Shown: piece by piece, positions 1-64,000 of the stretch
Position numbering within the stretch: position 1 is the first letter of the stretch
Layout of the letters: every line of letters begins with the position of its first letter
Origin: Microgenomates group bacterium GW2011_GWC1_46_15
GTDB lineage: Bacteria > Patescibacteriota > Microgenomatia > UBA1400 > UBA12028
Length of the DNA: 64,000 nucleotides
Assembly (NCBI GenBank): GCA_001002285.1
Contig: LCLX01000001.1
Location: forward strand, 316,895-380,894
Reading direction: 5' to 3'
Program-made: the position numbers and the translations under genes
Notes under the pieces: model-generated
Told to the model about the DNA's origin: nothing
The model's database searches: none
What the model saw: only the letters and a program-made list of their open reading frames with translations

Positions 1-555
1 AAGAATGAAGTTGGGTTGGCGACGGGTCTTGCGTGGACGCCCGTTGGCGGTGACGTCTTGTTTATTGAAGTTGCATTGATGGATGGCAAAGGGAACGTAA
101 TTTTAACGGGCCAGCTTGGAAAAGTGATGCAGGAGTCCGCGCGCGCGGCACTGACATACGTAAAAGCCAACGCCACAAGCCTTGGTATCTCGAAAAGTAA
201 GCTCACAAAGACCGATATTCACGTTCACGTTCCTGAGGGTGCGGTACCTAAAGACGGACCGTCTGCTGGTGTAACAATGACAACCGCGATGATTTCGGCG
301 TTCACGAACACGCCGATTAAAAAAGATGTTGCGATGACAGGAGAAGTAACGCTCCGTGGCAAAGTGTTGGAAATCGGCGGGCTCAAAGAAAAAGTGATTG
401 CCGCGCACCGTGCCGGCATTACGCACGTGATCGCGCCTGAAGCAAACAAAAAAGACATGCGCGAGATTCCGGAAAAAGTGCAAAAAGATATTACGTTCCA
501 CTTTGCGTCAACGGTGAAAGACGTGCTTTCTTGGGCGCTTGCGAAGAAAAAGTAA
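1..555 (+). CDS. lon: Lon protease, C-terminal proteolytic (S16) domain. The gene is partial: its 5' end lies upstream of the window.
   Basis: ORF 16..555 continues in frame to the window edge. It carries the Lon catalytic Ser motif [11 protein letters not shown] and the downstream conserved [19 protein letters not shown]. Confidence 0.8.
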
Positions 556-558
556 AAA

Positions 559-1656
559 TTATTTTTCCCGCGTGATCACAAACTGTGCAAGCTCAATAAG
601 AAGTGATTTTTGGTGGGATTCTGGCAGTGATGCAAGCGCTGTGACTCCTTTTTGCACACACTCCACCGCGCGTGTTTTACTGTACTCCAGCGATCCCGTT
701 TTTTGCACAATATCCTGCACTTTTTTCAAGTCCTGCTCTGTAAGATTTGATCCAAGCACGTTTTGAAGGAACACTTTATCTTCTTCTGTCGCGGTTTTAT
801 ACGCGTGTTGAATCAACAATGTTTTCTTTCCCTCGCGGACATCGTTTCCAACGGCCTTGCCGGTTTTTTCAGGATTGCCAAATAGTCCAAGAACATCATC
901 ATGGATTTGAAACGCGGTTCCAACCTGCATGCCGTACTCGCGCAGCGGTTTTTCATACTCTTTCCGCTTTCCCGCTAAAATCGTTCCAATCAGTAAGGGT
1001 CCAACAAACGTGTACTGCGCGGTAACTAAGTTCAATCCTTTCACAAACCGTTCTTCCGTTGCGTTTTCTAGAGGTTCCCAGTTTTGCATCATGTGGATTT
1101 TCCACCCCGTCGCGGTATCCTGGAACATTTCCTTGTTCATCACACCAAGGCTTTCCAGGATGCGTTCAGCGGGGAGTCCTGAAGTTCGCATGCACTCGTG
1201 CGCGTATGAGAACAGCAAGGCGCCGGCAATCTCACTAAAGGATCGGGCGTAATGAGGGCGCTGATCTTCCGGCAAGTTTTTCAATACCAATTTGTACTCT
1301 TCCTCGAGCGTTGGACCACCGTGCCGCACTGTATCACGGTCAACCATGTCATCGAGGCTCAATATATAGAAATGAAGCATATCCAGCGCCGTGCACGCCC
1401 GCAAGATATGTTTTTGGTCTTTTCCACCCATCATGGTATATCCAATCCAGCACAAAAACGGCCGGGTTCGTTTCCCCCCACGGAGCATGAGCTCTTCCAA
1501 CACATCAACCATTTCCTCAAGTGTTTTGTCAGTTTTCTGCGCCTCTTTCCGCTTTTCGGCAAAAAACGCGGTCAACTCACCGTTAATTTGTTGAGAAAAA
1601 GCGTGAAGTTCTTCTGCAAGACGGTGCTCAAGAACCTGTGTGCGTTGCGTATTCAT
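559..1656 (-). CDS. Polyprenyl (isoprenyl) diphosphate synthase (trans-IPPS, GGPP/FPP synthase type).
   Basis: 365 aa with two Asp-rich motifs: DDMVDRD (first DDxxD) and FQIHDDVLG (second DDxxD). Convergent with lon, with a 3 nt gap. Confidence 0.85.
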   Translation of the reverse strand: MNTQRTQVLEHRLAEELHAFSQQINGELTAFFAEKRKEAQKTDKTLEEMVDVLEELMLRGGKRTRPFLCWIGYTMMGGKDQKHILRACTALDMLHFYILSLDDMVDRDTVRHGGPTLEEEYKLVLKNLPEDQRPHYARSFSEIAGALLFSYAHECMRTSGLPAERILESLGVMNKEMFQDTATGWKIHMMQNWEPLENATEERFVKGLNLVTAQYTFVGPLLIGTILAGKRKEYEKPLREYGMQVGTAFQIHDDVLGLFGNPEKTGKAVGNDVREGKKTLLIQHAYKTATEEDKVFLQNVLGSNLTEQDLKKVQDIVQKTGSLEYSKTRAVECVQKGVTALASLPESHQKSLLIELAQFVITREK

Positions 1657-1773
1657 AGTATCGGTAGTATACTACCCTCCTAGTATTCGAGTGCGCTTCT
1701 CGTTCTGTGATAGATCTACGTTATCGTGTGAGATCCGTGAGTGTGAAGCATTCAGGAAAGAAGGTGAATATTC

Positions 1774-2142
1774 ATGGATCAAAACAATAAAAAGTTGTTC
1801 GTAGGAAACCTTGATTACACTGTTACATCAGAAGACATCAAGGAATTTTTCTCCCAGTTTGGAACCGTTACAGATGCTATCGTTTTAACCGATAAGTTTT
1901 CTGGACGCTCCAAAGGATTTGGATTTGTCACATTCGAGACGGAAGACATGGCGACAGCAGCGGTTAACGCGGCTAACGAAATGGAGTTCAAGGGAAGAAA
2001 GCTGAACGTTTCTATTGCCAAACCACCCAAACCAAGAGAAGATCGCGGTTTTGGAGGCGGAGGAGGCTATAACAGAGGCGGAGGCGCAGGCGCAGGAGGA
2101 GGAAGTAAGTTCTCAAGAGGCGGTGGAAGAGGCGGATACTAA
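1774..2142 (+). CDS. RNA-binding protein with an RRM domain and a Gly/Arg-rich (RGG) C-terminal tail.
   Basis: RNP-2 motif LFVGNL and RNP-1 motif KGFGFVTF. C-terminal GGGGGYNRGGGAGAGGGSKFSRGGGRGGY. A GAAGGTG Shine-Dalgarno precedes the ATG. Confidence 0.85.
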   Translation: MDQNNKKLFVGNLDYTVTSEDIKEFFSQFGTVTDAIVLTDKFSGRSKGFGFVTFETEDMATAAVNAANEMEFKGRKLNVSIAKPPKPREDRGFGGGGGYNRGGGAGAGGGSKFSRGGGRGGY

Positions 2143-2165
2143 ACTTTATTAGCAACGCAAATAGA

Positions 2166-2188
2166 GCCCCCGCGAAAGCGGGGGTTTT
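2166..2188 (+). terminator. Rho-independent terminator after the RRM gene.
   Basis: Perfect 7-bp GC stem CCCCCGC-GAAA-GCGGGGG followed by TTTT, 24 nt after the stop codon. Confidence 0.7.
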
Positions 2189-2204
2189 GGTATGATAGGG
2201 TGTT

Positions 2205-3224
2205 ATGCGGCAACGACTTCTCTTTCTTAGTGTGTTTCTTTTTTCATTCATCATGAGTTTGGCGTGGTTTGTGTATATTCAACCATTTTTCCGTGTTTCT
2301 CAACTGAACTTGCGCACTGTCGTAGCAGGTGTACAGACAGGACTGAACCAAAACGTTCGTCAATGGAACGGCCGAGTAAACTTTCTCATCCTTGGGACGG
2401 ACGATATTGAGGGAAGAAACGGCTCGGGCATATTAACAGACACAATGATTGTACTTTCGCTGAATGTACATACAGGAAAAGGCGTGTTGATTCCCGTGCC
2501 CCGCGATCTCTGGCTTGCTGATGAGAAAACAAAAATCAACGCAATGTACTACTATGGAAAAACAACCAATCCTGCTCATCCGGAACAGCGGTCGGCCGAG
2601 GCAGTCAGCGTGGTGCTTGGTGTACCAATACAGTACACAGTAGTTACACAACTCCAAACGATCTCAGAAGTGATTGACGCGCTCGGCGGTGTGGACATTC
2701 ATGTTCAAAAAACATTTACCGACGCGATATTCCCACGCGAAGGCGTTGATGTTACTAAAGAGAAAGATCCAAATGTTTTGTATGAAACGGTTACGTTTAC
2801 CGAAGGCGACCACCGCATGTTGGGCAAAGAAGCCTTGCAGTACATGCGTTCCCGCCACAGCACGGACTTAGAAGAAGGAACGGATGACGCGCGTTCCCGC
2901 AGGCAGGAGCAGGTCATGTACGCGGTTATTGGCGCGGTCAAACGTGAAGTTCAACATAAAAACGCACTGGCGCTTGGCAAGCTTTTTGCGATCTATGAGA
3001 AAAACTTTAGTCAAGAGTTGCCCCTTCCCGATCTCGTTGCTCTGGCAAAAACAATGAAAACAAACCTTGTCCACATCGAGTTGAAGCAACACACGATCAT
3101 GCCGCTTTTGGTGCATCCAGCAGTGGCGAAGTACAAACAGTGGGTGTATGAACCCATTGATCCAACCTGGCAAAAGATCCATAAAGATGTTTCTTTGGCC
3201 CTTTTTGGTACAATAGCCGAATGA
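2205..3224 (+). CDS. LytR-CpsA-Psr (LCP) family glycopolymer-to-peptidoglycan phosphotransferase.
   Basis: N-terminal TM segment, then the LCP core VNFLILGTDD...GILTDTMIVLSLN and a conserved R-rich region (RSRRQEQ). Confidence 0.8.
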   Translation: MRQRLLFLSVFLFSFIMSLAWFVYIQPFFRVSQLNLRTVVAGVQTGLNQNVRQWNGRVNFLILGTDDIEGRNGSGILTDTMIVLSLNVHTGKGVLIPVPRDLWLADEKTKINAMYYYGKTTNPAHPEQRSAEAVSVVLGVPIQYTVVTQLQTISEVIDALGGVDIHVQKTFTDAIFPREGVDVTKEKDPNVLYETVTFTEGDHRMLGKEALQYMRSRHSTDLEEGTDDARSRRQEQVMYAVIGAVKREVQHKNALALGKLFAIYEKNFSQELPLPDLVALAKTMKTNLVHIELKQHTIMPLLVHPAVAKYKQWVYEPIDPTWQKIHKDVSLALFGTIAE

Positions 3225-3718
3225 CCGACGTGTATTTCCAGAGTCCAACCAAGGGAAAACAGAGTCTTGCTGGTGTTATCGGCGAGATTGCAGTGTTTTT
3301 GGATGAAGACAGACAAAGCCAATACCGCCTTGTTATTGGTTCTGATTCGCACGAACGCAAACTCGAAGGTAAAAAAGTTTCAAACTTTGTTACAGCAATC
3401 GTGATTCACCGTATTGGCAAGGGCGGGAGGTATTTTTGGCGCAACGGCAGACATGAAAAGATGAACTCGCTGCGGCATAAAATCTATACAGAAACACAGC
3501 TATCTTTGGAGACCGCTGGGATTTTAGTTCCAGAGCTCAACAAACAATTGGTTGGGAATAAGAACTGGGAGTTAGAAATCCACATTGATGTGGGAAACGT
3601 TGGTGATACGCGCGACATGATCAAAGAAGTTGTCAGTATGGTTATTGGCAACGGGTATAAAGCAAAAACAAAACCTGATAGTTTTGGTGCAAGCACGGTG
3701 GCAGATAAGTACACGTAA
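3221..3718 (+). CDS. Hypothetical protein, possibly DUF458/YkuK-like (RNase H-like fold).
   Basis: 165 aa. The motif VIGSDSH...FVTAIVIHRIGKGGRYF resembles the YkuK family as recalled from memory. Overlaps the LCP stop by 4 nt. Confidence 0.45.
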   Translation: MTDVYFQSPTKGKQSLAGVIGEIAVFLDEDRQSQYRLVIGSDSHERKLEGKKVSNFVTAIVIHRIGKGGRYFWRNGRHEKMNSLRHKIYTETQLSLETAGILVPELNKQLVGNKNWELEIHIDVGNVGDTRDMIKEVVSMVIGNGYKAKTKPDSFGASTVADKYT

Positions 3719-3755
3719 AGTATCCAGAGTTTTCAGAATCTTGTACAATATCCAT

Positions 3756-4769
3756 ATGAAACTTCTTGTTACGGGTGGCGCGGGATTTATTGGATCAAAC
3801 TTCGTCTTGTATTGGTTGGCACATCATTCCGAAGATGTTGTTGTAAACTTTGACGCACTTACCTATGCCGGCAACCTTGAAAACCTCAAATCAGTAGAAA
3901 AAAATCCGCAGTACTCTTTTGTGAAAGGCGACATTACCAACCCGCAGGATGTAGAAAAAGCGATGCAAGGAGTTAATATCGTTGTTCATTTTGCCGCTGA
4001 ATCGCACGTTGACCGCTCAATCATGGATCCGTCAACATTCGTCCGCACAAACGTACTCGGAACGCAGGTGTTATTGGAAGCTGCAAAAAAAGTCGGAGTA
4101 AAAAAATTCCACCACGTATCTACTGATGAGGTGTTTGGTTCACTCGAGCTTGGTTCAACGGAAAAATTCAGCGAAACAACCCCCTACAATCCCCATAGTC
4201 CGTACTCCGCATCGAAGGCTGGTTCAGATCATTTGGTGCGTGCGTACCACGACACATACGGTCTTCCAATTACCATTACAAACTGTTCGAACAACTATGG
4301 TCCATATCACTTTCCGGAAAAACTGTTTAGCTTAACCATTACAAACATCTTGGAAGGCAAAAAAGTACCGGTCTATACGCCAGGAAACCATGTTCGCGAC
4401 TGGCTCTATGTTGAAGACCACGTGCGCGCGATTGAGATGGTTTTGCAGAAGGGGAAAGACGGCGAAACATACTGTATTGGTGGCATGACGCAGGATGTGT
4501 CTAATCTTGAAGCGGTAAAGATGATTCTCCGTCTTATGGGGAAAGACGACAGTTCGATAGAGCTTGTAAAAGACCGCCCGGGACACGACGTCCGGTACGC
4601 AATTGACTGGACAAAAATCAATACAGAACTCGGGTGGTCCCCGTCTGTTTCTCTTGAGGAAGGACTGCAAAAAACCATTGCATGGTATACTGAACACCGT
4701 GACTGGTGGATGGACGTAAAAAGCGGTACATACGCCGAGTATTACACAAAACAGTACCAAGAACGGTAA
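3756..4769 (+). CDS. rmlB: dTDP-glucose 4,6-dehydratase.
   Basis: MKLLVTGGAGFIGSNF Rossmann start, YSASKAGSDHL catalytic YxxxK, and near full-length similarity to RfbB. The internal ATG at 3756 was chosen over the ORF-track start at 3630. Confidence 0.9.
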   Translation: MKLLVTGGAGFIGSNFVLYWLAHHSEDVVVNFDALTYAGNLENLKSVEKNPQYSFVKGDITNPQDVEKAMQGVNIVVHFAAESHVDRSIMDPSTFVRTNVLGTQVLLEAAKKVGVKKFHHVSTDEVFGSLELGSTEKFSETTPYNPHSPYSASKAGSDHLVRAYHDTYGLPITITNCSNNYGPYHFPEKLFSLTITNILEGKKVPVYTPGNHVRDWLYVEDHVRAIEMVLQKGKDGETYCIGGMTQDVSNLEAVKMILRLMGKDDSSIELVKDRPGHDVRYAIDWTKINTELGWSPSVSLEEGLQKTIAWYTEHRDWWMDVKSGTYAEYYTKQYQER

Positions 4770-4781
4770 ACGAGGAGGAAC

Positions 4782-5306
4782 ATGACGGTCCGTGAGATTA
4801 CAGCAGATTGGCTCAAGACACAAAAATGGCAGATTCAGAAGCCAAATACGGTAACAATTGACGGCGTGTTGCTCAAAGAATTGACAGTTCATTTGGACGG
4901 CCGTGGCGACGTGATCGAGTTGTGGAGTGAAAAATGGTTAAGCGAAGGAGTTGTTAAGCCTGCACACGTATATCAGTCGGCAACGGATTACGGCGTGGTA
5001 AAGTGCTGGCATTTGCATGAAACGCATACCGATCAGTTCACCGTTACGCGTGGAAAACTCCAGGTGAGCATGGTTGATGTCCGCGAAGGGTCCCCCACTT
5101 TTGGACACGTAAACACGGTTATTCTTGGCACAACCAAGCCGCGGTATCTCAAGATTCCAAACGGCATTATGCACGGATGGAAGTCGCTTGCTGAACCAGA
5201 AACACTTGTCGTCAATTTACAGTCGCACGTCTATGATCCAGCTGACGAACTCAAATTTCCATGGGACACAGTGCTGACCGAAGTGTGGCAGCCATTAAAC
5301 GGATAA
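4782..5306 (+). CDS. rmlC: dTDP-4-dehydrorhamnose 3,5-epimerase (cupin).
   Basis: VDVREGSPTFGHV matches the RmlC VDIRKGSPTFGQW block. DGRGDVIELW and GVVKCWHLH match the RmlC DERGFF and RGLHFQ regions. Confidence 0.8.
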   Translation: MTVREITADWLKTQKWQIQKPNTVTIDGVLLKELTVHLDGRGDVIELWSEKWLSEGVVKPAHVYQSATDYGVVKCWHLHETHTDQFTVTRGKLQVSMVDVREGSPTFGHVNTVILGTTKPRYLKIPNGIMHGWKSLAEPETLVVNLQSHVYDPADELKFPWDTVLTEVWQPLNG

Positions 5307-5310
5307 TCCA

Positions 5311-6195
5311 ATGAAAAAAACACCTCTTCTCCCGCTCGTTGGCACGGGGCTTTCTGGTCTGGTCGGCTCGAAGTTTGTTGAAATGTTTGCCAAAACATAT
5401 GCGTGTACGAATCTTGACCTTACCGTTGGCGTAGATATTACAAACGAGTCGCAGGTGATGAAAGCGGTTGAAAAATCTCCAGCAGATGTTGTGATTCATT
5501 TTGCCGCATTTACCGACGCAACAGCCGCATGGCGGCAAACGGGAGATAAAAACGGTTTGTGCTACAAAGTGAACGTTGACGGAACGCGGAACATTGCAAA
5601 AGCTGCGCATGCATTTGGGAAGCACTTCATTCATCTCTCCACGGCGTTTGTATTTGATGGAGAGAAAGACACGATGTATACAGAAGATGATGCAACAAAT
5701 CCCGTTGAGTGGTATGGGGAAACAAAGGCGATGGCCGAGGATATTGTGCAAAACACCTGTTCCAGTTGGACAATTTTTAGAATTGATCAACCATTCCGCA
5801 GTGATGTATTTGAAAAAAAACCCGATACCGCACATCGGTTGATTACAGGCCTTACACAAGGAACGTTATACCCACAGTTTATTGACCACTGGTTTTCACC
5901 AACCATTTTGGAAGATTTTAGCCGAGTGTTAGACTGGGCGGTGCAGGACAAGCCACAGGGAATATTTCACGCGACCTCCGGGGTAAAAGTGAGCGATTTT
6001 GAGTACGCGACGATGATTAAGGAAGCGTTACATATAGACGGGGAGATCAAGCAAGGAAAGTTAGCTGAATATCTCCACACAATAAACCGGCCGTATCAAA
6101 AAAATACCGCGATGTCCTCAGAAAAACTCAAGTCCGAAACAAATATTGCGTTCACGCCTTTGCATCAGGCGCTTGAGCAGTTGAAGATGGTGTAA
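5311..6195 (+). CDS. rmlD: dTDP-4-dehydrorhamnose reductase-like SDR.
   Basis: RmlD-like layout: Gly-rich N-terminus, VIHFAAFTDA, HLSTAFVFDG, and a YGETK YxxxK motif. No rmlA is adjacent. Confidence 0.7.
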   Translation: MKKTPLLPLVGTGLSGLVGSKFVEMFAKTYACTNLDLTVGVDITNESQVMKAVEKSPADVVIHFAAFTDATAAWRQTGDKNGLCYKVNVDGTRNIAKAAHAFGKHFIHLSTAFVFDGEKDTMYTEDDATNPVEWYGETKAMAEDIVQNTCSSWTIFRIDQPFRSDVFEKKPDTAHRLITGLTQGTLYPQFIDHWFSPTILEDFSRVLDWAVQDKPQGIFHATSGVKVSDFEYATMIKEALHIDGEIKQGKLAEYLHTINRPYQKNTAMSSEKLKSETNIAFTPLHQALEQLKMV

Positions 6196-6203
6196 AACAA
6201 TGA

Positions 6204-6863
6204 TTATTGAATAAGAAGAAGGTTATACACAAAGAATCCACCGATCAACGCATGTGATAGAGAAATAGACACGATATTTCGGTATTTTATAAAGTTAATC
6301 TCCCAGAGAATACCTAAAAGTAAAGCTACAATCGTAATAAAGAAGTTTTGGAGTGGAAGATGAATGAACATGAAGATCAAGGATGTATATGCAATAAGGA
6401 AATATTTATTTTGCGAAACTAATTGTAAACGAGATGTAAGAAATGCTCTGAATAAGAGTTCTTGAAGTGGAGCAGACACAATGAAATAGGTAAAGACCAC
6501 ATGAAGAAAAGGATTTGTGATACTCAATATATTTCTCATGCTATTTAATGTATGAATGTCGAATATTGAAGGGAAATACCTAAATGTTATAAATATGATA
6601 AATATGCATAAGATAGTAGGAAGAATTAAACTCCGCATAGATTGTAGAAAGTTTCGCAAAGACAGTCCTAATTTTTTCTGTGATATTCCAACTGTTTTCA
6701 TGACAAAAACTAGGTAAGGAAGAGCAATAATCATCGCAATTGTTCTAAAACGATACAAAGAAGGATGAACTTTTAGGATGACTAAAGGAAGAATAAAAAG
6801 AAAAATTGTTTCCAAAAAGAGAAATAGTTTATTACCGTATAATCTTGTGAAAGAGTAATGCAT
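6204..6863 (-). CDS. CPBP family intramembrane metalloprotease (CAAX protease/Abi-like).
   Basis: Polytopic protein with QELLFRAF (EExxxR motif), FMFIHL (FxxxH) and SHALIGG (HxxxN/G-like). The gene is markedly low in GC (about 33%) relative to its flanks. Confidence 0.7.
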   Translation of the reverse strand: MHYSFTRLYGNKLFLFLETIFLFILPLVILKVHPSLYRFRTIAMIIALPYLVFVMKTVGISQKKLGLSLRNFLQSMRSLILPTILCIFIIFITFRYFPSIFDIHTLNSMRNILSITNPFLHVVFTYFIVSAPLQELLFRAFLTSRLQLVSQNKYFLIAYTSLIFMFIHLPLQNFFITIVALLLGILWEINFIKYRNIVSISLSHALIGGFFVYNLLLIQ

Positions 6864-6865
6864 AT

Positions 6866-7519
6866 TTATTTTTGGACGAATTCACCCTTTCGCCAAGCAA
6901 GAATGTTTTTGTGGTTTCCAGAAAGTAGCACTTCTGGGACGTTCATACCTTTATACTCTTCCGGCCGCGTGTACTGCGGATACTCAAAATATCCCGGACT
7001 ACTGTGTGATTCTTCTTTTGTACTTTCATCATCGCCGAGCGCGCCGGGAAGTAAACGCACAATCGAGTCCACCATCACCATCGTTGGAATCTCCCCGCCG
7101 GTTAACACATAGTCACCAATCCGCACCTCTTTGTCTACCAAAAGTTGGGCAACGCGCTCATCAACGCCTTCATAGTGGCCGCAGATAAACACAAGCCGCT
7201 TGTACTGTACGTAAGCCTGGGCGGTAGACTGGGTGTAGAGCTCGCCTTTTGCCGATGTAAGAATAATGAGTTCCCCCGGCATTCCTTTTTTTGCTTTAAG
7301 CGCTTTGAGGGCGGTATCAATGGGTTCAATCATCATCACCATACCTGGGCCACCGCCATACGGCCGGTCATCGGTTGTCTTGTGCGCATCCGTTGTCCAC
7401 TGGCGCAAATCATGGACGGCCACGGAAACAAGCCCCTTTTTCTGCGCGCGGGCAAGAATGCTCTCGGTAAGCGGGCCGGTAAACATTGAGGGAAGTGTGG
7501 TAAGAATGTCGATCTGCAT
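6866..7519 (-). CDS. trmD: tRNA (guanine37-N1)-methyltransferase.
   Basis: MQIDILTTLPSMF start and DDRPYGGGPGMVMM SAM-binding knot motif. The start was moved from the ORF-track 7552 to the canonical MQIDIL. Confidence 0.9.
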   Translation of the reverse strand: MQIDILTTLPSMFTGPLTESILARAQKKGLVSVAVHDLRQWTTDAHKTTDDRPYGGGPGMVMMIEPIDTALKALKAKKGMPGELIILTSAKGELYTQSTAQAYVQYKRLVFICGHYEGVDERVAQLLVDKEVRIGDYVLTGGEIPTMVMVDSIVRLLPGALGDDESTKEESHSSPGYFEYPQYTRPEEYKGMNVPEVLLSGNHKNILAWRKGEFVQK

Positions 7520-7552
7520 ACCCTGTATTATACCGTCTACGTTTGATATCAT

Positions 7553-10285
7553 GTGGACATGACTTTAACGATGATCGGCACGGGTTTTGTGGGCGTTGTT
7601 TCCTCGGCGGTGTTTTCTTCTTTTGGAAACACAGTATATGGGCTTGATGTTGTTGAGGAGAAAATTGAGAAGCTCAAACGCGCCGAAATCCCCTTTTATG
7701 AACCAGGACTAAAAGAGTTGGTTGAAGAACAAATAAAAAAGGGCAATCTTCACTTTACAACGTCGTACCAAGAGGCAATTTCAGGTTCTGATGTTGTTAT
7801 TCTCGCTGTTGGAACTCCTTCTGCTGCGGATGGCCAGGCAGACTTAAAGTTTGTGTTTGCCGCGTGTGAAACACTTGCTCCGTTTTTAAAAGAAGGAGCC
7901 ATTGTTGCGATTAAAAGCACCGTACCTCCCGGAACGAATGCAAAAGTTGAACAGATTATTCGTGAAAAGACTCATGTGAAGTTCTTTACTGCGTCGTTGC
8001 CAGAGTTTTTGAAAGAAGGAACCGCGGTACAAGACACATTGCACCCGGATAGAATTCTCATTGGTGCGACAGACGCATCTGTTATTGAAAAATTAAAGAC
8101 GCTTCACGCCTCCTTGGGGGCTCCAGTCCTTGTGATGAAGCCGGAAAGCGCGCAAATGGCCAAGTATGCGGCCAATGCGTATCTCGCTACCCGCATCACG
8201 TTTATTAACCAAATTGCCAATCTTTGTGAGATCAATGGCGCCGATGTTTTGGAAGTGATTCAGGCGATTGGACAAGATAAACGAATTGGGGGCCATTATT
8301 GGTATCCCGGGCTTGGATATGGGGGGAGTTGTTTCAAGGGGAACGAAACAGTTTTTATGCTCAATAGTCCACGCGTGGCTCCTAGACGCTTGGATGAAAT
8401 TTTTCAGAAAGCAAATGAGTCAACTTCGATCGGTCGAGTCGAAGTTCGAGAAGCAAAAGATGCACGCGTACTGGCGTTTGACCTTCACACGGGAAATCCT
8501 ACTATTGCAGATGTACATGCGATAACCCGGCGACCATATCAAGGAGATATGGTGAAGATCACAACAAGTATGGGACGTTTGTTACACATAACTTCAGATC
8601 ATCCAGTTGTTCTTCGCGCCGAAAATACATTTATCATAACGCCTGCCTCACATGTTTCTGAGGGAGATCAGGTTATGGCACTTATGGAACTTCCAAAAAC
8701 TGAACGTACGACGGAACTGAACTTAATCGAGTTACTGCGGGGGACAAAGTTAGAAAAAACTGTGTACGTTTCTTCCATCGACGCATCTTTCGAGCAACAA
8801 TACCCGATATTTGTTCACCATATTCCAAAAAATATGCTCCATTACCCGCTGGAAATAAAGAAACATAACAGAATGTCACTAACACTCTTTCGTTATTTAG
8901 AAGAGCGCGGAGTACTTCACATTTCTTCCAAGAAACTTCAGGTATACACGGCAAAGGGAGCGGCAACAAAAATAAATGCTGTCATTTCCATTGATCAGGA
9001 CTTCATGCGGCTTTGCGGATACTATCTTGCAGAGGGATATATTGGCCTCGATGTAGGAAGGGTTGGCGCCCTGCGCAGCAGAATAGGGTTTTGTTTTAGT
9101 GAACGAGAATATGAATATATTTCCGATACCTGCGGCATTCTTAAACGCTTAGGAATGAAATATATTCAACGACATGCCACACACGCTATAACGACGATCG
9201 TGTCCTCACGAGTTTTTGCATGGGTGTTTCGTGATGTTTTAAAGATGGGGGTGCGTTCTGAGGATAAATCATTACCGCGAATTGCGTTTAATGTGCCGGA
9301 AGAATTACGTTTCGAACTTGTTCGTGGGATGTTTAGCGGGGATGGAGCGGTGACGAAAGTACAAAAAGGCCGCAATATGTTTTTTGAGTATGCAACAGTA
9401 AGTAAGTCACTTGCGGATGGAGCGGCATTTCTCTTGCAAACACTTGGTATCGTATCCTCTATTCGTGTACGCATGATGAACAAGTCTAAACATCAGGCAT
9501 ACATTCTTCGCATCAATGGATATCAACAAATGAAACAACTTATGAATGTGTTTGGAGAAAAACGACGGGATCAAATTCAAACAATACTTGCCGGTTATCA
9601 AAAACATATTAAGCAAAGCGGTTTTACACGATGCGGACCTTATACACTGCTCCGTGTCCAGAAAATCGAACGGGAAAAAGTTGATACCTTTGTGTATAGT
9701 TTGGAAACGAGTACAGGTACACTTATTGGTTCGTCCGGATTAATCGAACATAATTGTTTCCCCAAAGATGTGAAAGAGTTGGCCGCTTATGCCAAAGGAA
9801 TTGGTCAAAATGGCAATCTTATGGTCAAAGTAAGCGAGTTGAACGAAGAGCGGCCTTTAGCACTATTAGAGCGGTACGAGAAGCAAATCGGCGGTTGGGA
9901 AGGAAAAACGGTTGGTATACTCGGCCTTTCCTTTAAACCGAACACAGATGATATGCGGGAAGCTCCGAGTACGAAAGTTATTCCATATTTGTTGACAAAA
10001 AATACTCACATGAAAGCATACGATCCATTGGCGACAAAAACTGCTCAATCGTGGTTTCCCCAGTGGAACATAGAATATACTCAATCAACACAAGAAGCAT
10101 TGAAAGATTCGGATATTGTCATGCTTCTTATTGAGTGTGAAGAGTTTATTTCACTCTCCGTTTCTGACATTGCCGCCGGTATGAAGAAAGGCGGATGGTT
10201 TATTGATGTTCGCGACCAGTTTGCATCCAAGCGGAAAGAGTTCGACCAATACGGTATTCACTACATCGGGGTTGGCATTTCATGA
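7553..10285 (+). CDS. ugd: UDP-glucose 6-dehydrogenase precursor carrying a 475-aa intein. The mature enzyme would be about 435 aa.
   Basis: N-terminal IGTGFVG dinucleotide-binding fold. The catalytic motif GYGGS|C...HN|CFPKDV is split by the intein. The C-terminal UDP-sugar dehydrogenase domain resumes after 9755. The true start may be the internal M at 7559 or 7571. Confidence 0.85.
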   Translation: MDMTLTMIGTGFVGVVSSAVFSSFGNTVYGLDVVEEKIEKLKRAEIPFYEPGLKELVEEQIKKGNLHFTTSYQEAISGSDVVILAVGTPSAADGQADLKFVFAACETLAPFLKEGAIVAIKSTVPPGTNAKVEQIIREKTHVKFFTASLPEFLKEGTAVQDTLHPDRILIGATDASVIEKLKTLHASLGAPVLVMKPESAQMAKYAANAYLATRITFINQIANLCEINGADVLEVIQAIGQDKRIGGHYWYPGLGYGGSCFKGNETVFMLNSPRVAPRRLDEIFQKANESTSIGRVEVREAKDARVLAFDLHTGNPTIADVHAITRRPYQGDMVKITTSMGRLLHITSDHPVVLRAENTFIITPASHVSEGDQVMALMELPKTERTTELNLIELLRGTKLEKTVYVSSIDASFEQQYPIFVHHIPKNMLHYPLEIKKHNRMSLTLFRYLEERGVLHISSKKLQVYTAKGAATKINAVISIDQDFMRLCGYYLAEGYIGLDVGRVGALRSRIGFCFSEREYEYISDTCGILKRLGMKYIQRHATHAITTIVSSRVFAWVFRDVLKMGVRSEDKSLPRIAFNVPEELRFELVRGMFSGDGAVTKVQKGRNMFFEYATVSKSLADGAAFLLQTLGIVSSIRVRMMNKSKHQAYILRINGYQQMKQLMNVFGEKRRDQIQTILAGYQKHIKQSGFTRCGPYTLLRVQKIEREKVDTFVYSLETSTGTLIGSSGLIEHNCFPKDVKELAAYAKGIGQNGNLMVKVSELNEERPLALLERYEKQIGGWEGKTVGILGLSFKPNTDDMREAPSTKVIPYLLTKNTHMKAYDPLATKTAQSWFPQWNIEYTQSTQEALKDSDIVMLLIECEEFISLSVSDIAAGMKKGGWFIDVRDQFASKRKEFDQYGIHYIGVGIS
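8330..9754 (+). other. Intein (Hint splicing domain plus LAGLIDADG homing endonuclease), inserted in frame in ugd at the catalytic Cys.
   Basis: Cys1 (TGT at 8330) and block B LHITSDHPV (TxxH). Two LAGLIDADG-like motifs: LCGYYLAEGYIG and LVRGMFSGDGAV. It ends ...SSGLIEHN at 9754, with the +1 extein Cys at 9755. The extein junction reconstitutes the canonical GGSCFPKD motif. Confidence 0.85.
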
Positions 10286-11223
10286 AAATTCTTGTTACCG
10301 GCGCCTCCGGTTTTGCGGGCTCCCATCTGATTGAAGCATTAAAATCAGCCGGCCAGTCCGATATATACGGGACGGCATATGGAAACTCAAGTTATTTGGC
10401 GACGCTTATCCCCGAAGATCATATTATCAAAGTGAACTTGACGGATGCTGAGGCAACATTCACACTTATCGAAAAAGTCCAACCAGACCAGATTTACCAT
10501 CTCGCAGCATTTGCATTCGTCGGTGAAAGTTTTGACCGCGCTGCCGAACTTATGCAGAACAACATTGCTTTGCAGTTGAACATGTTGGAGGCGGTGCGCA
10601 AGTCTGCGCCCAAAGCGCGGCTTCTCGTCATTGGTTCTGCCGAAGAGTATGGGCTGAGCACAAAAGAGACGGAAAAAATCAATGAAGAACACCCATTTCG
10701 GCCAGTGAATCCATACGCGGTATCTAAAATAGCGCAAGATTTGTTGGGATACTCATACCAGGTTTCATACGGTCTTCAAGTGCTTCGCGTCCGCCCATTC
10801 AATCACATCGGTGAGCGCCAAACACCGGATTTTGCCATTCCCGCATTTGCCAAGCAAATTGTGGAGATAGAACGGGGGAAAAGCAGCAGCCTCAAAGTTG
10901 GCAATCTTGACGGCGTGCGTGATTTTACCGATGTGAAGGATATGGTGCGTGCATACATGACTATCATGGAAAAAGGAACGGTTGGCGAGGTGTATAACAT
11001 CGGAACCGGCATCGGGGTCAAAATGAAAGACGTTGTAGATAAGTTGGTTGCGTTGTCTACAGCAAAAATCCAGATTGAAGTAGATCAAACCCGCATGCGC
11101 CCACTTGATATTCCTTCGATTGTTGCTGATGCGTCTAAAATCATGGCGCTTGGGTGGAAACCAGAAATAGTACTAGATGAGACTCTAAAGAGGGTGGTAG
11201 AATATTGGAGAGTACAGAAATAA
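10282..11223 (+). CDS. NAD-dependent epimerase/dehydratase SDR, likely a GDP-4-keto-6-deoxy-D-mannose reductase (Rmd) or Fcl-like.
   Basis: MKILVTGASGFAGSHL N-terminus and YAVSK YxxxK motif. It lies in an operon with gmd and overlaps the ugd stop by ATGA. Confidence 0.55.
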   Translation: MKILVTGASGFAGSHLIEALKSAGQSDIYGTAYGNSSYLATLIPEDHIIKVNLTDAEATFTLIEKVQPDQIYHLAAFAFVGESFDRAAELMQNNIALQLNMLEAVRKSAPKARLLVIGSAEEYGLSTKETEKINEEHPFRPVNPYAVSKIAQDLLGYSYQVSYGLQVLRVRPFNHIGERQTPDFAIPAFAKQIVEIERGKSSSLKVGNLDGVRDFTDVKDMVRAYMTIMEKGTVGEVYNIGTGIGVKMKDVVDKLVALSTAKIQIEVDQTRMRPLDIPSIVADASKIMALGWKPEIVLDETLKRVVEYWRVQK

Positions 11224-11232
11224 GGAGGATGT

Positions 11233-11676
11233 ATGGTTTCGCTTGTTTCGCCCGAACTTGATGCGCAGATTAATGAACTTCATAAACTCGTTGAACCTTT
11301 ACGCGAAAAAGTTGAGAAATTGAGAGAGTTACGGAAAAATGCTCCCGAAAGCATGAAGCGTGGCGATGGATATGTTCATGAAATTTCAGAGATTATTCAT
11401 GCAAAAGACCTTCGGGTTGAAGAAATTGTTCAACAACTTGAAAAACTGAAAACAGCTATTCGTGGTGATGAAGTGTTGCTGGAGAGTTATCGTGATGCAT
11501 TTTTGGATAGAATTGCAAAAGAGAAACAGAATCTTATTGAGGATGGAAAAAAGATATTGGAAATTCAGCCAGATGAAGCTGCACTTCAGACATTTTTGGA
11601 AAATGAAATTAGGGGATCAAGGTATCCAGTCACGTCAATTGTGGGGTATTTTTCCCCAACAGAAAGCGACGTCTAA
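11233..11676 (+). CDS. Hypothetical coiled-coil protein.
   Basis: 147 aa, charged and helical with heptad-like Leu/Glu/Lys content. A strong AAGGAGG Shine-Dalgarno sits 5 nt before the ATG. It lies between the reductase and gmd. Confidence 0.55.
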   Translation: MVSLVSPELDAQINELHKLVEPLREKVEKLRELRKNAPESMKRGDGYVHEISEIIHAKDLRVEEIVQQLEKLKTAIRGDEVLLESYRDAFLDRIAKEKQNLIEDGKKILEIQPDEAALQTFLENEIRGSRYPVTSIVGYFSPTESDV

Positions 11677-11726
11677 TATAGAAACCCCTAGGAATTTGCA
11701 AAATCTGCTGTAGGAAAAAATAGCAT

Positions 11727-12698
11727 ATGCCTAAAAAAGCACTTATCACTGGCATTACCGGCCAAGACGGCTCCTACCTCGCCGAGTTTCTCCTCGAAAA
11801 AGGATATAGCGTGTACGGCCTTACCCGTCGCACGAGCACGCAGAACTTTGAGCGCATTAAACACATCATTCACGACGTTGAACTTGTTTCCGGTGACCTC
11901 ATTGACCAGCACTCCATCACGAACGCCGTTCACACAATTCAACCGGATGAGGTGTATAACTTAGCCGCGCAGAGCTTTGTTCAGGCATCTTGGGAACAGC
12001 CAGTGTTGACTGGCGAGTTTACCGCACTTGGTGTTACACGTGTCTTGGAAGCCGTGAAGCTTGCCAAACAGGACGCCAAGTTTTACCAAGCCTCGAGCTC
12101 CGAAATGTTCGGCAAAGTGTTAGAAACACCGCAGAAAGAAACGACACCATTCTATCCCCGCTCGCCGTATGGTATTGCCAAAGTATATGGTCACTGGATC
12201 ACGGTGAACTACCGCGAGTCGTTCAACATGTTCGCGTGTTCAGGCATATTGTTTAACCACGAGTCGCCGCGGCGTGGGCTTGAGTTTGTAACGCGTAAAA
12301 TCGCAAACGGTGTTGCGCGGGTAAAGTATGGTATGCAAAAAACCATTAAACTTGGCAATCTCGAATCAAAACGTGACTGGGGATATGCTCCGGACTACGT
12401 CGAGGCAATGTGGCTCATGCTTCAGCAAGATAAACCGGATGATTTTGTGATCGCAACGGGAGAAACACACTCCGGCAGTGAATTTCTCGAGGAAGCGTGC
12501 AAAGTTGTGGGGATTTCGGATTGGAAAGCGGTGTACGAGCATGATGCCAAGTATGATAGGCCGGCGGAGGTTGATTTTCTCATTGGTGACGCGTCAAAAG
12601 CGAAAAAAGTTCTCGGGTGGTCCCCCAAGACGAGTTTCAAAGACCTTGTCCGCATTATGGTTGAGGCAGAGTTAGAATCGGAAAAGAATCAGACCTAA
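11727..12698 (+). CDS. gmd: GDP-mannose 4,6-dehydratase.
   Basis: [23 protein letters not shown] start, [14 protein letters not shown] (YxxxK), and full-length Gmd similarity. Confidence 0.9.
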
Positions 12699-12748
12699 GA
12701 GTCTGCTTGAAAAGTCGCATCTTCACTTGGTCCAAAAGACATGGAATA

Positions 12749-13969
12749 ATGACACCTATGAAGATTTCGCGTGTAGTCATGATCATTCCAACGTACAACG
12801 AAAAAGAGAACATCTCTAAACTTATTCCGGTGCTTCAACAGGTTTTTTCCCGCGTTCCTAAAAAATATGAGATGCACATTCTGATTGTTGATGATAGTTC
12901 TCCCGATGGAACGGGAAATGTTGTTGAAAAGTTTTCACTGTCGAATAAAAACGTTCACTTGTTGACGAATCCAAAAAAAGGCGGATTGGGTGCGGCATAC
13001 ATGCGCGGGATGACCGAGGCGTTTGGTCCACTCAAAGCAGATCTTATTTTTGAGTTTGATGCGGATTTTTCGCACGATCCAGAAAAAATTCCGGAGTTTT
13101 TGCAGAAAATTGATGAAGGGTATGAGTTTGTCCTTGGTTCACGGTATATTCCCGGTGGTTCTATTCCTCCCAACTGGGGGTGGCACCGGAAGTTTCTCAG
13201 TATCTACGGCAACCTGTTTATTAATTTGGTATTGACGACGTTGGCTGTTCACGACTGGACAACAGGATACCGGGCGATTACTAAAAAAGTGTACATTGCC
13301 GTCCGCGATGAAATGAAAGGTGAACGATTTACCGGATATACCTGGCAAATTGGATTTCTGCACAAAGCAATGCGGAAAGGATTCAAAATTACCGAAGTGC
13401 CGTTCAAGTTTGTTGATCGTACAATGGGACACTCAAAACTCGGTGCGGAGTACATTAAAAATACGTTTATGTATATCGTAAAAGTGCGCTTGCAGGAAAT
13501 TTTTGCGATGCGCGTATTTAAGTTCGGCATGGTAGGTGGATTGGGATTTGTCATTAACACGCTTGGTTTGTTTCTTTTTAGCAGACTTCCGGTTGTTGTA
13601 TCGCTCTCAAATGCGTTATATACCACGACGAAACTCAGCATGGTAAATGTTTCGGGATTGGCGGCGGCACTTGGTGCGGAGTGTGCGATTATTTCAAACT
13701 TTACATGGAACAACCTGTGGACATTCCACGACAGAAAGCTTACAAGTGCGTGGAGCATTTTTCCAAAGTTTATTCAGTTTAATCTTGCCTCGTTTGGCGC
13801 AGTTGCCATTCAATTTTTAGTTGTTGGTGCGGGAACCGCGGTAACGGGACAAACAACATTTTGGCGGTTTTTCTGGCTCGTTGTGGCAACGGCAATAGGA
13901 ATGGTGTTGAACTATATTGTCTATAGCACATTTATTTGGAAAGTAAAAAAACCACATCCTGCAGTATGA
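12749..13969 (+). CDS. Polyprenyl-phosphate sugar synthase (GT2, DPM1/GtrB-like) fused to a C-terminal GtrA-like flippase domain.
   Basis: IIPTYNE...VDDSSPDGT...FDADFSHDP GT2 DPM-type motifs. The C-terminal four-helix region has FKFGMVGGLGFVINTLGLFLF and NFTWNNLWTF, the GtrA signature. The ORF-track start is 12707. Confidence 0.75.
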   Translation: MTPMKISRVVMIIPTYNEKENISKLIPVLQQVFSRVPKKYEMHILIVDDSSPDGTGNVVEKFSLSNKNVHLLTNPKKGGLGAAYMRGMTEAFGPLKADLIFEFDADFSHDPEKIPEFLQKIDEGYEFVLGSRYIPGGSIPPNWGWHRKFLSIYGNLFINLVLTTLAVHDWTTGYRAITKKVYIAVRDEMKGERFTGYTWQIGFLHKAMRKGFKITEVPFKFVDRTMGHSKLGAEYIKNTFMYIVKVRLQEIFAMRVFKFGMVGGLGFVINTLGLFLFSRLPVVVSLSNALYTTTKLSMVNVSGLAAALGAECAIISNFTWNNLWTFHDRKLTSAWSIFPKFIQFNLASFGAVAIQFLVVGAGTAVTGQTTFWRFFWLVVATAIGMVLNYIVYSTFIWKVKKPHPAV

Positions 13970-15471
13970 AGAAGTCTTACCTCTTTTTAGTGATTTTAAT
14001 GCTAATTGCTTCTTTTGTCCGATTTTTCCGGTTTACCGATTATCTCGAGTTTTTAGACGATCAAGGACGTGACGCGATTGTGATGAAGCGTATTCTCATA
14101 GATCACGATTTAACATTACTTGGTCCGGGTACGAGCGTTGGAAACATGTATCTTGGCCCACTCTACTACTATGCGATGACGCCGTTTTTGGCGCTCACAT
14201 ATCCCGATCCCACTGGTCCCGCATATGGAATGGCGCTACTCGGGGTTATGACGGTGGCACTCGTCTTTCTTTTGGGTAAGGAAATGGTTGGTGAACGTGC
14301 TGCTGGCATGGCGGCACTGCTGTATGCAACTGCGCCTGTCGTCATGCATCTTTCGCGATTTAGCTGGCAGCCCAATCCCGCGCCGTTTTTTGGTTTACTC
14401 ATGATGTGGTGCACGTACCGCGCGCTTAAAGGAAAAACATGGTATTGGTTGGGAGTTGGACTGAGTTTTGCGGTCATGACACAACTGCACTATGTTGCGA
14501 TGCTGACGCTTTTTCCTTCCGCGATGTTGTTTTTGTATGATGCGTGGAAACATCCAAAGAAACGCACAACGCATATTCAGATTGCCCTGTTGTCATTTTT
14601 CGCTGTTTTTCTTGTGTTTTCTCCTTTGATTGCGTTTGATCTTCGCCATGACCACCTTATTCTTAAAGGTTTCCAAGAGTTTCTTACTTCCCAGCACCAA
14701 ACCTCGCCTCTTTCTGACAGGATCGCACGATTCTTTCTCGATTTGCACGGGCGTGGACTACAAACCATTGTGGAAACACTGGGACTGCCGCACACCACAA
14801 TGACCGACCGCGAAGTAAATACAATACTGCTTGTAGTGTTTATTGTGAGCGCTATTTTTATTGCGTATACAAGAGTGAAAAAGAACAAAAATAGCACGGC
14901 GGAACTCATACTCTATGTATGGATTGGTATGACGATTATCGGGTTGTGTATGTATAGGAACACGGTATATCCACATTATTTTGCATTTCTTTTCCCTGCG
15001 ATATTTCTCGTTACAGGAATGATTTTTGCACACCTTGCATCGTTGCGGAAGTTTTTACTGCCGGTTGTATGGGGTGTTGTTGCGCTCCTTGCATTGTTAA
15101 ACGCTGGACAACTGAGCATTTGGCGCCACAAAGATTCTGACATGAAGCTTTTCCGCACGATTGTCCAGGATATTTCTTCCTCAATTAAGCCAGGAGAACG
15201 ATATAACCTTGCGCTGCTGAACTCGAACAGGGAATATCGTGCGATGAAGTACCGCTACTTTTTTGAGGTAAGCGATAAACAACCGCAGTCACAGTATGAC
15301 TACATGAATTTGGATAAACTTATTGTTGTTGTAGAGAACGGTGAACAGCCATTGAAAGCACCCATTTTTGAAGTGCAACAATTTATGCGCGAAGTCAAAA
15401 AACCAGTTCTACTGACAAAGAAAAGTTATCAGGGTAAGATTATAGAAGTGTACGTTTTTTCGAGAAAGTAA
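13966..15471 (+). CDS. GT-C fold polytopic membrane glycosyltransferase (PMT/ArnT-related, DxD-loop type).
   Basis: About 500 aa and multi-TM, with a first periplasmic loop LDDQGRDAIVMKRIL and PGTSVGNMYLGPLYYY. Its start overlaps the upstream stop as ATGA. It has paralogs at 56521 and 58027(-). Confidence 0.65.
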   Translation: MKKSYLFLVILMLIASFVRFFRFTDYLEFLDDQGRDAIVMKRILIDHDLTLLGPGTSVGNMYLGPLYYYAMTPFLALTYPDPTGPAYGMALLGVMTVALVFLLGKEMVGERAAGMAALLYATAPVVMHLSRFSWQPNPAPFFGLLMMWCTYRALKGKTWYWLGVGLSFAVMTQLHYVAMLTLFPSAMLFLYDAWKHPKKRTTHIQIALLSFFAVFLVFSPLIAFDLRHDHLILKGFQEFLTSQHQTSPLSDRIARFFLDLHGRGLQTIVETLGLPHTTMTDREVNTILLVVFIVSAIFIAYTRVKKNKNSTAELILYVWIGMTIIGLCMYRNTVYPHYFAFLFPAIFLVTGMIFAHLASLRKFLLPVVWGVVALLALLNAGQLSIWRHKDSDMKLFRTIVQDISSSIKPGERYNLALLNSNREYRAMKYRYFFEVSDKQPQSQYDYMNLDKLIVVVENGEQPLKAPIFEVQQFMREVKKPVLLTKKSYQGKIIEVYVFSRK

Positions 15472-15482
15472 CGAGAATAACT

Positions 15483-16265
15483 ATGCAGTCAGCGAAAACA
15501 TCAGTAAGAATTTCAGTCATTTTGCCCTCATACAACGAGATGCAAAATATTTCCCGCGGTGTTCTTGATGAGGTCTATGCCTATCTTGAAAAACAATCAT
15601 ATAGTTGGGAGATTGTTTTGACTGATGATGGTTCAACGGACGGAACGTTGGATGCGTTATACGCGTTTGAAAAAACACACGACCATGTAATGGTGATAAA
15701 CAATCCGCATCAGGGAAAAGGCCCAACTGTTGCGAATGGAATGTTGGCGGCACGTGGGAAACTCCGGCTGTTCTCCGATTTTGACCAAGCAACGCCGATT
15801 CATGAAGTTGAGCGCCTTCTGCCTTTTTTTGATGACAGATACGATATAGTAATCGGTTCACGCGAAGTTCAGGGGGCGCGGCGGGAAAAAGAACCGTTTC
15901 ACCGCCATATTATGGGAAAGGGATTCAACCTTTTTGTGAAGTTGTTTACTGTCCGTGGCATCCAAGACACGCAGTGTGGATTCAAAATGTTTACAGATCA
16001 GGCCGCCAAAACGCTGTTTCCAATGTTATCTGTGTACAAAGCAGGGAATGTCCGCGGCGATGCATTTACCGGCGCGTTTGATGTTGAACTGTTATACATT
16101 GCAAAGAAAAAAAACCTCAAGATCGCTGAGGTCCCTGTGTTTTGGAAACATATTAAAACAAATCGCGTTGACCCGATCAAAGACTCTACGCGCATGCTGA
16201 TTGATCTCGTCAAAATACGCTTTTCAGACATGCTGGGGGCGTACTCCGAAACACGAAAACAATGA
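15483..16265 (+). CDS. GT2 glycosyltransferase, DPM1/Alg5-like polyprenyl-phosphate glycosyltransferase (soluble).
   Basis: ISVILPSYNE, LTDDGSTDGT, and the DxD-like FSDFD. 260 aa with no TM segments. Confidence 0.75.
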   Translation: MQSAKTSVRISVILPSYNEMQNISRGVLDEVYAYLEKQSYSWEIVLTDDGSTDGTLDALYAFEKTHDHVMVINNPHQGKGPTVANGMLAARGKLRLFSDFDQATPIHEVERLLPFFDDRYDIVIGSREVQGARREKEPFHRHIMGKGFNLFVKLFTVRGIQDTQCGFKMFTDQAAKTLFPMLSVYKAGNVRGDAFTGAFDVELLYIAKKKNLKIAEVPVFWKHIKTNRVDPIKDSTRMLIDLVKIRFSDMLGAYSETRKQ

Positions 16266-17461
16266 AAAAACTCTTTCTTCAACTGCTTCTCATCATTCCG
16301 TTTATTTTATTTGGTGTGTATTCGTACGCGCAGACTGATCCCAATTTAGTCATTTCGTCATACCCTCCGTACTGGAAGTTCCAACAACACATGTGGCAGT
16401 TGGGATATCACCAGCGGCCGCAGTCTACCGAGATATACGCAGGGATTATTGTTCTGATGTTTATTGCTTCAGTTGTTGCGGTTCGCAAGTTATCTAAACT
16501 CGCGCTGTTTCCATTTTTTTTGAGTGTTGTACTAATTCTTATCTTTGCATACCCCGCACTTTCGCATGATCTTTTCAACTACATGTTCAATGCAAAAATG
16601 GTCACGGTATACCATGCAAATCCACATCAACACGTTGCGCTGGAGTTCCCGAGCGACGATTGGTTACGGTTTATGCACAACACGCACACACCAGCACCGT
16701 ATGGATATGGATGGACCGTTCTCTCTTTACTCCCGTACGCTTTTGGCATGAATAAGTTCAACCCGACCTACTATTTGTTTAAAACATTTATGGTTGTTGG
16801 ATTATTTGGGCTATTTTATGTGCAAAAACGCATTGCAGTACTGTTGAAAGAAGAAAAACAGTGGAGCATTTCACGATGGTTGTTTTTTCTCAGCCCTTTG
16901 GTGCTCATTGAAACAATTGGAAACGCCCATAATGATGTGTGGATGATTGCGCTGGCACTTGGTTCGATGTGGATGGCGTTTCTTTCACTCAAACAAAAAA
17001 AGATGATGATGTGGATAGCCTACGCCGTATCCTCGCTTGCGTTTCTTGCGGCATCAATCTCGATAAAATTTGCAACGATTGTTCTTCTTCCGGTTGTGGT
17101 TATTCTTATGTTTTCAAGCCGTGTGAAAAATAAGATGATTGCAATAATTACCCGCTACTGGGCAGATATTTCTGCTGTTTTGCTCTTTCTGCCATTGCTT
17201 ACCGAGCGGTCTCAACAGTTTCATCCGTGGTACCTCATCTGGAGTTTAGCGTTTGTCCCATTTATGCAAAAAACATGGCTTAAAGTGTGGATATTGGCGT
17301 TCTCTCTCTCAAGCATGTTCCGGTATGTTCCATTCCTCTACTATGGCGAGTACACACCACGGGAACTACAGCAGGAGTTACTTATTACTTGGGCGGGAGG
17401 TATCGGGGTATTTGTGGTGTGGGGGTTGGTACGCAAATTCAGTGTTGCAAGTCATAAATAA
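16262..17461 (+). CDS. Polytopic membrane protein, GT87/DUF2029-like putative polyprenyl-P-sugar-dependent glycosyltransferase.
   Basis: 399 aa and multi-TM. The first loop HDLFNYMFNAKMVTVYHANPH...EFPSDDW resembles the DUF2029 DLxxY...NPY...YPP pattern. A T8 tract lies in the coding region. Confidence 0.45.
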   Translation: MKKLFLQLLLIIPFILFGVYSYAQTDPNLVISSYPPYWKFQQHMWQLGYHQRPQSTEIYAGIIVLMFIASVVAVRKLSKLALFPFFLSVVLILIFAYPALSHDLFNYMFNAKMVTVYHANPHQHVALEFPSDDWLRFMHNTHTPAPYGYGWTVLSLLPYAFGMNKFNPTYYLFKTFMVVGLFGLFYVQKRIAVLLKEEKQWSISRWLFFLSPLVLIETIGNAHNDVWMIALALGSMWMAFLSLKQKKMMMWIAYAVSSLAFLAASISIKFATIVLLPVVVILMFSSRVKNKMIAIITRYWADISAVLLFLPLLTERSQQFHPWYLIWSLAFVPFMQKTWLKVWILAFSLSSMFRYVPFLYYGEYTPRELQQELLITWAGGIGVFVVWGLVRKFSVASHK

Positions 17462-17473
17462 TGTTCAGAATTA

Positions 17474-18262
17474 TTATTTTATAACTTGATGTATCGAAAA
17501 ATCTACAAATTCATTAACTTTTGATATGGCTAGCCCGACACTTTTCTGTTCGTTGCTCCATTGTACCTTTCTCCATGTTACTGCATTTTGTATCAATGAC
17601 TTCCATTGAGGAAATTCTTCACAAATCCATTCTGCAGCTTGTTTTTTTGATACTTCTTCACCGTGTTTGTAACCATACAATGCTCTGCATAATGTAAATA
17701 CTACATAAGCCAAAGAACCTCGGGAAGACTGAGTATTATATTTTTTTATCCATTCACTCCAAAGAAGCGTATTTTCTTTGACAGCATTAATATACTCATC
17801 TTTAGATATTTTTGTAATAATTGATGCTTGATTAGGACCAAAAAGCACAATCCCGTTTTCCTGAACGATATACCAATTTATTAACCAATCTTTTCCTGCT
17901 TCAATGAAATGAATTGGTTCACCGGGGCTAATATTAACAATCTTACTGGTTTGAACCTTGAATGTTTTTAAACCAGAAAGAGAGACATATTGCACCTCAA
18001 TTCTATCCTTCCACGTTTTATATTTGTGGATTAAATCATCATGCATTTTCTTGAGAGCTTCAAATTCTAGTTCATCAATATCTACCGATGTTACGGTGAG
18101 TAAATCGATATCACTTATATCATGATCAAAATCTCCCGTTACAAGTGATCCGTAGAGATATAAACCCACGAGTTTATCATGAAGAATCGATTGCATTCGT
18201 GTTAATAAAGTATTAAGCAATCTATTGACGTCACTATAAGGCGTTACATTCATAAGAAACAT
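17474..18262 (-). CDS. Aminoglycoside nucleotidyltransferase of the ANT(3'')/ANT(9) (AadA/AadK) family.
   Basis: LYLYGSLVTGDFDHDISDIDLLTVT aligns with the AadA LYGSAVDGGLKPHSDIDLLVTV block. About 262 aa, the same length as AadA, with a DUF4111-like C-terminus. Low GC (about 33%) and on the opposite strand to its neighbours. Confidence 0.7.
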   Translation of the reverse strand: MFLMNVTPYSDVNRLLNTLLTRMQSILHDKLVGLYLYGSLVTGDFDHDISDIDLLTVTSVDIDELEFEALKKMHDDLIHKYKTWKDRIEVQYVSLSGLKTFKVQTSKIVNISPGEPIHFIEAGKDWLINWYIVQENGIVLFGPNQASIITKISKDEYINAVKENTLLWSEWIKKYNTQSSRGSLAYVVFTLCRALYGYKHGEEVSKKQAAEWICEEFPQWKSLIQNAVTWRKVQWSNEQKSVGLAISKVNEFVDFSIHQVIK

Positions 18263-18286
18263 TATATATCGTGTTAGAATAACTGT

Positions 18287-19765
18287 ATGAAGAAATATCT
18301 TCTCCTAGCCCTTTTTCTTCTCACGCACTTTCTTTTTTTAACAAAGCTTCCTGTTTTTTCTGATGAGGCAATTTATATCCGGTGGGCGCAGGTTGCATTC
18401 AATGAACCGCAAAAATATGCGTTTCTTCCCATGCTTGATGGAAAACCCCCACTGCACGTATGGCTGATGATTCCATTTTTACGTATATTTTCTGACCCAC
18501 TATTTGCGGGGCGCGCATTTTCTGTTCTTGCCGGCGCACTCACGATGCTTGTCGTCGGAAAACTTGTGCGGCTGTTAGGCGGAAAAGAACGCGAAGAACT
18601 TTTAGCCATGGCGTTGGTTGTGGTTGTGCCATTTTGGTTTCTCAACCATCGTATGGCGTTAGCAGACGGACTACTTGTGCTGTTTTTTAGTATGGCGCTG
18701 TATTTTGGATTACGGTTGTGTATGAAACCACGGCGTTTCGAGATGATCGCGTTTGCACTGAGTTTTGGTGCTGCGTTGTGGGTCAAAACAACGGCGCTAT
18801 TTTTTATTCCGGTGTATGCGTGTTTACCACTGCTTGCACTGAGTACAGAGAATAAAAAAATCTCATTGAACGCGATAATAAAAACGTACATAAGCAGAGC
18901 CACTCTCAAACTTATCATCGGTGGTCTTCTGGCCGGTGGACTATTTTTACTCCTAAAGTTTTCACCTCTTTTTCCGTATCTTTTCAAGCGAAGCGAAGAC
19001 TACACGTTCACCATTCCTCAGCTTTTGGGCGGGGAATGGAAAGTCGTGCTATTTGATTCGCTTCCGCAAAAACTGTGGTGGATTGTGTGGTATATGACGC
19101 CGTTTGCATTTTTGCTCTCTTTATTTGAACGGAAGAAAAATAGTGTTCTTTTTCTTATGGCAGCAGCCTATGTTCTCCCTTTAATAATAATAGGAAGAGT
19201 TTTATATTCAAGATATTTTTTGCCCACCGCCGTACTATTTACCCTTTCTGCAGTCATTGGATACGGCAGAGCAAGACAACAAAAGTCTTTGCAAAATATC
19301 GCGCACATTTTAATGGCATGTTTTCTCGTGTTTTCAATTGTTTTCTCTGGTATTTCAGTATTTAAGCCGGAAAGCACGCCATATGTCCAGCTCGACCGCA
19401 GCCAATATCTCCTATCTTGGGCTGCCGGCTACGGCATTCCGCAGGTCCGCGACTATCTCACCGAACGCATAAAACACGGTAAAGTAACGGTTGGTGCAGA
19501 GGGATACTTTGGGACGCTTCCCGATGGTCTTCTCATGTACTTTGACCATGTGCCAAATGGCGGAAATATTCGCATAGATGGTGTCGGCGTTTCTCCTGAA
19601 GTGATCCCGCAATGGGTTCTGGACTCCGCAAAAACAAGCGAAACATATCTCCTCCTTAATGATGACCGTTTTCACATGGCGGACAAATCACACCTTCAAT
19701 TGGTTTCGTCTTATCCGCGCCCAGATCACGCGCCCTCGCTTTTGCTCTTGAGAGTCGTGCGATAA
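18287..19765 (+). CDS. GT-C glycosyltransferase, ArnT/PMT_2 (GT83-like) family.
   Basis: Polytopic. The first loop DEAIYIRWAQ (DE catalytic dyad) is typical of ArnT/PMT_2. Confidence 0.65.
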   Translation: MKKYLLLALFLLTHFLFLTKLPVFSDEAIYIRWAQVAFNEPQKYAFLPMLDGKPPLHVWLMIPFLRIFSDPLFAGRAFSVLAGALTMLVVGKLVRLLGGKEREELLAMALVVVVPFWFLNHRMALADGLLVLFFSMALYFGLRLCMKPRRFEMIAFALSFGAALWVKTTALFFIPVYACLPLLALSTENKKISLNAIIKTYISRATLKLIIGGLLAGGLFLLLKFSPLFPYLFKRSEDYTFTIPQLLGGEWKVVLFDSLPQKLWWIVWYMTPFAFLLSLFERKKNSVLFLMAAAYVLPLIIIGRVLYSRYFLPTAVLFTLSAVIGYGRARQQKSLQNIAHILMACFLVFSIVFSGISVFKPESTPYVQLDRSQYLLSWAAGYGIPQVRDYLTERIKHGKVTVGAEGYFGTLPDGLLMYFDHVPNGGNIRIDGVGVSPEVIPQWVLDSAKTSETYLLLNDDRFHMADKSHLQLVSSYPRPDHAPSLLLLRVVR

Positions 19766-19783
19766 CCAGGGTAAAATACTGGT

Positions 19784-21436
19784 ATGCGGCGCATGTTTGT
19801 TTTTCTTATCTGCGTGATCGTTACACTATTCAGCCTCCGCTTCCTTTTTAACACAACATTTTTTCCGATTCATGATTACACGCACGTAACCCGCCTTGTC
19901 GAGATGGATCGGGCGCTCCGCGATGGGCATTTCCCCGTGCGATGGGTGCGCGATCTTGGGTATGGATACGGCGAGCCACTGTTTAGTTTTTATGGACCCG
20001 CACCGTTTTATCTTGCCGAAGTGTTCCACCTTCTTGGTTTATCGTTTCTCGTGAGCATTAAGGCGCTTCTTGTTGTGATGACGCTTGCCGGATTTGCCGG
20101 CATGTATCTTTTGGCGTCAAAACTGTTCGGGCGGACAGGCGGAATACTAGCGGCTTCCGCGTTTTTACTCATTCCATACCGGGCGCTTGACCTTTTTGTC
20201 CGCGGTGCGTTCAACGAGCTGTTTGCCATTACAGTAGTTCCTTGGATTATGTACGGCATGCTGAACATGAAAGAGAAAAAATCGTGGAGATGGGTCGGCG
20301 CCATCACTGGGCTGTTTTTCCTTCTTTTTACGTCGCACAACCTCATGACGATGATGTTTCTTCCGTTTTTATATATTTTTGGAGTTGTTGTATTGTTTGG
20401 AGTAAAAGATAAACGGACGTACGCGCTAAAACTTCATTCAGCGCTTCTCTTGGGGGTTGTCGCGGCGGCGTTTTATCTTTTCCCCTCGTATCTTGAAAAA
20501 GGATTTACGCAGGTGGACAAGTTGATCGGTGGGTATGGTCTGTACGCATATCACTTTTTATATATCCGCCAATTTTTCACGGGTGTATGGGGATACGGTG
20601 GCTCGATTTCCGGAATAGAAGATGGGCTTTCGTTCCATCTTGGACTGGCGCATGTGGTATTGGCGGCGGTTGGCATAGCGGGGTGGTTTTTTCTCAAAAA
20701 GAAACGATCTGAAAAAATGCTCGCAGTTTTTATTGCAGCAGCAGCAGCGCTTGCGCTCTTTCTAACAATTTACAAAAGCCAGTTCATTTGGGATAGAATT
20801 CCGTTTTTTGTGTATTTTCAATTTCCATGGCGGTTTCTTTCGGTCACAACAGTGTTTTTGCCGTTGATGGCGGGTGGGGCGGTACTATGGATTCATAAAA
20901 AGTCGCATCGTATTTTGGCGGTGTGTGTGGTCATCATTGCATTACTCATTCTTAACTTGAAATACTTTGCACCCTCCAAACTTCTTGATAATCCGAACGC
21001 GCTGTACTACTCCGACCCGCAGAGAATTCAGGACTCAATGAGCGACACACTGCCGGACTACATTCCAATTGGCATGAAAGTCATTCAACCGCCGTTCCAA
21101 CAACCGTTTGAGTTGCTTGGAGCTTCCACAAAAGATCAAATCCAAGTTTTTGTAGATCGCACACAAGAAAAATTGTTATCCTTTACTCTGCAAAAACCTA
21201 CGACATTAATCGTTCGCACGGCGTGGTTCCCCGGCTGGACGGTGTACGACTTTGATCAAAAAATCACATATACTGTTGATACCACGACGGATTTTATTTC
21301 GGTTCCGTTACAAGAAGGACAACATTTTATCAGCGTTGTATTTGAAAATACTCCAGTACGTGCGGTATCAAATCTGATATCGATACTTGGGTTGTTGGGT
21401 ATAGCGGGAGCATTGTTTTATGGTAGACATGATTGA
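19784..21436 (+). CDS. Polytopic membrane protein of a GT-C-like family with an HDxxH / FPxRW / GYGYP motif (possibly Pfam PTPS-related membrane domain).
   Basis: IHDYTHVTRLVEMDRALRDGHFPVRWVRDLGYGYGEPLFSFYGPAPFYL. Shares this signature with the genes at 26045 and 51999. About 12 TM segments plus a C-terminal extracytoplasmic domain. Confidence 0.55.
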   Translation: MRRMFVFLICVIVTLFSLRFLFNTTFFPIHDYTHVTRLVEMDRALRDGHFPVRWVRDLGYGYGEPLFSFYGPAPFYLAEVFHLLGLSFLVSIKALLVVMTLAGFAGMYLLASKLFGRTGGILAASAFLLIPYRALDLFVRGAFNELFAITVVPWIMYGMLNMKEKKSWRWVGAITGLFFLLFTSHNLMTMMFLPFLYIFGVVVLFGVKDKRTYALKLHSALLLGVVAAAFYLFPSYLEKGFTQVDKLIGGYGLYAYHFLYIRQFFTGVWGYGGSISGIEDGLSFHLGLAHVVLAAVGIAGWFFLKKKRSEKMLAVFIAAAAALALFLTIYKSQFIWDRIPFFVYFQFPWRFLSVTTVFLPLMAGGAVLWIHKKSHRILAVCVVIIALLILNLKYFAPSKLLDNPNALYYSDPQRIQDSMSDTLPDYIPIGMKVIQPPFQQPFELLGASTKDQIQVFVDRTQEKLLSFTLQKPTTLIVRTAWFPGWTVYDFDQKITYTVDTTTDFISVPLQEGQHFISVVFENTPVRAVSNLISILGLLGIAGALFYGRHD

Positions 21437-22871
21437 TGTAAAGAAAAAATCAGTGCGGGGCGTTGTGAGTTACGCATTCCGAACACTTGCTTTGCAGGCT
21501 ATTGGGTTTGTCGCGACCTTGCTCCTGGGGTATTACTTGTCGCCAGCTGACTTTGGCATTTATTTTATCGTAACTGCAGTCATTGGAGTCTTTACATTCT
21601 TATCTGATATTGGTTTGGCGGCAGCGCTTGTGCAGAAAAAAGAGGAACCAACGCGCGAGGATCTTCAAACAACGTTTACCGTTCAGCAAGGATTGGCGTT
21701 CACGATTTTTGGCGCAACAATTCTGTTGACGCCGTTCTGGAAAACGTATGCCAATCTCGATACCGAGGCGCTGTGGCTTTTATATGCGTTGGGTTTTTCA
21801 TTCGTGTTGGCCTCGCTCAAAACAATCCCATCTATTTTGCTTGAAAGAAAACTTGAGTTTACAAAACTTGTTTTTCCTCAAATCATTGAAAATGTCTTGT
21901 TCTACAGTATCGCGGTTGCCTTGGCCGCCTCAGGCTTTGGCGTGCGTAGTTATACCATCGCGGTATTGGCACGGAGCATTGGTGGAGTAATCGCGATTTA
22001 TTTTATTCAGAGTTGGCCCATTGGTTTTGCATTTTCCAAGAAGGCGCTCCATAACTTATTGCGGTTTGGCGCAAAGTTCCAGTTGAATGATTTTCTTGCC
22101 CGTATCAAAGACGATCTGTTTATTGTCGTGATTGCCAGATTTATTCCCGCGACGCAGATGGGATACTTGAGTTGGGCAAAGCGATGGTCAATGTTCCCGT
22201 ACCAGTTCAGCGTGAACAGCATTATGTCGGTTACGTTTCCAACGTTTTCCCGCCTTCAGGAGCATCCAGATAAACTCAAGCGCGCGATCGAGAAATCTAT
22301 GTACTTCGTTACGCTTGTTATCTTTCCCGTACTCGTGGGGTTGTGTGTGTTGGCGTATCCAATGATCGGCATCATTCCAAAGTATCAAAAATGGCTGCCC
22401 GCACTTCCCGCGCTGTACTTTTTCTGTATAAACATCGCATTCGCGGCGCTTTCAACCCCGCTGACAAATACGCTCAACGCAATCGGAAAAATTAATCAAA
22501 CACTCAAACTCATGCTCATGTGGACGGGGCTAACGTGGACGCTTACCCCGCTCGCCGTGATGATGTTTGGATTTACCGGTGTTGCGGTCGCTTCGGCGGT
22601 TATCGCGTTGAGTTCAGTTGCAACAATTTGGATGGTAAAGAAGTACGTGCGGATTAAAACTCTCGATCAGATTTGGAGGCAAGCGTTTGCCTCACTTGCA
22701 ATGGGTGCTGCAATCCTTCTTGTACAAAATATATTCCACGTAGGATTAGTAGAAGTGTTAGCAGAAATTGTTTTGGGTGGTCTTTTCTACCTCGTGTTGT
22801 TATTAATCACGGGCAAGAAAAAACTCTTTTTTGAGCTCGAGTCCATTAAACCTTTTTTTGTGAAAGGATAG
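21420..22871 (+). CDS. wzx: Wzx-type oligosaccharide flippase (MOP superfamily polysaccharide biosynthesis protein).
   Basis: 483 aa with about 12-14 TM segments. The N-terminal YAFRTLALQAIGFVATLLLGYYLSPADFGIYFIV region is typical of Wzx/RfbX. Confidence 0.65.
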   Translation: MVDMIDVKKKSVRGVVSYAFRTLALQAIGFVATLLLGYYLSPADFGIYFIVTAVIGVFTFLSDIGLAAALVQKKEEPTREDLQTTFTVQQGLAFTIFGATILLTPFWKTYANLDTEALWLLYALGFSFVLASLKTIPSILLERKLEFTKLVFPQIIENVLFYSIAVALAASGFGVRSYTIAVLARSIGGVIAIYFIQSWPIGFAFSKKALHNLLRFGAKFQLNDFLARIKDDLFIVVIARFIPATQMGYLSWAKRWSMFPYQFSVNSIMSVTFPTFSRLQEHPDKLKRAIEKSMYFVTLVIFPVLVGLCVLAYPMIGIIPKYQKWLPALPALYFFCINIAFAALSTPLTNTLNAIGKINQTLKLMLMWTGLTWTLTPLAVMMFGFTGVAVASAVIALSSVATIWMVKKYVRIKTLDQIWRQAFASLAMGAAILLVQNIFHVGLVEVLAEIVLGGLFYLVLLLITGKKKLFFELESIKPFFVKG

Positions 22872-22873
22872 GA

Positions 22874-24919
22874 ATGAACAGCGTGTACTCGTTTCTAAGT
22901 ATTCAGTTTTGGTTTTTTACTCTCGTTTTTGTTCTCGCGACGTATGTTGTATGTTTTCTTGCCGGCAAGCTTGTGTTAAACCACGCACCGGTAAAATCGG
23001 AGGGAGCATTTCACTTTTTTCTTGCGAATGTCATCGGCCTCGTATTGTGGTCTTTGCAGGGGTATGTTTTTGGATACGCGCACCTTCGATGGCTTAGTTA
23101 TGTCTATGTAGTGGGCGTGCTGTATCTTTCGCGCAAAGATATACTTCAGACTATAAAAAGAGGAATCACTCCTGTTTTGCGGAACATTCTCTCATTTGAC
23201 CGTGTCATAGTAGGATGTATTGTTGTTGGCGCTATTCTCCAAGCGCTTCCTGTTTTTGGTTCCGGAGCAATGTATCCGGATGGCATCCGTTTTTACAAAA
23301 ACAACGCATACGATGGTGTGATGCATCTGAGTTATGTCGAATCAATCGTGAGAACATTTCCTCCGCGTGAACCCGGTTCATATATTTTGCCGCTTAAAAA
23401 TTACCACTATTTTGGGGACCTTTTTATTGCAGAACTTACGCGTATTTGGCGCATTCCCATCTCTCATATTTTTTTCCAATACATCACGATATACATTTCG
23501 GTGCTAACGGGCATTGGATTATATCTGCTCGTGAAAGAATGGGGAGGAAAAACTTCGACCATCCGTTGGGCGCTTTTCTTTTTATATGGAGCGGGAGAAC
23601 TCACATATCTTTTTATCCTCTTTTTTCACCGGATTGTAGAGTTTAATACGCCGGCATTAGACAACGGCATTGATCAGTTCTTAAACCTTCCGCATACTTT
23701 TGGGAAACTTATCTTTTTTGCAGGACTTCTCACATTATGGAACTGGAAAAAATCGCGTAAAAACGTATGGCTCATATTAACGATACTGCTTTTTGCTCCA
23801 CTCATCGGTTTCAAAGTATATTTTGGATTATTTGCCGGCATTGGGTTGGGATTGGTTTTACTTGACTATCTTGTGCGGAAGTATCTGCAGATAGTTCGTA
23901 CACACGGTATGTTCGGCGCTATATGGAAGACAATACTGAAAGAAAAAGTTGCTGTGCTTTGTGGACTTGGTTACATTCTCATCACGTTGGCAGTATATCT
24001 TCCAAGTAATGCTACTTCCGGAGGATTCTTTTACGCGCCTATGGAATGGCCCAAAATCTTTCTAGGGGAAGAAAATATTAACTGGACCGCATGGTGGTTA
24101 AGAAGTGCTGTATATCAAGATGCAAAAAATCTCCGCGGGATCATTGCGATGAACACAATCGCGATCGGTATTTTTCTTTTATGCATGCATGGAACACGCT
24201 TGCTTGGTGTATTGGTTGTCCCAAAACTACAGAAAGCGCTGGGGAGAGAAGGAGCGCTGTTTTTTATTCCCGGAACAGTCATTTTTACGATCATCGGTCT
24301 TACAACACTGCAAGTTTCTGGAATGTTTAATGTGTTTAACTTTTTTGTTGTAACAAGTGTACCACTCGCAATTTCTGCCGCGTTTTTGTTGGATGCATTA
24401 TGGAGCTCGAAATGGCGGTTTCTGCGGTTTGTAGTCACACTCATCGTTCTTTTTACCCTCCCGAGAGTGATGAATGACGCATATGAAACAATACTCATGT
24501 ACACAACAAAAGAGTTTTATTACGCTATTCCCCGTGGTGAGTTAGAAGCGTTTCGGTATATTGATCAACATGCACCAAAAGATGCAATCGTTCAGTCACA
24601 CCCCGAAAACCCACTTGATACGTACACGCAATATAGTTCGTTTTTTGTAAACAGGATGACGTATATAACGGGCGCAGGCAATCTAGAAACGCACAATGAG
24701 CCATTCAAAGAACAACAGCGGGAGGTAAATAAAATATTCTATGCTCCATTCACGTCTCAAATGTTTGAACAAATGCGGGAAAAAGGAATTTCGTATATCT
24801 TTTTCCAAAAACACAATCCTGCACAAAAACTTCCTTTTGATGCCAAAGACCTCGACACAAATATGGTGCGGCCATTTTTTGAAAACGACACCATTCTTGT
24901 ATTAGAACGTGTGCGATAA
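22874..24919 (+). CDS. Large polytopic membrane protein of unknown family, putative glycan polymerase or GT-C.
   Basis: 681 aa and highly hydrophobic, sitting immediately after wzx. No catalytic motif was recognised with confidence. Confidence 0.45.
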   Translation: MNSVYSFLSIQFWFFTLVFVLATYVVCFLAGKLVLNHAPVKSEGAFHFFLANVIGLVLWSLQGYVFGYAHLRWLSYVYVVGVLYLSRKDILQTIKRGITPVLRNILSFDRVIVGCIVVGAILQALPVFGSGAMYPDGIRFYKNNAYDGVMHLSYVESIVRTFPPREPGSYILPLKNYHYFGDLFIAELTRIWRIPISHIFFQYITIYISVLTGIGLYLLVKEWGGKTSTIRWALFFLYGAGELTYLFILFFHRIVEFNTPALDNGIDQFLNLPHTFGKLIFFAGLLTLWNWKKSRKNVWLILTILLFAPLIGFKVYFGLFAGIGLGLVLLDYLVRKYLQIVRTHGMFGAIWKTILKEKVAVLCGLGYILITLAVYLPSNATSGGFFYAPMEWPKIFLGEENINWTAWWLRSAVYQDAKNLRGIIAMNTIAIGIFLLCMHGTRLLGVLVVPKLQKALGREGALFFIPGTVIFTIIGLTTLQVSGMFNVFNFFVVTSVPLAISAAFLLDALWSSKWRFLRFVVTLIVLFTLPRVMNDAYETILMYTTKEFYYAIPRGELEAFRYIDQHAPKDAIVQSHPENPLDTYTQYSSFFVNRMTYITGAGNLETHNEPFKEQQREVNKIFYAPFTSQMFEQMREKGISYIFFQKHNPAQKLPFDAKDLDTNMVRPFFENDTILVLERVR

Positions 24920-24927
24920 GGAGACTG

Positions 24928-26061
24928 GTGCATAATAGAAAGATGAAATATCTTGGTTTGTTTCTCGCAGTGTTTATCACTGGATACCATGTGTTTTCGC
25001 AGTGGCAGGTCTTTTCTTCCCCAACGGATATGCGGGCATTTGGCAAGGCATATGCAAACTCACAATATGTAAAAGGAGAAGCGAGCACGCAGAAAGTTGA
25101 TGATGCGGCGGTGTATACATACGCGGCTTCTGCATACATGCGTGGGGAAGACCCAACGACAATTAACTTTGAGCATCCGCCATTAGGAAAGTATCTTTTT
25201 GGAGTGTCGTACCTCCTAACAGGAAATATATTATGGGCGAATGCAGTTGCGCTTTTTCTCGTTTTATTTTTTCTTGATGTACTTATGCGGCGCGTTAGCC
25301 TCATGCCACTATTACGCGCTATCGTACTTCTTCTTTTTGGTCTCCAGGAGATGATTCATGTTCACATGCGGTTGGGATTGATGGATCTCATGGTGTTGTG
25401 CGCGAGTGTGATATTTTTTGTGGCGCTTTTTTCGCAGAGTCCAAAACAAAATCCGAAATGGAAAAAATGGCACGGGGTTGGAGTAGGCCTTGTATTAGGG
25501 TTGCTTGCTTCGCTTAAATATCCTGTACCCTCAATTGGAATGTATGTGGCGATGATGGTGTGGTGGTACGTCCGGCAAAAAACATACCGACAGATTGTTG
25601 TTGCAAGTTTGGTGGCAGTGAGCATGTACATGTTTACGTACGGGGTGTATTTTCTTCATGGTCATTCGCTGATCGATTTTGTGAAGTTCGAATGGTACCG
25701 GTTCCGGTGGTGGACGGGAGATCGGAGTATGCCAAAGTTTTTAATTCTGCAGACTTTATTTACAGGGGGATTTCCCGCTTGGTGGGATAAAGGAGCGCGG
25801 TATGTGGAGACGGAATGGTCGGTGCTATGGCCGGTAGCGTATATTGCACAGTTCATCGGGCTTCCAGTGATGAGGAAAAACAAAGAGCTCCAAATGTATT
25901 TTGTGTATGGTACTGGATTTTTAATGTTATTTGCCGTTGGTGCGGCCTCGTTTGGTCGGTATCTCCAGCAGCTTTTGCCATTTTGGTTGATTATTGCGGC
26001 ATGTGGAGCGCAGTGGGTGTACACGCAAGTCAAAAAGAAAAACTATGCAAAACAAACATAA
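24928..26061 (+). CDS. PMT-like GT-C membrane protein (short form).
   Basis: KVDDAAVYTYAASAYMRGEDP...FEHPPLGKYLFG carries the DDxxxY and HPPLGK motifs of the PMT/ArnT first loop. The ORF-track start is GTG 24928, with an alternative ATG at 24943. Confidence 0.5.
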   Translation: MHNRKMKYLGLFLAVFITGYHVFSQWQVFSSPTDMRAFGKAYANSQYVKGEASTQKVDDAAVYTYAASAYMRGEDPTTINFEHPPLGKYLFGVSYLLTGNILWANAVALFLVLFFLDVLMRRVSLMPLLRAIVLLLFGLQEMIHVHMRLGLMDLMVLCASVIFFVALFSQSPKQNPKWKKWHGVGVGLVLGLLASLKYPVPSIGMYVAMMVWWYVRQKTYRQIVVASLVAVSMYMFTYGVYFLHGHSLIDFVKFEWYRFRWWTGDRSMPKFLILQTLFTGGFPAWWDKGARYVETEWSVLWPVAYIAQFIGLPVMRKNKELQMYFVYGTGFLMLFAVGAASFGRYLQQLLPFWLIIAACGAQWVYTQVKKKNYAKQT

Positions 26062-27760
26062 CATTGTTTTTATGAAATATGTGATGCAGTGGGCAGTATG
26101 TGTAGGAGTTGTATTTTTTGTGTTTCTTCTTGTGATTCGTCCACTTCGGCAGTTCGGCATGATTCGTACATTTGATGATGTGCAGGTGGTTCGGGTGCAA
26201 GCGATGGTAGATGAGTTGAAGAGTGGGCAGTTTCCCGTGCGGCTGGTGAGCAAACTTGGTATTGGTGGTGGATATATGCTGTTCCAGTTTTACCCGCCAT
26301 TGGTGTACTACATTGGTGCTGTTTTTTTTGCGGTTGGATATCCAGTCGTGCATGCGACAAAACTCGTGTTTTTATTGGCGTATGCAGTTGGCGCAAGTGG
26401 AATGATGGTCCTGGGATATACGATGACGCGGAACAAAGTGTTGGCAACACTTGGGGCGATGATGTTGATTACATCGGCGTATTTTAACTTTGATGCCTAC
26501 TCGCGTGGAGCGCTTGCAGAGTTGATGGCATTTGGGTTTGTCCCGTGGGTTTTGTGGGCATATATGCAACTTCGGGGTGCAAACTCATCACTGCGGGATA
26601 CGGTGTGGATTCCGGTTTCCGCTCTTTCATATGCTGCGCTTGTGTATGCACACACGATTATTGGATTTGCGTTAGCGCCTTTTGTTGCACTGATGTGTAT
26701 ATGGCGGCCATTTTCTCGAGGAAGATGGATGAGATTTGGTGTGTCTGCACTTGTGGTGTTTGGACTATGTGCATCATTACTTTTGCCGGTCATGAGTGAA
26801 CGGAAGTATGTGGCATATGACAGCACTGAGTATGCACAGGATGCGTATCGTGGAACGTTTCGCAATTTTTCACAAATATTTGGAAGCGAGAGTCTTTTGA
26901 ATGATTTTCGGGCACCAAGTTTGGGTGTAGGTTTGGCAGTTGGTGGATTGGTAAGCTTGATATATGGATTGTGGTATATACAAAAGCATGTTCAAGGAAA
27001 AAAAGATAAAGTGATGGCGTCGCATATGCAGGCAATTCTTTGGAGCACAATACTTGCTATGTTTTTAATGCACCCTGCAAGTACATGGGTATGGGAGCGC
27101 GTGAGTTACCTCCGATTTATGCAGTATCCATATCGGTTTCTCACGGTGCTAACGGTATACGCGATTCTCTGTGTGTTACTATTTTTAAAACTTTCTCTAA
27201 AATCCAGGGTACATCGTGTAATAAAGATAATAGTTATTCTTGGCATACTTACAGCTCCATGGATATTTCAACGACAAAACTTTCAACCGCTTGGACATGT
27301 GTTTGTAGATACGTTCGAGGCAACGGGGAGTTGTGGGACAACGACCTGGCAAAATGAGTTACTTCCGCGATGGGTTGAAGAGTGTTTAGACGGGGGCGGA
27401 GGAGATGTTGTTCGGGCAAAAAGTAACGTAGTGAAGATTCAATCAATTTCTGTTGACAAAGGAGAACGGAAAATTTCCTTTATAACAAATGGCAAAGCGG
27501 GGGAAGTATTTGTGCGGAAGTATTATTTTCCCGGGTGGATTGTACGAACACCATCAGAGAGTTTTGTTCCGAGCTACACAACGCATAACGGACTCATAAC
27601 TTTTTTTGTGCGCAAAGGGGTAACCGAGTATAGGGTTGTGTTTACAGACACTCCTGTTCGAAAGATTGGAAATAGTGTAACCGTGGGAACTGCAGTAGCT
27701 GTTGCGATATATATAATTGGGTGGGGAGTTCTGCGTGTTTGGAAGCGCAAACAAGCATGA
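26045..27760 (+). CDS. Polytopic membrane protein of the HDxxH / FPxRW / GYGYP GT-C-like family (paralog of 19784).
   Basis: FDDVQVVRVQAMVDELKSGQFPVRLVSKLGIGGGYMLFQFYPPLVYY. The ORF-track start is 25994, and internal Met starts at 26045 or 26072 are more plausible. A T8 tract lies in the coding region. Confidence 0.55.
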   Translation: MQNKHNIVFMKYVMQWAVCVGVVFFVFLLVIRPLRQFGMIRTFDDVQVVRVQAMVDELKSGQFPVRLVSKLGIGGGYMLFQFYPPLVYYIGAVFFAVGYPVVHATKLVFLLAYAVGASGMMVLGYTMTRNKVLATLGAMMLITSAYFNFDAYSRGALAELMAFGFVPWVLWAYMQLRGANSSLRDTVWIPVSALSYAALVYAHTIIGFALAPFVALMCIWRPFSRGRWMRFGVSALVVFGLCASLLLPVMSERKYVAYDSTEYAQDAYRGTFRNFSQIFGSESLLNDFRAPSLGVGLAVGGLVSLIYGLWYIQKHVQGKKDKVMASHMQAILWSTILAMFLMHPASTWVWERVSYLRFMQYPYRFLTVLTVYAILCVLLFLKLSLKSRVHRVIKIIVILGILTAPWIFQRQNFQPLGHVFVDTFEATGSCGTTTWQNELLPRWVEECLDGGGGDVVRAKSNVVKIQSISVDKGERKISFITNGKAGEVFVRKYYFPGWIVRTPSESFVPSYTTHNGLITFFVRKGVTEYRVVFTDTPVRKIGNSVTVGTAVAVAIYIIGWGVLRVWKRKQA

Positions 27761-27764
27761 TGTG

Positions 27765-29462
27765 TTATCTCAATGATCCATATCGCCATACTTCATACGC
27801 AGTACGTTGGTGTTCATCTTGAACTGCTTCAAGAAACGACATATTTGAGTTCATGCGTTTATCATTCGACATCTCTTCTGGTTTGAAAATAAGAATAAGT
27901 GGTTGTAAAGCTGTCCGAGTTGCAAGATCATCCCATTGAATGGTTTCAAAATAAATGTTTCCTATGCGTTTAACGTGCTGGAAATGTTCTGCATCGGTTG
28001 GATACCGTTCAATATTTTTCCAGAGCTTTTGAGGAGCATACTTCGTTTCAAACAGATACCATATATATGGAGAAGATGACGGTGACTGCGTAATCACTTT
28101 AACGTTGCCATTATTATAGTATTCATACTTTGCCAATGCCTTGCCCAACATATGGTCTTTTTCGTGAGTTACAGCGATATTTGGAATAATTGCCAAGTAT
28201 GAAACCATATACCGCGTTATGAAAAAAAGACCAGCGATGATAAAAATAACCGTGCACATTAACCGAATAATTGGTTTTTTGATTGTTGAAAACATCCACG
28301 CAATACCGAAAGCACTGAATATTTCCAGGAGTGGAAAAATTGGCGAAAGGCGCACTGTATGCTGAGGCTGGATGGTAAACGCGGGAACGGCAATTCCAAG
28401 AAAAAACCAGAGTAAATATCGTTTGGCGAGTGGATGTTTCCGTTGTTCCCAGAGCGCAAGAAATCCAAGAAGCATAAATGGCGCGGTAAATAAATGGAAA
28501 TTGGGAGTGTTTCCCGGGTTGTGGTCGCCATGATCCGTTCCATTCACGAAAAGAAAATCTCCTGCAATCACGCGGACATAATTTTGTGCAAAGGCTATAA
28601 AAGCTTGAGATGGAGTGTTTGCGATAAATATATGTAGGAATGAAAGGTGTTTCGGGAGTGCCTGTCGGTAAACAAACACCTGCCTTCGTAAACTATCAAG
28701 ATGAAAAGGAGAGATTCCTTCACTTTTATTTATATTCCCACCCAACACGCCGCCAATAAATAGAAGAAGAACAGTTGTCCCACCAATAAGAAATGAAATA
28801 AGAAGCATTTTGCTAGGGAGTTTACTCAGCGCTTTTCTATCTAAAATTGCGAGTCCCAACACAAAAAGTGGAATCAAGATATGGTAGCTATGATAGGTGA
28901 GCAGAGTGAATGACCACAGCGCTGCGGTCACGATAAAAAACCTCAAGCGTTTTGGTTGAGCAAGAGCATGAATGTATGCTGCAAATCCCCATAAAAAGGC
29001 CGCCATTGCAAGATGTGCTTCGTATGCGGTGCGTGAAAAATGATTTCCCCATGGACTAATCGCCACCAATACCATCGCGATAATGGGAAAAAACTTTTTA
29101 ACACTACTGCGGAGGTTTAACCCTTCCGCAACTTGAAATGAAAGTGTTCCAACGGCAAACAGCACAAGCCAGCCTGCCAAAAGAGAGGGAAGGCGCACGG
29201 CAAAAGGAGTAACTCCAAACGTTTGAATAAATGGAATGAGGGTGTACACATATCCAGGAAGTTTTTGGTCGCCAAACGAAGTAATGCTTATGGGAAAGAG
29301 TTTGCCATACTCGTCACGACCGGTTTTCAAGATGCTAAACGCGTTGTATCCAAGTGCCGCTTCATCGCGGTTCAGTCCTGCAGGAATTTGAGAGAAAAAT
29401 GGCAGGCGCACAATACATGAAAGAATAAATGCGAGAATAAAACCCTTCAACACAACCTTCAT
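27765..29462 (-). CDS. GT-C glycosyltransferase, PMT_2/ArnT-like.
   Basis: NRDEAALGYNAFSILKTGRDEYG...SFGDQKLPGY...AVRLPSLLAG. It is the closest paralog of the gene at 46039. Convergent with the upstream gene, with a 4 nt gap. Confidence 0.7.
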   Translation of the reverse strand: MKVVLKGFILAFILSCIVRLPFFSQIPAGLNRDEAALGYNAFSILKTGRDEYGKLFPISITSFGDQKLPGYVYTLIPFIQTFGVTPFAVRLPSLLAGWLVLFAVGTLSFQVAEGLNLRSSVKKFFPIIAMVLVAISPWGNHFSRTAYEAHLAMAAFLWGFAAYIHALAQPKRLRFFIVTAALWSFTLLTYHSYHILIPLFVLGLAILDRKALSKLPSKMLLISFLIGGTTVLLLFIGGVLGGNINKSEGISPFHLDSLRRQVFVYRQALPKHLSFLHIFIANTPSQAFIAFAQNYVRVIAGDFLFVNGTDHGDHNPGNTPNFHLFTAPFMLLGFLALWEQRKHPLAKRYLLWFFLGIAVPAFTIQPQHTVRLSPIFPLLEIFSAFGIAWMFSTIKKPIIRLMCTVIFIIAGLFFITRYMVSYLAIIPNIAVTHEKDHMLGKALAKYEYYNNGNVKVITQSPSSSPYIWYLFETKYAPQKLWKNIERYPTDAEHFQHVKRIGNIYFETIQWDDLATRTALQPLILIFKPEEMSNDKRMNSNMSFLEAVQDEHQRTAYEVWRYGSLR

Positions 29463-29503
29463 ATCTTGTAGGATACCATGGAACTACACTATACTATAGA
29501 GGC

Positions 29504-30763
29504 ATGCGAGCACAAAAACGCCCGTACCATCTCTTGCGATGGCTGATTCTCTTCTCAGTGTTTTTCTTGACTCGCTTTTGGATTCTTCAACATCCTCCAG
29601 CTTTGTACTCTGATGTAAAACATGACTATGAACGGTACGCAAACATGTGGAGATATGGACTTACTCCATACCGCCAGCATCTCTATGAGTACCCTCCGGC
29701 AACAATTCCAATTCTCTCTGCGCCTTTAGTTGTTGACCAAATAGGCGTAGGGCATTATTACCTGAACTATCGTGTTGAAATTTTCTTGTTTGAAATAGTT
29801 TTGTTCAGCATCCTCGCATATACGGTGTTCCGTTTACCGATGAAAAAATCTATGCAGTGGGGAGCAATAATGTTTTATCTTATTGCCGGAGTGTTGGCAA
29901 AAGATTTTTGGTATGAAGGACTCGATCTTATGTTTTTTGGCATTTTCTCGATACTTTTTTGTCTGATTTTGCTTGTTAAACAGCCCTCACTCTTTTCAAG
30001 AATTGTAACGTGGTCGTTATATTGGTTGACCGTGAGTATAAAAATCATGACCGCACCACTCGCGGTGCCAATCGTACTGCTCGAAATGAAAAACTGGAAA
30101 AGGGAGTTCAAAGCGATTATTGCAGGATTTCTTATTATATGGGGCTTACCACTGGCACTGTATCGCTCATCACTTTCTGTTTTTATATTTTTTCACGCGG
30201 TGAGACAAATGAAGTATGCATCATTTGGTTCATATATTGTCGAAGTTATTAATGAGTTCACAAAATCTGAACATCGTTCTGTTTCACCCCCGGACTTTGA
30301 GTGGATCGGTCCAGTAGCACATCAAGTTACTGAAATATTTAAGGTTCTCTTTCCAGCAGCGATACTCGTGGTTATGTATATTGCCTGGAAAAGATATCGG
30401 CAGCATGTGAAAGAACTCGTGAACCCGTTCACTCAATATACCTATCTCATCGCAGTTTCTTTGGCATATGTATTCGCCATTTTCTTGACGGGAAAAACAT
30501 TTTCCAGTCCATTTCATATTTGGTACATTCCATTACTCACGCTTTTTCCGTACAAAAATTTAAAACAGCAATGGTTTGCCTATGTGTCGGCGCTTCTGAT
30601 GTTGGGCATGGATACATCTTCTTATCTCATCGCGCCCAAGCTCCATATTTGGGGGAGTCCTATCACACTTACGAATGTCCGCGACGCTTTCCGTTTTATT
30701 CCCATGTTCCTCCTGTTAAGTTTTTTCTTGAAAGAAGGTACAATGGGGCTCAAGAAATCATGA
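29504..30763 (+). CDS. GT87/DUF2029-like polytopic membrane glycosyltransferase.
   Basis: YSDVKHDYERYANMWRYGLTPYRQHLYEYPPATIP matches the DUF2029 D..Y...G..PY....YPP first-loop signature. Confidence 0.5.
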   Translation: MRAQKRPYHLLRWLILFSVFFLTRFWILQHPPALYSDVKHDYERYANMWRYGLTPYRQHLYEYPPATIPILSAPLVVDQIGVGHYYLNYRVEIFLFEIVLFSILAYTVFRLPMKKSMQWGAIMFYLIAGVLAKDFWYEGLDLMFFGIFSILFCLILLVKQPSLFSRIVTWSLYWLTVSIKIMTAPLAVPIVLLEMKNWKREFKAIIAGFLIIWGLPLALYRSSLSVFIFFHAVRQMKYASFGSYIVEVINEFTKSEHRSVSPPDFEWIGPVAHQVTEIFKVLFPAAILVVMYIAWKRYRQHVKELVNPFTQYTYLIAVSLAYVFAIFLTGKTFSSPFHIWYIPLLTLFPYKNLKQQWFAYVSALLMLGMDTSSYLIAPKLHIWGSPITLTNVRDAFRFIPMFLLLSFFLKEGTMGLKKS

Positions 30764-31650
30764 ACGCACATTCCATTTCTGTCATCATCCATACAAAAAA
30801 TGCTGAAAAAACGATTGAGAAAGCGATGAACTCGGTGCGGTCGTGGGTAAATGAAGTGCTGGTGATTGATATGAGCAGTACGGACGCGACGGTAAAGTTG
30901 GCGAAAAAACTTGGCGCTGGTGTGCACATCGTGGCCGATCAAGGATACGCTGATCCCGCGAGGAACGAAGCGCTCAAGTTGGCAAAGAGTGCGTGGACTC
31001 TTGTGCTTGACGCAGATGAAGAAATTCCCCCAACTCTTGCGGAGTATCTTCAACAGATAGCTCGAAATGGTGGTGCGGACGCGTACTTTTTGCCCCGCAA
31101 GAACATGATTTTTGGAAAATGGGCAAAAACAGGATGGTGGCCGGACTACATCATCCGCTTTTTCCGCTCTGGCGCAGTGCAATGGTCGCCAGGCGTTCAT
31201 GGTACACCGGTAACAAAAGGGAAAACGGCGTATGTTCCAGTTCAAGAAGAACTAGCCATTCTGCACCATAACTATGGTTCGGTTGAGCAGTTTGTTGACC
31301 GCATGAACGTATATACCTCGTTGCAGGCGAAAGAGCACGCGGAAGAAAAGCCACTCTTGCGTGCAGGAGCGGATGAGTTTTTCAGAAGGTTTTATAAAGA
31401 AAAAGGACACGAACAGGGTGTGTACGGTTTAGCATTATCATTTCTGCAAACCATGTACATGGTAACGTTAGAAATTAAGCGGTGGGAAAAAGCAGGAATA
31501 TTAGACGAGAAAAAATCAGAAGCACTCGAAAAAGAAATGCGGATGATTGGGAAACATTTGCGGTACTGGATTGCGGATATGCACGTACACACAAGCGGTT
31601 CTCTAGTAGGTAAAACATATTGGAGAGCACGAAGAAAGTTTTGTCTATGA
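30760..31650 (+). CDS. GT2 glycosyltransferase (WaaE/KdtX-like small GT2).
   Basis: ISVIIHTKNAEKTIEKAMNSV...LVIDMSSTD...DADEEIPP. Paralogous to the genes at 38533 and 47565. The start is an ATGA overlap with the upstream stop. Confidence 0.7.
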   Translation: MNAHSISVIIHTKNAEKTIEKAMNSVRSWVNEVLVIDMSSTDATVKLAKKLGAGVHIVADQGYADPARNEALKLAKSAWTLVLDADEEIPPTLAEYLQQIARNGGADAYFLPRKNMIFGKWAKTGWWPDYIIRFFRSGAVQWSPGVHGTPVTKGKTAYVPVQEELAILHHNYGSVEQFVDRMNVYTSLQAKEHAEEKPLLRAGADEFFRRFYKEKGHEQGVYGLALSFLQTMYMVTLEIKRWEKAGILDEKKSEALEKEMRMIGKHLRYWIADMHVHTSGSLVGKTYWRARRKFCL

Positions 31651-32342
31651 ATCCTGTAAAAAATGTTAAACTTTCTGTCATTGTTCCCGCGTACAACGAG
31701 GAAAAAACAATCGCACAGATTTTAACAGTACTACTACATCAGAAAAATATCTATGAAATTCTTGTTGTGAACGATGCTTCTAAGGATAAAACAGAGCAGC
31801 GGGCAAAGTCCGTACACGACAAGCGCATTCGAGTATTTTCTCATAAAACAAACAAAGGAAAAGGTGGCGCAATTTTAACCGGTTTAGCCGAAGCAAAAGG
31901 AAACTACATTCTCATTCAAGATGCCGATATGGAGTACAACCCAAGAGAGATTGCAACGTTACTCGCTCCAATACAAGAGGGCAGGGCAGAAGTCGTGTAC
32001 GGGTCCCGCTTTTACGGCGCACACACGAATATGTTTTATTGGCATTACTTGGGAAATAAATTTCTCAACTTTGTCGTAAATATTCTGTACAACACGACGC
32101 TTTCAGACATGGAAACGTGCTATAAAGTGGTTCCAACACAAATGTTGCGAGAGCTTAACCTACAAGAAACGGATTTTCGTATTGAGCCGGAAATGACATG
32201 TAAAATGATCAAACGTGGTGTCCGTATCCTTGAAGTTCCTATTTCTTACATGGGCCGTACATACGAGGAAGGAAAGAAAATTACCTGGGTAGACGGAATT
32301 AAAGCGCTTCAAACAATTCTATACAACCGGGTTATGGGCTAA
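31647..32342 (+). CDS. GT2 polyprenyl-phosphate sugar synthase (DPM1/GtrB-like).
   Basis: LSVIVPAYNEE, VVNDASKDKT, IQDADMEYNP. The start is an ATGA overlap. Confidence 0.75.
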   Translation: MNPVKNVKLSVIVPAYNEEKTIAQILTVLLHQKNIYEILVVNDASKDKTEQRAKSVHDKRIRVFSHKTNKGKGGAILTGLAEAKGNYILIQDADMEYNPREIATLLAPIQEGRAEVVYGSRFYGAHTNMFYWHYLGNKFLNFVVNILYNTTLSDMETCYKVVPTQMLRELNLQETDFRIEPEMTCKMIKRGVRILEVPISYMGRTYEEGKKITWVDGIKALQTILYNRVMG

Positions 32343-32348
32343 ACTACG

Positions 32349-32903
32349 ATGAAACGCCTTACATTTTTTGAGCCGATTTTTCAGGAGTTGCGGATACGAA
32401 AAATTTTGCCATATCTATCCAAAGGAGGAGTACTTGTTGATGTTGGGTGCGACCAACCGCAAGTATTGATTGATCGGGTATGCGAAGAAATGAAGGAATG
32501 TATTGGCCTTGATATCGTGGTTGATCCTCATACACATGGGAACGTGCGAATTCTCCGCCAAGACTTGCAGAAGAAAATTATTTTGCCATCCAATACGGCG
32601 AACGTTATCACACTTCTTGCCGTGCTCGAACACATGAAGCATCCTGCCGACATCATCCGTGAATGTTTTCGCGTATTGAAAAAGGGTGGTGTCTTACTCA
32701 TCACTGTGCCTTCCGCCCAAAGCAAACCCCTGCTCGAACTTTTTGCGATACTTGGTTTTGTGCGTAGAGAAATGATTGAACAGCATGAGAATTATTTCTC
32801 ACACGACAAACTTCATACAATATGTAAAGATGCTGGATTTAAAACGGTGCATGTTGAGTCATTTGAGCTAGGATGCAATACATTTATTCGAGCGGTGAAA
32901 TGA
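32349..32903 (+). CDS. Class I SAM-dependent methyltransferase.
   Basis: VLVDVGCDQ (motif I) and LEHMKHP...LKKGGVLLITVP (post-II/III motifs). Confidence 0.6.
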   Translation: MKRLTFFEPIFQELRIRKILPYLSKGGVLVDVGCDQPQVLIDRVCEEMKECIGLDIVVDPHTHGNVRILRQDLQKKIILPSNTANVITLLAVLEHMKHPADIIRECFRVLKKGGVLLITVPSAQSKPLLELFAILGFVRREMIEQHENYFSHDKLHTICKDAGFKTVHVESFELGCNTFIRAVK

Positions 32904-35158
32904 AAAAAACAGCATTCATTTTGTGTATTGTGCTTTTGATCGTATATTTCCCAGTGTTCTTTTCAGGAAAAACTTGGTATTTCGCAGATAACTACGCGCT
33001 TACAGTTCCACAAAAACTATATGCGGTGGACTCAATCAAACGCGGAGTACTTCCGTTTTGGAATCCTCTTGTTCTTTCAGGATTGCCATTTCTTGCGGAT
33101 ATCAATAACTCAATGGTGTATCCATGGACGGTTTCATTTTTCCTTTTTTCTCCCGCAGTTGCGCTGAATATCACGGTTCTTTCACACCTTTTCCTTACAG
33201 GCCTTGGAATGTATGCGTTGTGCCGAGTATTAAAACAGTCGCCGTGGCAAGCGAGAATTGGTGCAGTGGCGTGGATGCTTTCGGGGCATATGGTTGCGGT
33301 GTCGAATAATGTGGCCTTGCTCCAATCCACAGCTTGGCTACCGTGGATATTTGTGTTGGTGGTTTTGGCATTGCGTGACCGTTCAAAGAAAGCATTAGCG
33401 TTACTCCCACTTGTGTTTGTGTTGGAAATTTTAGGTGGGCATCCACAGCCGCCGCTCTATATAGGAATGGTATTGGCAGTGTATCTTTTATTCGCTCCGT
33501 ACTGGAAGGTGTGGAAACGCGTGGTTATGTTTGTTGTTCCGGCAGTTGTTACCCTTGCGATGACCGCATTTCTTGTATTTCCATTTCTTCAACTTTCTGC
33601 ACGCTCGACACGTGTACACATGACGCTTAATGAGGTAATCAATGGTTCGCTTCATCCAGCACTCCTTGTTCATTGGTTTTTCCCAAATATTTTTGATAAC
33701 GCTGATCTGCGTATGGTATGGGGACCGGAATGGGGAAAACTTAAACAGACGGATGGATACATCACGCTTATTGGTATTATTGCAGTATTACTTTTTACTT
33801 GGAGGGGAAAGAAAACATACGAAGAAAAAGTACTTGTGTACTCTGCGTTGTTTTCGATATTTCTCGCTTTAGGAAAATATGTTCCCGGCATGGAAGCACT
33901 ATATGAGCGAGTTGCTATCCTTCGGCTTGTCCGGAATCCATCGGCAATGATTATCGTGTGGAGTTTTGCAGGAGCTGCGGTAGTTGGAAGATCATTTGAA
34001 TGGTTTTCCCAGCAGAAAAAACTTCTTCTTTGGCTTACTAGATGTATATTGATTTTACCTGTTGTATTGGGCTTACTTCTGGTTACGCGCGAGTGGTGGT
34101 TTGATGCTGGTTGGAACATGTTAAGCACAAGCGCGTTTCACACGTTACCTCGGGACTCTATCATTGTGCACGCGATTCTGCTTTCCATCTTTTTTACCTC
34201 ACTTTTTTTTGTTCTTGTTATGCGCGTGTTGGAAAAAAAGCGTGTGTATTGGCCGCTTGTTTTTGCACTGATTGCATTAGACATGTGGATTGCGATAAAA
34301 CCAACCATTTTTCTTGCCCCATCAAATGTGTATGACACGCGTTCAGAGCAGGCGAAGTTTCTTTCCGCGCAGCCTAAGGGATACCGGTACATCAGTGTAA
34401 ATGATTATCTCCCATACGCTGGACTTTTCTCATACTTTCACGATGTTGTAACAGCTCCACCGTTTACCACAGAAACACGTTTTACAGATATCGAAAAACA
34501 GAGTTTTGAAGAACTTCTTGGGCGTCAGCATAATCTTGTTGCTGATTGGGGAATGGCTCATAATCTTTCAACGATCTATGGATACGAAACGCTCGTGCCT
34601 GCCAATACGGCGGCATATTGGAAAGTGAATGCTGAAGGATCAGGTATTAACGAAGTTGATCGTATTCCTTTCACAGATTCTCGGATGAACGAGCAAGGTG
34701 TCCGGTATATTCTGTTAGATAAGCGTATCTATCCCGAAAACTATCTTTCTAAACAGTATCCTTGGCTAAAGATTGTGAAAAGTACGTCGGAGTTTGCTAT
34801 TTTAGAAAACTCACACGCGCTTCCCATTGTGCATCCCCGTACACCCAACAAAAACGTCCAAGTTTCTGCCATAGATGTGCGGCCAAATACTGTCGCCTTT
34901 GTTGTTTCGGCAAAAATCACGGCAGATCTTTTTATCGCTGAAACCTATTTTCCGGGATGGCGGTGCAGGATAAATGGAAAAGAATGTGTGTTAAAAGAAG
35001 TTAATGGTGGAATGAGTATGACCGCAGAACCAGGCGAATATACTGTTCTCCTCAACTTTGTTCCAGATAATTTCCCCCTGTATGCAAGAATTTCTCTCTT
35101 AGTGACGGCGGGGTACGCAGTATGGGTGTTTTTTGTTTTACGAAAAAAACTGTTATAA
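32900..35158 (+). CDS. yfhO: YfhO family polytopic membrane protein (GT-C-like glycosyltransferase).
   Basis: The N-terminal LPFWNPLVLSGLPFLADINNSMVYP matches the YfhO LPLWNPYIFSGMPLLA signature. 761 aa. The start is an ATGA overlap. A T8 tract lies in the coding region. Confidence 0.65.
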   Translation: MKKTAFILCIVLLIVYFPVFFSGKTWYFADNYALTVPQKLYAVDSIKRGVLPFWNPLVLSGLPFLADINNSMVYPWTVSFFLFSPAVALNITVLSHLFLTGLGMYALCRVLKQSPWQARIGAVAWMLSGHMVAVSNNVALLQSTAWLPWIFVLVVLALRDRSKKALALLPLVFVLEILGGHPQPPLYIGMVLAVYLLFAPYWKVWKRVVMFVVPAVVTLAMTAFLVFPFLQLSARSTRVHMTLNEVINGSLHPALLVHWFFPNIFDNADLRMVWGPEWGKLKQTDGYITLIGIIAVLLFTWRGKKTYEEKVLVYSALFSIFLALGKYVPGMEALYERVAILRLVRNPSAMIIVWSFAGAAVVGRSFEWFSQQKKLLLWLTRCILILPVVLGLLLVTREWWFDAGWNMLSTSAFHTLPRDSIIVHAILLSIFFTSLFFVLVMRVLEKKRVYWPLVFALIALDMWIAIKPTIFLAPSNVYDTRSEQAKFLSAQPKGYRYISVNDYLPYAGLFSYFHDVVTAPPFTTETRFTDIEKQSFEELLGRQHNLVADWGMAHNLSTIYGYETLVPANTAAYWKVNAEGSGINEVDRIPFTDSRMNEQGVRYILLDKRIYPENYLSKQYPWLKIVKSTSEFAILENSHALPIVHPRTPNKNVQVSAIDVRPNTVAFVVSAKITADLFIAETYFPGWRCRINGKECVLKEVNGGMSMTAEPGEYTVLLNFVPDNFPLYARISLLVTAGYAVWVFFVLRKKLL

Positions 35159-36088
35159 AGTACTGAATTTATTTGTATACTCAATCACTTTATCGATAAT
35201 TCCCCGCTCATCTCCTTTGTGTCCTGCATCCTGCACAAAAACGAGTTCTGATTGTGGTAATTTTTTGTGTAACTCCCATGCTGTTAACGGTGGACAACAC
35301 ACGTCATATCGTCCCTGAATAATTGCCGTTGGAATGTTTTGCAAAACTGTAGCCTTATCTAACAATTGACCTTCTTTAAGAAATCCATTGTTTTGAACAT
35401 AATGAAACATAATCTGTGCAGAATATATTTCGGATTCTGAGATGGGGGTTATCCGATCAACAACGGGAAAAAGTTTCATGAGATGAGCACTCCATATGGT
35501 ATATACCTTTACCGCCTTAGTAATTGCTGTTTTGTTTCCCGAGAGCAGAATCTTTTTCATTTTCTCCCCAAAGTTGTCTCCTTCAGAAAAATTTAAAACC
35601 TTACATACTTCATCCCAGACATCAGGATAAAAAAGTCGAGCATTCTTATATACCCAATCTATTTCCCATTTTCGAAAAGTAAAAACACCACGAACAATAA
35701 GTGCTTTTACATGCTGGGAATATTTTTCTGCATATGCCAAAGCAAGGGCGCTTCCCCAACTTCCACCATGAACAATCCAAGTATCAATACTAAGACGTCT
35801 GCGAATTTTCTCAATGTCTTCAACGAGCTGATCTGTTGTGTTCTCCCGCAATTCTCCAGCTGGGGTACTTTTTCCACACCCCCGTTGATCAAATAGAATA
35901 ATGTGATATTTTTTTGGATCAAACAAACAACGATGATCGGGTTTGGAATGGCTGCCTGGTCCGCCATGAAGAGCAATAATAGGTTTACCCTGGGGGTTTC
36001 CTGATTGTTCAAGATATAATGTGTGGATATTTGAAACAGGAAATTGTTCAATTTTGTATGGTTCAAAAGGGGGGAATAACGTATTCAT
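35153..36088 (-). CDS. pip: Proline iminopeptidase (S33 alpha/beta hydrolase).
   Basis: HGGPGS oxyanion region, GGSWGSALAL nucleophile elbow, and a C-terminal DAGH. Overlaps the yfhO 3' end by 6 nt, convergent. Confidence 0.8.
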   Translation of the reverse strand: MNTLFPPFEPYKIEQFPVSNIHTLYLEQSGNPQGKPIIALHGGPGSHSKPDHRCLFDPKKYHIILFDQRGCGKSTPAGELRENTTDQLVEDIEKIRRRLSIDTWIVHGGSWGSALALAYAEKYSQHVKALIVRGVFTFRKWEIDWVYKNARLFYPDVWDEVCKVLNFSEGDNFGEKMKKILLSGNKTAITKAVKVYTIWSAHLMKLFPVVDRITPISESEIYSAQIMFHYVQNNGFLKEGQLLDKATVLQNIPTAIIQGRYDVCCPPLTAWELHKKLPQSELVFVQDAGHKGDERGIIDKVIEYTNKFSTL

Positions 36089-36205
36089 GTAAGAAAATTA
36101 TACTCCATCTCTGGGGTATGCAGTGTGGGTGTATCGGGCTTTACACAAAACAGTGTAAGATGAGTAGTTGGATGTGGAAGCCTAATTAGGTCCTTTTCAG
36201 TTTAA

Positions 36206-37009
36206 CTATGAGTGAATTATTTCTTGTAACTTTTTATGAATACTGGGAGCTCCAGCGCAAATTGTAAAATTCTCTTGAAATCTTTGTAGTGGATTGGAAT
36301 AATCAATGGGTTTACCCCAAAAATCTGTTACTATTCCACCAGCTTCCTCAATAATGGATTGAATTGCAATATTATCCCAAATTTTTGTTGTTTGATTGAG
36401 AAATACGCCATATTTTCCGTCAGCCACATGCGCCATATCATAAGCACTGTTTGTTGTGCGCAAATTGCGAATGTTCAAGATAATTTTTCCAAGTACTTGT
36501 GTTTCTTCGATTGTCTTTTGTGGATTTTCCTGATGTCCATCGATTCCGTAAGCAACAAGTACGGCAAGCGGATCAGTTTTTTCGGTAACATGAATGAGAA
36601 CGCCATTGCATGTGGTACCACTTCCTTTTTCTGCCATAAATAATTGATTGAAAGCGGGAAGAACAACTCCTCCTGCTATCGGAGTCGCATTGTCGAGTAA
36701 ACCGACCATGATGCCATATGTTGGAAGTCCTGCGGCAAAATTACTTGTTCCATCGATGGGATCTACCACCCAAGTGAAACGACTTTTGTGATCAATGACA
36801 CCAACTTCTTCATCAATAATATTATAATCGGGAAAAACTTTTTGAATTTGCTGAATAATATATTTGCCGATAGCAAGGTCTGTCTCAGTCAAAACTTGAT
36901 TATTATCTCCTTGTTTTGTTGTCTCGGCGATTTTCCCAAAGTTATCATTGGCAATTCGGGAAGCCTCCGCGAGAGTTTGAGAAATAAAATCAAGATATTG
37001 TGTAGACAT
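36206..37009 (-). CDS. Inositol monophosphatase family protein (SuhB/CysQ-like).
   Basis: The WVVDPIDGTSNF motif is the IMPase metal-binding signature. 267 aa. Confidence 0.8.
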   Translation of the reverse strand: MSTQYLDFISQTLAEASRIANDNFGKIAETTKQGDNNQVLTETDLAIGKYIIQQIQKVFPDYNIIDEEVGVIDHKSRFTWVVDPIDGTSNFAAGLPTYGIMVGLLDNATPIAGGVVLPAFNQLFMAEKGSGTTCNGVLIHVTEKTDPLAVLVAYGIDGHQENPQKTIEETQVLGKIILNIRNLRTTNSAYDMAHVADGKYGVFLNQTTKIWDNIAIQSIIEEAGGIVTDFWGKPIDYSNPLQRFQENFTICAGAPSIHKKLQEIIHS

Positions 37010-37142
37010 AAATAGAGTATATCACTGTACTTCTACATTTAGGAAAATTTAGAACGATTTGAATTTCCAGAGGAAAACAGTATAGATAGTAACTAGGTGT
37101 AGAGTGTGGAACATGGATAGTGTTTTTCAAAAAAAATTGCTG

Positions 37143-37148
37143 TATAAT
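37143..37148 (+). promoter_or_regulatory. Putative -10 box (TATAAT) with an upstream A-tract for the 37168 operon.
   Basis: TATAAT lies 20 nt upstream of the ATG and is preceded by AAAAAAAATTGCTG. An AAAGGAG Shine-Dalgarno is at 37156..37162. Confidence 0.3.
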
Positions 37149-37167
37149 CTTCCGAAAAGGAGACTTT

Positions 37168-37539
37168 ATGCCATCAGAATTACAACCCAAACTTACAGTT
37201 GAATCTATCTATACTATTCGCAACATCTTGATAGATAATGGAGCAGATAGAGTAGAGGTTCCTATAGCGACGATTTACAGAGAACTTTCTGCTATTACTT
37301 CTGAAATGACAGCATTGCGAATGCTTCAAGAAGTGGCAGCTTTTGCGAAGGAAGTTGAAAGAGAAAAAGCACAAGGAGTCGCTCTTGGTTCGTCGGATTT
37401 ACGAATTGCGATAGATTCTATTTTTTACGAGCAAGGAAAAAGTGATCCTACACAATATGGACTTAAGACACAAATTGAGTTAAGGGCATGCGCAAAACTG
37501 ATTTCAATGCTCACTACGCATCCAAAAATCACTGAATAA
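37168..37539 (+). CDS. Hypothetical protein.
   Basis: 123 aa with a good Shine-Dalgarno. It is the first gene after a divergent intergenic region. No recognisable domain. Confidence 0.5.
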   Translation: MPSELQPKLTVESIYTIRNILIDNGADRVEVPIATIYRELSAITSEMTALRMLQEVAAFAKEVEREKAQGVALGSSDLRIAIDSIFYEQGKSDPTQYGLKTQIELRACAKLISMLTTHPKITE

Positions 37540-37586
37540 AATTCTTCAAGTTTCCCTTTCCCCCTCTTGATTGATACAATAGGAGC

Positions 37587-38522
37587 ATGCCAGAGGTAGA
37601 GCGCGTTTCTGTTATCCTTTTGAACTATCATGCGTATCAAGACACCACCGAGTGTCTGCTTTCGATCAAAAAGGCGAGAAAACATGGTCTTGCGATCCAA
37701 ACGATTGTGGTTGATGTGCGTAATAAGGAAGATGTTGAAGATCAAGACGCGCAGAAACTTTCAAAAAACTTCCCCGAAGTTACCGTTCTTCCAAGTGAAA
37801 ATAAAGGATACACCGGGGGAAATAACGTAGGAATACAACATGCGCTTGAGCATACAAATCCTGACTATATTCTTCTGTTAAACAACGATACGCGTATTCA
37901 TCCCAATCTATTTGAAGAGTTGATAAAAACAGCGCATACGCATAAAAACCAAGGTTTTTTTGTCCCCAAGATCTACTTTGAAAAAGGGAAAGAGTTTCAC
38001 TCTGGTGACTATACCGAAGAAGAACGCGGAAAAGTGTTGTGGTATGCCGGCGGATTTGTTGACTGGAAGAACATGTACGCCTGGCACCGTGGCGTTGATG
38101 AGGTAGACCATGGGCAGTTTGATACGGAAGAAACAACGCAGTTTGCTACTGGGTGCTGCCTTTTGATTCCTGTGCAAACACTGCGCTCCGTAGGCCTCTT
38201 CAACAAAAAATACTTCTTATATCTGGAAGATTTGGAACTTTCACAGCGCCTACATAAAAAAGGTGGAAAGATTTGGTATGTTCCAACCGCGGTTGTTTGG
38301 CACAAAAACGCTGGGTCAACGGGCGGAAGCGGTTCTCAAACGCATGTATACTACTCCACAAGAAACAGGTTGCTCTTTGGGATGACATACGCACCACTCC
38401 GAGTTAAATTCGCGCTTCTTAAAGAGGCAATGGGAAAGCTTTTTCATGGAAAATCGGAGGAAAAAGAAGCAGTGCGTGATTTTTTGATCGGCAAGTTCGG
38501 AGCGCGGACACATACAATATAA
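37587..38522 (+). CDS. GT2 glycosyltransferase, WbbL-like (putative rhamnosyltransferase family).
   Basis: VSVILLNYH, the DxD region LLNNDT, and YLEDLELSQR (the ED motif typical of GT2 rhamnosyltransferases). Confidence 0.7.
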   Translation: MPEVERVSVILLNYHAYQDTTECLLSIKKARKHGLAIQTIVVDVRNKEDVEDQDAQKLSKNFPEVTVLPSENKGYTGGNNVGIQHALEHTNPDYILLLNNDTRIHPNLFEELIKTAHTHKNQGFFVPKIYFEKGKEFHSGDYTEEERGKVLWYAGGFVDWKNMYAWHRGVDEVDHGQFDTEETTQFATGCCLLIPVQTLRSVGLFNKKYFLYLEDLELSQRLHKKGGKIWYVPTAVVWHKNAGSTGGSGSQTHVYYSTRNRLLFGMTYAPLRVKFALLKEAMGKLFHGKSEEKEAVRDFLIGKFGARTHTI

Positions 38523-38532
38523 AGGAGCATCT

Positions 38533-39348
38533 ATGCCAACAATTTCTGCTGTCATTATCGCAAAAAACGAAGAAAAAATGATTGCAAACTGCCTTGATAC
38601 GCTCCAATGGTGTGATGAATGCATCGTCATTGATAATGGCTCTACGGATAGCACTCCAATGCTGGCAGAACAAGCCGGCGCACACGTTATTGAACTCAAA
38701 AACGCTGGTTTTGCCGAAGCGCGCACAAAAGGGAAAGATGAAGCAAAAAGCGATTGGATTCTATATATTGACGCTGATGAACGCGTTACTCCAAAGTTAA
38801 AATCAGAAGTACAGAGAGTGATATCGTCTCCTGGATATCAGGCATACTCAGTGCCGCGGAACAACATTCACTATGGAAAATGGATGCAGTATGGAGGATG
38901 GGAAAAAGATCGCGTTGTCCGTCTTTTTCAAAAGAAGCACCTCAGCGCATGGGAAGGGAAAGTACATGAACACGCTATTGTTGATGGTGTGACTGGAGAA
39001 CTCCGTGAGCCACTTGTGCACCTCACGCATCGGAACATGAAAGAGGGGCTTGAAAAGTCAATTGTATGGACGGACATCGAAGCGCATTTATTTCTCGCGG
39101 CGGGCCATCCAAACATGACGACACTTCGATTAATAAAAGTGACACTGTGGGAGTTTTTCAGCAGAGTTTTCAAAAAGAAAGCATATAAAGACGGAACTGA
39201 GGGGATGATTGAGGCGATGGTGCAGGCGATGAATCGTTTCTTGGTATATGAACGCGTGTGGGAGCTTCAACGGAAACCATCGTTGGATGAAACATATCAA
39301 AAGATAGAAAAGGAAATCGCATCGCTATGGCGCAAACAAAACGGATAG
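38533..39348 (+). CDS. GT2 glycosyltransferase (WaaE/KdtX-like).
   Basis: ISAVIIAKNEEKMI, VIDNGSTDST, DADERVTPKL. Confidence 0.7.
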   Translation: MPTISAVIIAKNEEKMIANCLDTLQWCDECIVIDNGSTDSTPMLAEQAGAHVIELKNAGFAEARTKGKDEAKSDWILYIDADERVTPKLKSEVQRVISSPGYQAYSVPRNNIHYGKWMQYGGWEKDRVVRLFQKKHLSAWEGKVHEHAIVDGVTGELREPLVHLTHRNMKEGLEKSIVWTDIEAHLFLAAGHPNMTTLRLIKVTLWEFFSRVFKKKAYKDGTEGMIEAMVQAMNRFLVYERVWELQRKPSLDETYQKIEKEIASLWRKQNG

Positions 39349-40430
39349 GACTGTACTCACCATACGTTCCCGAACACGCTGGAGGCGGGGAACGGTACTT
39401 TATGTCGGTTACCGAAATTCTTTCGGAGTCGCACGACGTTACGATGCTTCTCGCGCGCGGCGGAGACGAGCAAGCGGTGCGGGAAAAATATGAACAGGCG
39501 TTTCATCTCGATCTTTCGCGCGTTCACTTTAAACAAACGGCGATTGGAACACGGGCCTCTTTCTTAACCAAGGTATTGGAAACCGCACAGTACGACGTGT
39601 TGTACTATCTTACCGACGGAAGCCTCTTTTTTAGCCTGGCTAAACGCAATATCTTACATATCCAATTTCCGTTTGCGTTTGTGCAGTCAGGCCTCATAAA
39701 CAGAGTAAAGTTGTGGAACTGGCATATCTGTAACACAAACTCCGCGTTCACAAAAAAAATTATTGAGCAGTGGTGGAAAATTTCGGTTCCTTTTGTCCAC
39801 TATCCGTATGTTGATTCAGCGCTTTATGTGCCGGCAACAAAAGAACAGATTATTCTTTCTGTTGGTCGGTTTTTTTCCGGTGAAAAATCAGTCATGCACT
39901 GCAAGCGTCAAGATATCATGGTAAAGGTATTCCGCTCGATGGTTAATCATGGATTAAAAGGATGGAAACTTGTGCTGATTGGGAGCATTGACCCCGGTGA
40001 GGACAACGCGGCATACGCGGCGCGTGTAGCAACGGCTGCAAAAGGATATCCCATCAAAATTTTGCACAATGCATCGTTCGATATGCTTAAACAATACTAT
40101 GCCGTTTCATCGGTATACTGGCACGCGGCGGGTTTTAGCATTGATGAAGAAAAAGAGCCTACAAAAGTCGAACATTTTGGTATTTCTCCACTGGAAGCGA
40201 TGTCTTCGGAAGCAGTACCCGTTGTTGTTGGAAAAGGCGGATTAAAAGAAATTGTTGAACATGGTGTTTCCGGTTTTCTTTGGCAGACCGAGGAAGAACT
40301 TACGCGCAATACCGCGCAGCTGATTGAGAATCACGATATGATGGAAACAATGGGACAGAAAGCCCGTGAACGCGCCAAGTTTTTTAGCAAAGAGCAGTTC
40401 CGTAAAACACTTGAGGAAATGATAGGATGA
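39327..40430 (+). CDS. GT4 (GT-B) glycosyltransferase.
   Basis: C-terminal EHFGISPLEAM (Ex7E motif) and GGLKEIVEHG. Confidence 0.75.
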   Translation: MAQTKRIGLYSPYVPEHAGGGERYFMSVTEILSESHDVTMLLARGGDEQAVREKYEQAFHLDLSRVHFKQTAIGTRASFLTKVLETAQYDVLYYLTDGSLFFSLAKRNILHIQFPFAFVQSGLINRVKLWNWHICNTNSAFTKKIIEQWWKISVPFVHYPYVDSALYVPATKEQIILSVGRFFSGEKSVMHCKRQDIMVKVFRSMVNHGLKGWKLVLIGSIDPGEDNAAYAARVATAAKGYPIKILHNASFDMLKQYYAVSSVYWHAAGFSIDEEKEPTKVEHFGISPLEAMSSEAVPVVVGKGGLKEIVEHGVSGFLWQTEEELTRNTAQLIENHDMMETMGQKARERAKFFSKEQFRKTLEEMIG

Positions 40431-41335
40431 ACGTTTCGTTTGTCATTCCGAACTACAACGGAAAACATCTTCTGCAAAAACACCTGCCCGCGGTGCTTGC
40501 TTCTGCCCGCGGTGGTGATGAAGTTATTGTGGTGGACGATGCCTCAACTGATGGCTCTGCAGAGTTTATAAAAGCAACTTTCCCGCAGGTACGCGTTCTC
40601 GTTCAGCAAAAAAATATGCGGTTTGCTGAAGCGTGCAACGCTGGAGTTCATGCGGCAAAACATCCGCTTGTTTTTCTTTTGAATACCGATGTTTCTCCAG
40701 AAAAAGATGCGCTTTCATATCTCGTTCCTCATTTTGAGGATAAAAATGTATTTGCGGTTGGATGTTTGGAACTCGATGATACGGGAAAACAAAGCGGGAG
40801 AAGTTCCGGAAGTTTTCAACGCGGATTTTTGATTCATAAAAGAGCAGAAAATCAGAATGCGCCGCAAACGCTTTGGGCTGCGGGTGGAAGTATGATGGTA
40901 AAAAAAGAGCTGTGGGAATCACTCGGAGGGATGGATCATCTTTTCCGGCCGGCATACTATGAGGACATTGATTTGAGTTACCGCGCACAAAAACTTGGAT
41001 ACACCGTTGCTTTTGAGCCGCGCGCAAAAGTACACCATCACCATGAATCAACAAATCCATCGGCGTTAGGAAAAAACCAGATGCACATCTACGCATTTAA
41101 AAACTCTTTCTTATTTATCTGGAAAAACGTGACGGATACACAACTTCTTATTCAACATCTTCTTTGGTTGCCGTATCACTTTGTTATAACGGGATGGAGA
41201 AGTTCCGGATTTTTCGTTCTTGGATTTTTTATGGCACTGTTCCAACTACCCGAAGCGTTGCATAAACGGTGGTTGCTTCAAAAAAGATGGAAACGTACCG
41301 ATAAAGAAGTTATAAACAGGGTAAACGCTATATGA
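40427..41335 (+). CDS. GT2 glycosyltransferase, WbbL-like.
   Basis: VSFVIPNYN, VVDDASTDGS, and YYEDIDLSYR. The C-terminus has a TM segment. Confidence 0.7.
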   Translation: MNVSFVIPNYNGKHLLQKHLPAVLASARGGDEVIVVDDASTDGSAEFIKATFPQVRVLVQQKNMRFAEACNAGVHAAKHPLVFLLNTDVSPEKDALSYLVPHFEDKNVFAVGCLELDDTGKQSGRSSGSFQRGFLIHKRAENQNAPQTLWAAGGSMMVKKELWESLGGMDHLFRPAYYEDIDLSYRAQKLGYTVAFEPRAKVHHHHESTNPSALGKNQMHIYAFKNSFLFIWKNVTDTQLLIQHLLWLPYHFVITGWRSSGFFVLGFFMALFQLPEALHKRWLLQKRWKRTDKEVINRVNAI

Positions 41336-42834
41336 ACCGCAGAGATATGATGATTTTTGTGTTGATTCTCATTCTTGCAGTGTTTTTGCGTTTTTTCCAC
41401 TTAGGTAGTTTGCCAATTGGCCTCACTTGGGATGAGGCGGCGATCGGATACAGCGGATTTGGCATTATGTCGGTTCACCGCGATGAGTGGTTGAATAAAA
41501 TGCCGATCGTGTTCAAATCTTTTGGTGACTACAAGGCGGCGGTGGCAATATACGCTGATGCAATCACCACGTGGATGTTTGGTCTCGACACGTTTGGTAT
41601 CCGCTTTCCGATGGCGGTAGCGGGTGTGATAACCACCGCAACTTCGTATTGGCTGGGATTATTTCTGTTTAAAGAGAAAAAATATGCGTTTCTCCTCATG
41701 GGACTTTTGGCTGTTTCTCCGCTGAATATTCATTACTCAAGAATGGCGTTTGAATCCGGCATTGCGGTCATGCTCGTAACGATTGGGTTTACATTGTTGT
41801 TCTATGCGCAAAAAAAGACAGCACTTTATTTCCCAGCTGCTTTTTCTCTCGTTCTTTCGCTCTACGCGTATCACAGCACAAAGATTGGTGTCCCGCTTTT
41901 TCTTTTTGTGTATGTTTTGGTATTTTGGAACATCATAAAGAAACAGATTGGTATTATTGGTTTAGCAGGTTTGTTCGGTGCAGTTTTACTCTTTCCTTTA
42001 GCAAAAGAAATGATGTACGGCAACGCTGCAGCGCGGTTTGCGATGACTTCGGTTATTTCTACGCCGGCGGAACTAAAACCTTTGCCGGAAGTAGTGAGTA
42101 TTATTGGTGAAAACTATGCAAAACATTTTAATTTCTCCTTTTTACTACAAGGAAAAACGCCGATTTACCGGCACGGAAACAATGTGTTTGGAATTCTTTC
42201 GCTTGTTGAGTTTGTGTTGATGTGCGCGAGCATAATTTCATGTATGCAGAAAGAAACACGGAAAAAGTTTTGGTGGATCCCCATCTTCATTCTTGTAGCA
42301 ATATTTCCGGCCGCAATAAGTGATGATGCTCCGCACAGCAATCGTGCGCACATTATTATTCCATGGATTCAAATGCTGGCGGTTATGGGATACATCTATG
42401 TTGAAAAATTCTTTCCCAAAAAAGCTTTTTTCTTTGGAGTTGTAACACTTCTTCTCATTCAAACAGCTTGGTACGCGCGGATTTACCAGCGCGTGTATAC
42501 ATATGACAGCGCCCGTGATTTTCAATATGGATATAAAGAAGCAGTGTTGTACGCGAAGTCGCAGGAGGGCAAAGTAGACAAAGTATTGCTCACAAGCGCG
42601 TATGGTCAGCCGTATATTTATGTTCTGCTCTATAAAAAACTTACTCCAATTGAGTATCAGCAGGGGGCGCTCGCGAACTATGAAATACGTGATCTCAAAT
42701 GGGACCAGGATAAAAATAGAAAAAATGCGTTGATTATTGGAACACCTTGGGAAATTCCAGCAAACGCAGACCATATTGTAAAAGAAATTCACTATCCCGA
42801 CGGGGAAGTTGCATTTAGGATTGTCAAACAATGA
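41332..42834 (+). CDS. GT-C glycosyltransferase, PMT_2/ArnT-like. First of a tandem array of four.
   Basis: TWDEAAIGYSGFGIM...SFGDYKAA...IRFPMAVAG. Overlaps neighbouring genes by 4 nt. Confidence 0.7.
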   Translation: MNRRDMMIFVLILILAVFLRFFHLGSLPIGLTWDEAAIGYSGFGIMSVHRDEWLNKMPIVFKSFGDYKAAVAIYADAITTWMFGLDTFGIRFPMAVAGVITTATSYWLGLFLFKEKKYAFLLMGLLAVSPLNIHYSRMAFESGIAVMLVTIGFTLLFYAQKKTALYFPAAFSLVLSLYAYHSTKIGVPLFLFVYVLVFWNIIKKQIGIIGLAGLFGAVLLFPLAKEMMYGNAAARFAMTSVISTPAELKPLPEVVSIIGENYAKHFNFSFLLQGKTPIYRHGNNVFGILSLVEFVLMCASIISCMQKETRKKFWWIPIFILVAIFPAAISDDAPHSNRAHIIIPWIQMLAVMGYIYVEKFFPKKAFFFGVVTLLLIQTAWYARIYQRVYTYDSARDFQYGYKEAVLYAKSQEGKVDKVLLTSAYGQPYIYVLLYKKLTPIEYQQGALANYEIRDLKWDQDKNRKNALIIGTPWEIPANADHIVKEIHYPDGEVAFRIVKQ

Positions 42835-44441
42835 AGTACTGGAAACTCTTTTTGATATTCATTTTGCTTCTGGCAGCGTTTTTACGGCTATATAAGATAA
42901 CTTCCATTCCTCCTTCGTTGTATTGGGAAGAGACTGCGCTTGGATATGACGCGTACTCCATTATGCAAACTGGCAAAGATTATCATGGGAATATTCTGCC
43001 CATACTTGCCCTCTCATCATTTGGCGACTACAAACCCTCAGGATATTTTTACGCGATTGTTCCTTTTATGCGTGTGTTCGGTCTGAGTGAACTCGCCGTG
43101 CGCTTGCCTTCGGCGTTTGCGGGAATAGCAACGGTGTTTGTCGTGTATGCGATTGGTTCCGCGTTGTATAACAAGAAAATTGGTTTGTTTGCCGCGCTTT
43201 TTTATACGATTCAACCGTGGAGCATTCAGCTTTCGCGTGTTGGGTTTGAAACAAACCTTGCGACGTTTTTATTGGCAATGGGAGTACTTTTGTCAATAAA
43301 AGCGGAGAAAAAAACATGGTTGTACGTGGTGTCAGCTTTATTTTTCGGATTATCGGCGTATACATATCACTCGGAACGCATTGTTGCCCCATTATTCGGC
43401 CTCGTCGTAGGTGTACGTTTTCTTTTTTCATATCTACGTAGTCCAAAAAAGGGAAAACCATCACTTGGTTGGGCAGTTGCAACGCTTTTCATTGGTATCG
43501 CAATGCTTTTTCCGATCCTTAGCAACTTGAAAAATCCAATCATTGCTCACCGCGCGGAAGAAACGAGTATTTTCTCTGACCCAACTCCCGTACTTGAGAG
43601 CAACGCTTTGCGTGCTGAGGATGGAAATACTGTAGTGAGCAGAGTTCTCCATCACCGGTATGTTTTATTTGGCGGGTTGATGCTCCAGCAGTATGTAAAA
43701 AACTTTTCCCCAACATTTCTTTTTCTTACAGGAGATGAAAACAATAGACATGGAACGCACGAGTTTGGTTTGTTGTACCATGTGGAATTTTTTCTCGTTG
43801 CCGCCGGGTTATATATAGTATGCGTGCGAAGAACGTTCCGTCATATGCTACCAGTGATGTGGGTAGCATTTTCCGCGCTTCCAGTTGCGCTTACTGTAAC
43901 TTCACCGCATACGCTTCGATTTGCTTCTGCCGCGCCGGCGTTTGCGTTACTTTCCGCGCTTGGAATAGTTTTTCTTTCAGAAGTTTTTGGGAAAATATGG
44001 CGCAAAAAACTTATCTTAGGTATTCTGGCGATCCTTTGTATTGAATCTGTCGTGTATCTGCACTTCTACTTCACCCACTATCCTGTTTTATCCGCCACAG
44101 ATTGGCAGTATGGATATAAAGATCTTTTTTCATCACTCGAACAACTAAAAAAACCAAATCAGAAGGTTTTTGTCACGCGTGAGCAAGGAAGACCGTCAAT
44201 CTACTACATGTTTTATACCAAACAGGATCCGCGGTATGTTCAATCGCAGGATGCGGTTGTAAAAAAAGATCAACAAGAATTTCTGGAACTCGGTCGATAT
44301 GTATTTGTAGATAATATTCCTCCAGAAAAAGGAACACTCGTCGCGTCCTCACCTTCAAAAATGCCGAAAAACGTACAACCAATACAAACGATTTTAAATC
44401 CTGATGGATCAGTGAGCTGGGTGATTTGGGAGCAACAATGA
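42831..44441 (+). CDS. GT-C glycosyltransferase, PMT_2/ArnT-like. Second of the tandem array.
   Basis: YWEETALGYDAYSIMQTGKDYHG...SFGDYKPSGY...AVRLPSAFAG. Confidence 0.7.
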   Translation: MKYWKLFLIFILLLAAFLRLYKITSIPPSLYWEETALGYDAYSIMQTGKDYHGNILPILALSSFGDYKPSGYFYAIVPFMRVFGLSELAVRLPSAFAGIATVFVVYAIGSALYNKKIGLFAALFYTIQPWSIQLSRVGFETNLATFLLAMGVLLSIKAEKKTWLYVVSALFFGLSAYTYHSERIVAPLFGLVVGVRFLFSYLRSPKKGKPSLGWAVATLFIGIAMLFPILSNLKNPIIAHRAEETSIFSDPTPVLESNALRAEDGNTVVSRVLHHRYVLFGGLMLQQYVKNFSPTFLFLTGDENNRHGTHEFGLLYHVEFFLVAAGLYIVCVRRTFRHMLPVMWVAFSALPVALTVTSPHTLRFASAAPAFALLSALGIVFLSEVFGKIWRKKLILGILAILCIESVVYLHFYFTHYPVLSATDWQYGYKDLFSSLEQLKKPNQKVFVTREQGRPSIYYMFYTKQDPRYVQSQDAVVKKDQQEFLELGRYVFVDNIPPEKGTLVASSPSKMPKNVQPIQTILNPDGSVSWVIWEQQ

Positions 44442-46042
44442 AAAAACTACACGTACTCATATTTTGCATGATTTTGCTGATTGCTGCTGTGCTTCGATTG
44501 TACAAACTCGGAAGTATCCCGGTGAGTATGTACATTGATGAGATTGCGATTGGCGTTGATGCAAAATCTATCGCGCAAACGGGCAGGGATATGCACGGTC
44601 ATTCCTGGCTTACTCCAATGTTTTTGTCGTATGGTGACTACAAACTTCCAGTCTATATATGGATAGCCACCGCTTCGGTCAAAATATTTGGCGCTACAGA
44701 GTTCGCGGTCCGCCTGCCCTCAGCAGTTGCGGGAGTATTGACGGTTTTTCTTATCTATTTTATTTCCGTTGAGTTGTTTGAGAAAAGAAAAGACCGCATA
44801 TGGATTGGTTTGGCCTCTGCTGTGGTAACGGCGGTTCTTCCGTGGAGCGTACTTTTCTCGCGGACAGGATTTGAGGGACACGTCGGCCAAATGTTTCTCC
44901 TTCTTTCAATTCTTTTTGCCTTGTATGCAAGAAAACGGCCATGGTTTATTGTGTGTTCTGCTGTTACTGGAGCTCTCGCGGTGTATACGTACTTCAGCAT
45001 CCGGTTTGTTTTCCCAGTTGTTCTTTTGGCATCATTTATAGTATCCGCAAAGAAGTTTGAATCAAAACATATATTTCGTGGCGTTTTAGGACTTGTGGTA
45101 TTTGGCCTACTTTTAATTCCATTAGTGAGGTCTCCATATTACGCTCCAAGCAACGCCTTTCGTTTATCGGCTTCTAGCATTCTGGATAACACGCAGCGGG
45201 TGCTGTATTCCAATGTATTACGGGCGCAGGATCGTGAAGCGTGGTACTCAAGAGTACTTCATCACCGCGAACTCTACTTTTTGAAGGATTTAATCACGCA
45301 CTATGCGGCACACTTTGATCTCTCTTATCTTTTTATAAGTGGTGACGTGAATCTACGGCATAGTACGGGAAAAACAGGCATTATGTTCTTAACATTTGCT
45401 CCCCTGTTTTTTGTAGGACTCTATGTTTGCACGCGTAAAGAACAAAAAGTTGGCATATTTCTAGCGGTATGGTATTTGATTGCCCTTCTTCCCGCGTCGG
45501 TGCCAAACGAAGTTCCGCACGCATTGCGGTCAATAAACGGAGTCGGAGTTGCTGCTCTATTGTGCGGGCTAGGAGCTGTTGAACTCTATTCATTTCTTTA
45601 CAAAAAACGATTTGGGAAAGTGGTGATCGGTGTATTTGCATGTGCGATACTTTTTAACATTTTTTCATTTCTTCACGACTACACCATACATTATCCAACC
45701 CGATCAAAAAAGGCGTGGTCATACGGGAAAAAACAGATCGCACAGTTTATTGAAGAAGAAAAAACATCATACGATCATGTTATTGTCGCAACTGATGATT
45801 CAATGTATTTATGGGTGCTTTTTTATGGGAACTATGATTTTACCAAAGTTCAGCGCATGCCATTTATCGATAATAAGTTGCAAAACATCAATACGATCAA
45901 TTTCCGTAGGCTTATAGAAAGCGATAGTGAATCAAAACATACATTAACTGTCGGACTTTCTGATGAGGTATACAAAAAAGACGGATTTTATCCCATTCCA
46001 ACAGCACATTCGCAAGACTATATATACAGGAGCCAGCCATGA
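44438..46042 (+). CDS. GT-C glycosyltransferase, PMT_2/ArnT-like. Third of the tandem array.
   Basis: YIDEIAIGVDAKSIAQTGRDMHG...SYGDYKLPVY...AVRLPSAVAG. The start is an ATGA overlap (ORF-track start 44426). Confidence 0.7.
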   Translation: MKKLHVLIFCMILLIAAVLRLYKLGSIPVSMYIDEIAIGVDAKSIAQTGRDMHGHSWLTPMFLSYGDYKLPVYIWIATASVKIFGATEFAVRLPSAVAGVLTVFLIYFISVELFEKRKDRIWIGLASAVVTAVLPWSVLFSRTGFEGHVGQMFLLLSILFALYARKRPWFIVCSAVTGALAVYTYFSIRFVFPVVLLASFIVSAKKFESKHIFRGVLGLVVFGLLLIPLVRSPYYAPSNAFRLSASSILDNTQRVLYSNVLRAQDREAWYSRVLHHRELYFLKDLITHYAAHFDLSYLFISGDVNLRHSTGKTGIMFLTFAPLFFVGLYVCTRKEQKVGIFLAVWYLIALLPASVPNEVPHALRSINGVGVAALLCGLGAVELYSFLYKKRFGKVVIGVFACAILFNIFSFLHDYTIHYPTRSKKAWSYGKKQIAQFIEEEKTSYDHVIVATDDSMYLWVLFYGNYDFTKVQRMPFIDNKLQNINTINFRRLIESDSESKHTLTVGLSDEVYKKDGFYPIPTAHSQDYIYRSQP

Positions 46043-47568
46043 AGTTCACAAAAACAACATACATTCTGATCTTTTGCATCATTATTGGTCTTGTTGCGCG
46101 GGTTGCGTTGTTTCCGTCAATTCCTCCTGAATTAAATAGAGATGAGGCGGCGCTTGGATACAATGCCTACAGTATTCTAAAAACAGGAAGTGACGAGTGG
46201 GGCGTACGGTTCCCAGTAACATTCCGCTCGTTTGGCGACTACAAACTTCCTGGATATATCTATACGCTTGTCCCATTTATTGCGGCGTTCGGACTCACAC
46301 CATTGGCAGTTCGGCTTCCTTCGTTACTCGCGGGAGTTGTGCTTATTCCTCTTGCATATTTTTTTGCTGTTCGGCTCACAAAGAACAAAAACATTGGGTA
46401 TGCTACAGCATTTCTTCTCGCAATTTCTCCATGGGCAATTCATTATAGTAGAGTTGGTTTTGAAGCAAATCTTGCACTCACACTTCTTATTGGTGGAATC
46501 ATTCCATTTTTATCAAAAGAAGTCCCGTGGAAATTGTTTTTATTTTCACTCGTTTGTCTTTTTGTTTCATTTATGACGTACAATACTCCACTTATTCTTT
46601 TTCCATTCATACTTGGCGTTTTATGTATGTGGAAATTTTTGTCTTATCGTCAATCTTTTCTATTACTTCTTGTTGGAATCATTTCTTTTGCACTGATTCT
46701 TCCCGCTACACGAGGCAAGGGAACAATTACAGTGTTTTCTGATCAAAATTTAGGAGAGCTAAGAAGAGCGGGGCGCATGCAGGATAGTAGCATCATCGGA
46801 AGAATCCAATACAGCCCATTTATATTTTATCTCCCAACAGTGACGAAGAACTACCTCGCGACATTCTCACCATCATTTTTGGTCACTCAGGGAGGAAGAA
46901 ATCCATGGCATCAACCATCTGGTGTCTCACATATGACGTGGCCACTCTATGTTTTATCACTTTTGGGCATGGTTGTGCTTATGCGCGATGCGGTAAAAGG
47001 AAAAGGAGTTGTTCTAGGATTACTTCTATCGGCTCCAATTGCTTCGGCAATCACAACAGATGCGCCCCACGCCACCCGAAGCCTTTTATTTTTCTTCATG
47101 CTTGTCGTATGTGCAGGAGTTGGTCTGGAAAAAATATTTCGATACAAGAAAATACTCGGCATAGTAACGTTAGGAGCGCTTCTCACTGGATTTTTCACCT
47201 ACATGCGCACGTATCTTGTATATTTTCCTGCCCACCCACAACAAGAATGGAGTACTGGAATATCATCGGCAATCCGGCAGGCAGAGAACATGCGAAAAAA
47301 TGATGAAGTGATTACGATTGTCGGCGATACACATTACTCGTACATCTACCCATTATTTGCTTTGCGTCAAGATCCGGGGGAATTAAGAAAAACAGAAAAA
47401 ACATATGGTAAAGATGTTCTAGGTTTTACTCCGGTTCAAAGTTTTTCACACTATCGTTTTGTTGAATCATTAGACAAGGTTCCAGTAAACAGTATTGTGA
47501 TTTTTCAAAAAGACCCGCTCACATTCACTATTGCACGCACGGATAGCTATGGGAAAATAAGCCAATGA
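46039..47568 (+). CDS. GT-C glycosyltransferase, PMT_2/ArnT-like. Fourth of the tandem array.
   Basis: NRDEAALGYNAYSILKTGSDEWG...SFGDYKLPGY...AVRLPSLLAG. Confidence 0.7.
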   Translation: MKFTKTTYILIFCIIIGLVARVALFPSIPPELNRDEAALGYNAYSILKTGSDEWGVRFPVTFRSFGDYKLPGYIYTLVPFIAAFGLTPLAVRLPSLLAGVVLIPLAYFFAVRLTKNKNIGYATAFLLAISPWAIHYSRVGFEANLALTLLIGGIIPFLSKEVPWKLFLFSLVCLFVSFMTYNTPLILFPFILGVLCMWKFLSYRQSFLLLLVGIISFALILPATRGKGTITVFSDQNLGELRRAGRMQDSSIIGRIQYSPFIFYLPTVTKNYLATFSPSFLVTQGGRNPWHQPSGVSHMTWPLYVLSLLGMVVLMRDAVKGKGVVLGLLLSAPIASAITTDAPHATRSLLFFFMLVVCAGVGLEKIFRYKKILGIVTLGALLTGFFTYMRTYLVYFPAHPQQEWSTGISSAIRQAENMRKNDEVITIVGDTHYSYIYPLFALRQDPGELRKTEKTYGKDVLGFTPVQSFSHYRFVESLDKVPVNSIVIFQKDPLTFTIARTDSYGKISQ

Positions 47569-48419
47569 AACTTTCAATCGTTTTAGCGGTGTATAACGAA
47601 GAAAAAAATCTCGCAGAGTGCTTGAAGTCTATAGAACATATTGCTGATGAAATCGTCATTGTTGATGGTGGAAGTACGGATAACACTGTTGAGATCGCGC
47701 AAAAGTTTGGCGCGCGAGTTATAAAAACAACTAATCCACCAATGTTTCACATCAATAAACAAAAAGCGCTGGAAGCCGCAAAAGGCGACTGGATTCTTCA
47801 CCTTGATGCAGATGAGCGGGTAGCACCGGCGTTGGCTAAACAGATTCAGGAGGCAGTCAAGGGATATCCCATAGAAATTGTTGATGCGAAAAAACAGAAT
47901 CTTTTTATCCGCCACCAACAAAATATTGAAGCAAGAGATGGAAAAATTGGAACAGATAAAAGTGAAATCACTGCATATTTCATACCACGATTGAATTTTT
48001 TCTTAGGGGGGTATCTCAAACATGGCGGTGTATATCCAGACGGTGAGATCCGTTTGGTCAAAAAAGGGAAAGCGTACTTTCCATGTAAAAACGTGCATGA
48101 GCAGATGCATATTGATGGCAGAGTTGCGTGGCTTTCTGAAGATCTCATTCACATGGCCGATCCAACGTTCAGCAGATATCTCATGCGCGCAAACCGGTAT
48201 ACAAGCCTTACCGCGAAGGAGTTTGAAAAACAGCACATACCAAAGTTCGGCATATCAGTATTCATGTATATGTTTGTAAAGCCGTTCACCACATTTTTAT
48301 CGCTCTATTTTCGACATAAAGGATTTCTTGATGGATTCCCAGGATTTGTGTGGGCAGTGTTTTCTGGTCTTCATTTTCCACTTGCGTACATGAAATATTG
48401 GGAAAACCATGATGCATAA
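47565..48419 (+). CDS. GT2 glycosyltransferase (WaaE/KdtX-like).
   Basis: LSIVLAVYNEEKNL, VDGGSTDNT, DADERVAPAL. Confidence 0.7.
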   Translation: MKLSIVLAVYNEEKNLAECLKSIEHIADEIVIVDGGSTDNTVEIAQKFGARVIKTTNPPMFHINKQKALEAAKGDWILHLDADERVAPALAKQIQEAVKGYPIEIVDAKKQNLFIRHQQNIEARDGKIGTDKSEITAYFIPRLNFFLGGYLKHGGVYPDGEIRLVKKGKAYFPCKNVHEQMHIDGRVAWLSEDLIHMADPTFSRYLMRANRYTSLTAKEFEKQHIPKFGISVFMYMFVKPFTTFLSLYFRHKGFLDGFPGFVWAVFSGLHFPLAYMKYWENHDA

Positions 48420-48927
48420 ACTTGCCGCGCTTGTCCCATTGCTTGGATGGTTTTATTTTACTATTGGTGGATATGCGATATTTTCATGGATCACAAAAGA
48501 TAAATTTTCTTTCATGAAACGCGTATTTTTCGTAGTATTCGGCCTATACGCGACGATGCTTTCATTTCAATCATTGCGATCTGAAGTAATGTTATATAAG
48601 GAAACGCGGAAAACACTTTTTGATACGTTTTATCAGAAAATCTCATACGAAGCCGGCACATACTACGATATGTACTATCATGCGTTCCGTTTAGCAATGC
48701 CAAACGGCAAGTACGTTATACATCTAGAGGACGTCCCAACACGCGAACTGCACTACGCGCGCATGTACCTGTATCCCGACTCTGTATTTATTGTTGACCA
48801 TGTACCGGCTGTCGCGGGCAATTTTGGTATTGTGCGAGAAAGCACAAAGTCTGCGATCGTAAAACAGTCTGACACAATTTTAATATATGGGGGAAAACAG
48901 CTTATCCGTGTAAAAGGAGCACAATAA
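48409..48927 (+). CDS. Hypothetical membrane-anchored protein.
   Basis: 172 aa with two N-terminal TM helices and a soluble domain. No recognisable family. Confidence 0.45.
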   Translation: MMHKLAALVPLLGWFYFTIGGYAIFSWITKDKFSFMKRVFFVVFGLYATMLSFQSLRSEVMLYKETRKTLFDTFYQKISYEAGTYYDMYYHAFRLAMPNGKYVIHLEDVPTRELHYARMYLYPDSVFIVDHVPAVAGNFGIVRESTKSAIVKQSDTILIYGGKQLIRVKGAQ

Positions 48928-50246
48928 TGTTTGAAGTATTTTTCCCTATCGCAATCATGTGGCTGATGTATATCGGTGTTGGTGTTTTAGCGTTTCAGTT
49001 TCTTCAAACACGCGAAAAAATAAAAGTAGTATCAGAGTCTCCAGCATACATATGGAGCGTGTCATTTTTGATTGGAGCAGGCATCGTAACGCTCGGAGAG
49101 TTTGTGCTTTCATTAATAAAAGTACCGTTTTGGATTTCATTATGTGGATTTGGTGCAATCACTCTCTATAGCCTTTTTCTTTACCGCCACACACTATGTT
49201 CACCAACACGAAAACCTCAAACGATCTTTACCACTCTTTTTTGGGTCGGCACAGCAATCATGATGTTTTTCTTTTTTACACGGTCAATGTCCCGCGTTAC
49301 GTACACATGGGACTCGATCGCGTTTTGGACGCCAAAAATGTTTGCACTGTGGTCCGACCAGACCGTACATCTTGAGGGATTGCGCAACTTCAATCATCCT
49401 GAGTATCCGTTACTCCTACCATTAACGGGCGCCAACGCGTTTACCGTTGTTGGCGAGTACAACGAAGTTTCGGCAAAAGCGGTGATTTTTGGTTTTTCAC
49501 TCGCACTTTTCCTTCTTATCGGCAACGCGCTTCTCACGCAAAAATCGTCAAAACTTAAAAAAGTTTTCTGGATGGTTCTTTTTCTTTCAATATTCATTGT
49601 CCGTGAACACGTCGCGGGAGAGTATGTCGGAACGGCCGATATTTTTGTGGGAACGTATTTCGTCGCAGGAACGATTGCATTACTAAAAAAACATCGGCTT
49701 ATTGCCTTAGTTCTCTGGCTTTTTGCCGCGTGGAGCAAGAGTGAGGGACTAGTATTTGCCGGCGTTACAACGTTTTTACTTTTCCTCAGTTATCCAAGCC
49801 TTCGGAAGTGGATTGTCCTTAGTTTTGCTGCGATTGCGGTTCCGTGGCAGCTTTTCACAAAATTAAGCGGATTGGGAAGTCAGTACTTTGCGTTTGGCTC
49901 GTTGTATGCCCGGCCATGGATTGAGTACGCGGTGTACAGTGTTCACGCATTCCGCGAAGAGTTCCGCAATCTGCAAAAATGGAATCTCGTGTTCTTTTTC
50001 TTTCTCGCGCAGTCATTTGCCACAATCAAACGCATTGCACAACACAAAGAACTGCGGATTATTTACGCTGGCTTAACTGTTCAACTTCTTTCATATATGG
50101 TAATCTTCACGATAGCTCCGGAAGAGCAGGCGAGTTTTATCGCGGCAGCTATCTCGCGGTTAACGCTTCACCTTGCTCCAACGGCTCTAGTTATAACGGC
50201 GTACCTTTTTTCGCAGGAGTTTCATGCAAAACACCAAAAAACATAG
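48927..50246 (+). CDS. Polytopic membrane protein of unknown family (candidate polymerase/ligase-type).
   Basis: 439 aa with about 10-12 TM segments. It sits between GT2 genes. Confidence 0.45.
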   Translation: MFEVFFPIAIMWLMYIGVGVLAFQFLQTREKIKVVSESPAYIWSVSFLIGAGIVTLGEFVLSLIKVPFWISLCGFGAITLYSLFLYRHTLCSPTRKPQTIFTTLFWVGTAIMMFFFFTRSMSRVTYTWDSIAFWTPKMFALWSDQTVHLEGLRNFNHPEYPLLLPLTGANAFTVVGEYNEVSAKAVIFGFSLALFLLIGNALLTQKSSKLKKVFWMVLFLSIFIVREHVAGEYVGTADIFVGTYFVAGTIALLKKHRLIALVLWLFAAWSKSEGLVFAGVTTFLLFLSYPSLRKWIVLSFAAIAVPWQLFTKLSGLGSQYFAFGSLYARPWIEYAVYSVHAFREEFRNLQKWNLVFFFFLAQSFATIKRIAQHKELRIIYAGLTVQLLSYMVIFTIAPEEQASFIAAAISRLTLHLAPTALVITAYLFSQEFHAKHQKT

Positions 50247-50934
50247 CATTTCAGTCGTTCTTCCGTGTTTAAACGAGGAGGAAACACTGAGGGCGTCTAT
50301 TGCGAAGGCAAAAGAAGGTATTACAAGAGCTGGGCTTGATGGAGAAGTGATTATCGCGGATAACGGTTCACACGATCATTCGGTTGAAGTGGCAAAGAAA
50401 GCAGGCGCGCGCGTCGTTGAGGTAACACGCCGCGGGTATGGAGCCGCGCTTATGGGCGGATTTGCAGAAGCAAAAGGTGATCTCCTTGTGATGGGGGATG
50501 CCGATGATACGTATGACTTCCGTGAAATTCCGTTGTTGTATAAAAAATATCTTGAGGGATATGACTTCGTGAGTGGAAATCGACTCAAGGGGAATATTGA
50601 TCCCAAAGCGATGCCATTTATTCACCGATATATTGGCGTTCCGGCGCTTACACTTGCGCTTAACCTCTTTTTTTGGACCGGCATTTGGGATGGACACTGC
50701 GGTTTGCGCCTTTTTTCGAAAAAAGCATATTTGCTTATGCGGTTAAACTCACCAGGGATGGAGTTTGCATCCGAAATGCTGATGAAGGCTAAAAAAGCGG
50801 GGTTAAAAATGGCAGAAGTGCCCGTAAGTTATGGATCCCGCCACACAAAGTCATACTCAAAGCTCAATACATTCCGCGATGGGTTCCGTCATCTTGGTCT
50901 TATTCTCGCCTATGCGTTTGGCATAAAAACTTGA
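50224..50934 (+). CDS. GT2 polyprenyl-phosphate sugar synthase (DPM1/GtrB/ArnC-like).
   Basis: ISVVLPCLNEE, ADNGSHDHS, and GDADDTYD (DxD). Confidence 0.75.
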   Translation: MQNTKKHSISVVLPCLNEEETLRASIAKAKEGITRAGLDGEVIIADNGSHDHSVEVAKKAGARVVEVTRRGYGAALMGGFAEAKGDLLVMGDADDTYDFREIPLLYKKYLEGYDFVSGNRLKGNIDPKAMPFIHRYIGVPALTLALNLFFWTGIWDGHCGLRLFSKKAYLLMRLNSPGMEFASEMLMKAKKAGLKMAEVPVSYGSRHTKSYSKLNTFRDGFRHLGLILAYAFGIKT

Positions 50935-50952
50935 GTAAGGTATGATGGGAAC

Positions 50953-52002
50953 ATGCGAGTCCAGATTGATGTCTCTCAGCTCAATGCGATGAATGCGTAT
51001 CGTGGCGTTGGCGTGTACACCGATCTTTTGTTCCAACACTTGCGCCACCTTAAAACTTTAGACACATTTTCTTTAACAACAGAAAAAACAAAAGAACATC
51101 CCGATCTCATCCATTATCCGTATTTCGATTTGTTTTTCCACACTCTCCCTATCAAAAAGCGGGCAAAAACAGTTGTAACAATCCACGATGTTATTCCGTT
51201 GGTTTTTCCCGAGCACTATAGATCTGGTATCAAAGGATCGATCCGTTTTTTACAACAGCTTCTCGCGCTCAACACAGTTGATGCTGTGATTACTGATTCG
51301 ATGTGCTCAAAAAAAGATATTATTCAACATCTTAAGTTTCCTGCTGAAAAAGTATACGTTGTGCATTTGGCGGGAAACCCACTCCTTCATGCCACACCAA
51401 AGACTGATGTTGATGCGGTGCTAAAAAAATATAATATTCCAGAAAAATATCTCTTGTATGTCGGCGATATTAACTACAACAAAAATCTTCCAGCATTGTT
51501 GCGCGCGTTCTCAACACTTTCGCAAAATCTTCATCTTGTTATGGTCGGGCGGTCGCTGAACAATATAGAAATTCCAGAAGGCAGGTGGATTCACGATACT
51601 ATTCAGGAAAAGGGAATCGCGCAAAGAGTTCATCTCCTTACAGATATTCCAAAACATCCTGCGACTGAACTTGCTGCGTTATTTACTGGTGCATCGGCAT
51701 ATGTTCAACCCTCTCTGTATGAGGGGTTTGGCCTTTCTGTGCTTGATGCAATGCAGTGCGGAGCACTCGTCATTTCTTCAACTGGTGGGTCGCTTCCAGA
51801 GGTTGTGGGTGATGCGGCATTATTTTTTGATCCCCGAAATGAACATGAAATGGCAGATACGATGAATCAAGCCCTTTCTCTCTCTATGACAAAGAAGAAA
51901 GTTTTCCTTTCGTTGGCTCAGCACAACCTCAAACGGTTTTCTTGGGAGAAAACGGCACAGAAAACATACGCCATCTATAAAAAAGTACTTGAAACAGTAT
52001 GA
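50953..52002 (+). CDS. GT4 (GT-B) glycosyltransferase.
   Basis: SLYEGFGLSVLDAM (Ex7E) and GGSLPEVVGDAALFFDP. Confidence 0.75.
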   Translation: MRVQIDVSQLNAMNAYRGVGVYTDLLFQHLRHLKTLDTFSLTTEKTKEHPDLIHYPYFDLFFHTLPIKKRAKTVVTIHDVIPLVFPEHYRSGIKGSIRFLQQLLALNTVDAVITDSMCSKKDIIQHLKFPAEKVYVVHLAGNPLLHATPKTDVDAVLKKYNIPEKYLLYVGDINYNKNLPALLRAFSTLSQNLHLVMVGRSLNNIEIPEGRWIHDTIQEKGIAQRVHLLTDIPKHPATELAALFTGASAYVQPSLYEGFGLSVLDAMQCGALVISSTGGSLPEVVGDAALFFDPRNEHEMADTMNQALSLSMTKKKVFLSLAQHNLKRFSWEKTAQKTYAIYKKVLETV

Positions 52003-54749
52003 AACGGTTTTTATCTATCATTTTGATTCTCGCTTTTGCATTACTCGCACTTCCTATGTTTCATTCAGGATTTCCTTTTACGCACGACGGGGAAAATCAT
52101 CTGGCACGGATTGCAAACTATGCTGTCGCGCTTAAACAGGGCCAGTTTCCACCGCGGTGGGCGCCAACATTCTGGGGCGGATATGGCTATCCCGTGTTCA
52201 ACTTCAACTATCCACTAGCCAACATTGCAGCACTTCCATTTTTAGCGGTTGGACTTCATGTTGAAACAACACTCAAACTTCTTTTTCTCCTTGGTATAGC
52301 GCTTGGAACGGTGGGCACGTATTTCTATTGCCGAACGTTTATTCCAAAGAGTGCCTCACTTTTCGCAACATGTGTATACCTCCTATCCCCATTTCTTTTT
52401 TCTAATGTATATTTGCGTGGAGCAATCGGCGAAGTCTTGGGGTACGCTCTTTTACCCATAACACTATGGATGGTTGAGCGCACGCGTCAGCACCCCTCAA
52501 TGCAGAATAAACTTTTTCTTTTTATATCAATACTTTCTTTGGCACTGGCGCATAACATTGTCGCGATGTTTGTCATCCCGCCTCTTCTTATCTATATTGC
52601 ACTACGGGCCAGAACTTGGCATGTTATCCTGCCATCATTTTTTGGACTGTCCGCATCATCCTTTTTCTGGATCCCCGCATTGGTTGAGAAAAAATTTGTT
52701 ACGTTAGATCTTGTGAGCGTGTCAAACCAGTACTATCTTCATTTCCCAACACTACAACAGCTTCTCTTTTCCGTGTTTGAACATGGATTTTCATATCCTG
52801 GACCGATTGACACAATGTCGTTCCAAATAGGGGGACTCATTCTTATATCACTCTTTTTTGGTATCCTTCACGTTGTTTTCCGCACAAAACACGCAAAACA
52901 AATTTTTGGATTAGTATGCGGAGTTCTTACACTTTTTTTTATGATGCTTTCTTCCTCGCTTTTTATATGGAAACTCATTCCAATGCTTTCGTATGTGCAG
53001 TTTCCATGGAGACTATTAGGTCCAGTCGTATTTGTTGGCTCGTTACTTGCGGGATACGTGTATCTTGATGCTTCCCGTGCGGTGCGCGCAGTATTGATTG
53101 GAGTATTGATGTTTTCATTGATTTCAACCGCAAAAAAACCAGTAACGGATTTTATTCATCATGATGATCTGTATTACAAGACATTCACGCAAACGTCCAC
53201 AATTCTTGATGAAAACCGTCCAAGAACGCTCGGTATTCAACCTGGAACACTGAGTAGCCAGAAGCCAGTTCTGGAAAGCAAAGCGGATATTCAGATTCAG
53301 TCATGGAGTGGTACGCAACATGTCTACGCGATCAATACCGAAAAAGAACAAACAATAACGGAAGAAACGGCATACTTTCCTGGATGGGAGACAAGGATTG
53401 ATGGCAAACTGGCCACAGTAACATTTGAAAAAACACAAGGCCGTATCAGTTATAGTATCCCCGCAGGAAAACACACCGTTCAAACACGGTTTACACAGAA
53501 CACACCGCCAAGGTTGGTTGGAAATGGCATCACAATAGCGTCATTTCTCGGGATGGGCAGTCTTATAGTGATACAGAAGAAAAAGAAAAAAAATATGACA
53601 CCATTAGCAAAACGCACTTTTTTTCTCATTAGTGCTGCTTTTGTGATTTGGCGAGTACTCCTTCAAGTTTTTGCATTGCTAAGTCCCCGGTTTTTGTCTT
53701 TCCAGCCGAGTTATCCGTACTACGATGCTCTTCTTGTTCCGCTTGGCCCATGGTGGCTTGTGCGGTGGGCTGGGTTTGACGGGGTACACTACCTCACAAT
53801 TGCGATGAAAGGATATCTTGGAACGGGTCTTATTCAAGCATTTTTCCCCATGTATCCATTTGCGATGTATTTCTTTAACCTCTTTCGTAATCTTTTAATG
53901 TCGGGATTACTTGTTTCTCATCTGAGTTTCATAGCAGCACTTTTCTTGTTGTATAAACTTTTTCGTTTGGATGAGAGAAGAAACGTTTCTGTATTAGCAG
54001 TTCTTTGCATGCTTATTTACCCCGTCTCATTTTTCTTTGCTTCGTTGTACACAGAATCATTATTTTTACTATGCATTGTTGGAGCATTCTATGCTGTGCG
54101 GAAAAAACAATGGTGGTTTGCGGCGCTGTGTGCTGCCGTAGCAAGTGCGACTCGGATTACAGGAATTTTTATTGTTCCAGCAGTCATCATAGAAGCAATC
54201 ATGCTTTCAAAAGAAAAAAATGAAAAAGTTCCATGGCAAACAATCGCGATTCTTTTAACAGGAGTACTGGGTCTTCTTTTTTACATGGGATATTTGGCTG
54301 TTACTTTCCGCGACCCATTATATTTTTTGCACGTACAAACTGCATTTGGAGGAGGAAGGCAGGAAACACCAGTGTTGATTCCACAGGTATTTTACCGGTA
54401 CATTAAAATTTTCATGACAGCGCGCACAACATCACCATTGTTAATGTACGCGTATGCTCAAGAGTTTTTAATGACATTGTCGGTTGGCCTCGTTCTTTTC
54501 TTCGCAACACTCAAAAAATGGTTAAGGCCGTCGTATCTTCTCTATGCGTGGGGGGCATACTTGCTTCCACCGCTCACAGGAACGTTTCAAAGCATGCCAA
54601 GATACATGATGGTAATTTTCCCGCTGTTTTTACTACAAGCAAAATTGTGGAAACATAAACCAATACTTTTTATTTTGTTAGCGATTGTGCTAGTCATTCA
54701 CCTTGCGGTGAACACAATGCTGTTTTTTCAAGGATATTGGGTGTCGTAA
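51999..54749 (+). CDS. Apparent fusion of two GT-C-like proteins. The N-terminal about 532 aa belongs to the HDxxH / FPxRW / GYGYP family. The C-terminal about 385 aa is PIG-V/DUF2029-like (WxGxDGxHYLxIAxxGY). The two are joined across an A8 tract.
   Basis: N-terminus: HDGENHLARIANYAVALKQGQFPPRWAPTFWGGYGYPVFNFNYPL. C-terminus: WLVRWAGFDGVHYLTIAMKGYLGTG. The junction reads ...VIQKKKKKN-MTPLAKR, with AAAAAAAATATGA at 53586..53598. Confidence 0.55.
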   Translation: MKRFLSIILILAFALLALPMFHSGFPFTHDGENHLARIANYAVALKQGQFPPRWAPTFWGGYGYPVFNFNYPLANIAALPFLAVGLHVETTLKLLFLLGIALGTVGTYFYCRTFIPKSASLFATCVYLLSPFLFSNVYLRGAIGEVLGYALLPITLWMVERTRQHPSMQNKLFLFISILSLALAHNIVAMFVIPPLLIYIALRARTWHVILPSFFGLSASSFFWIPALVEKKFVTLDLVSVSNQYYLHFPTLQQLLFSVFEHGFSYPGPIDTMSFQIGGLILISLFFGILHVVFRTKHAKQIFGLVCGVLTLFFMMLSSSLFIWKLIPMLSYVQFPWRLLGPVVFVGSLLAGYVYLDASRAVRAVLIGVLMFSLISTAKKPVTDFIHHDDLYYKTFTQTSTILDENRPRTLGIQPGTLSSQKPVLESKADIQIQSWSGTQHVYAINTEKEQTITEETAYFPGWETRIDGKLATVTFEKTQGRISYSIPAGKHTVQTRFTQNTPPRLVGNGITIASFLGMGSLIVIQKKKKKNMTPLAKRTFFLISAAFVIWRVLLQVFALLSPRFLSFQPSYPYYDALLVPLGPWWLVRWAGFDGVHYLTIAMKGYLGTGLIQAFFPMYPFAMYFFNLFRNLLMSGLLVSHLSFIAALFLLYKLFRLDERRNVSVLAVLCMLIYPVSFFFASLYTESLFLLCIVGAFYAVRKKQWWFAALCAAVASATRITGIFIVPAVIIEAIMLSKEKNEKVPWQTIAILLTGVLGLLFYMGYLAVTFRDPLYFLHVQTAFGGGRQETPVLIPQVFYRYIKIFMTARTTSPLLMYAYAQEFLMTLSVGLVLFFATLKKWLRPSYLLYAWGAYLLPPLTGTFQSMPRYMMVIFPLFLLQAKLWKHKPILFILLAIVLVIHLAVNTMLFFQGYWVS

Positions 54750-54751
54750 CA

Positions 54752-55138
54752 CTACTCCCTGTGAAGGAGGTGTGCCTCAACTTTTTTTGCGCCAAAGAAC
54801 GTTTTACAGAACCTTTCTGTCTTCTTTGCGTCAAACCACGCACACGAAAAAATATTCAAGTAAATGCTTTTCTTGTACTCAGAAAAATGTGCGGTTACGG
54901 AACTCGTTTCAATCAGTTGGACAAGTGAGTATCCTGAAGTAATTGGATTGTCGTGTCCGAAATGCGGGATAAGTGGTTCACCATACCGCTTCATCTTGAT
55001 AACGTCGTCGCACAAGGTGATCACAAACTCCTTGATTTTTTCTCCAGAAGAGATTGTTGCGAGGTCGCACTCATACAAATTAAGAATGAGTTCTTGCCCA
55101 AATGACTCTTTATCACTGAGTTTTGAAGAGTTTAGCAT
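54752..55138 (-). CDS. speH: S-adenosylmethionine decarboxylase proenzyme, pyruvoyl-dependent (SpeH/SpeD class 1).
   Basis: GQELILNLYECD matches the B. subtilis SpeD GRHVIAELWDCD block. The self-cleavage/active region LIETSSVTAHFSEY...NIFSC matches VIISESHLTIHSFPEHGY...DVYTCG. The ORF-track start is GTG 55165. Confidence 0.65.
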   Translation of the reverse strand: MLNSSKLSDKESFGQELILNLYECDLATISSGEKIKEFVITLCDDVIKMKRYGEPLIPHFGHDNPITSGYSLVQLIETSSVTAHFSEYKKSIYLNIFSCAWFDAKKTERFCKTFFGAKKVEAHLLHRE

Positions 55139-55165
55139 TGGTTCAGTATACGATATACTATGCAC

Positions 55166-56065
55166 ATGAACATCCTCGTTACGGGCGGGTCTGGGTTTTT
55201 AGGAAAACATCTTTGCCGTGTGCTGGTTTCTGCCGGTCACAGCGTGTTGAACATTGATAAAAAACCATTTTCAGAAGTTGAAACAATTCAAACAGACGTA
55301 CTGGATCAGGCAAAAATCGAACAGTATTTTGCAGGAAAAGATGCGGTGTTTCACTTGGCAAGCTATATTGAGGCGGGTGAGTCGGTTGAGCAGCCGGAAA
55401 AATACCTGCAGAACAACGTTATGGGAACCCTTTCTGTTTTGGAGGCAATGCGGAAACACGATGTAAAGCGTTTTTTGTTCAGTAGCAGCGCCGCTATCTA
55501 TGGCAACCCACTTCACACACCGATTAAAGAAGATGAGCGTACTATCCCAATCAATCCGTACGGTGTAACAAAGATGGCGATGGAAGGGTTAGTATCTTCG
55601 TATGTTGAGTCGTACGGGTTTACTGGTGTCGCACTGCGATACTTCAACTTGTACGGCCCTGGAGAAGACCACGTTCCGGAAACACACGCAATTCCCCGGT
55701 TCATCCAACAAATCAATAAAGGAGAAGACGTTACAATCTGGGGCGACGGAAGCCACAAAAGAGACTTCGTATACATTGATGACATTGTCCGCGCACACCT
55801 TTTAGCGCTCGAACTTCCGCAGGGCTATCACTATATGAATCTCTCCGGGAAAAACGCAACATCGGTCATTGATGTGATTCATATGCTTGAAACGATACTT
55901 GGAAAACAGGCAAACGTGAAACATTTTGAGTTTCGGCCTGGTGATCCGCTTGAGCTTTTTGCCGATGCGTCAAAAGCAAAAGAAGTTTTGAAGTGGGAAC
56001 CACAGGTAGGATTAGAAGAAGGCCTTCAGAAAACCGTAGAGTGGTTCCGTTCACACACGGCGTGA
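55166..56065 (+). CDS. NAD-dependent sugar epimerase (GalE-like UDP-hexose 4-epimerase family).
   Basis: ILVTGGSGFLGKHL start, YGVTKMAMEG (YxxxK), and a length of about 300 aa. Confidence 0.75.
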   Translation: MNILVTGGSGFLGKHLCRVLVSAGHSVLNIDKKPFSEVETIQTDVLDQAKIEQYFAGKDAVFHLASYIEAGESVEQPEKYLQNNVMGTLSVLEAMRKHDVKRFLFSSSAAIYGNPLHTPIKEDERTIPINPYGVTKMAMEGLVSSYVESYGFTGVALRYFNLYGPGEDHVPETHAIPRFIQQINKGEDVTIWGDGSHKRDFVYIDDIVRAHLLALELPQGYHYMNLSGKNATSVIDVIHMLETILGKQANVKHFEFRPGDPLELFADASKAKEVLKWEPQVGLEEGLQKTVEWFRSHTA

Positions 56066-56122
56066 TCTACAAAAATACACAAAGATCTAGTTGATTCTTT
56101 TCCGCATTTTTTATACACTTAT

Positions 56123-56270
56123 GATCCATTCGCCGCATCGCGCGGTGACCGGCACTTCCTATCCGTTGCTTGTGAACAAAGAGCATACACTCTTTTCACA
56201 AGTATCCACGCCGAACGGATAACCTTTACACACCAAGAGTCCCTCTTCGTGGGGACAAGAAAGGCATACT
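56123..56270 (+). promoter_or_regulatory. Structured 5' leader A. It has a nested inverted repeat plus a GTCCC/GGGAC hairpin ahead of the Shine-Dalgarno, and is conserved with leader B.
   Basis: TATCCGTT(56160-67)/AACGGATA(56214-21) enclosing CTTGTGAA(56169-76)/TTCACAAG(56195-202). Hairpin GTCCC(56239-43)-8 nt-GGGAC(56252-56), then AAGAAAGG and the ATG at 56271. It shares GATCCATT, CACACCAA, GGGACAAGAAAGG and ATGCTTAC with 59562..59771. Confidence 0.4.
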
Positions 56271-56516
56271 ATGCTTACACCTGGAGATAAAAAGTGGATC
56301 AAAGGAAATTTTAAGGAAGAGTTTCCTATAGCTTTTAAAACGGCTTTCAAAGCGGCCTTTAAACCAGCATTTGATGAAGCCTTTGACGAATCATTTGGGA
56401 GAGTGTATCTGTTTCTCCGCAATGATATTGCTCAATTTAAGGACGAAATCTTGGCGGTTCTTAATCCTCGTATCCAAAACAGGGGCTCCAGAAAACCGTG
56501 GAGTGGTTTAGAATAA
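56271..56516 (+). CDS. Small protein with Phe-every-4th tetrad repeats (paralog A).
   Basis: 81 aa: MLTPGDKKWIK...AFKTAFKAAFKPAFDEAFDESFG...LRNDIAQFKDEIL. It ends 4 nt before the GT-C gene at 56521. It is paralogous to the gene at 59772. Confidence 0.55.
   Translation: MLTPGDKKWIKGNFKEEFPIAFKTAFKAAFKPAFDEAFDESFGRVYLFLRNDIAQFKDEILAVLNPRIQNRGSRKPWSGLE
56331..56396 (+). repeat. In-frame 12-bp tandem repeat (about 5.5 units) encoding (A/S)F(K/D)x tetrads.
   Basis: The units are GCTTTTAAAACG, GCTTTCAAAGCG, GCCTTTAAACCA, GCATTTGATGAA, GCCTTTGACGAA, and TCATTTGGG. Confidence 0.6.
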
Positions 56517-56520
56517 AGTA

Positions 56521-58026
56521 ATGCGGTTTTTTATTCTGCTTTTTTGTATTGGCTTAGCCCTTCGTATCTACCCGAGCTTTCATCATATTGTATTTCCGTA
56601 TGACCAAGCGCGCGACGCGCTTATGTTCCAGGACATGGTAAATCGCACACACCTGCCGCTTCTCGGTCCTGTGACCGATATTCCCGGGGTTCACCATGGC
56701 CCGCTTTTCTATCTTCTTATGATTCCGCTGTACGCACTGAGTAACAGTGATCCATGGCTTCCGGTGTTTTTTCTTATGCTGGTAAATCTTTCAACGATGA
56801 TTCCGCTCTATTTTTTCACAAAAGAAGTTTTTCATGACAAAAGAGTGACCATAATCACACTGGTATTGTTTATAGTTTCGTATGAGATGATTTCGTACTC
56901 AAAATGGATCAGCAATCCCGTACTGGCGGTTCCACTCTTTGCAACGTTTCTCCTCCTTTTATGGAGGGTATGGAAAACACAGAAAAAACAGGTGTTTTGG
57001 CTGGGGCTTGTTTTTGGACTTCTTGTGCAGAGTGAAATTGTGCTGGCTTACCTGCTTTTTCCTTGCTATATCATTTTATCTAAAGGGCGCGTACATATAA
57101 AACAGTGGCTGCTTTTTCATTTGGGCGTTGGTGTAGGAATTCTTCCGTATCTCGTTGCAGAATTAAAGTATCATTTCCAAGCAACAAACGCCCTCATCCA
57201 TTTCCTGGGAAGTACTGCACAAAAAAATCCCCTCGTTTTTCTCACAACATTTCGGCATGGTATCAGCATATTGAGTACATTGGTAAGAAATAATCTTTTT
57301 GGACTTCCCCCCATTTCTGCTTTATTAACGTTTGTGATTATCACCGTGTTGTGCTTTTTCGCGGTACGGAAAACGATACCCTCATGGAAGCCGGCTCTAC
57401 ACTTTCTATATGGCATGTTAGCGTGTGGCGTTGGTGTCCTCATGTTCGGTAAGTCTCCGGAGATATTCTTTTTTGCAGGATTCGGTTCAATTCTACTCAT
57501 CATCGCCGCGGTCTTTCTTGTCGTTATGATGAAAGAGAAGCAGTGGGAGTTTGCCGCTTTTATCACGTGTATTATTCTCGCAAGCCAGATAGCGTTGACT
57601 GTTGAACAGGCGCGTGCTGGCAACGCATATATTCAGGCGCAAAAAGGAGTGTTGTTTGACCAGCGGTTGCAGGTTCTTGATGCGATATATACGCGTGTTT
57701 CCAGTGATACACCATTTACTATTAGTGTTTTTGGGACGCCATACGGGGTACGTACATCATGGGCCTACTATTTTTCGTACTACAGTTCTCGCCAAGCGGT
57801 GATACTGCCGAAGTGGTATGGGTACACCGTGAATGGTTTTATTGGAGATGATATTCTTCCGCACGTTGATGCGCCAGCGCGAGTTCACATTGCGGTGTAT
57901 GAACCGGAGTTTTCCATTGCGCCACAATATAAGGATGAGTTTACGGCGTACCAAAACGCGCACACCACGATTGTTGAAAGATTTACACTCAATAATCACA
58001 GTATTGAAATACGAAAACCGAAATAA
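56521..58026 (+). CDS. GT-C fold membrane glycosyltransferase (paralog of 13966).
   Basis: FPYDQARDALMFQDMVNRTHLPLLGPVTDIPGVHHGPLFYLLMIPL aligns with the first loop of the 13966 gene. 501 aa, polytopic. Confidence 0.65.
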   Translation: MRFFILLFCIGLALRIYPSFHHIVFPYDQARDALMFQDMVNRTHLPLLGPVTDIPGVHHGPLFYLLMIPLYALSNSDPWLPVFFLMLVNLSTMIPLYFFTKEVFHDKRVTIITLVLFIVSYEMISYSKWISNPVLAVPLFATFLLLLWRVWKTQKKQVFWLGLVFGLLVQSEIVLAYLLFPCYIILSKGRVHIKQWLLFHLGVGVGILPYLVAELKYHFQATNALIHFLGSTAQKNPLVFLTTFRHGISILSTLVRNNLFGLPPISALLTFVIITVLCFFAVRKTIPSWKPALHFLYGMLACGVGVLMFGKSPEIFFFAGFGSILLIIAAVFLVVMMKEKQWEFAAFITCIILASQIALTVEQARAGNAYIQAQKGVLFDQRLQVLDAIYTRVSSDTPFTISVFGTPYGVRTSWAYYFSYYSSRQAVILPKWYGYTVNGFIGDDILPHVDAPARVHIAVYEPEFSIAPQYKDEFTAYQNAHTTIVERFTLNNHSIEIRKPK

Positions 58027-59505
58027 TTATTTCGCGACTTGTTTTGTTTTATACACCGTAATTGCATCGTTGATTTTCACCGTTTCTAGAATAGTAAGGT
58101 GTTTTGCGACACGGTCCCACCACGGATCAAAAAACTGTTTGTGGTCGAACTTTTCAACAATCAAGATAATAAACTCCGGCTTTTGTGTGTTTGCTGGAAC
58201 GTGCTTCTGTGGGATATATGTGATCTCCCCCGGAGCGTAACTAAACTCAGTAGGAAGCGGTTTCCCTTTTAGATTTTCTGTTAGGTACAGCAGTTGGTAT
58301 GTGTAGTCATAAATCTCAGGAACGAATTGGTATGAAGAAAATGGTTTGCCATCACTCATTGCATACGCGGTTTCAATAGCTTTGAGCTTTGGAGCCAGTA
58401 GAATACGATCGGTTTGTGCGAGAGAACGATAGTTCTGCCAAGATCCATACATACTCCCCACGCTCAAAATAAGAAATGCTATCACGATGTGAGGTTTATA
58501 CTTTGGAATAACAGACTCAACTGCTTTTGAGAAAAGATAAATCCAAAGAGGGGTAAGCGCGACTAGATAATATGGTTTGATTGGAAGGTCTAAATAGAGA
58601 AGAAATGTTCCAGCAAGAATGAGAAGAAGAACGCGGTACTCATATACTTTGCGATTTTTATAGAGAAAGAATAATACAAGCAAAACGCTTGCAACGGACA
58701 ACGCCATATTTGCTAAAGGAAGCGTGCTTAAGTGGATGTTGTCATAAAAGTACCGCGCAACCTCGACAATTCTGGCAGGTCCATCACTATTCGGTTGAAT
58801 GATTGCTGATTGTTCACGGTAGCGTGTTACAAAGTTCATAACGGCGCGGGTCTGCAGAAAATCATGACGGAGTTCAAACATCGCGGAAGGGGCGAGTGTT
58901 ATAAAGAAAGCAACGCACATCAAAACGAATTGTTTGAGTTGCATCTTCATTTTTGAAAGGAAGAGCAAAACGATCACAAGCGGGAGAAACACAATCGCAA
59001 ACGCCACTTCAAAATGGAACATAAGAGAAGAAAAAAACGCGATGCCCATAAGAACCCAAGTGTTGGCATATTTTCCAGATTTCAACTTTTTCAAAAGCAA
59101 AAAAACCGGCAAAGTACAAAAGGAAGTCATATACGGAGTCCACGCGGTTTGTTGACTCGCTATGACGCTAATAGATACAGCATACAAAAAAGCGGAAAAC
59201 CTTCCGACGTACCGGTAAAACACATACAGCGTAATAAGTGAGAGGAACAAGACACCAACAACGCTTGCAAGCGGGTGAAAACCGCCGAGGATATTAAACG
59301 GAAGGGCAATGTAGTACCACGCGGGGCCGTAAAAAAGACCGCTGATGCTTGTCGTCGGGCCAACCAATGCCGGTTTGTGCTGAAGATACATCTCCAACAT
59401 GACTAATGAGTCTTTTGCGCCGTCAAACATAAAGGGAAAGTTTCCACCAAGAATAGGAACAATACGGAGAGCAAGTGCAAAAAGAGCGAGAAGGATAAAC
59501 ACCAT
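58027..59505 (-). CDS. GT-C fold membrane glycosyltransferase (paralog of 13966 and 56521).
   Basis: FPFMFDGAKDSLVMLEMYLQHKPALVGPTTSISGLFYGPAWYYIALPF. Convergent with 56521; the two stop codons form TAATTA. Confidence 0.65.
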   Translation of the reverse strand: MVFILLALFALALRIVPILGGNFPFMFDGAKDSLVMLEMYLQHKPALVGPTTSISGLFYGPAWYYIALPFNILGGFHPLASVVGVLFLSLITLYVFYRYVGRFSAFLYAVSISVIASQQTAWTPYMTSFCTLPVFLLLKKLKSGKYANTWVLMGIAFFSSLMFHFEVAFAIVFLPLVIVLLFLSKMKMQLKQFVLMCVAFFITLAPSAMFELRHDFLQTRAVMNFVTRYREQSAIIQPNSDGPARIVEVARYFYDNIHLSTLPLANMALSVASVLLVLFFLYKNRKVYEYRVLLLILAGTFLLYLDLPIKPYYLVALTPLWIYLFSKAVESVIPKYKPHIVIAFLILSVGSMYGSWQNYRSLAQTDRILLAPKLKAIETAYAMSDGKPFSSYQFVPEIYDYTYQLLYLTENLKGKPLPTEFSYAPGEITYIPQKHVPANTQKPEFIILIVEKFDHKQFFDPWWDRVAKHLTILETVKINDAITVYKTKQVAK

Positions 59506-59561
59506 ACGTCAAGAGTATCTCACGTGTTTTCCTTTGCTACAAGCCATCGGAAGAACAGATT

Positions 59562-59771
59562 GATCCATTAAGATCATGTTGATTTTTCCACGCACACTGC
59601 GTATGCTCATCTTCCGTTCACTTCAGTGCACAGTGGACATCTCCCCTATTCGTCACTTGCGCGCAAACAAGCATGCGACAAGTGTCCACACCAACGAATA
59701 CGCACATCGTACACACGAACTGTCCCCTTGGGGACACCAATCGTCCCCCTCTGGGACAAGAAAGGAACGTC
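59562..59771 (+). promoter_or_regulatory. Structured 5' leader B, homologous to leader A. It lies in the divergent region between the minus-strand GT-C gene and small gene B.
   Basis: GTGGACA(59633-39)...CACTTG(59654-59)...CAAGTG(59689-94)/TGTCCAC(59693-99) nested inverted repeat. Hairpins GTCCCC-TT-GGGGAC (59722-35) and GTCCC-CCTCT-GGGAC (59743-57), then AAGAAAGG and the ATG at 59772. Confidence 0.4.
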
Positions 59772-60137
59772 ATGCTTACTTTAGGAGATAAAAAGTGGAT
59801 TAAGGCATATTTTGATGGGTCGTTTGACCGCAAATTTCCCTCAGCCTTCGATAAATCTTTCGATAAATCCTTCGATAAAGCCTTTAAACCAGCCTTTAAA
59901 GAAGCCTTTGGAGAAGTCCATATCTTGCTCCGCAATGATATCGCTCAGTTTAAAGATGATATTCTCACAGAACTTCATCCCCTGCGGGAAGATCATGATG
60001 TTCTCTCATATCATTCATCCGAGCACTCAGATCAACTGGAGAACCATGACCGCCGTATTACCGCGTTGGAGCGCCACAATCCCCGTTCGCCAGTAGCCGC
60101 TGTTTCAGAAAAAGTACGGTTGAAGTACAAAGCGTAA
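59772..60137 (+). CDS. Small protein with Phe-every-4th tetrad repeats (paralog B, with a C-terminal extension).
   Basis: 122 aa: MLTLGDKKWIK...FDRKFPSAFDKSFDKSFDKAFKPAFKEAFGE...LRNDIAQFKDDIL, then an acidic/His-rich tail. The ORF-track start is 59673, and the start at 59772 is supported by paralogy. Confidence 0.55.
   Translation: MLTLGDKKWIKAYFDGSFDRKFPSAFDKSFDKSFDKAFKPAFKEAFGEVHILLRNDIAQFKDDILTELHPLREDHDVLSYHSSEHSDQLENHDRRITALERHNPRSPVAAVSEKVRLKYKA
59835..59918 (+). repeat. In-frame 12-bp tandem repeat (about 7 units) encoding F(D/K)(K/P)(S/A) tetrads.
   Basis: The units are TTTCCCTCAGCC, TTCGATAAATCT, TTCGATAAATCC, TTCGATAAAGCC, TTTAAACCAGCC, TTTAAAGAAGCC, and TTTGGAGAAGTC. Confidence 0.6.
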
Positions 60138-60152
60138 GACAAAACATAATCC

Positions 60153-60167
60153 ATCAGATGCTACAAT
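60153..60167 (+). promoter_or_regulatory. Promoter-like 15-mer ATCAGATGCTACAAT (extended -10 TGnTACAAT), copy 1.
   Basis: An identical 15-mer recurs at 60849..60863. This copy lies 19 nt upstream of the ATG at 60186. Confidence 0.35.
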
Positions 60168-60185
60168 GGCAGTATACTAAGAAGT

Positions 60186-60845
60186 ATGTACCGCAAAGTG
60201 ATATCCCGGATAAATAAGAGTTACTATCTTCACAAACTAAGTGAACCGATTCGCACATTCACCGTGCGGGGGAAACTGTATCGTTATTTTTGTCACCGGT
60301 ACAACACAACATGGTTAAATGAGCGCGCAGTTGAGGTGCCGCTCATATGGTCTGAAGTGCAGCGTTACCCAAACGATCAAGTTCTTGAAGTTGGGAATGT
60401 TTTGTCACATTATTTCCCGACTACTCATCAAGTCGTTGATAAATACGAAACTGCTCCAAAAGTTATGAATCAAGACATTGTTAAATTTCATTCCAAGAAA
60501 AAATTTATGCTTATTGTAAGCATTTCGACCCTAGAACATGTTGGTTGGGACGAATCGCCCCGCGATAAACAGAAAATACTTACTGCCATAAAGGTATTAA
60601 TGCGTTTGTTGCGTCCGGGAGGCACATTGATTATGACATTACCATTAGGATACAATCCTCATTTGGATCAATATCTTCGAACAAATACATTACATTTTGA
60701 TACATCACTCTTTTTAAAACGTACTTCCGCTTTTAACACTTGGCGTGAAGTGAGTAAGCATGTTTTGGAAGAGCATCCTCAGTATAATCACCCTTTTCAA
60801 AATGCCAACGTCATTGTCATCGGTACGTATCGAAAAGAACTATAG
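60186..60845 (+). CDS. Putative SAM-dependent methyltransferase-like protein.
   Basis: VLEVGNVLSHY (degenerate motif I) and ISTLEHVGWDE...LLRPGGTLIMTLP (motif II/III-like). 219 aa. Confidence 0.4.
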   Translation: MYRKVISRINKSYYLHKLSEPIRTFTVRGKLYRYFCHRYNTTWLNERAVEVPLIWSEVQRYPNDQVLEVGNVLSHYFPTTHQVVDKYETAPKVMNQDIVKFHSKKKFMLIVSISTLEHVGWDESPRDKQKILTAIKVLMRLLRPGGTLIMTLPLGYNPHLDQYLRTNTLHFDTSLFLKRTSAFNTWREVSKHVLEEHPQYNHPFQNANVIVIGTYRKEL

Positions 60846-60848
60846 TTG

Positions 60849-60863
60849 ATCAGATGCTACAAT
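60849..60863 (+). promoter_or_regulatory. Promoter-like 15-mer ATCAGATGCTACAAT, copy 2, positioned for a leaderless transcript.
   Basis: TACAAT ends 6 nt before the ATG at 60870. The same -10-to-ATG spacing occurs at TGATACAAT (37572..37580) and the ATG at 37587. Confidence 0.35.
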
Positions 60864-60869
60864 ACGCGC

Positions 60870-61529
60870 ATGCGGATTGTTGTTATTATCCCTGGCTACA
60901 ACGAGGAAAAATACCTTGAAGAAACACTGAGGGGGGTGTTAAAGGTAACTAAAGACGTTATCTATGTTGATGATGGTTCTTCGGACTCTTCTGTGTCTAT
61001 CGCGAAAAAATATCTTACACATGTGTTGGTACACGAAACAAATCTTGGCAAAGGAGCGGCGCTCAAAACGGGATGCGAGTACGCGTTTTCACACCTCAAA
61101 GCAGATGCGGTAGTGTTTATGGACTCGGATAATCAACACAGAGCATCAGATCTTCCCCGCTTTTTTTCAGAGTTAAAAAAGGGAACTCCCGTCGTGTTTG
61201 GTGTGCGTAAGTTTGGTTCCGCGACACCGTTGATGCGTTTTCTCGGCAATAAGTTTGCGTCGGTGCTCATGAGTTTCCTTTATAGGCGATACATTCCAGA
61301 CATTCCGTCTGGCTATAAAGCGATGAATAAATCCGCATATAAAGAATTAGTGTGGAATTCCGCTGGGTATGAGGTAGAAATGGAGATTGCGGTCCGTGTG
61401 GTTCAAAAAAAAATAAAGTACACAGAAATTGAGATTGAGGCGATCTATCACGATAATGACAAAGGGATGACGGCGATTGATGCCCTGCACATCGCAAAAT
61501 GTTTGCTACAATGGAGAATAGGTCTATAA
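60870..61529 (+). CDS. GT2 polyprenyl-phosphate sugar synthase (DPM1/GtrB-like).
   Basis: IVVIIPGYNEE, VDDGSSDSS, MDSDNQH. The ORF-track start is 60846. Confidence 0.7.
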   Translation: MRIVVIIPGYNEEKYLEETLRGVLKVTKDVIYVDDGSSDSSVSIAKKYLTHVLVHETNLGKGAALKTGCEYAFSHLKADAVVFMDSDNQHRASDLPRFFSELKKGTPVVFGVRKFGSATPLMRFLGNKFASVLMSFLYRRYIPDIPSGYKAMNKSAYKELVWNSAGYEVEMEIAVRVVQKKIKYTEIEIEAIYHDNDKGMTAIDALHIAKCLLQWRIGL

Positions 61530-61537
61530 GGAGAGTT

Positions 61538-61861
61538 ATGATTCCACTTCAGGCAATTTCCGTCATTTTCGCTCTTTTCATGTTATATATCGCGCGGATT
61601 CATCACAAAAAAGAACATATTGAAACATTTGAGTATGTGTTATGGGCATTTATCTGGGTTGCATTTATGTTTGCCGCGATTTTTCCACAGACGTTCCAGG
61701 GAATTGCTGAAACACTCAATATTTCACGCGTCTTTGATTTGCTTGTCATTATTGGCATGATGATTCTTACATTCCTCACATTTCAAAACAGAATTTACTT
61801 CAAAAGATTAGAAAAAAAGTTAGAGAATGTAATAAGAAAAAGGGCGATTGATGAAGGGTAA
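61538..61861 (+). CDS. Small membrane protein, DUF2304-like (typical partner of DPM-type GT2 enzymes).
   Basis: About 108 aa with three TM helices: IFPQTFQGIAETLNISRVFDLLVIIG. It lies immediately downstream of a GT2 gene, as in known GT2-DUF2304 pairs. Confidence 0.45.
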   Translation: MIPLQAISVIFALFMLYIARIHHKKEHIETFEYVLWAFIWVAFMFAAIFPQTFQGIAETLNISRVFDLLVIIGMMILTFLTFQNRIYFKRLEKKLENVIRKRAIDEG

Positions 61862-62858
61862 GATTCTTATTACAGGTGCGGCAGGTTTTATCGGAAGCAA
61901 TCTCGTTGATCTTCTTCTTCAAGAAAAAGTCCCAGTGAACGAACTACGATTGTTTGTGTACAACGATGAGTCGCTAGAGAATTTACCCGATTTGCCATTC
62001 GATATTGTGCGTGGGGACATCCGCGACAAACAAACGGTAAACCGTGCGATGGATGGAGTTAAAACGGTATACCATTTAGCAGCGCGGATAGATTTTGATG
62101 GAAAAACATACGAAGAATATGAAGATGTGAACGTGGAAGGAACGCAGAATCTTCTTGATGCATGCCGTGGTAAAAAGATTCAAAAGTTTGTTTTTTTTAG
62201 TAGTATCGGAGTGTTTGGTATGCCGGCAGATACTGGAGATATTCTTGGCTGGGACGAAACACATCCAAAAACGTATACAAACTTTTATGGTAGATCAAAG
62301 TGGGAGGGTGAACAGCGCGTGATGAAGGCGCACAAGCAATGGGGGCTTCCATATGTGATTGTGCGTCCCGCGAGCGTGTATGGTCCCAGAGAAAAAGGTC
62401 CAACATTAGCGCTATATAAGGCGATAAAACATCATGCGTTTGCAATGATCGGAGGCGGAAAAAACGTGATGCATTATGTGTATGTTAAAGATCTCGTAAG
62501 AGGGGTTCGGCAAGCCCAGTTGAGCAAAAAAACATTGGGAAATTATATTCTTGCCGGCGCCGAACCAACACAATTTCGCGATGTTGTCCGTTATGTTGCC
62601 GAAAGTATCAACGAACACGTTCCTCCGTGGCACATTCCCGTGCCAGCTGCGCTCGTGTTGGGATACGGTTTGGGAGCAGTAGGCCGCGCTACAGGAATAA
62701 AACCTCCGCTGTTTCCCTCAAGGGTAAGAACGATGACGACAAGCTATTACTACTCAATCGAAAAAGCAAAAAGGGAGATCCATTATCACCCCGAAACATC
62801 ATTTCAGCAGGGGACACGCGTAACTGGAGCATGGTATCTTGAGCACCACTCTCTATAA
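61848..62858 (+). CDS. NAD-dependent epimerase/dehydratase (SDR).
   Basis: ILITGAAGFIGSNL, YGRSKWEGE (YxxxK). 336 aa. Confidence 0.75.
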   Translation: MMKGKILITGAAGFIGSNLVDLLLQEKVPVNELRLFVYNDESLENLPDLPFDIVRGDIRDKQTVNRAMDGVKTVYHLAARIDFDGKTYEEYEDVNVEGTQNLLDACRGKKIQKFVFFSSIGVFGMPADTGDILGWDETHPKTYTNFYGRSKWEGEQRVMKAHKQWGLPYVIVRPASVYGPREKGPTLALYKAIKHHAFAMIGGGKNVMHYVYVKDLVRGVRQAQLSKKTLGNYILAGAEPTQFRDVVRYVAESINEHVPPWHIPVPAALVLGYGLGAVGRATGIKPPLFPSRVRTMTTSYYYSIEKAKREIHYHPETSFQQGTRVTGAWYLEHHSL

Positions 62859-62869
62859 CGATCATCACT

Positions 62870-63904
62870 ATGAAACATCCTAAAATTTCCGTTATTATCG
62901 TTACACATAACTCTGAGGCATACATTCGGCAATGTTTGGACGCTTTACTTCGTGTAACATACAAACCAATTGACATCTACGTGATTGACAACGTTTCAAC
63001 AGATAACACAACGCGCATACTAAACACATATAAACGAATTCATGCAACGTATCTCACAAAAAATATCGGGTTTGCAGAAGCCAACAATCAAGTGTGGAAC
63101 ACTATTCATGATGAGTATGTGTGCTTACTAAATCCAGACACAGTTGTAGAAAAATCATTTTTCGAATCTCCTCTTGCTGAAATGGAAAAAAATCCGCGTG
63201 TAGGAGCATGCCAGCCAATTGTGTATCTTCTTAAAGATAAAAATACCATCAATCTTACGGGAAAGAAAACACACTTTTTAGGATTTGATTGGATCGCGGG
63301 GTACAAAACAACTCGTGTTCCAATGCAACAGGAAATCACATCGTTTTCCGGATCAGGAGTGCTTTTGCGGTCGTCCGCGCTTCGTGATGTTGGATTTTTC
63401 GACCCATCGTACTTTATGTATTACGAAGATAGTGATTTGGCGTGGAGGATGCGTATGCGTGGATGGAGCATTATGTTTATCCCGCAAAGCAAAATGTTCC
63501 ACGACTACAAATACATGCCGGAGAAAGGAGGACTACATTTTTCAGAAAAGATCTTTTTCAACGAAAGAAATCGACTGATGACCGTGCTGAAAAATTATTC
63601 GTTGTGGACATTGATCTTAATACTTCCCGCTTTTCTTGCAACAGAACTTGGCCTTTTGGTGGTCGCTCTTTTGCAGGGATGGTTTCGTGCAAAGATCCGC
63701 AGTTACTTTTCTCTTTTCATTATGCTTCCTTCTATTTTGAAAAAACGTTCTCTGGCGCAAAAACAAAGAACAGCGCAAGATCGTGATATTGGTCAAGGAT
63801 TTGAAACTGCTATTACGTTTGAAAAGTTCCAGCACCCCCTCGTGCGGTATATCGCAAACCCAATACTCAAGTGGTATTGGGGAATAATTCGACATATCAT
63901 ATAA
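62870..63904 (+). CDS. GT2 glycosyltransferase, WbbL-like.
   Basis: ISVIIVTHNSE, VIDNVSTDNT, YYEDSDLAWR. C-terminal TM segment. Confidence 0.7.
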   Translation: MKHPKISVIIVTHNSEAYIRQCLDALLRVTYKPIDIYVIDNVSTDNTTRILNTYKRIHATYLTKNIGFAEANNQVWNTIHDEYVCLLNPDTVVEKSFFESPLAEMEKNPRVGACQPIVYLLKDKNTINLTGKKTHFLGFDWIAGYKTTRVPMQQEITSFSGSGVLLRSSALRDVGFFDPSYFMYYEDSDLAWRMRMRGWSIMFIPQSKMFHDYKYMPEKGGLHFSEKIFFNERNRLMTVLKNYSLWTLILILPAFLATELGLLVVALLQGWFRAKIRSYFSLFIMLPSILKKRSLAQKQRTAQDRDIGQGFETAITFEKFQHPLVRYIANPILKWYWGIIRHII

Positions 63905-63906
63905 CT

Positions 63907-64000
63907 ATGAACATCGCCGTAACAGGTTTTTCCGGCTTATTGGGTCGCACGTTGCAAGATTGTTGGCATGGAGACGACATTTTTGTTGATATGTACCATC
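63907..64000 (+). CDS. SDR/RmlD-like NAD(P)-binding protein, N-terminal fragment. It continues past the window end.
   Basis: MNIAVTGFSGLLGRTL is a Rossmann GxxGxxG start. Confidence 0.45.
   Translation, partial: MNIAVTGFSGLLGRTLQDCWHGDDIFVDMYH

Follow-up and report, generated by a model that had tools for sequence, protein, structure and literature searches.

Two paralogous Phe-tetrad proteins of a Microgenomates bacterium: candidate coiled-coil rods behind structured leaders

Described coiled-coil systems and the new family

Among the closest described systems, DUF1640 proteins combine a head domain with a membrane anchor at the C-terminus, and the Mycoplasma DUF16 proteins, of unknown function, are small coiled coils that a reduced genome encodes in multiple copies. 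The DUF1640 proteins are integral to the membrane and have a beta-layer motif at the start of the C-terminal stalk (PMC4786415). Beta-layers follow the consensus [aliphatic]-A-T-K-[polar]-[DE], are formed in trimeric structures and can serve as a cap at the N-terminus of a coiled coil (PMC4786415); the Tcar0761-type alpha/beta coiled coils (Hartmann et al. 2016, eLife, PMC4786415; PDB 5APZ) have an N-capping motif of this kind, MATKDD. The R-hxxhE motif (Arg at g, hydrophobic residues at a and d, Glu at e), found in coronin-1, ccbeta and GCN4p-M3, is a determinant of parallel three-stranded coiled coils (PMC3653964), but it is a sequence determinant and not a homologous family, and some dimers carry it too.

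We analysed two small genes in a window of 64,000 nucleotides from Microgenomates group bacterium GW2011_GWC1_46_15. ORF A (56271..56516, + strand) encodes 81 aa and ORF B (59772..60137, + strand) 121 aa plus the stop; the original prediction had both reading frames and the length of A right, but gave 122 aa for B. The common N-terminus MLT(P/L)GDKKWIK and the block LRNDIAQFKD(E/D)IL that it reported are present in both proteins and have no further occurrence in a six-frame translation of the window, where a family HMM also found A and B as the sole copies. A and B are paralogous, in agreement with the original prediction. ORF B is a full-length family member, with the N-terminus MLTLGD, 9 Phe tetrads (59811-59918) and a conserved C-terminal module (residues 53-100, 59928-60071) that includes H92 and R95-I-T-A-L-E100 (60054-60071). 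ORF A is a shortened member in which the N-terminal motif, 8 Phe tetrads (56310-56405) and LRNDIAQFKDEIL are retained. Over the alignable blocks the identity at codon positions 1, 2 and 3 is 0.755, 0.878 and 0.531, with 13 codons that differ only synonymously, and both ORFs therefore look like genuine protein-coding genes.

An exhaustive profile search returned 110 cluster representatives at E <= 1e-3, nearly all of 70-160 aa, and those matches that carry names are hypothetical proteins, all from candidate phyla radiation (CPR) bacteria (Pacebacteria, Buchananbacteria, WWE3 and Roizmanbacteria). Searches of both proteins against Pfam, NCBIfam and PADLOC gave nothing, in line with the earlier statement that no family could be recognised, and PHROG 5225 (function unknown) was the sole, weak match. 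The family is widespread and undescribed, and has neither a Pfam nor an NCBIfam model. Its members consist of an N-terminal M-L-T-K-x-D motif, a repeat spacer that varies in type and length, and a conserved C-terminal module with the consensus (R/K)ND(I)xxFKDEIxxEL..LRE(E/D)...H.D.LE(N)HExRIxxLE. Conservation, counted over 105 members with denominators that vary by column, is 67/79 for T3 and 77/82 for D6 in the N-terminal motif, and 93/103 for D62, 85/97 for H92, 92/97 for R95, 96/97 for I/L/V96, 80/96 for L99 and 92/96 for E100 in the C-terminal module; the pattern H[ED]xR[ILVM]xx[LIV]E is found in 91/127 small matches. One relative has a precomputed DUF2730 match.

PHROG 5225 is a phage family, and the genes might be relics of phages or mobile elements that have no function in the host. 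Residues 64-111 of B match positions 26-74 of the 92 in the profile (E = 4.5e-5), within the C-terminal module, leaving the N-terminal motif and the repeats uncovered, and 15/64 family members match it (best 1.5e-7); the DUF2730 match and the scattered genomic positions of the genes would point the same way. However, tblastn against 50,697 phage records and PADLOC gave no match, no relative was present in IMG/VR, the neighbours are housekeeping rather than phage genes, and synteny is kept between related genomes, so that we regard such an origin as very improbable.

Compared with the Tcar0761 type, the family shares the character of a small prokaryotic coiled-coil protein with a heptad-based flank and no enzymatic domain, and its M-L-T-K-x-D terminus resembles MATKDD. 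In P0053, P0123 and L013/L015 tandem FA(T/K)KxDL nonad-like repeats lie exactly at the spacer position, whereas the window proteins have Phe tetrads there, with a period of 4.00; their N-terminus, M-L-T-(P/L)-G-D, has neither the Ala nor the Lys of the beta-layer consensus, which counts against a cap. Similarity to the 5APZ sequence is insignificant (E = 3.3 and 0.36), and in our case the trimer is putative. With the DUF1640/CCDC90-like proteins (PF07798; MCUR1, CCDC90B and Kcr_0859, PDB 6H9L) the family has the ATKxD beta-layer motif and a coiled-coil stalk in common, but the window proteins have no head domain and no membrane segment. Weak PF07798 matches were found in 6/64 family members (best 1.7e-5), ORF B gave none even at E <= 1, and P0053 gave a weak alignment (E = 0.064) with the ATKEDI repeats of 6H9L. 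This structure is also a weak sequence match and the nominal top match in Foldseek, with a meaningless E-value of 3.2. The Mycoplasma DUF16/MPN010 proteins (PF01519; PDB 2BA2, cited in PMC4786415) are weakly matched by two family members, but this similarity is marginal (best E = 0.0071), and they differ in phylum and in C-terminal module.

The Phe-tetrad spacer and the predicted rod

The Phe residues of A are F14, 18, 22, 26, 30, 34, 38 and 42, giving 8 exact Phe-x3 units, and those of B run at every fourth residue from F14 to F46, giving 9; the regular tetrads of the original prediction stand, but its count of 6-8 was slightly low. The tracts are encoded by 12-nt tandem DNA repeats. Compared with the close relative L001, the window has 9 vs 3 units at locus B and 8 vs 10 at locus A, and the flanking genes of the two genomes are 89-97% identical; thus, the tetrad number varies between very close relatives, and across the family tracts range from 4 to 21 units.

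AlphaFold2 predicts helices at residues 4-21, 24-102 and 107-120 of ORF B (pLDDT 91.6) and one helix over residues 5-185 of a relative with 21 tetrads (pLDDT 86.7), in both cases through the tract, as expected from the helical repeat region proposed earlier. The protein is predicted to be essentially one long alpha-helix, the models being monomers and uninformative on the oligomeric state. A Phe stripe on one helix face, also proposed, is ruled out by the period. For the tract, the hydrophobic moment is highest at 90 degrees per residue (period 4.00) and is only 0.08-0.17 at the alpha-helical value of 100 degrees; the Phe residues therefore precess by 40 degrees per unit and make no single stripe, and when placed on an alpha-helix they spiral through 280-320 degrees round the axis across the tract. 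Alpha-helical coiled coils have a stated hydrophobic period of 3.33 to about 3.9 (PMC4786415). The period of 4.00 lies outside this range and the tracts contain Pro (P19/P32 in A, P23/P40 in B), and the Phe spacer may thus fall outside a regular coiled coil. The repeat tract could act as a length-variable spacer that sets the length of a rod.

The most conserved residues of the family fit the R-hxxhE motif. In the inferred heptad register of ORF B, R95-I-T-A-L-E100 matches Arg(g)-h(a)-x-x-h(d)-Glu(e), and unlike the published motif it is preceded, one turn before, by a conserved His in a d layer. We propose that the near-invariant R(g)-I(a)-x-x-L(d)-E(e) motif would nucleate trimerisation, a homotrimer being the most likely assembly; Ile at a and Leu at d in the core, however, is the classical dimer signature and counts against a trimer. 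The conserved core His could serve in metal binding or pH sensing, a helix or beta-layer cap might be provided by the N-terminal T..D motif, and the conserved surface charges D62, E67, R72, E73, D87 and E90 would form a likely partner-binding surface.

Promoters, leaders and the shortened copy A

Approximately 200 nt upstream of each ATG are alignable between A and B. The promoter-like region of copy A (56082..56119, + strand) begins with the family motif AAGATCTAGTTGA (56082-56094), which overlaps a -35-like TTGATT (56091-56096), followed by a 17-nt spacer and a -10-like TACACT (56114-56119); these hexamers were picked by eye and score under the promoter-scan threshold. In copy B (59570..59607, + strand) the motif is AAGATCATGTTGA (59570-59582), with TTGATT at 59579-59584, a 17-nt spacer and TATGCT at 59602-59607. 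The window contains the motif AAGATNNNGTTGA at just two sites (0.20 expected), each upstream of a family gene, and five loci that hold distant relatives have it once each, 46-47 nt ahead of the family ATG.

Both 5' leaders, on the + strand, are structured. That of copy A (56120..56270, about 150 nt) folds at -51.1 kcal/mol (z = -4.1 vs shuffles) and has a long central hairpin (56160-56221), in which TATCCGTT...AACGGATA close the inner CTTGTGAA..TTCACAAG stem, and a hairpin (GTCCC 56239-56243 / GGGAC 56252-56256) adjacent to the Shine-Dalgarno (SD) sequence AAGAAAGG (56257-56264). The leader of copy B (59608..59771) folds at -52.1 kcal/mol (z = -3.2), with a central hairpin at 59647-59700 (TATTCGT...ACGAATA), an SD-proximal hairpin (GTCCC 59743-59747 / GGGAC 59753-59757) and the same SD (59758-59765). 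In both, the SD is predicted to pair with an anti-SD segment, which in copy A is an upstream CUUCC/UCCAUUC. The inner stem of copy A has one compensatory G-C to A-U change among three orthologs, and the outer stem, read by eye, a paired C-G to U-A change between A and B. An Rfam search of the leaders gave no match. The leader is a lineage-specific element common to both copies, absent from distant lineages that keep the protein.

Relative to its closest full-length ortholog (L127/P0004), ORF A has a single 143-nt frameshifting gap, with the junction between 56469 and 56470 and the final 16 codons out of frame. The H-E-x-R-I-x-x-L-E module is absent, and through this deletion copy A has lost the trimerisation module; it is most likely a decaying remnant, whereas copy B is intact. 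Copy A is nevertheless identical across 16 contigs, so the stub may keep some residual function, and its promoter, leader and translated stub could still feed the gene 4 nt downstream.

These features raise the alternative that the promoter and SD-sequestering leader control the downstream operon and that the ORF matters chiefly through translational coupling to the next gene. The specificity of the motif for family genes, the stability of both folds, the anti-SD pairing and the promoter, leader and start retained by a shortened copy A would fit such control, as would leaders that are about 94% identical between genomes (93.6% to the L001 ortholog over 59506-59771 of copy B), against 77% for the third codon positions in the adjacent 492-aa gene. 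However, purifying selection clearly acts on the protein, which is also conserved in distant lineages that have no leader, the family gene stands alone or convergent with its neighbour in most loci, and the covariation comes from only five sequences of two types. We therefore consider this reading unlikely.

Gene context and the glycosylation question

The gene order described earlier was recovered. Only 4 nt separate the stop of A from a GT-C (PMT_2-like) membrane glycosyltransferase gene (56521..58026, + strand, 501 aa; PF13231 E = 5.3e-6, 27.2 bits vs a cutoff of 26.1) that is syntenic in L001-L004. A 492-aa membrane protein (58027..59505, - strand), divergent from copy B, is a distant paralog of this GT-C (blastp E = 3e-15) and has no Pfam match. 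Downstream of B, co-oriented genes at 60186..63904 (+ strand) encode a methyltransferase-like protein, a GT2, a DUF2304 protein, an SDR epimerase and a second GT2, and a terminator scan found no terminator-like site between ORF B and 60186.

The original prediction named a scaffold, regulator or acceptor of the glycosylation machinery as possible roles. Such a dedicated accessory role would be consistent with both copies lying directly upstream of glycosyltransferase genes with no terminators between, with an arrangement kept in a relative, and with distant L019/L020 members just downstream of GT-C-like membrane proteins. As a family property, however, it is not supported, since GT-C-like neighbours were found in only 3/11 independent neighbourhoods, the two window positions (common to the close relative) and L019/L020; the other eight have no glycosyltransferase neighbour and contain tRNA synthetases, L31/RF1, S15, PilM/PilX, TsaD/TsaE, Ddl/TrxR and similar genes. 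Given that at least 11 of the roughly 60 genes in the window are GT-C-like, chance would be expected to place one beside a family gene, and in the window lineage the copy next to the GT-C gene is the one that lost the best-conserved module of the family. Inspection of the sequences showed in neither protein a signal peptide or hydrophobic segment that could bring an acceptor to the outer face, the site of GT-C action, which makes an acceptor role unlikely. Overall, we hold an accessory function to be distinctly unlikely, and the link to glycosylation genes would be positional and restricted to the window lineage.

Taken together, these data lead us to favour, with somewhat better than even confidence, a reading in which A and B are paralogous promoter/leader/ORF cassettes, copy A being a remnant with a positional tie to glycosylation. 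The protein would be a cytoplasmic coiled-coil rod of CPR bacteria, most likely trimeric, that self-assembles in parallel and varies in length.

Two paralogous ORFs and their family

ORFs A (56271..56516, 81 aa) and B (59772..60137), two small genes on the plus strand, were confirmed at these coordinates, B encoding 121 aa followed by a stop codon rather than the 122 aa first reported. The two proteins share the N-terminal sequence MLT(P/L)GDKKWIK and the block LRNDIAQFKD(E/D)IL, as had been noted, and six-frame translation of the whole window revealed that both sequences are unique to A and B; neither a family HMM nor a six-frame motif scan of the window found a further paralog in the 64 kb. 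Both ORFs behave as protein-coding genes, with identities by codon position of 0.755, 0.878 and 0.531 over the alignable blocks, in which 13 codons differ synonymously only.

A word-indexed protein search returned very close relatives only, and all named matches are 'hypothetical protein' entries of candidate-phyla-radiation (CPR) bacteria. DCX25_03765, encoded on a 422-kb contig of a 'Candidatus Pacebacteria bacterium', matches ORF A at 100% identity, and a MAG of 'Candidatus Buchananbacteria' contributes a relative of 150 aa. As regards these labels, the window matches a record assigned to the former and its close syntenic relative is assigned to the latter, with 89-97% nucleotide identity between the window and this relative over three compared stretches. 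Pacebacteria and Buchananbacteria fall in different CPR superphyla, and thus at least one of the two labels is probably wrong.

A five-sequence profile, searched exhaustively with HMMER against 1.84 billion cluster representatives, identified 110 proteins at E ≤ 1e-3, nearly all of 70-160 aa. The family layout consists of an N-terminal M-L-T-K-x-D, a tandem-repeat central spacer and a conserved C-terminal module, ...(R/K)NDIxxFKDEIxxEL..LRE(E/D)...H.D.LENHExRIxxLE; the ND(I)xxFKD(E/D)I block is a family feature present in both A and B. The earlier impression that A and B belong to no recognised family was borne out, with no model in Pfam, NCBIfam or PADLOC matching either protein and the sole library signal being PHROG 5225, of unknown function, which is matched by residues 64-111 of B (E = 4.5e-5) and by 15 of 64 family members. 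No relatives were found in phage records by tblastn or in IMG/VR contigs. Sequence-profile search of the PDB gave generic coiled-coil matches only, the best (0.0018) being a SARS-CoV-2 HR1 mimic, and comparison of the predicted model with the PDB by Foldseek gave nothing below E = 3. In GTDB genome contigs a protein-pattern scan yielded 0 confirmed relatives, and a 17-nt exact DNA pattern yielded 106 chance matches, none coding for a confirmed family member; locus retrieval with an alignment of 64 diverse members was unsuccessful, the alignment being too divergent. Literature searches on CPR coiled-coil small proteins and on Phe zippers or tetrad repeats turned up nothing about the family of A and B. 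A and B are true paralogs, and their family is an undescribed yet widespread one of small coiled-coil proteins of CPR bacteria. In another lineage two family genes (82 aa and ~104-117 aa) lie in direct tandem between purA and hisS (locus L012, 3202-3804), which indicates a local duplication of the family there.

Predicted fold and the Phe-tetrad tract

The AlphaFold2 model of B, computed as a monomer from a 64-sequence alignment, is all-helical (residues 4-21, 24-102 and 107-120; pLDDT 91.6, pTM 0.50) and has no globular head; for a relative with 21 tetrads, also modelled as a monomer, a single helix was predicted over residues 5-185 (pLDDT 86.7). Long single-helix monomer models of this kind are typical of coiled-coil subunits and are silent on the oligomeric state. 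The hydrophobic moment of the C-terminal half peaks at 100 degrees (period 3.6), and the top conserved positions over 105 members are D62 (93/103), H92 (85/97), R95 (92/97), I/L/V96 (96/97), L99 (80/96) and E100 (92/96). The hydrophobic spacing in B, 89-92-96-99, places I96 at heptad position a and L99 at d, so that R95-I-x-x-L-E100 reads as Arg(g)-h(a)-x-x-h(d)-Glu(e). R-hxxhE is a published trimerisation motif for parallel three-stranded coiled coils, although some dimers carry it too (PMC3653964); it is found in heptad register in B (R95-I96-T-A-L99-E100) and is missing from ORF A. His92 occupies the d layer immediately before this motif, and in a trimer three such residues would form a His ring in the core, whose geometry might allow metal-ion binding or a response to pH. 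Direct inspection of both sequences showed no hydrophobic stretch in A or B and no hints of secretion or membrane insertion. We infer that the family protein would be a cytoplasmic, parallel and probably trimeric rod, and in the cell it may serve as a rod or adaptor that self-assembles and varies in length.

Membership of the DUF1640 / CCDC90-like family (PF07798) was also considered and rejected, as neither A nor B matches it at E ≤ 1, and only 6 of 64 relatives gave weak matches. DUF1640 proteins have a C-terminal anchor and a head domain. They are integral membrane proteins (PMC4786415), whereas A and B have no membrane segment.

The Phe tetrads preceding the C-terminal module are strictly periodic, as first described, but they number eight units in A (F14-F42) and nine in B (F14-F46) rather than six to eight, and at the DNA level each tract consists of 12-nt tandem repeats. 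Its hydrophobic moment has a maximum at exactly 90 degrees per residue (a period of 4.00), where it is 0.53 for B and 0.47 for A; at the α-helical 100 degrees it drops to 0.17 and 0.08, respectively. On a standard α-helix the Phe residues would precess by 40 degrees per unit and wrap 280-320 degrees around the helix in total, and therefore the proposed Phe stripe, or single-face 'Phe zipper', is unsupported. An amphipathic, membrane-binding Phe helix was rejected, the moment at 100 degrees being just 0.08-0.17. α-Helical coiled coils have periods of 3.33 to about 3.9 (PMC4786415), and a period of 4.00 places the tract beyond this range. Pro is common inside the tetrad units.

Compared with the close syntenic relative L001, the window has 9 versus 3 units at locus B and 8 versus 10 at locus A, and the flanking genes are 89-97% identical. 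The Phe tract evolves by repeat slippage, and we read it as a variable-length spacer. Tracts of 4 to 21 units occur in 27 of the 127 retrieved small proteins, a share that is inflated because the query profile itself contained tetrads; the tetrad unit is (A/x)-F-(D/K)-x. Similar tetrads, in long (K/D)F(K/D)x / AFDx-type tracts, are present in an unrelated protein of 578 aa (P0073), which looks like an FtsX-like membrane permease, and a long tetrad tract was also observed in P0058, a small protein of 203 aa with a different C-terminus; thus the Phe tetrads may be a more general low-complexity module.

At the other side of the spacer, A and B begin with MLTPGD and MLTLGD, respectively, and both fit the family pattern M-[LIV]-[TS]-x-x-[DE], which occurs in the first 60 residues of 66 of the 127 retrieved small proteins; within the family N-terminus T3 is conserved in 67/79 and D6 in 77/82 sequences. 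The family M-L-T-K-x-D resembles the β-layer consensus, [aliphatic]-A-T-K-[polar]-[DE], of elements that form in trimeric structures and are able to cap the N-terminal end of a coiled coil (Hartmann 2016, PMC4786415), whereas MLT(P/L)GD of A and B departs from this motif and retains the Thr and Asp alone. Near-consensus β-layer copies are found downstream of the N-terminus in 20 of the 127 small proteins, and tandem FA(T/K)KxDL repeats are located at the spacer position in P0053, P0123 and the members at loci L013/L015, resembling the nonads MATKDDIAN of Tcar0761 and the ATKEDI repeats of Kcr_0859. Nonads form α/β coiled coils (Hartmann 2016, PMC4786415); they occur in the L013/L015 relatives, and in relatives β-layer nonads fill the same slot, between the N-cap and the trimerisation module. 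Unlike the nonad and hexad insertions in a heptad frame (Hartmann 2016), the spacers of A and B have a period of 4.00 and not 9 or 6. By analogy, the tetrads too might form a distinct supersecondary element, which in the trimer frame could be a new, strongly right-handed or otherwise non-canonical Phe-cored fibre with its length tuned by slippage, but we regard this as rather unlikely. What is new beyond the known fold class is the period-4.00 Phe tract, and also the presence of an N-cap, a variable repeat spacer, a core His and R-IxxLE in one protein; these features make the family a new variant of that class, more than a new member.

Copy A, the promoter motif and the structured leaders

In the syntenic relative (L001-L004, L007) a full-length gene of 150 aa is found at position A and a gene of 97 aa at position B. 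Against P0004 (locus L127), the closest full-length ortholog of A, the window has a single clean gap of 143 nt, and this deletion takes out ...LQEDH...LENHDLRITALE... from A. As 143 = 47 × 3 + 2, the deletion shifts the reading frame, and the final 16 codons of ORF A are out of frame. Because of this deletion ORF A lacks the H-[ED]-x-R-[ILVM]-x-x-[LIV]-E module, which is present in B (NHDRRITALE), and A is thus only a partial family member. The promoter region, leader, start codon, tetrads and FKDEIL block are still intact in copy A; the ORF is without the most conserved part of the family, and the copy is probably a deletion remnant.

The motif AAGATNNNGTTGA has two sites in the window (56082 and 59570), each upstream of a family gene, against 0.20 expected by chance. 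Loci with relatives from the same 'DK(K/Q)WI' subfamily have a single copy each, invariably 46-47 nt 5' of the family ATG, and in them a sigma-70-like promoter, TTGA(C/A)(G/A)-N16/17-TA(A/G)(A/G)AT, ends 9 nt 5' of the ATG. At the distant loci L008-L016 (e.g. L010 2046-2091, L013 2106-2152) AGGAG follows the -10 box and precedes the start codon, and a good promoter ending exactly 9 nt before the ATG implies that the mRNA there is leaderless or nearly so, or else that another promoter lies upstream. In the window the motif sits ~190 nt 5' of the ATG and is followed by TTGATT-N17-TACACT in copy A or TATGCT in copy B (hexamers picked by eye), with transcription predicted to start near 56126 and 59614, and A and B consequently carry an extra leader of ~150 nt.

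Both leaders fold far more stably than shuffled sequences (z = -4.1 for A and -3.2 for B), into structures with a long central hairpin and a separate hairpin that abuts the Shine-Dalgarno (SD) site. The closing stem of the central hairpin displays a paired change, TATCCGTT/AACGGATA in A versus TATTCGT/ACGAATA in B, and one compensatory G-C to A-U change is found among the A-type orthologs; the comparison is a shallow one, of five sequences of two types. In both leaders a 5' UCC(A/G)UUC segment is predicted to pair with the SD sequence AAGAAAGG. Between genomes the leaders are ~94% identical, against 77% at the third codon positions of the neighbouring 492-aa gene. Rfam gave no match to the leaders at gathering score over the whole window, and at E ≤ 10 over 55950-60250 only a chance RSV_PBS match (E = 4.8). 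A conserved upstream ORF within the leader was rejected, as a 1-nt indel puts the ATG-initiated frames of A and B out of register and they have no peptide in common, and a multi-copy mobile insertion was discarded since blastn against the window and unrelated loci returned no further leader copy. These features hint that translation of the cassette, and perhaps also that of the operons downstream, is regulated.

Genomic context and significance

The gene order first described around A and B is accurate: a PMT_2-type gene of the membrane glycosyltransferase class GT-C begins 4 nt past A, and B is followed by a methyltransferase-like gene, GT2, DUF2304, an SDR epimerase and a second GT2. The methyltransferase-like gene (219 aa, 60186-60845) has weak matches only, to Methyltransf_11/12/23 and NodS, and is missing at the syntenic L001 locus, where the GT2 gene directly follows the family gene, an insertion or deletion difference between close relatives.

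To what extent this arrangement characterizes the family was assessed from 11 independent neighbourhoods. Position A (window, L001-L004, L007) has a GT-C gene downstream, position B (the same genomes) a divergent GT-C-like gene and the GT2 operon downstream, and L019/L020 have PMT_2-like and related membrane proteins. The remaining neighbours are AlaRS and a 612-aa protein (L009/L010/L016), a PilX_N protein and PilM (L008/L014/L011), PurA and HisRS around the two tandem copies of L012, an EamA transporter, L31 and RF1 (L013/L015), S15 (L005), miscellaneous and restriction-modification genes (L006), TsaE/TsaD (L017), and Ddl and thioredoxin reductase (L018). GT-C-like neighbours are thus confined to 3 of 11 neighbourhoods (window A, window B and L019/L020), and a dedicated role in glycosylation, suggested originally from the adjacent genes, is unsupported, as co-localisation with GT-C/GT genes is not conserved across the family. 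The window itself contains at least 11 GT-C-like genes, so that adjacency of A and B to one of them is unsurprising. The family is not glycosylation-specific, and the arrangement in the window is positional and restricted to its lineage.

As a whole, the window resembles a large genomic island for cell-surface glycosylation. Its stretch 18287-59505 is packed with at least 11 GT-C-like membrane proteins of ~500 aa in three paralog groups (PMT, PMT_2 and PTPS_related), and a Wzx/MurJ-type flippase (21420..22871) and GT1/GT2/GT4 genes are also present. A 916-aa ORF (51999..54749) corresponds to two overlapping genes of L001, a PTPS_related protein of 532 aa and a PMT_2 protein of 384 aa; the difference is due solely to a 1-nt difference in the length of a poly-A run at 53575-53600 (GAAAAAAAATATGA in the window versus GAAAAAAATATGA in L001), which could reflect a genuine fusion of the genes, phase variation at the homopolymer or an error in the assembly. 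An AdoMet decarboxylase-like gene of 137 aa (54752-55165; PF02675, E = 4.8e-14) lies alone on the minus strand amid the glycosylation genes and is kept in the relative.

CPR bacteria account for a large part of bacterial diversity, and annotation is lacking for most of the small proteins they encode. For annotation, our analysis indicates that an apparent link to glycosylation is positional, that one of the two copies is probably a deletion remnant, that a conserved promoter motif is recognisable and that the structured leader of this lineage may regulate downstream glycosyltransferase operons. Taken together, the main relevance of the findings lies in coiled-coil structural biology and CPR small-protein annotation: the family, with its defined sequence determinants (N-cap, variable repeat spacer, R-IxxLE trimerisation motif and conserved core His), is a concrete, easily expressed target for structural biology, and its Phe tetrads provide a natural test of a coiled-coil periodicity of 4.0, past the accepted limit.
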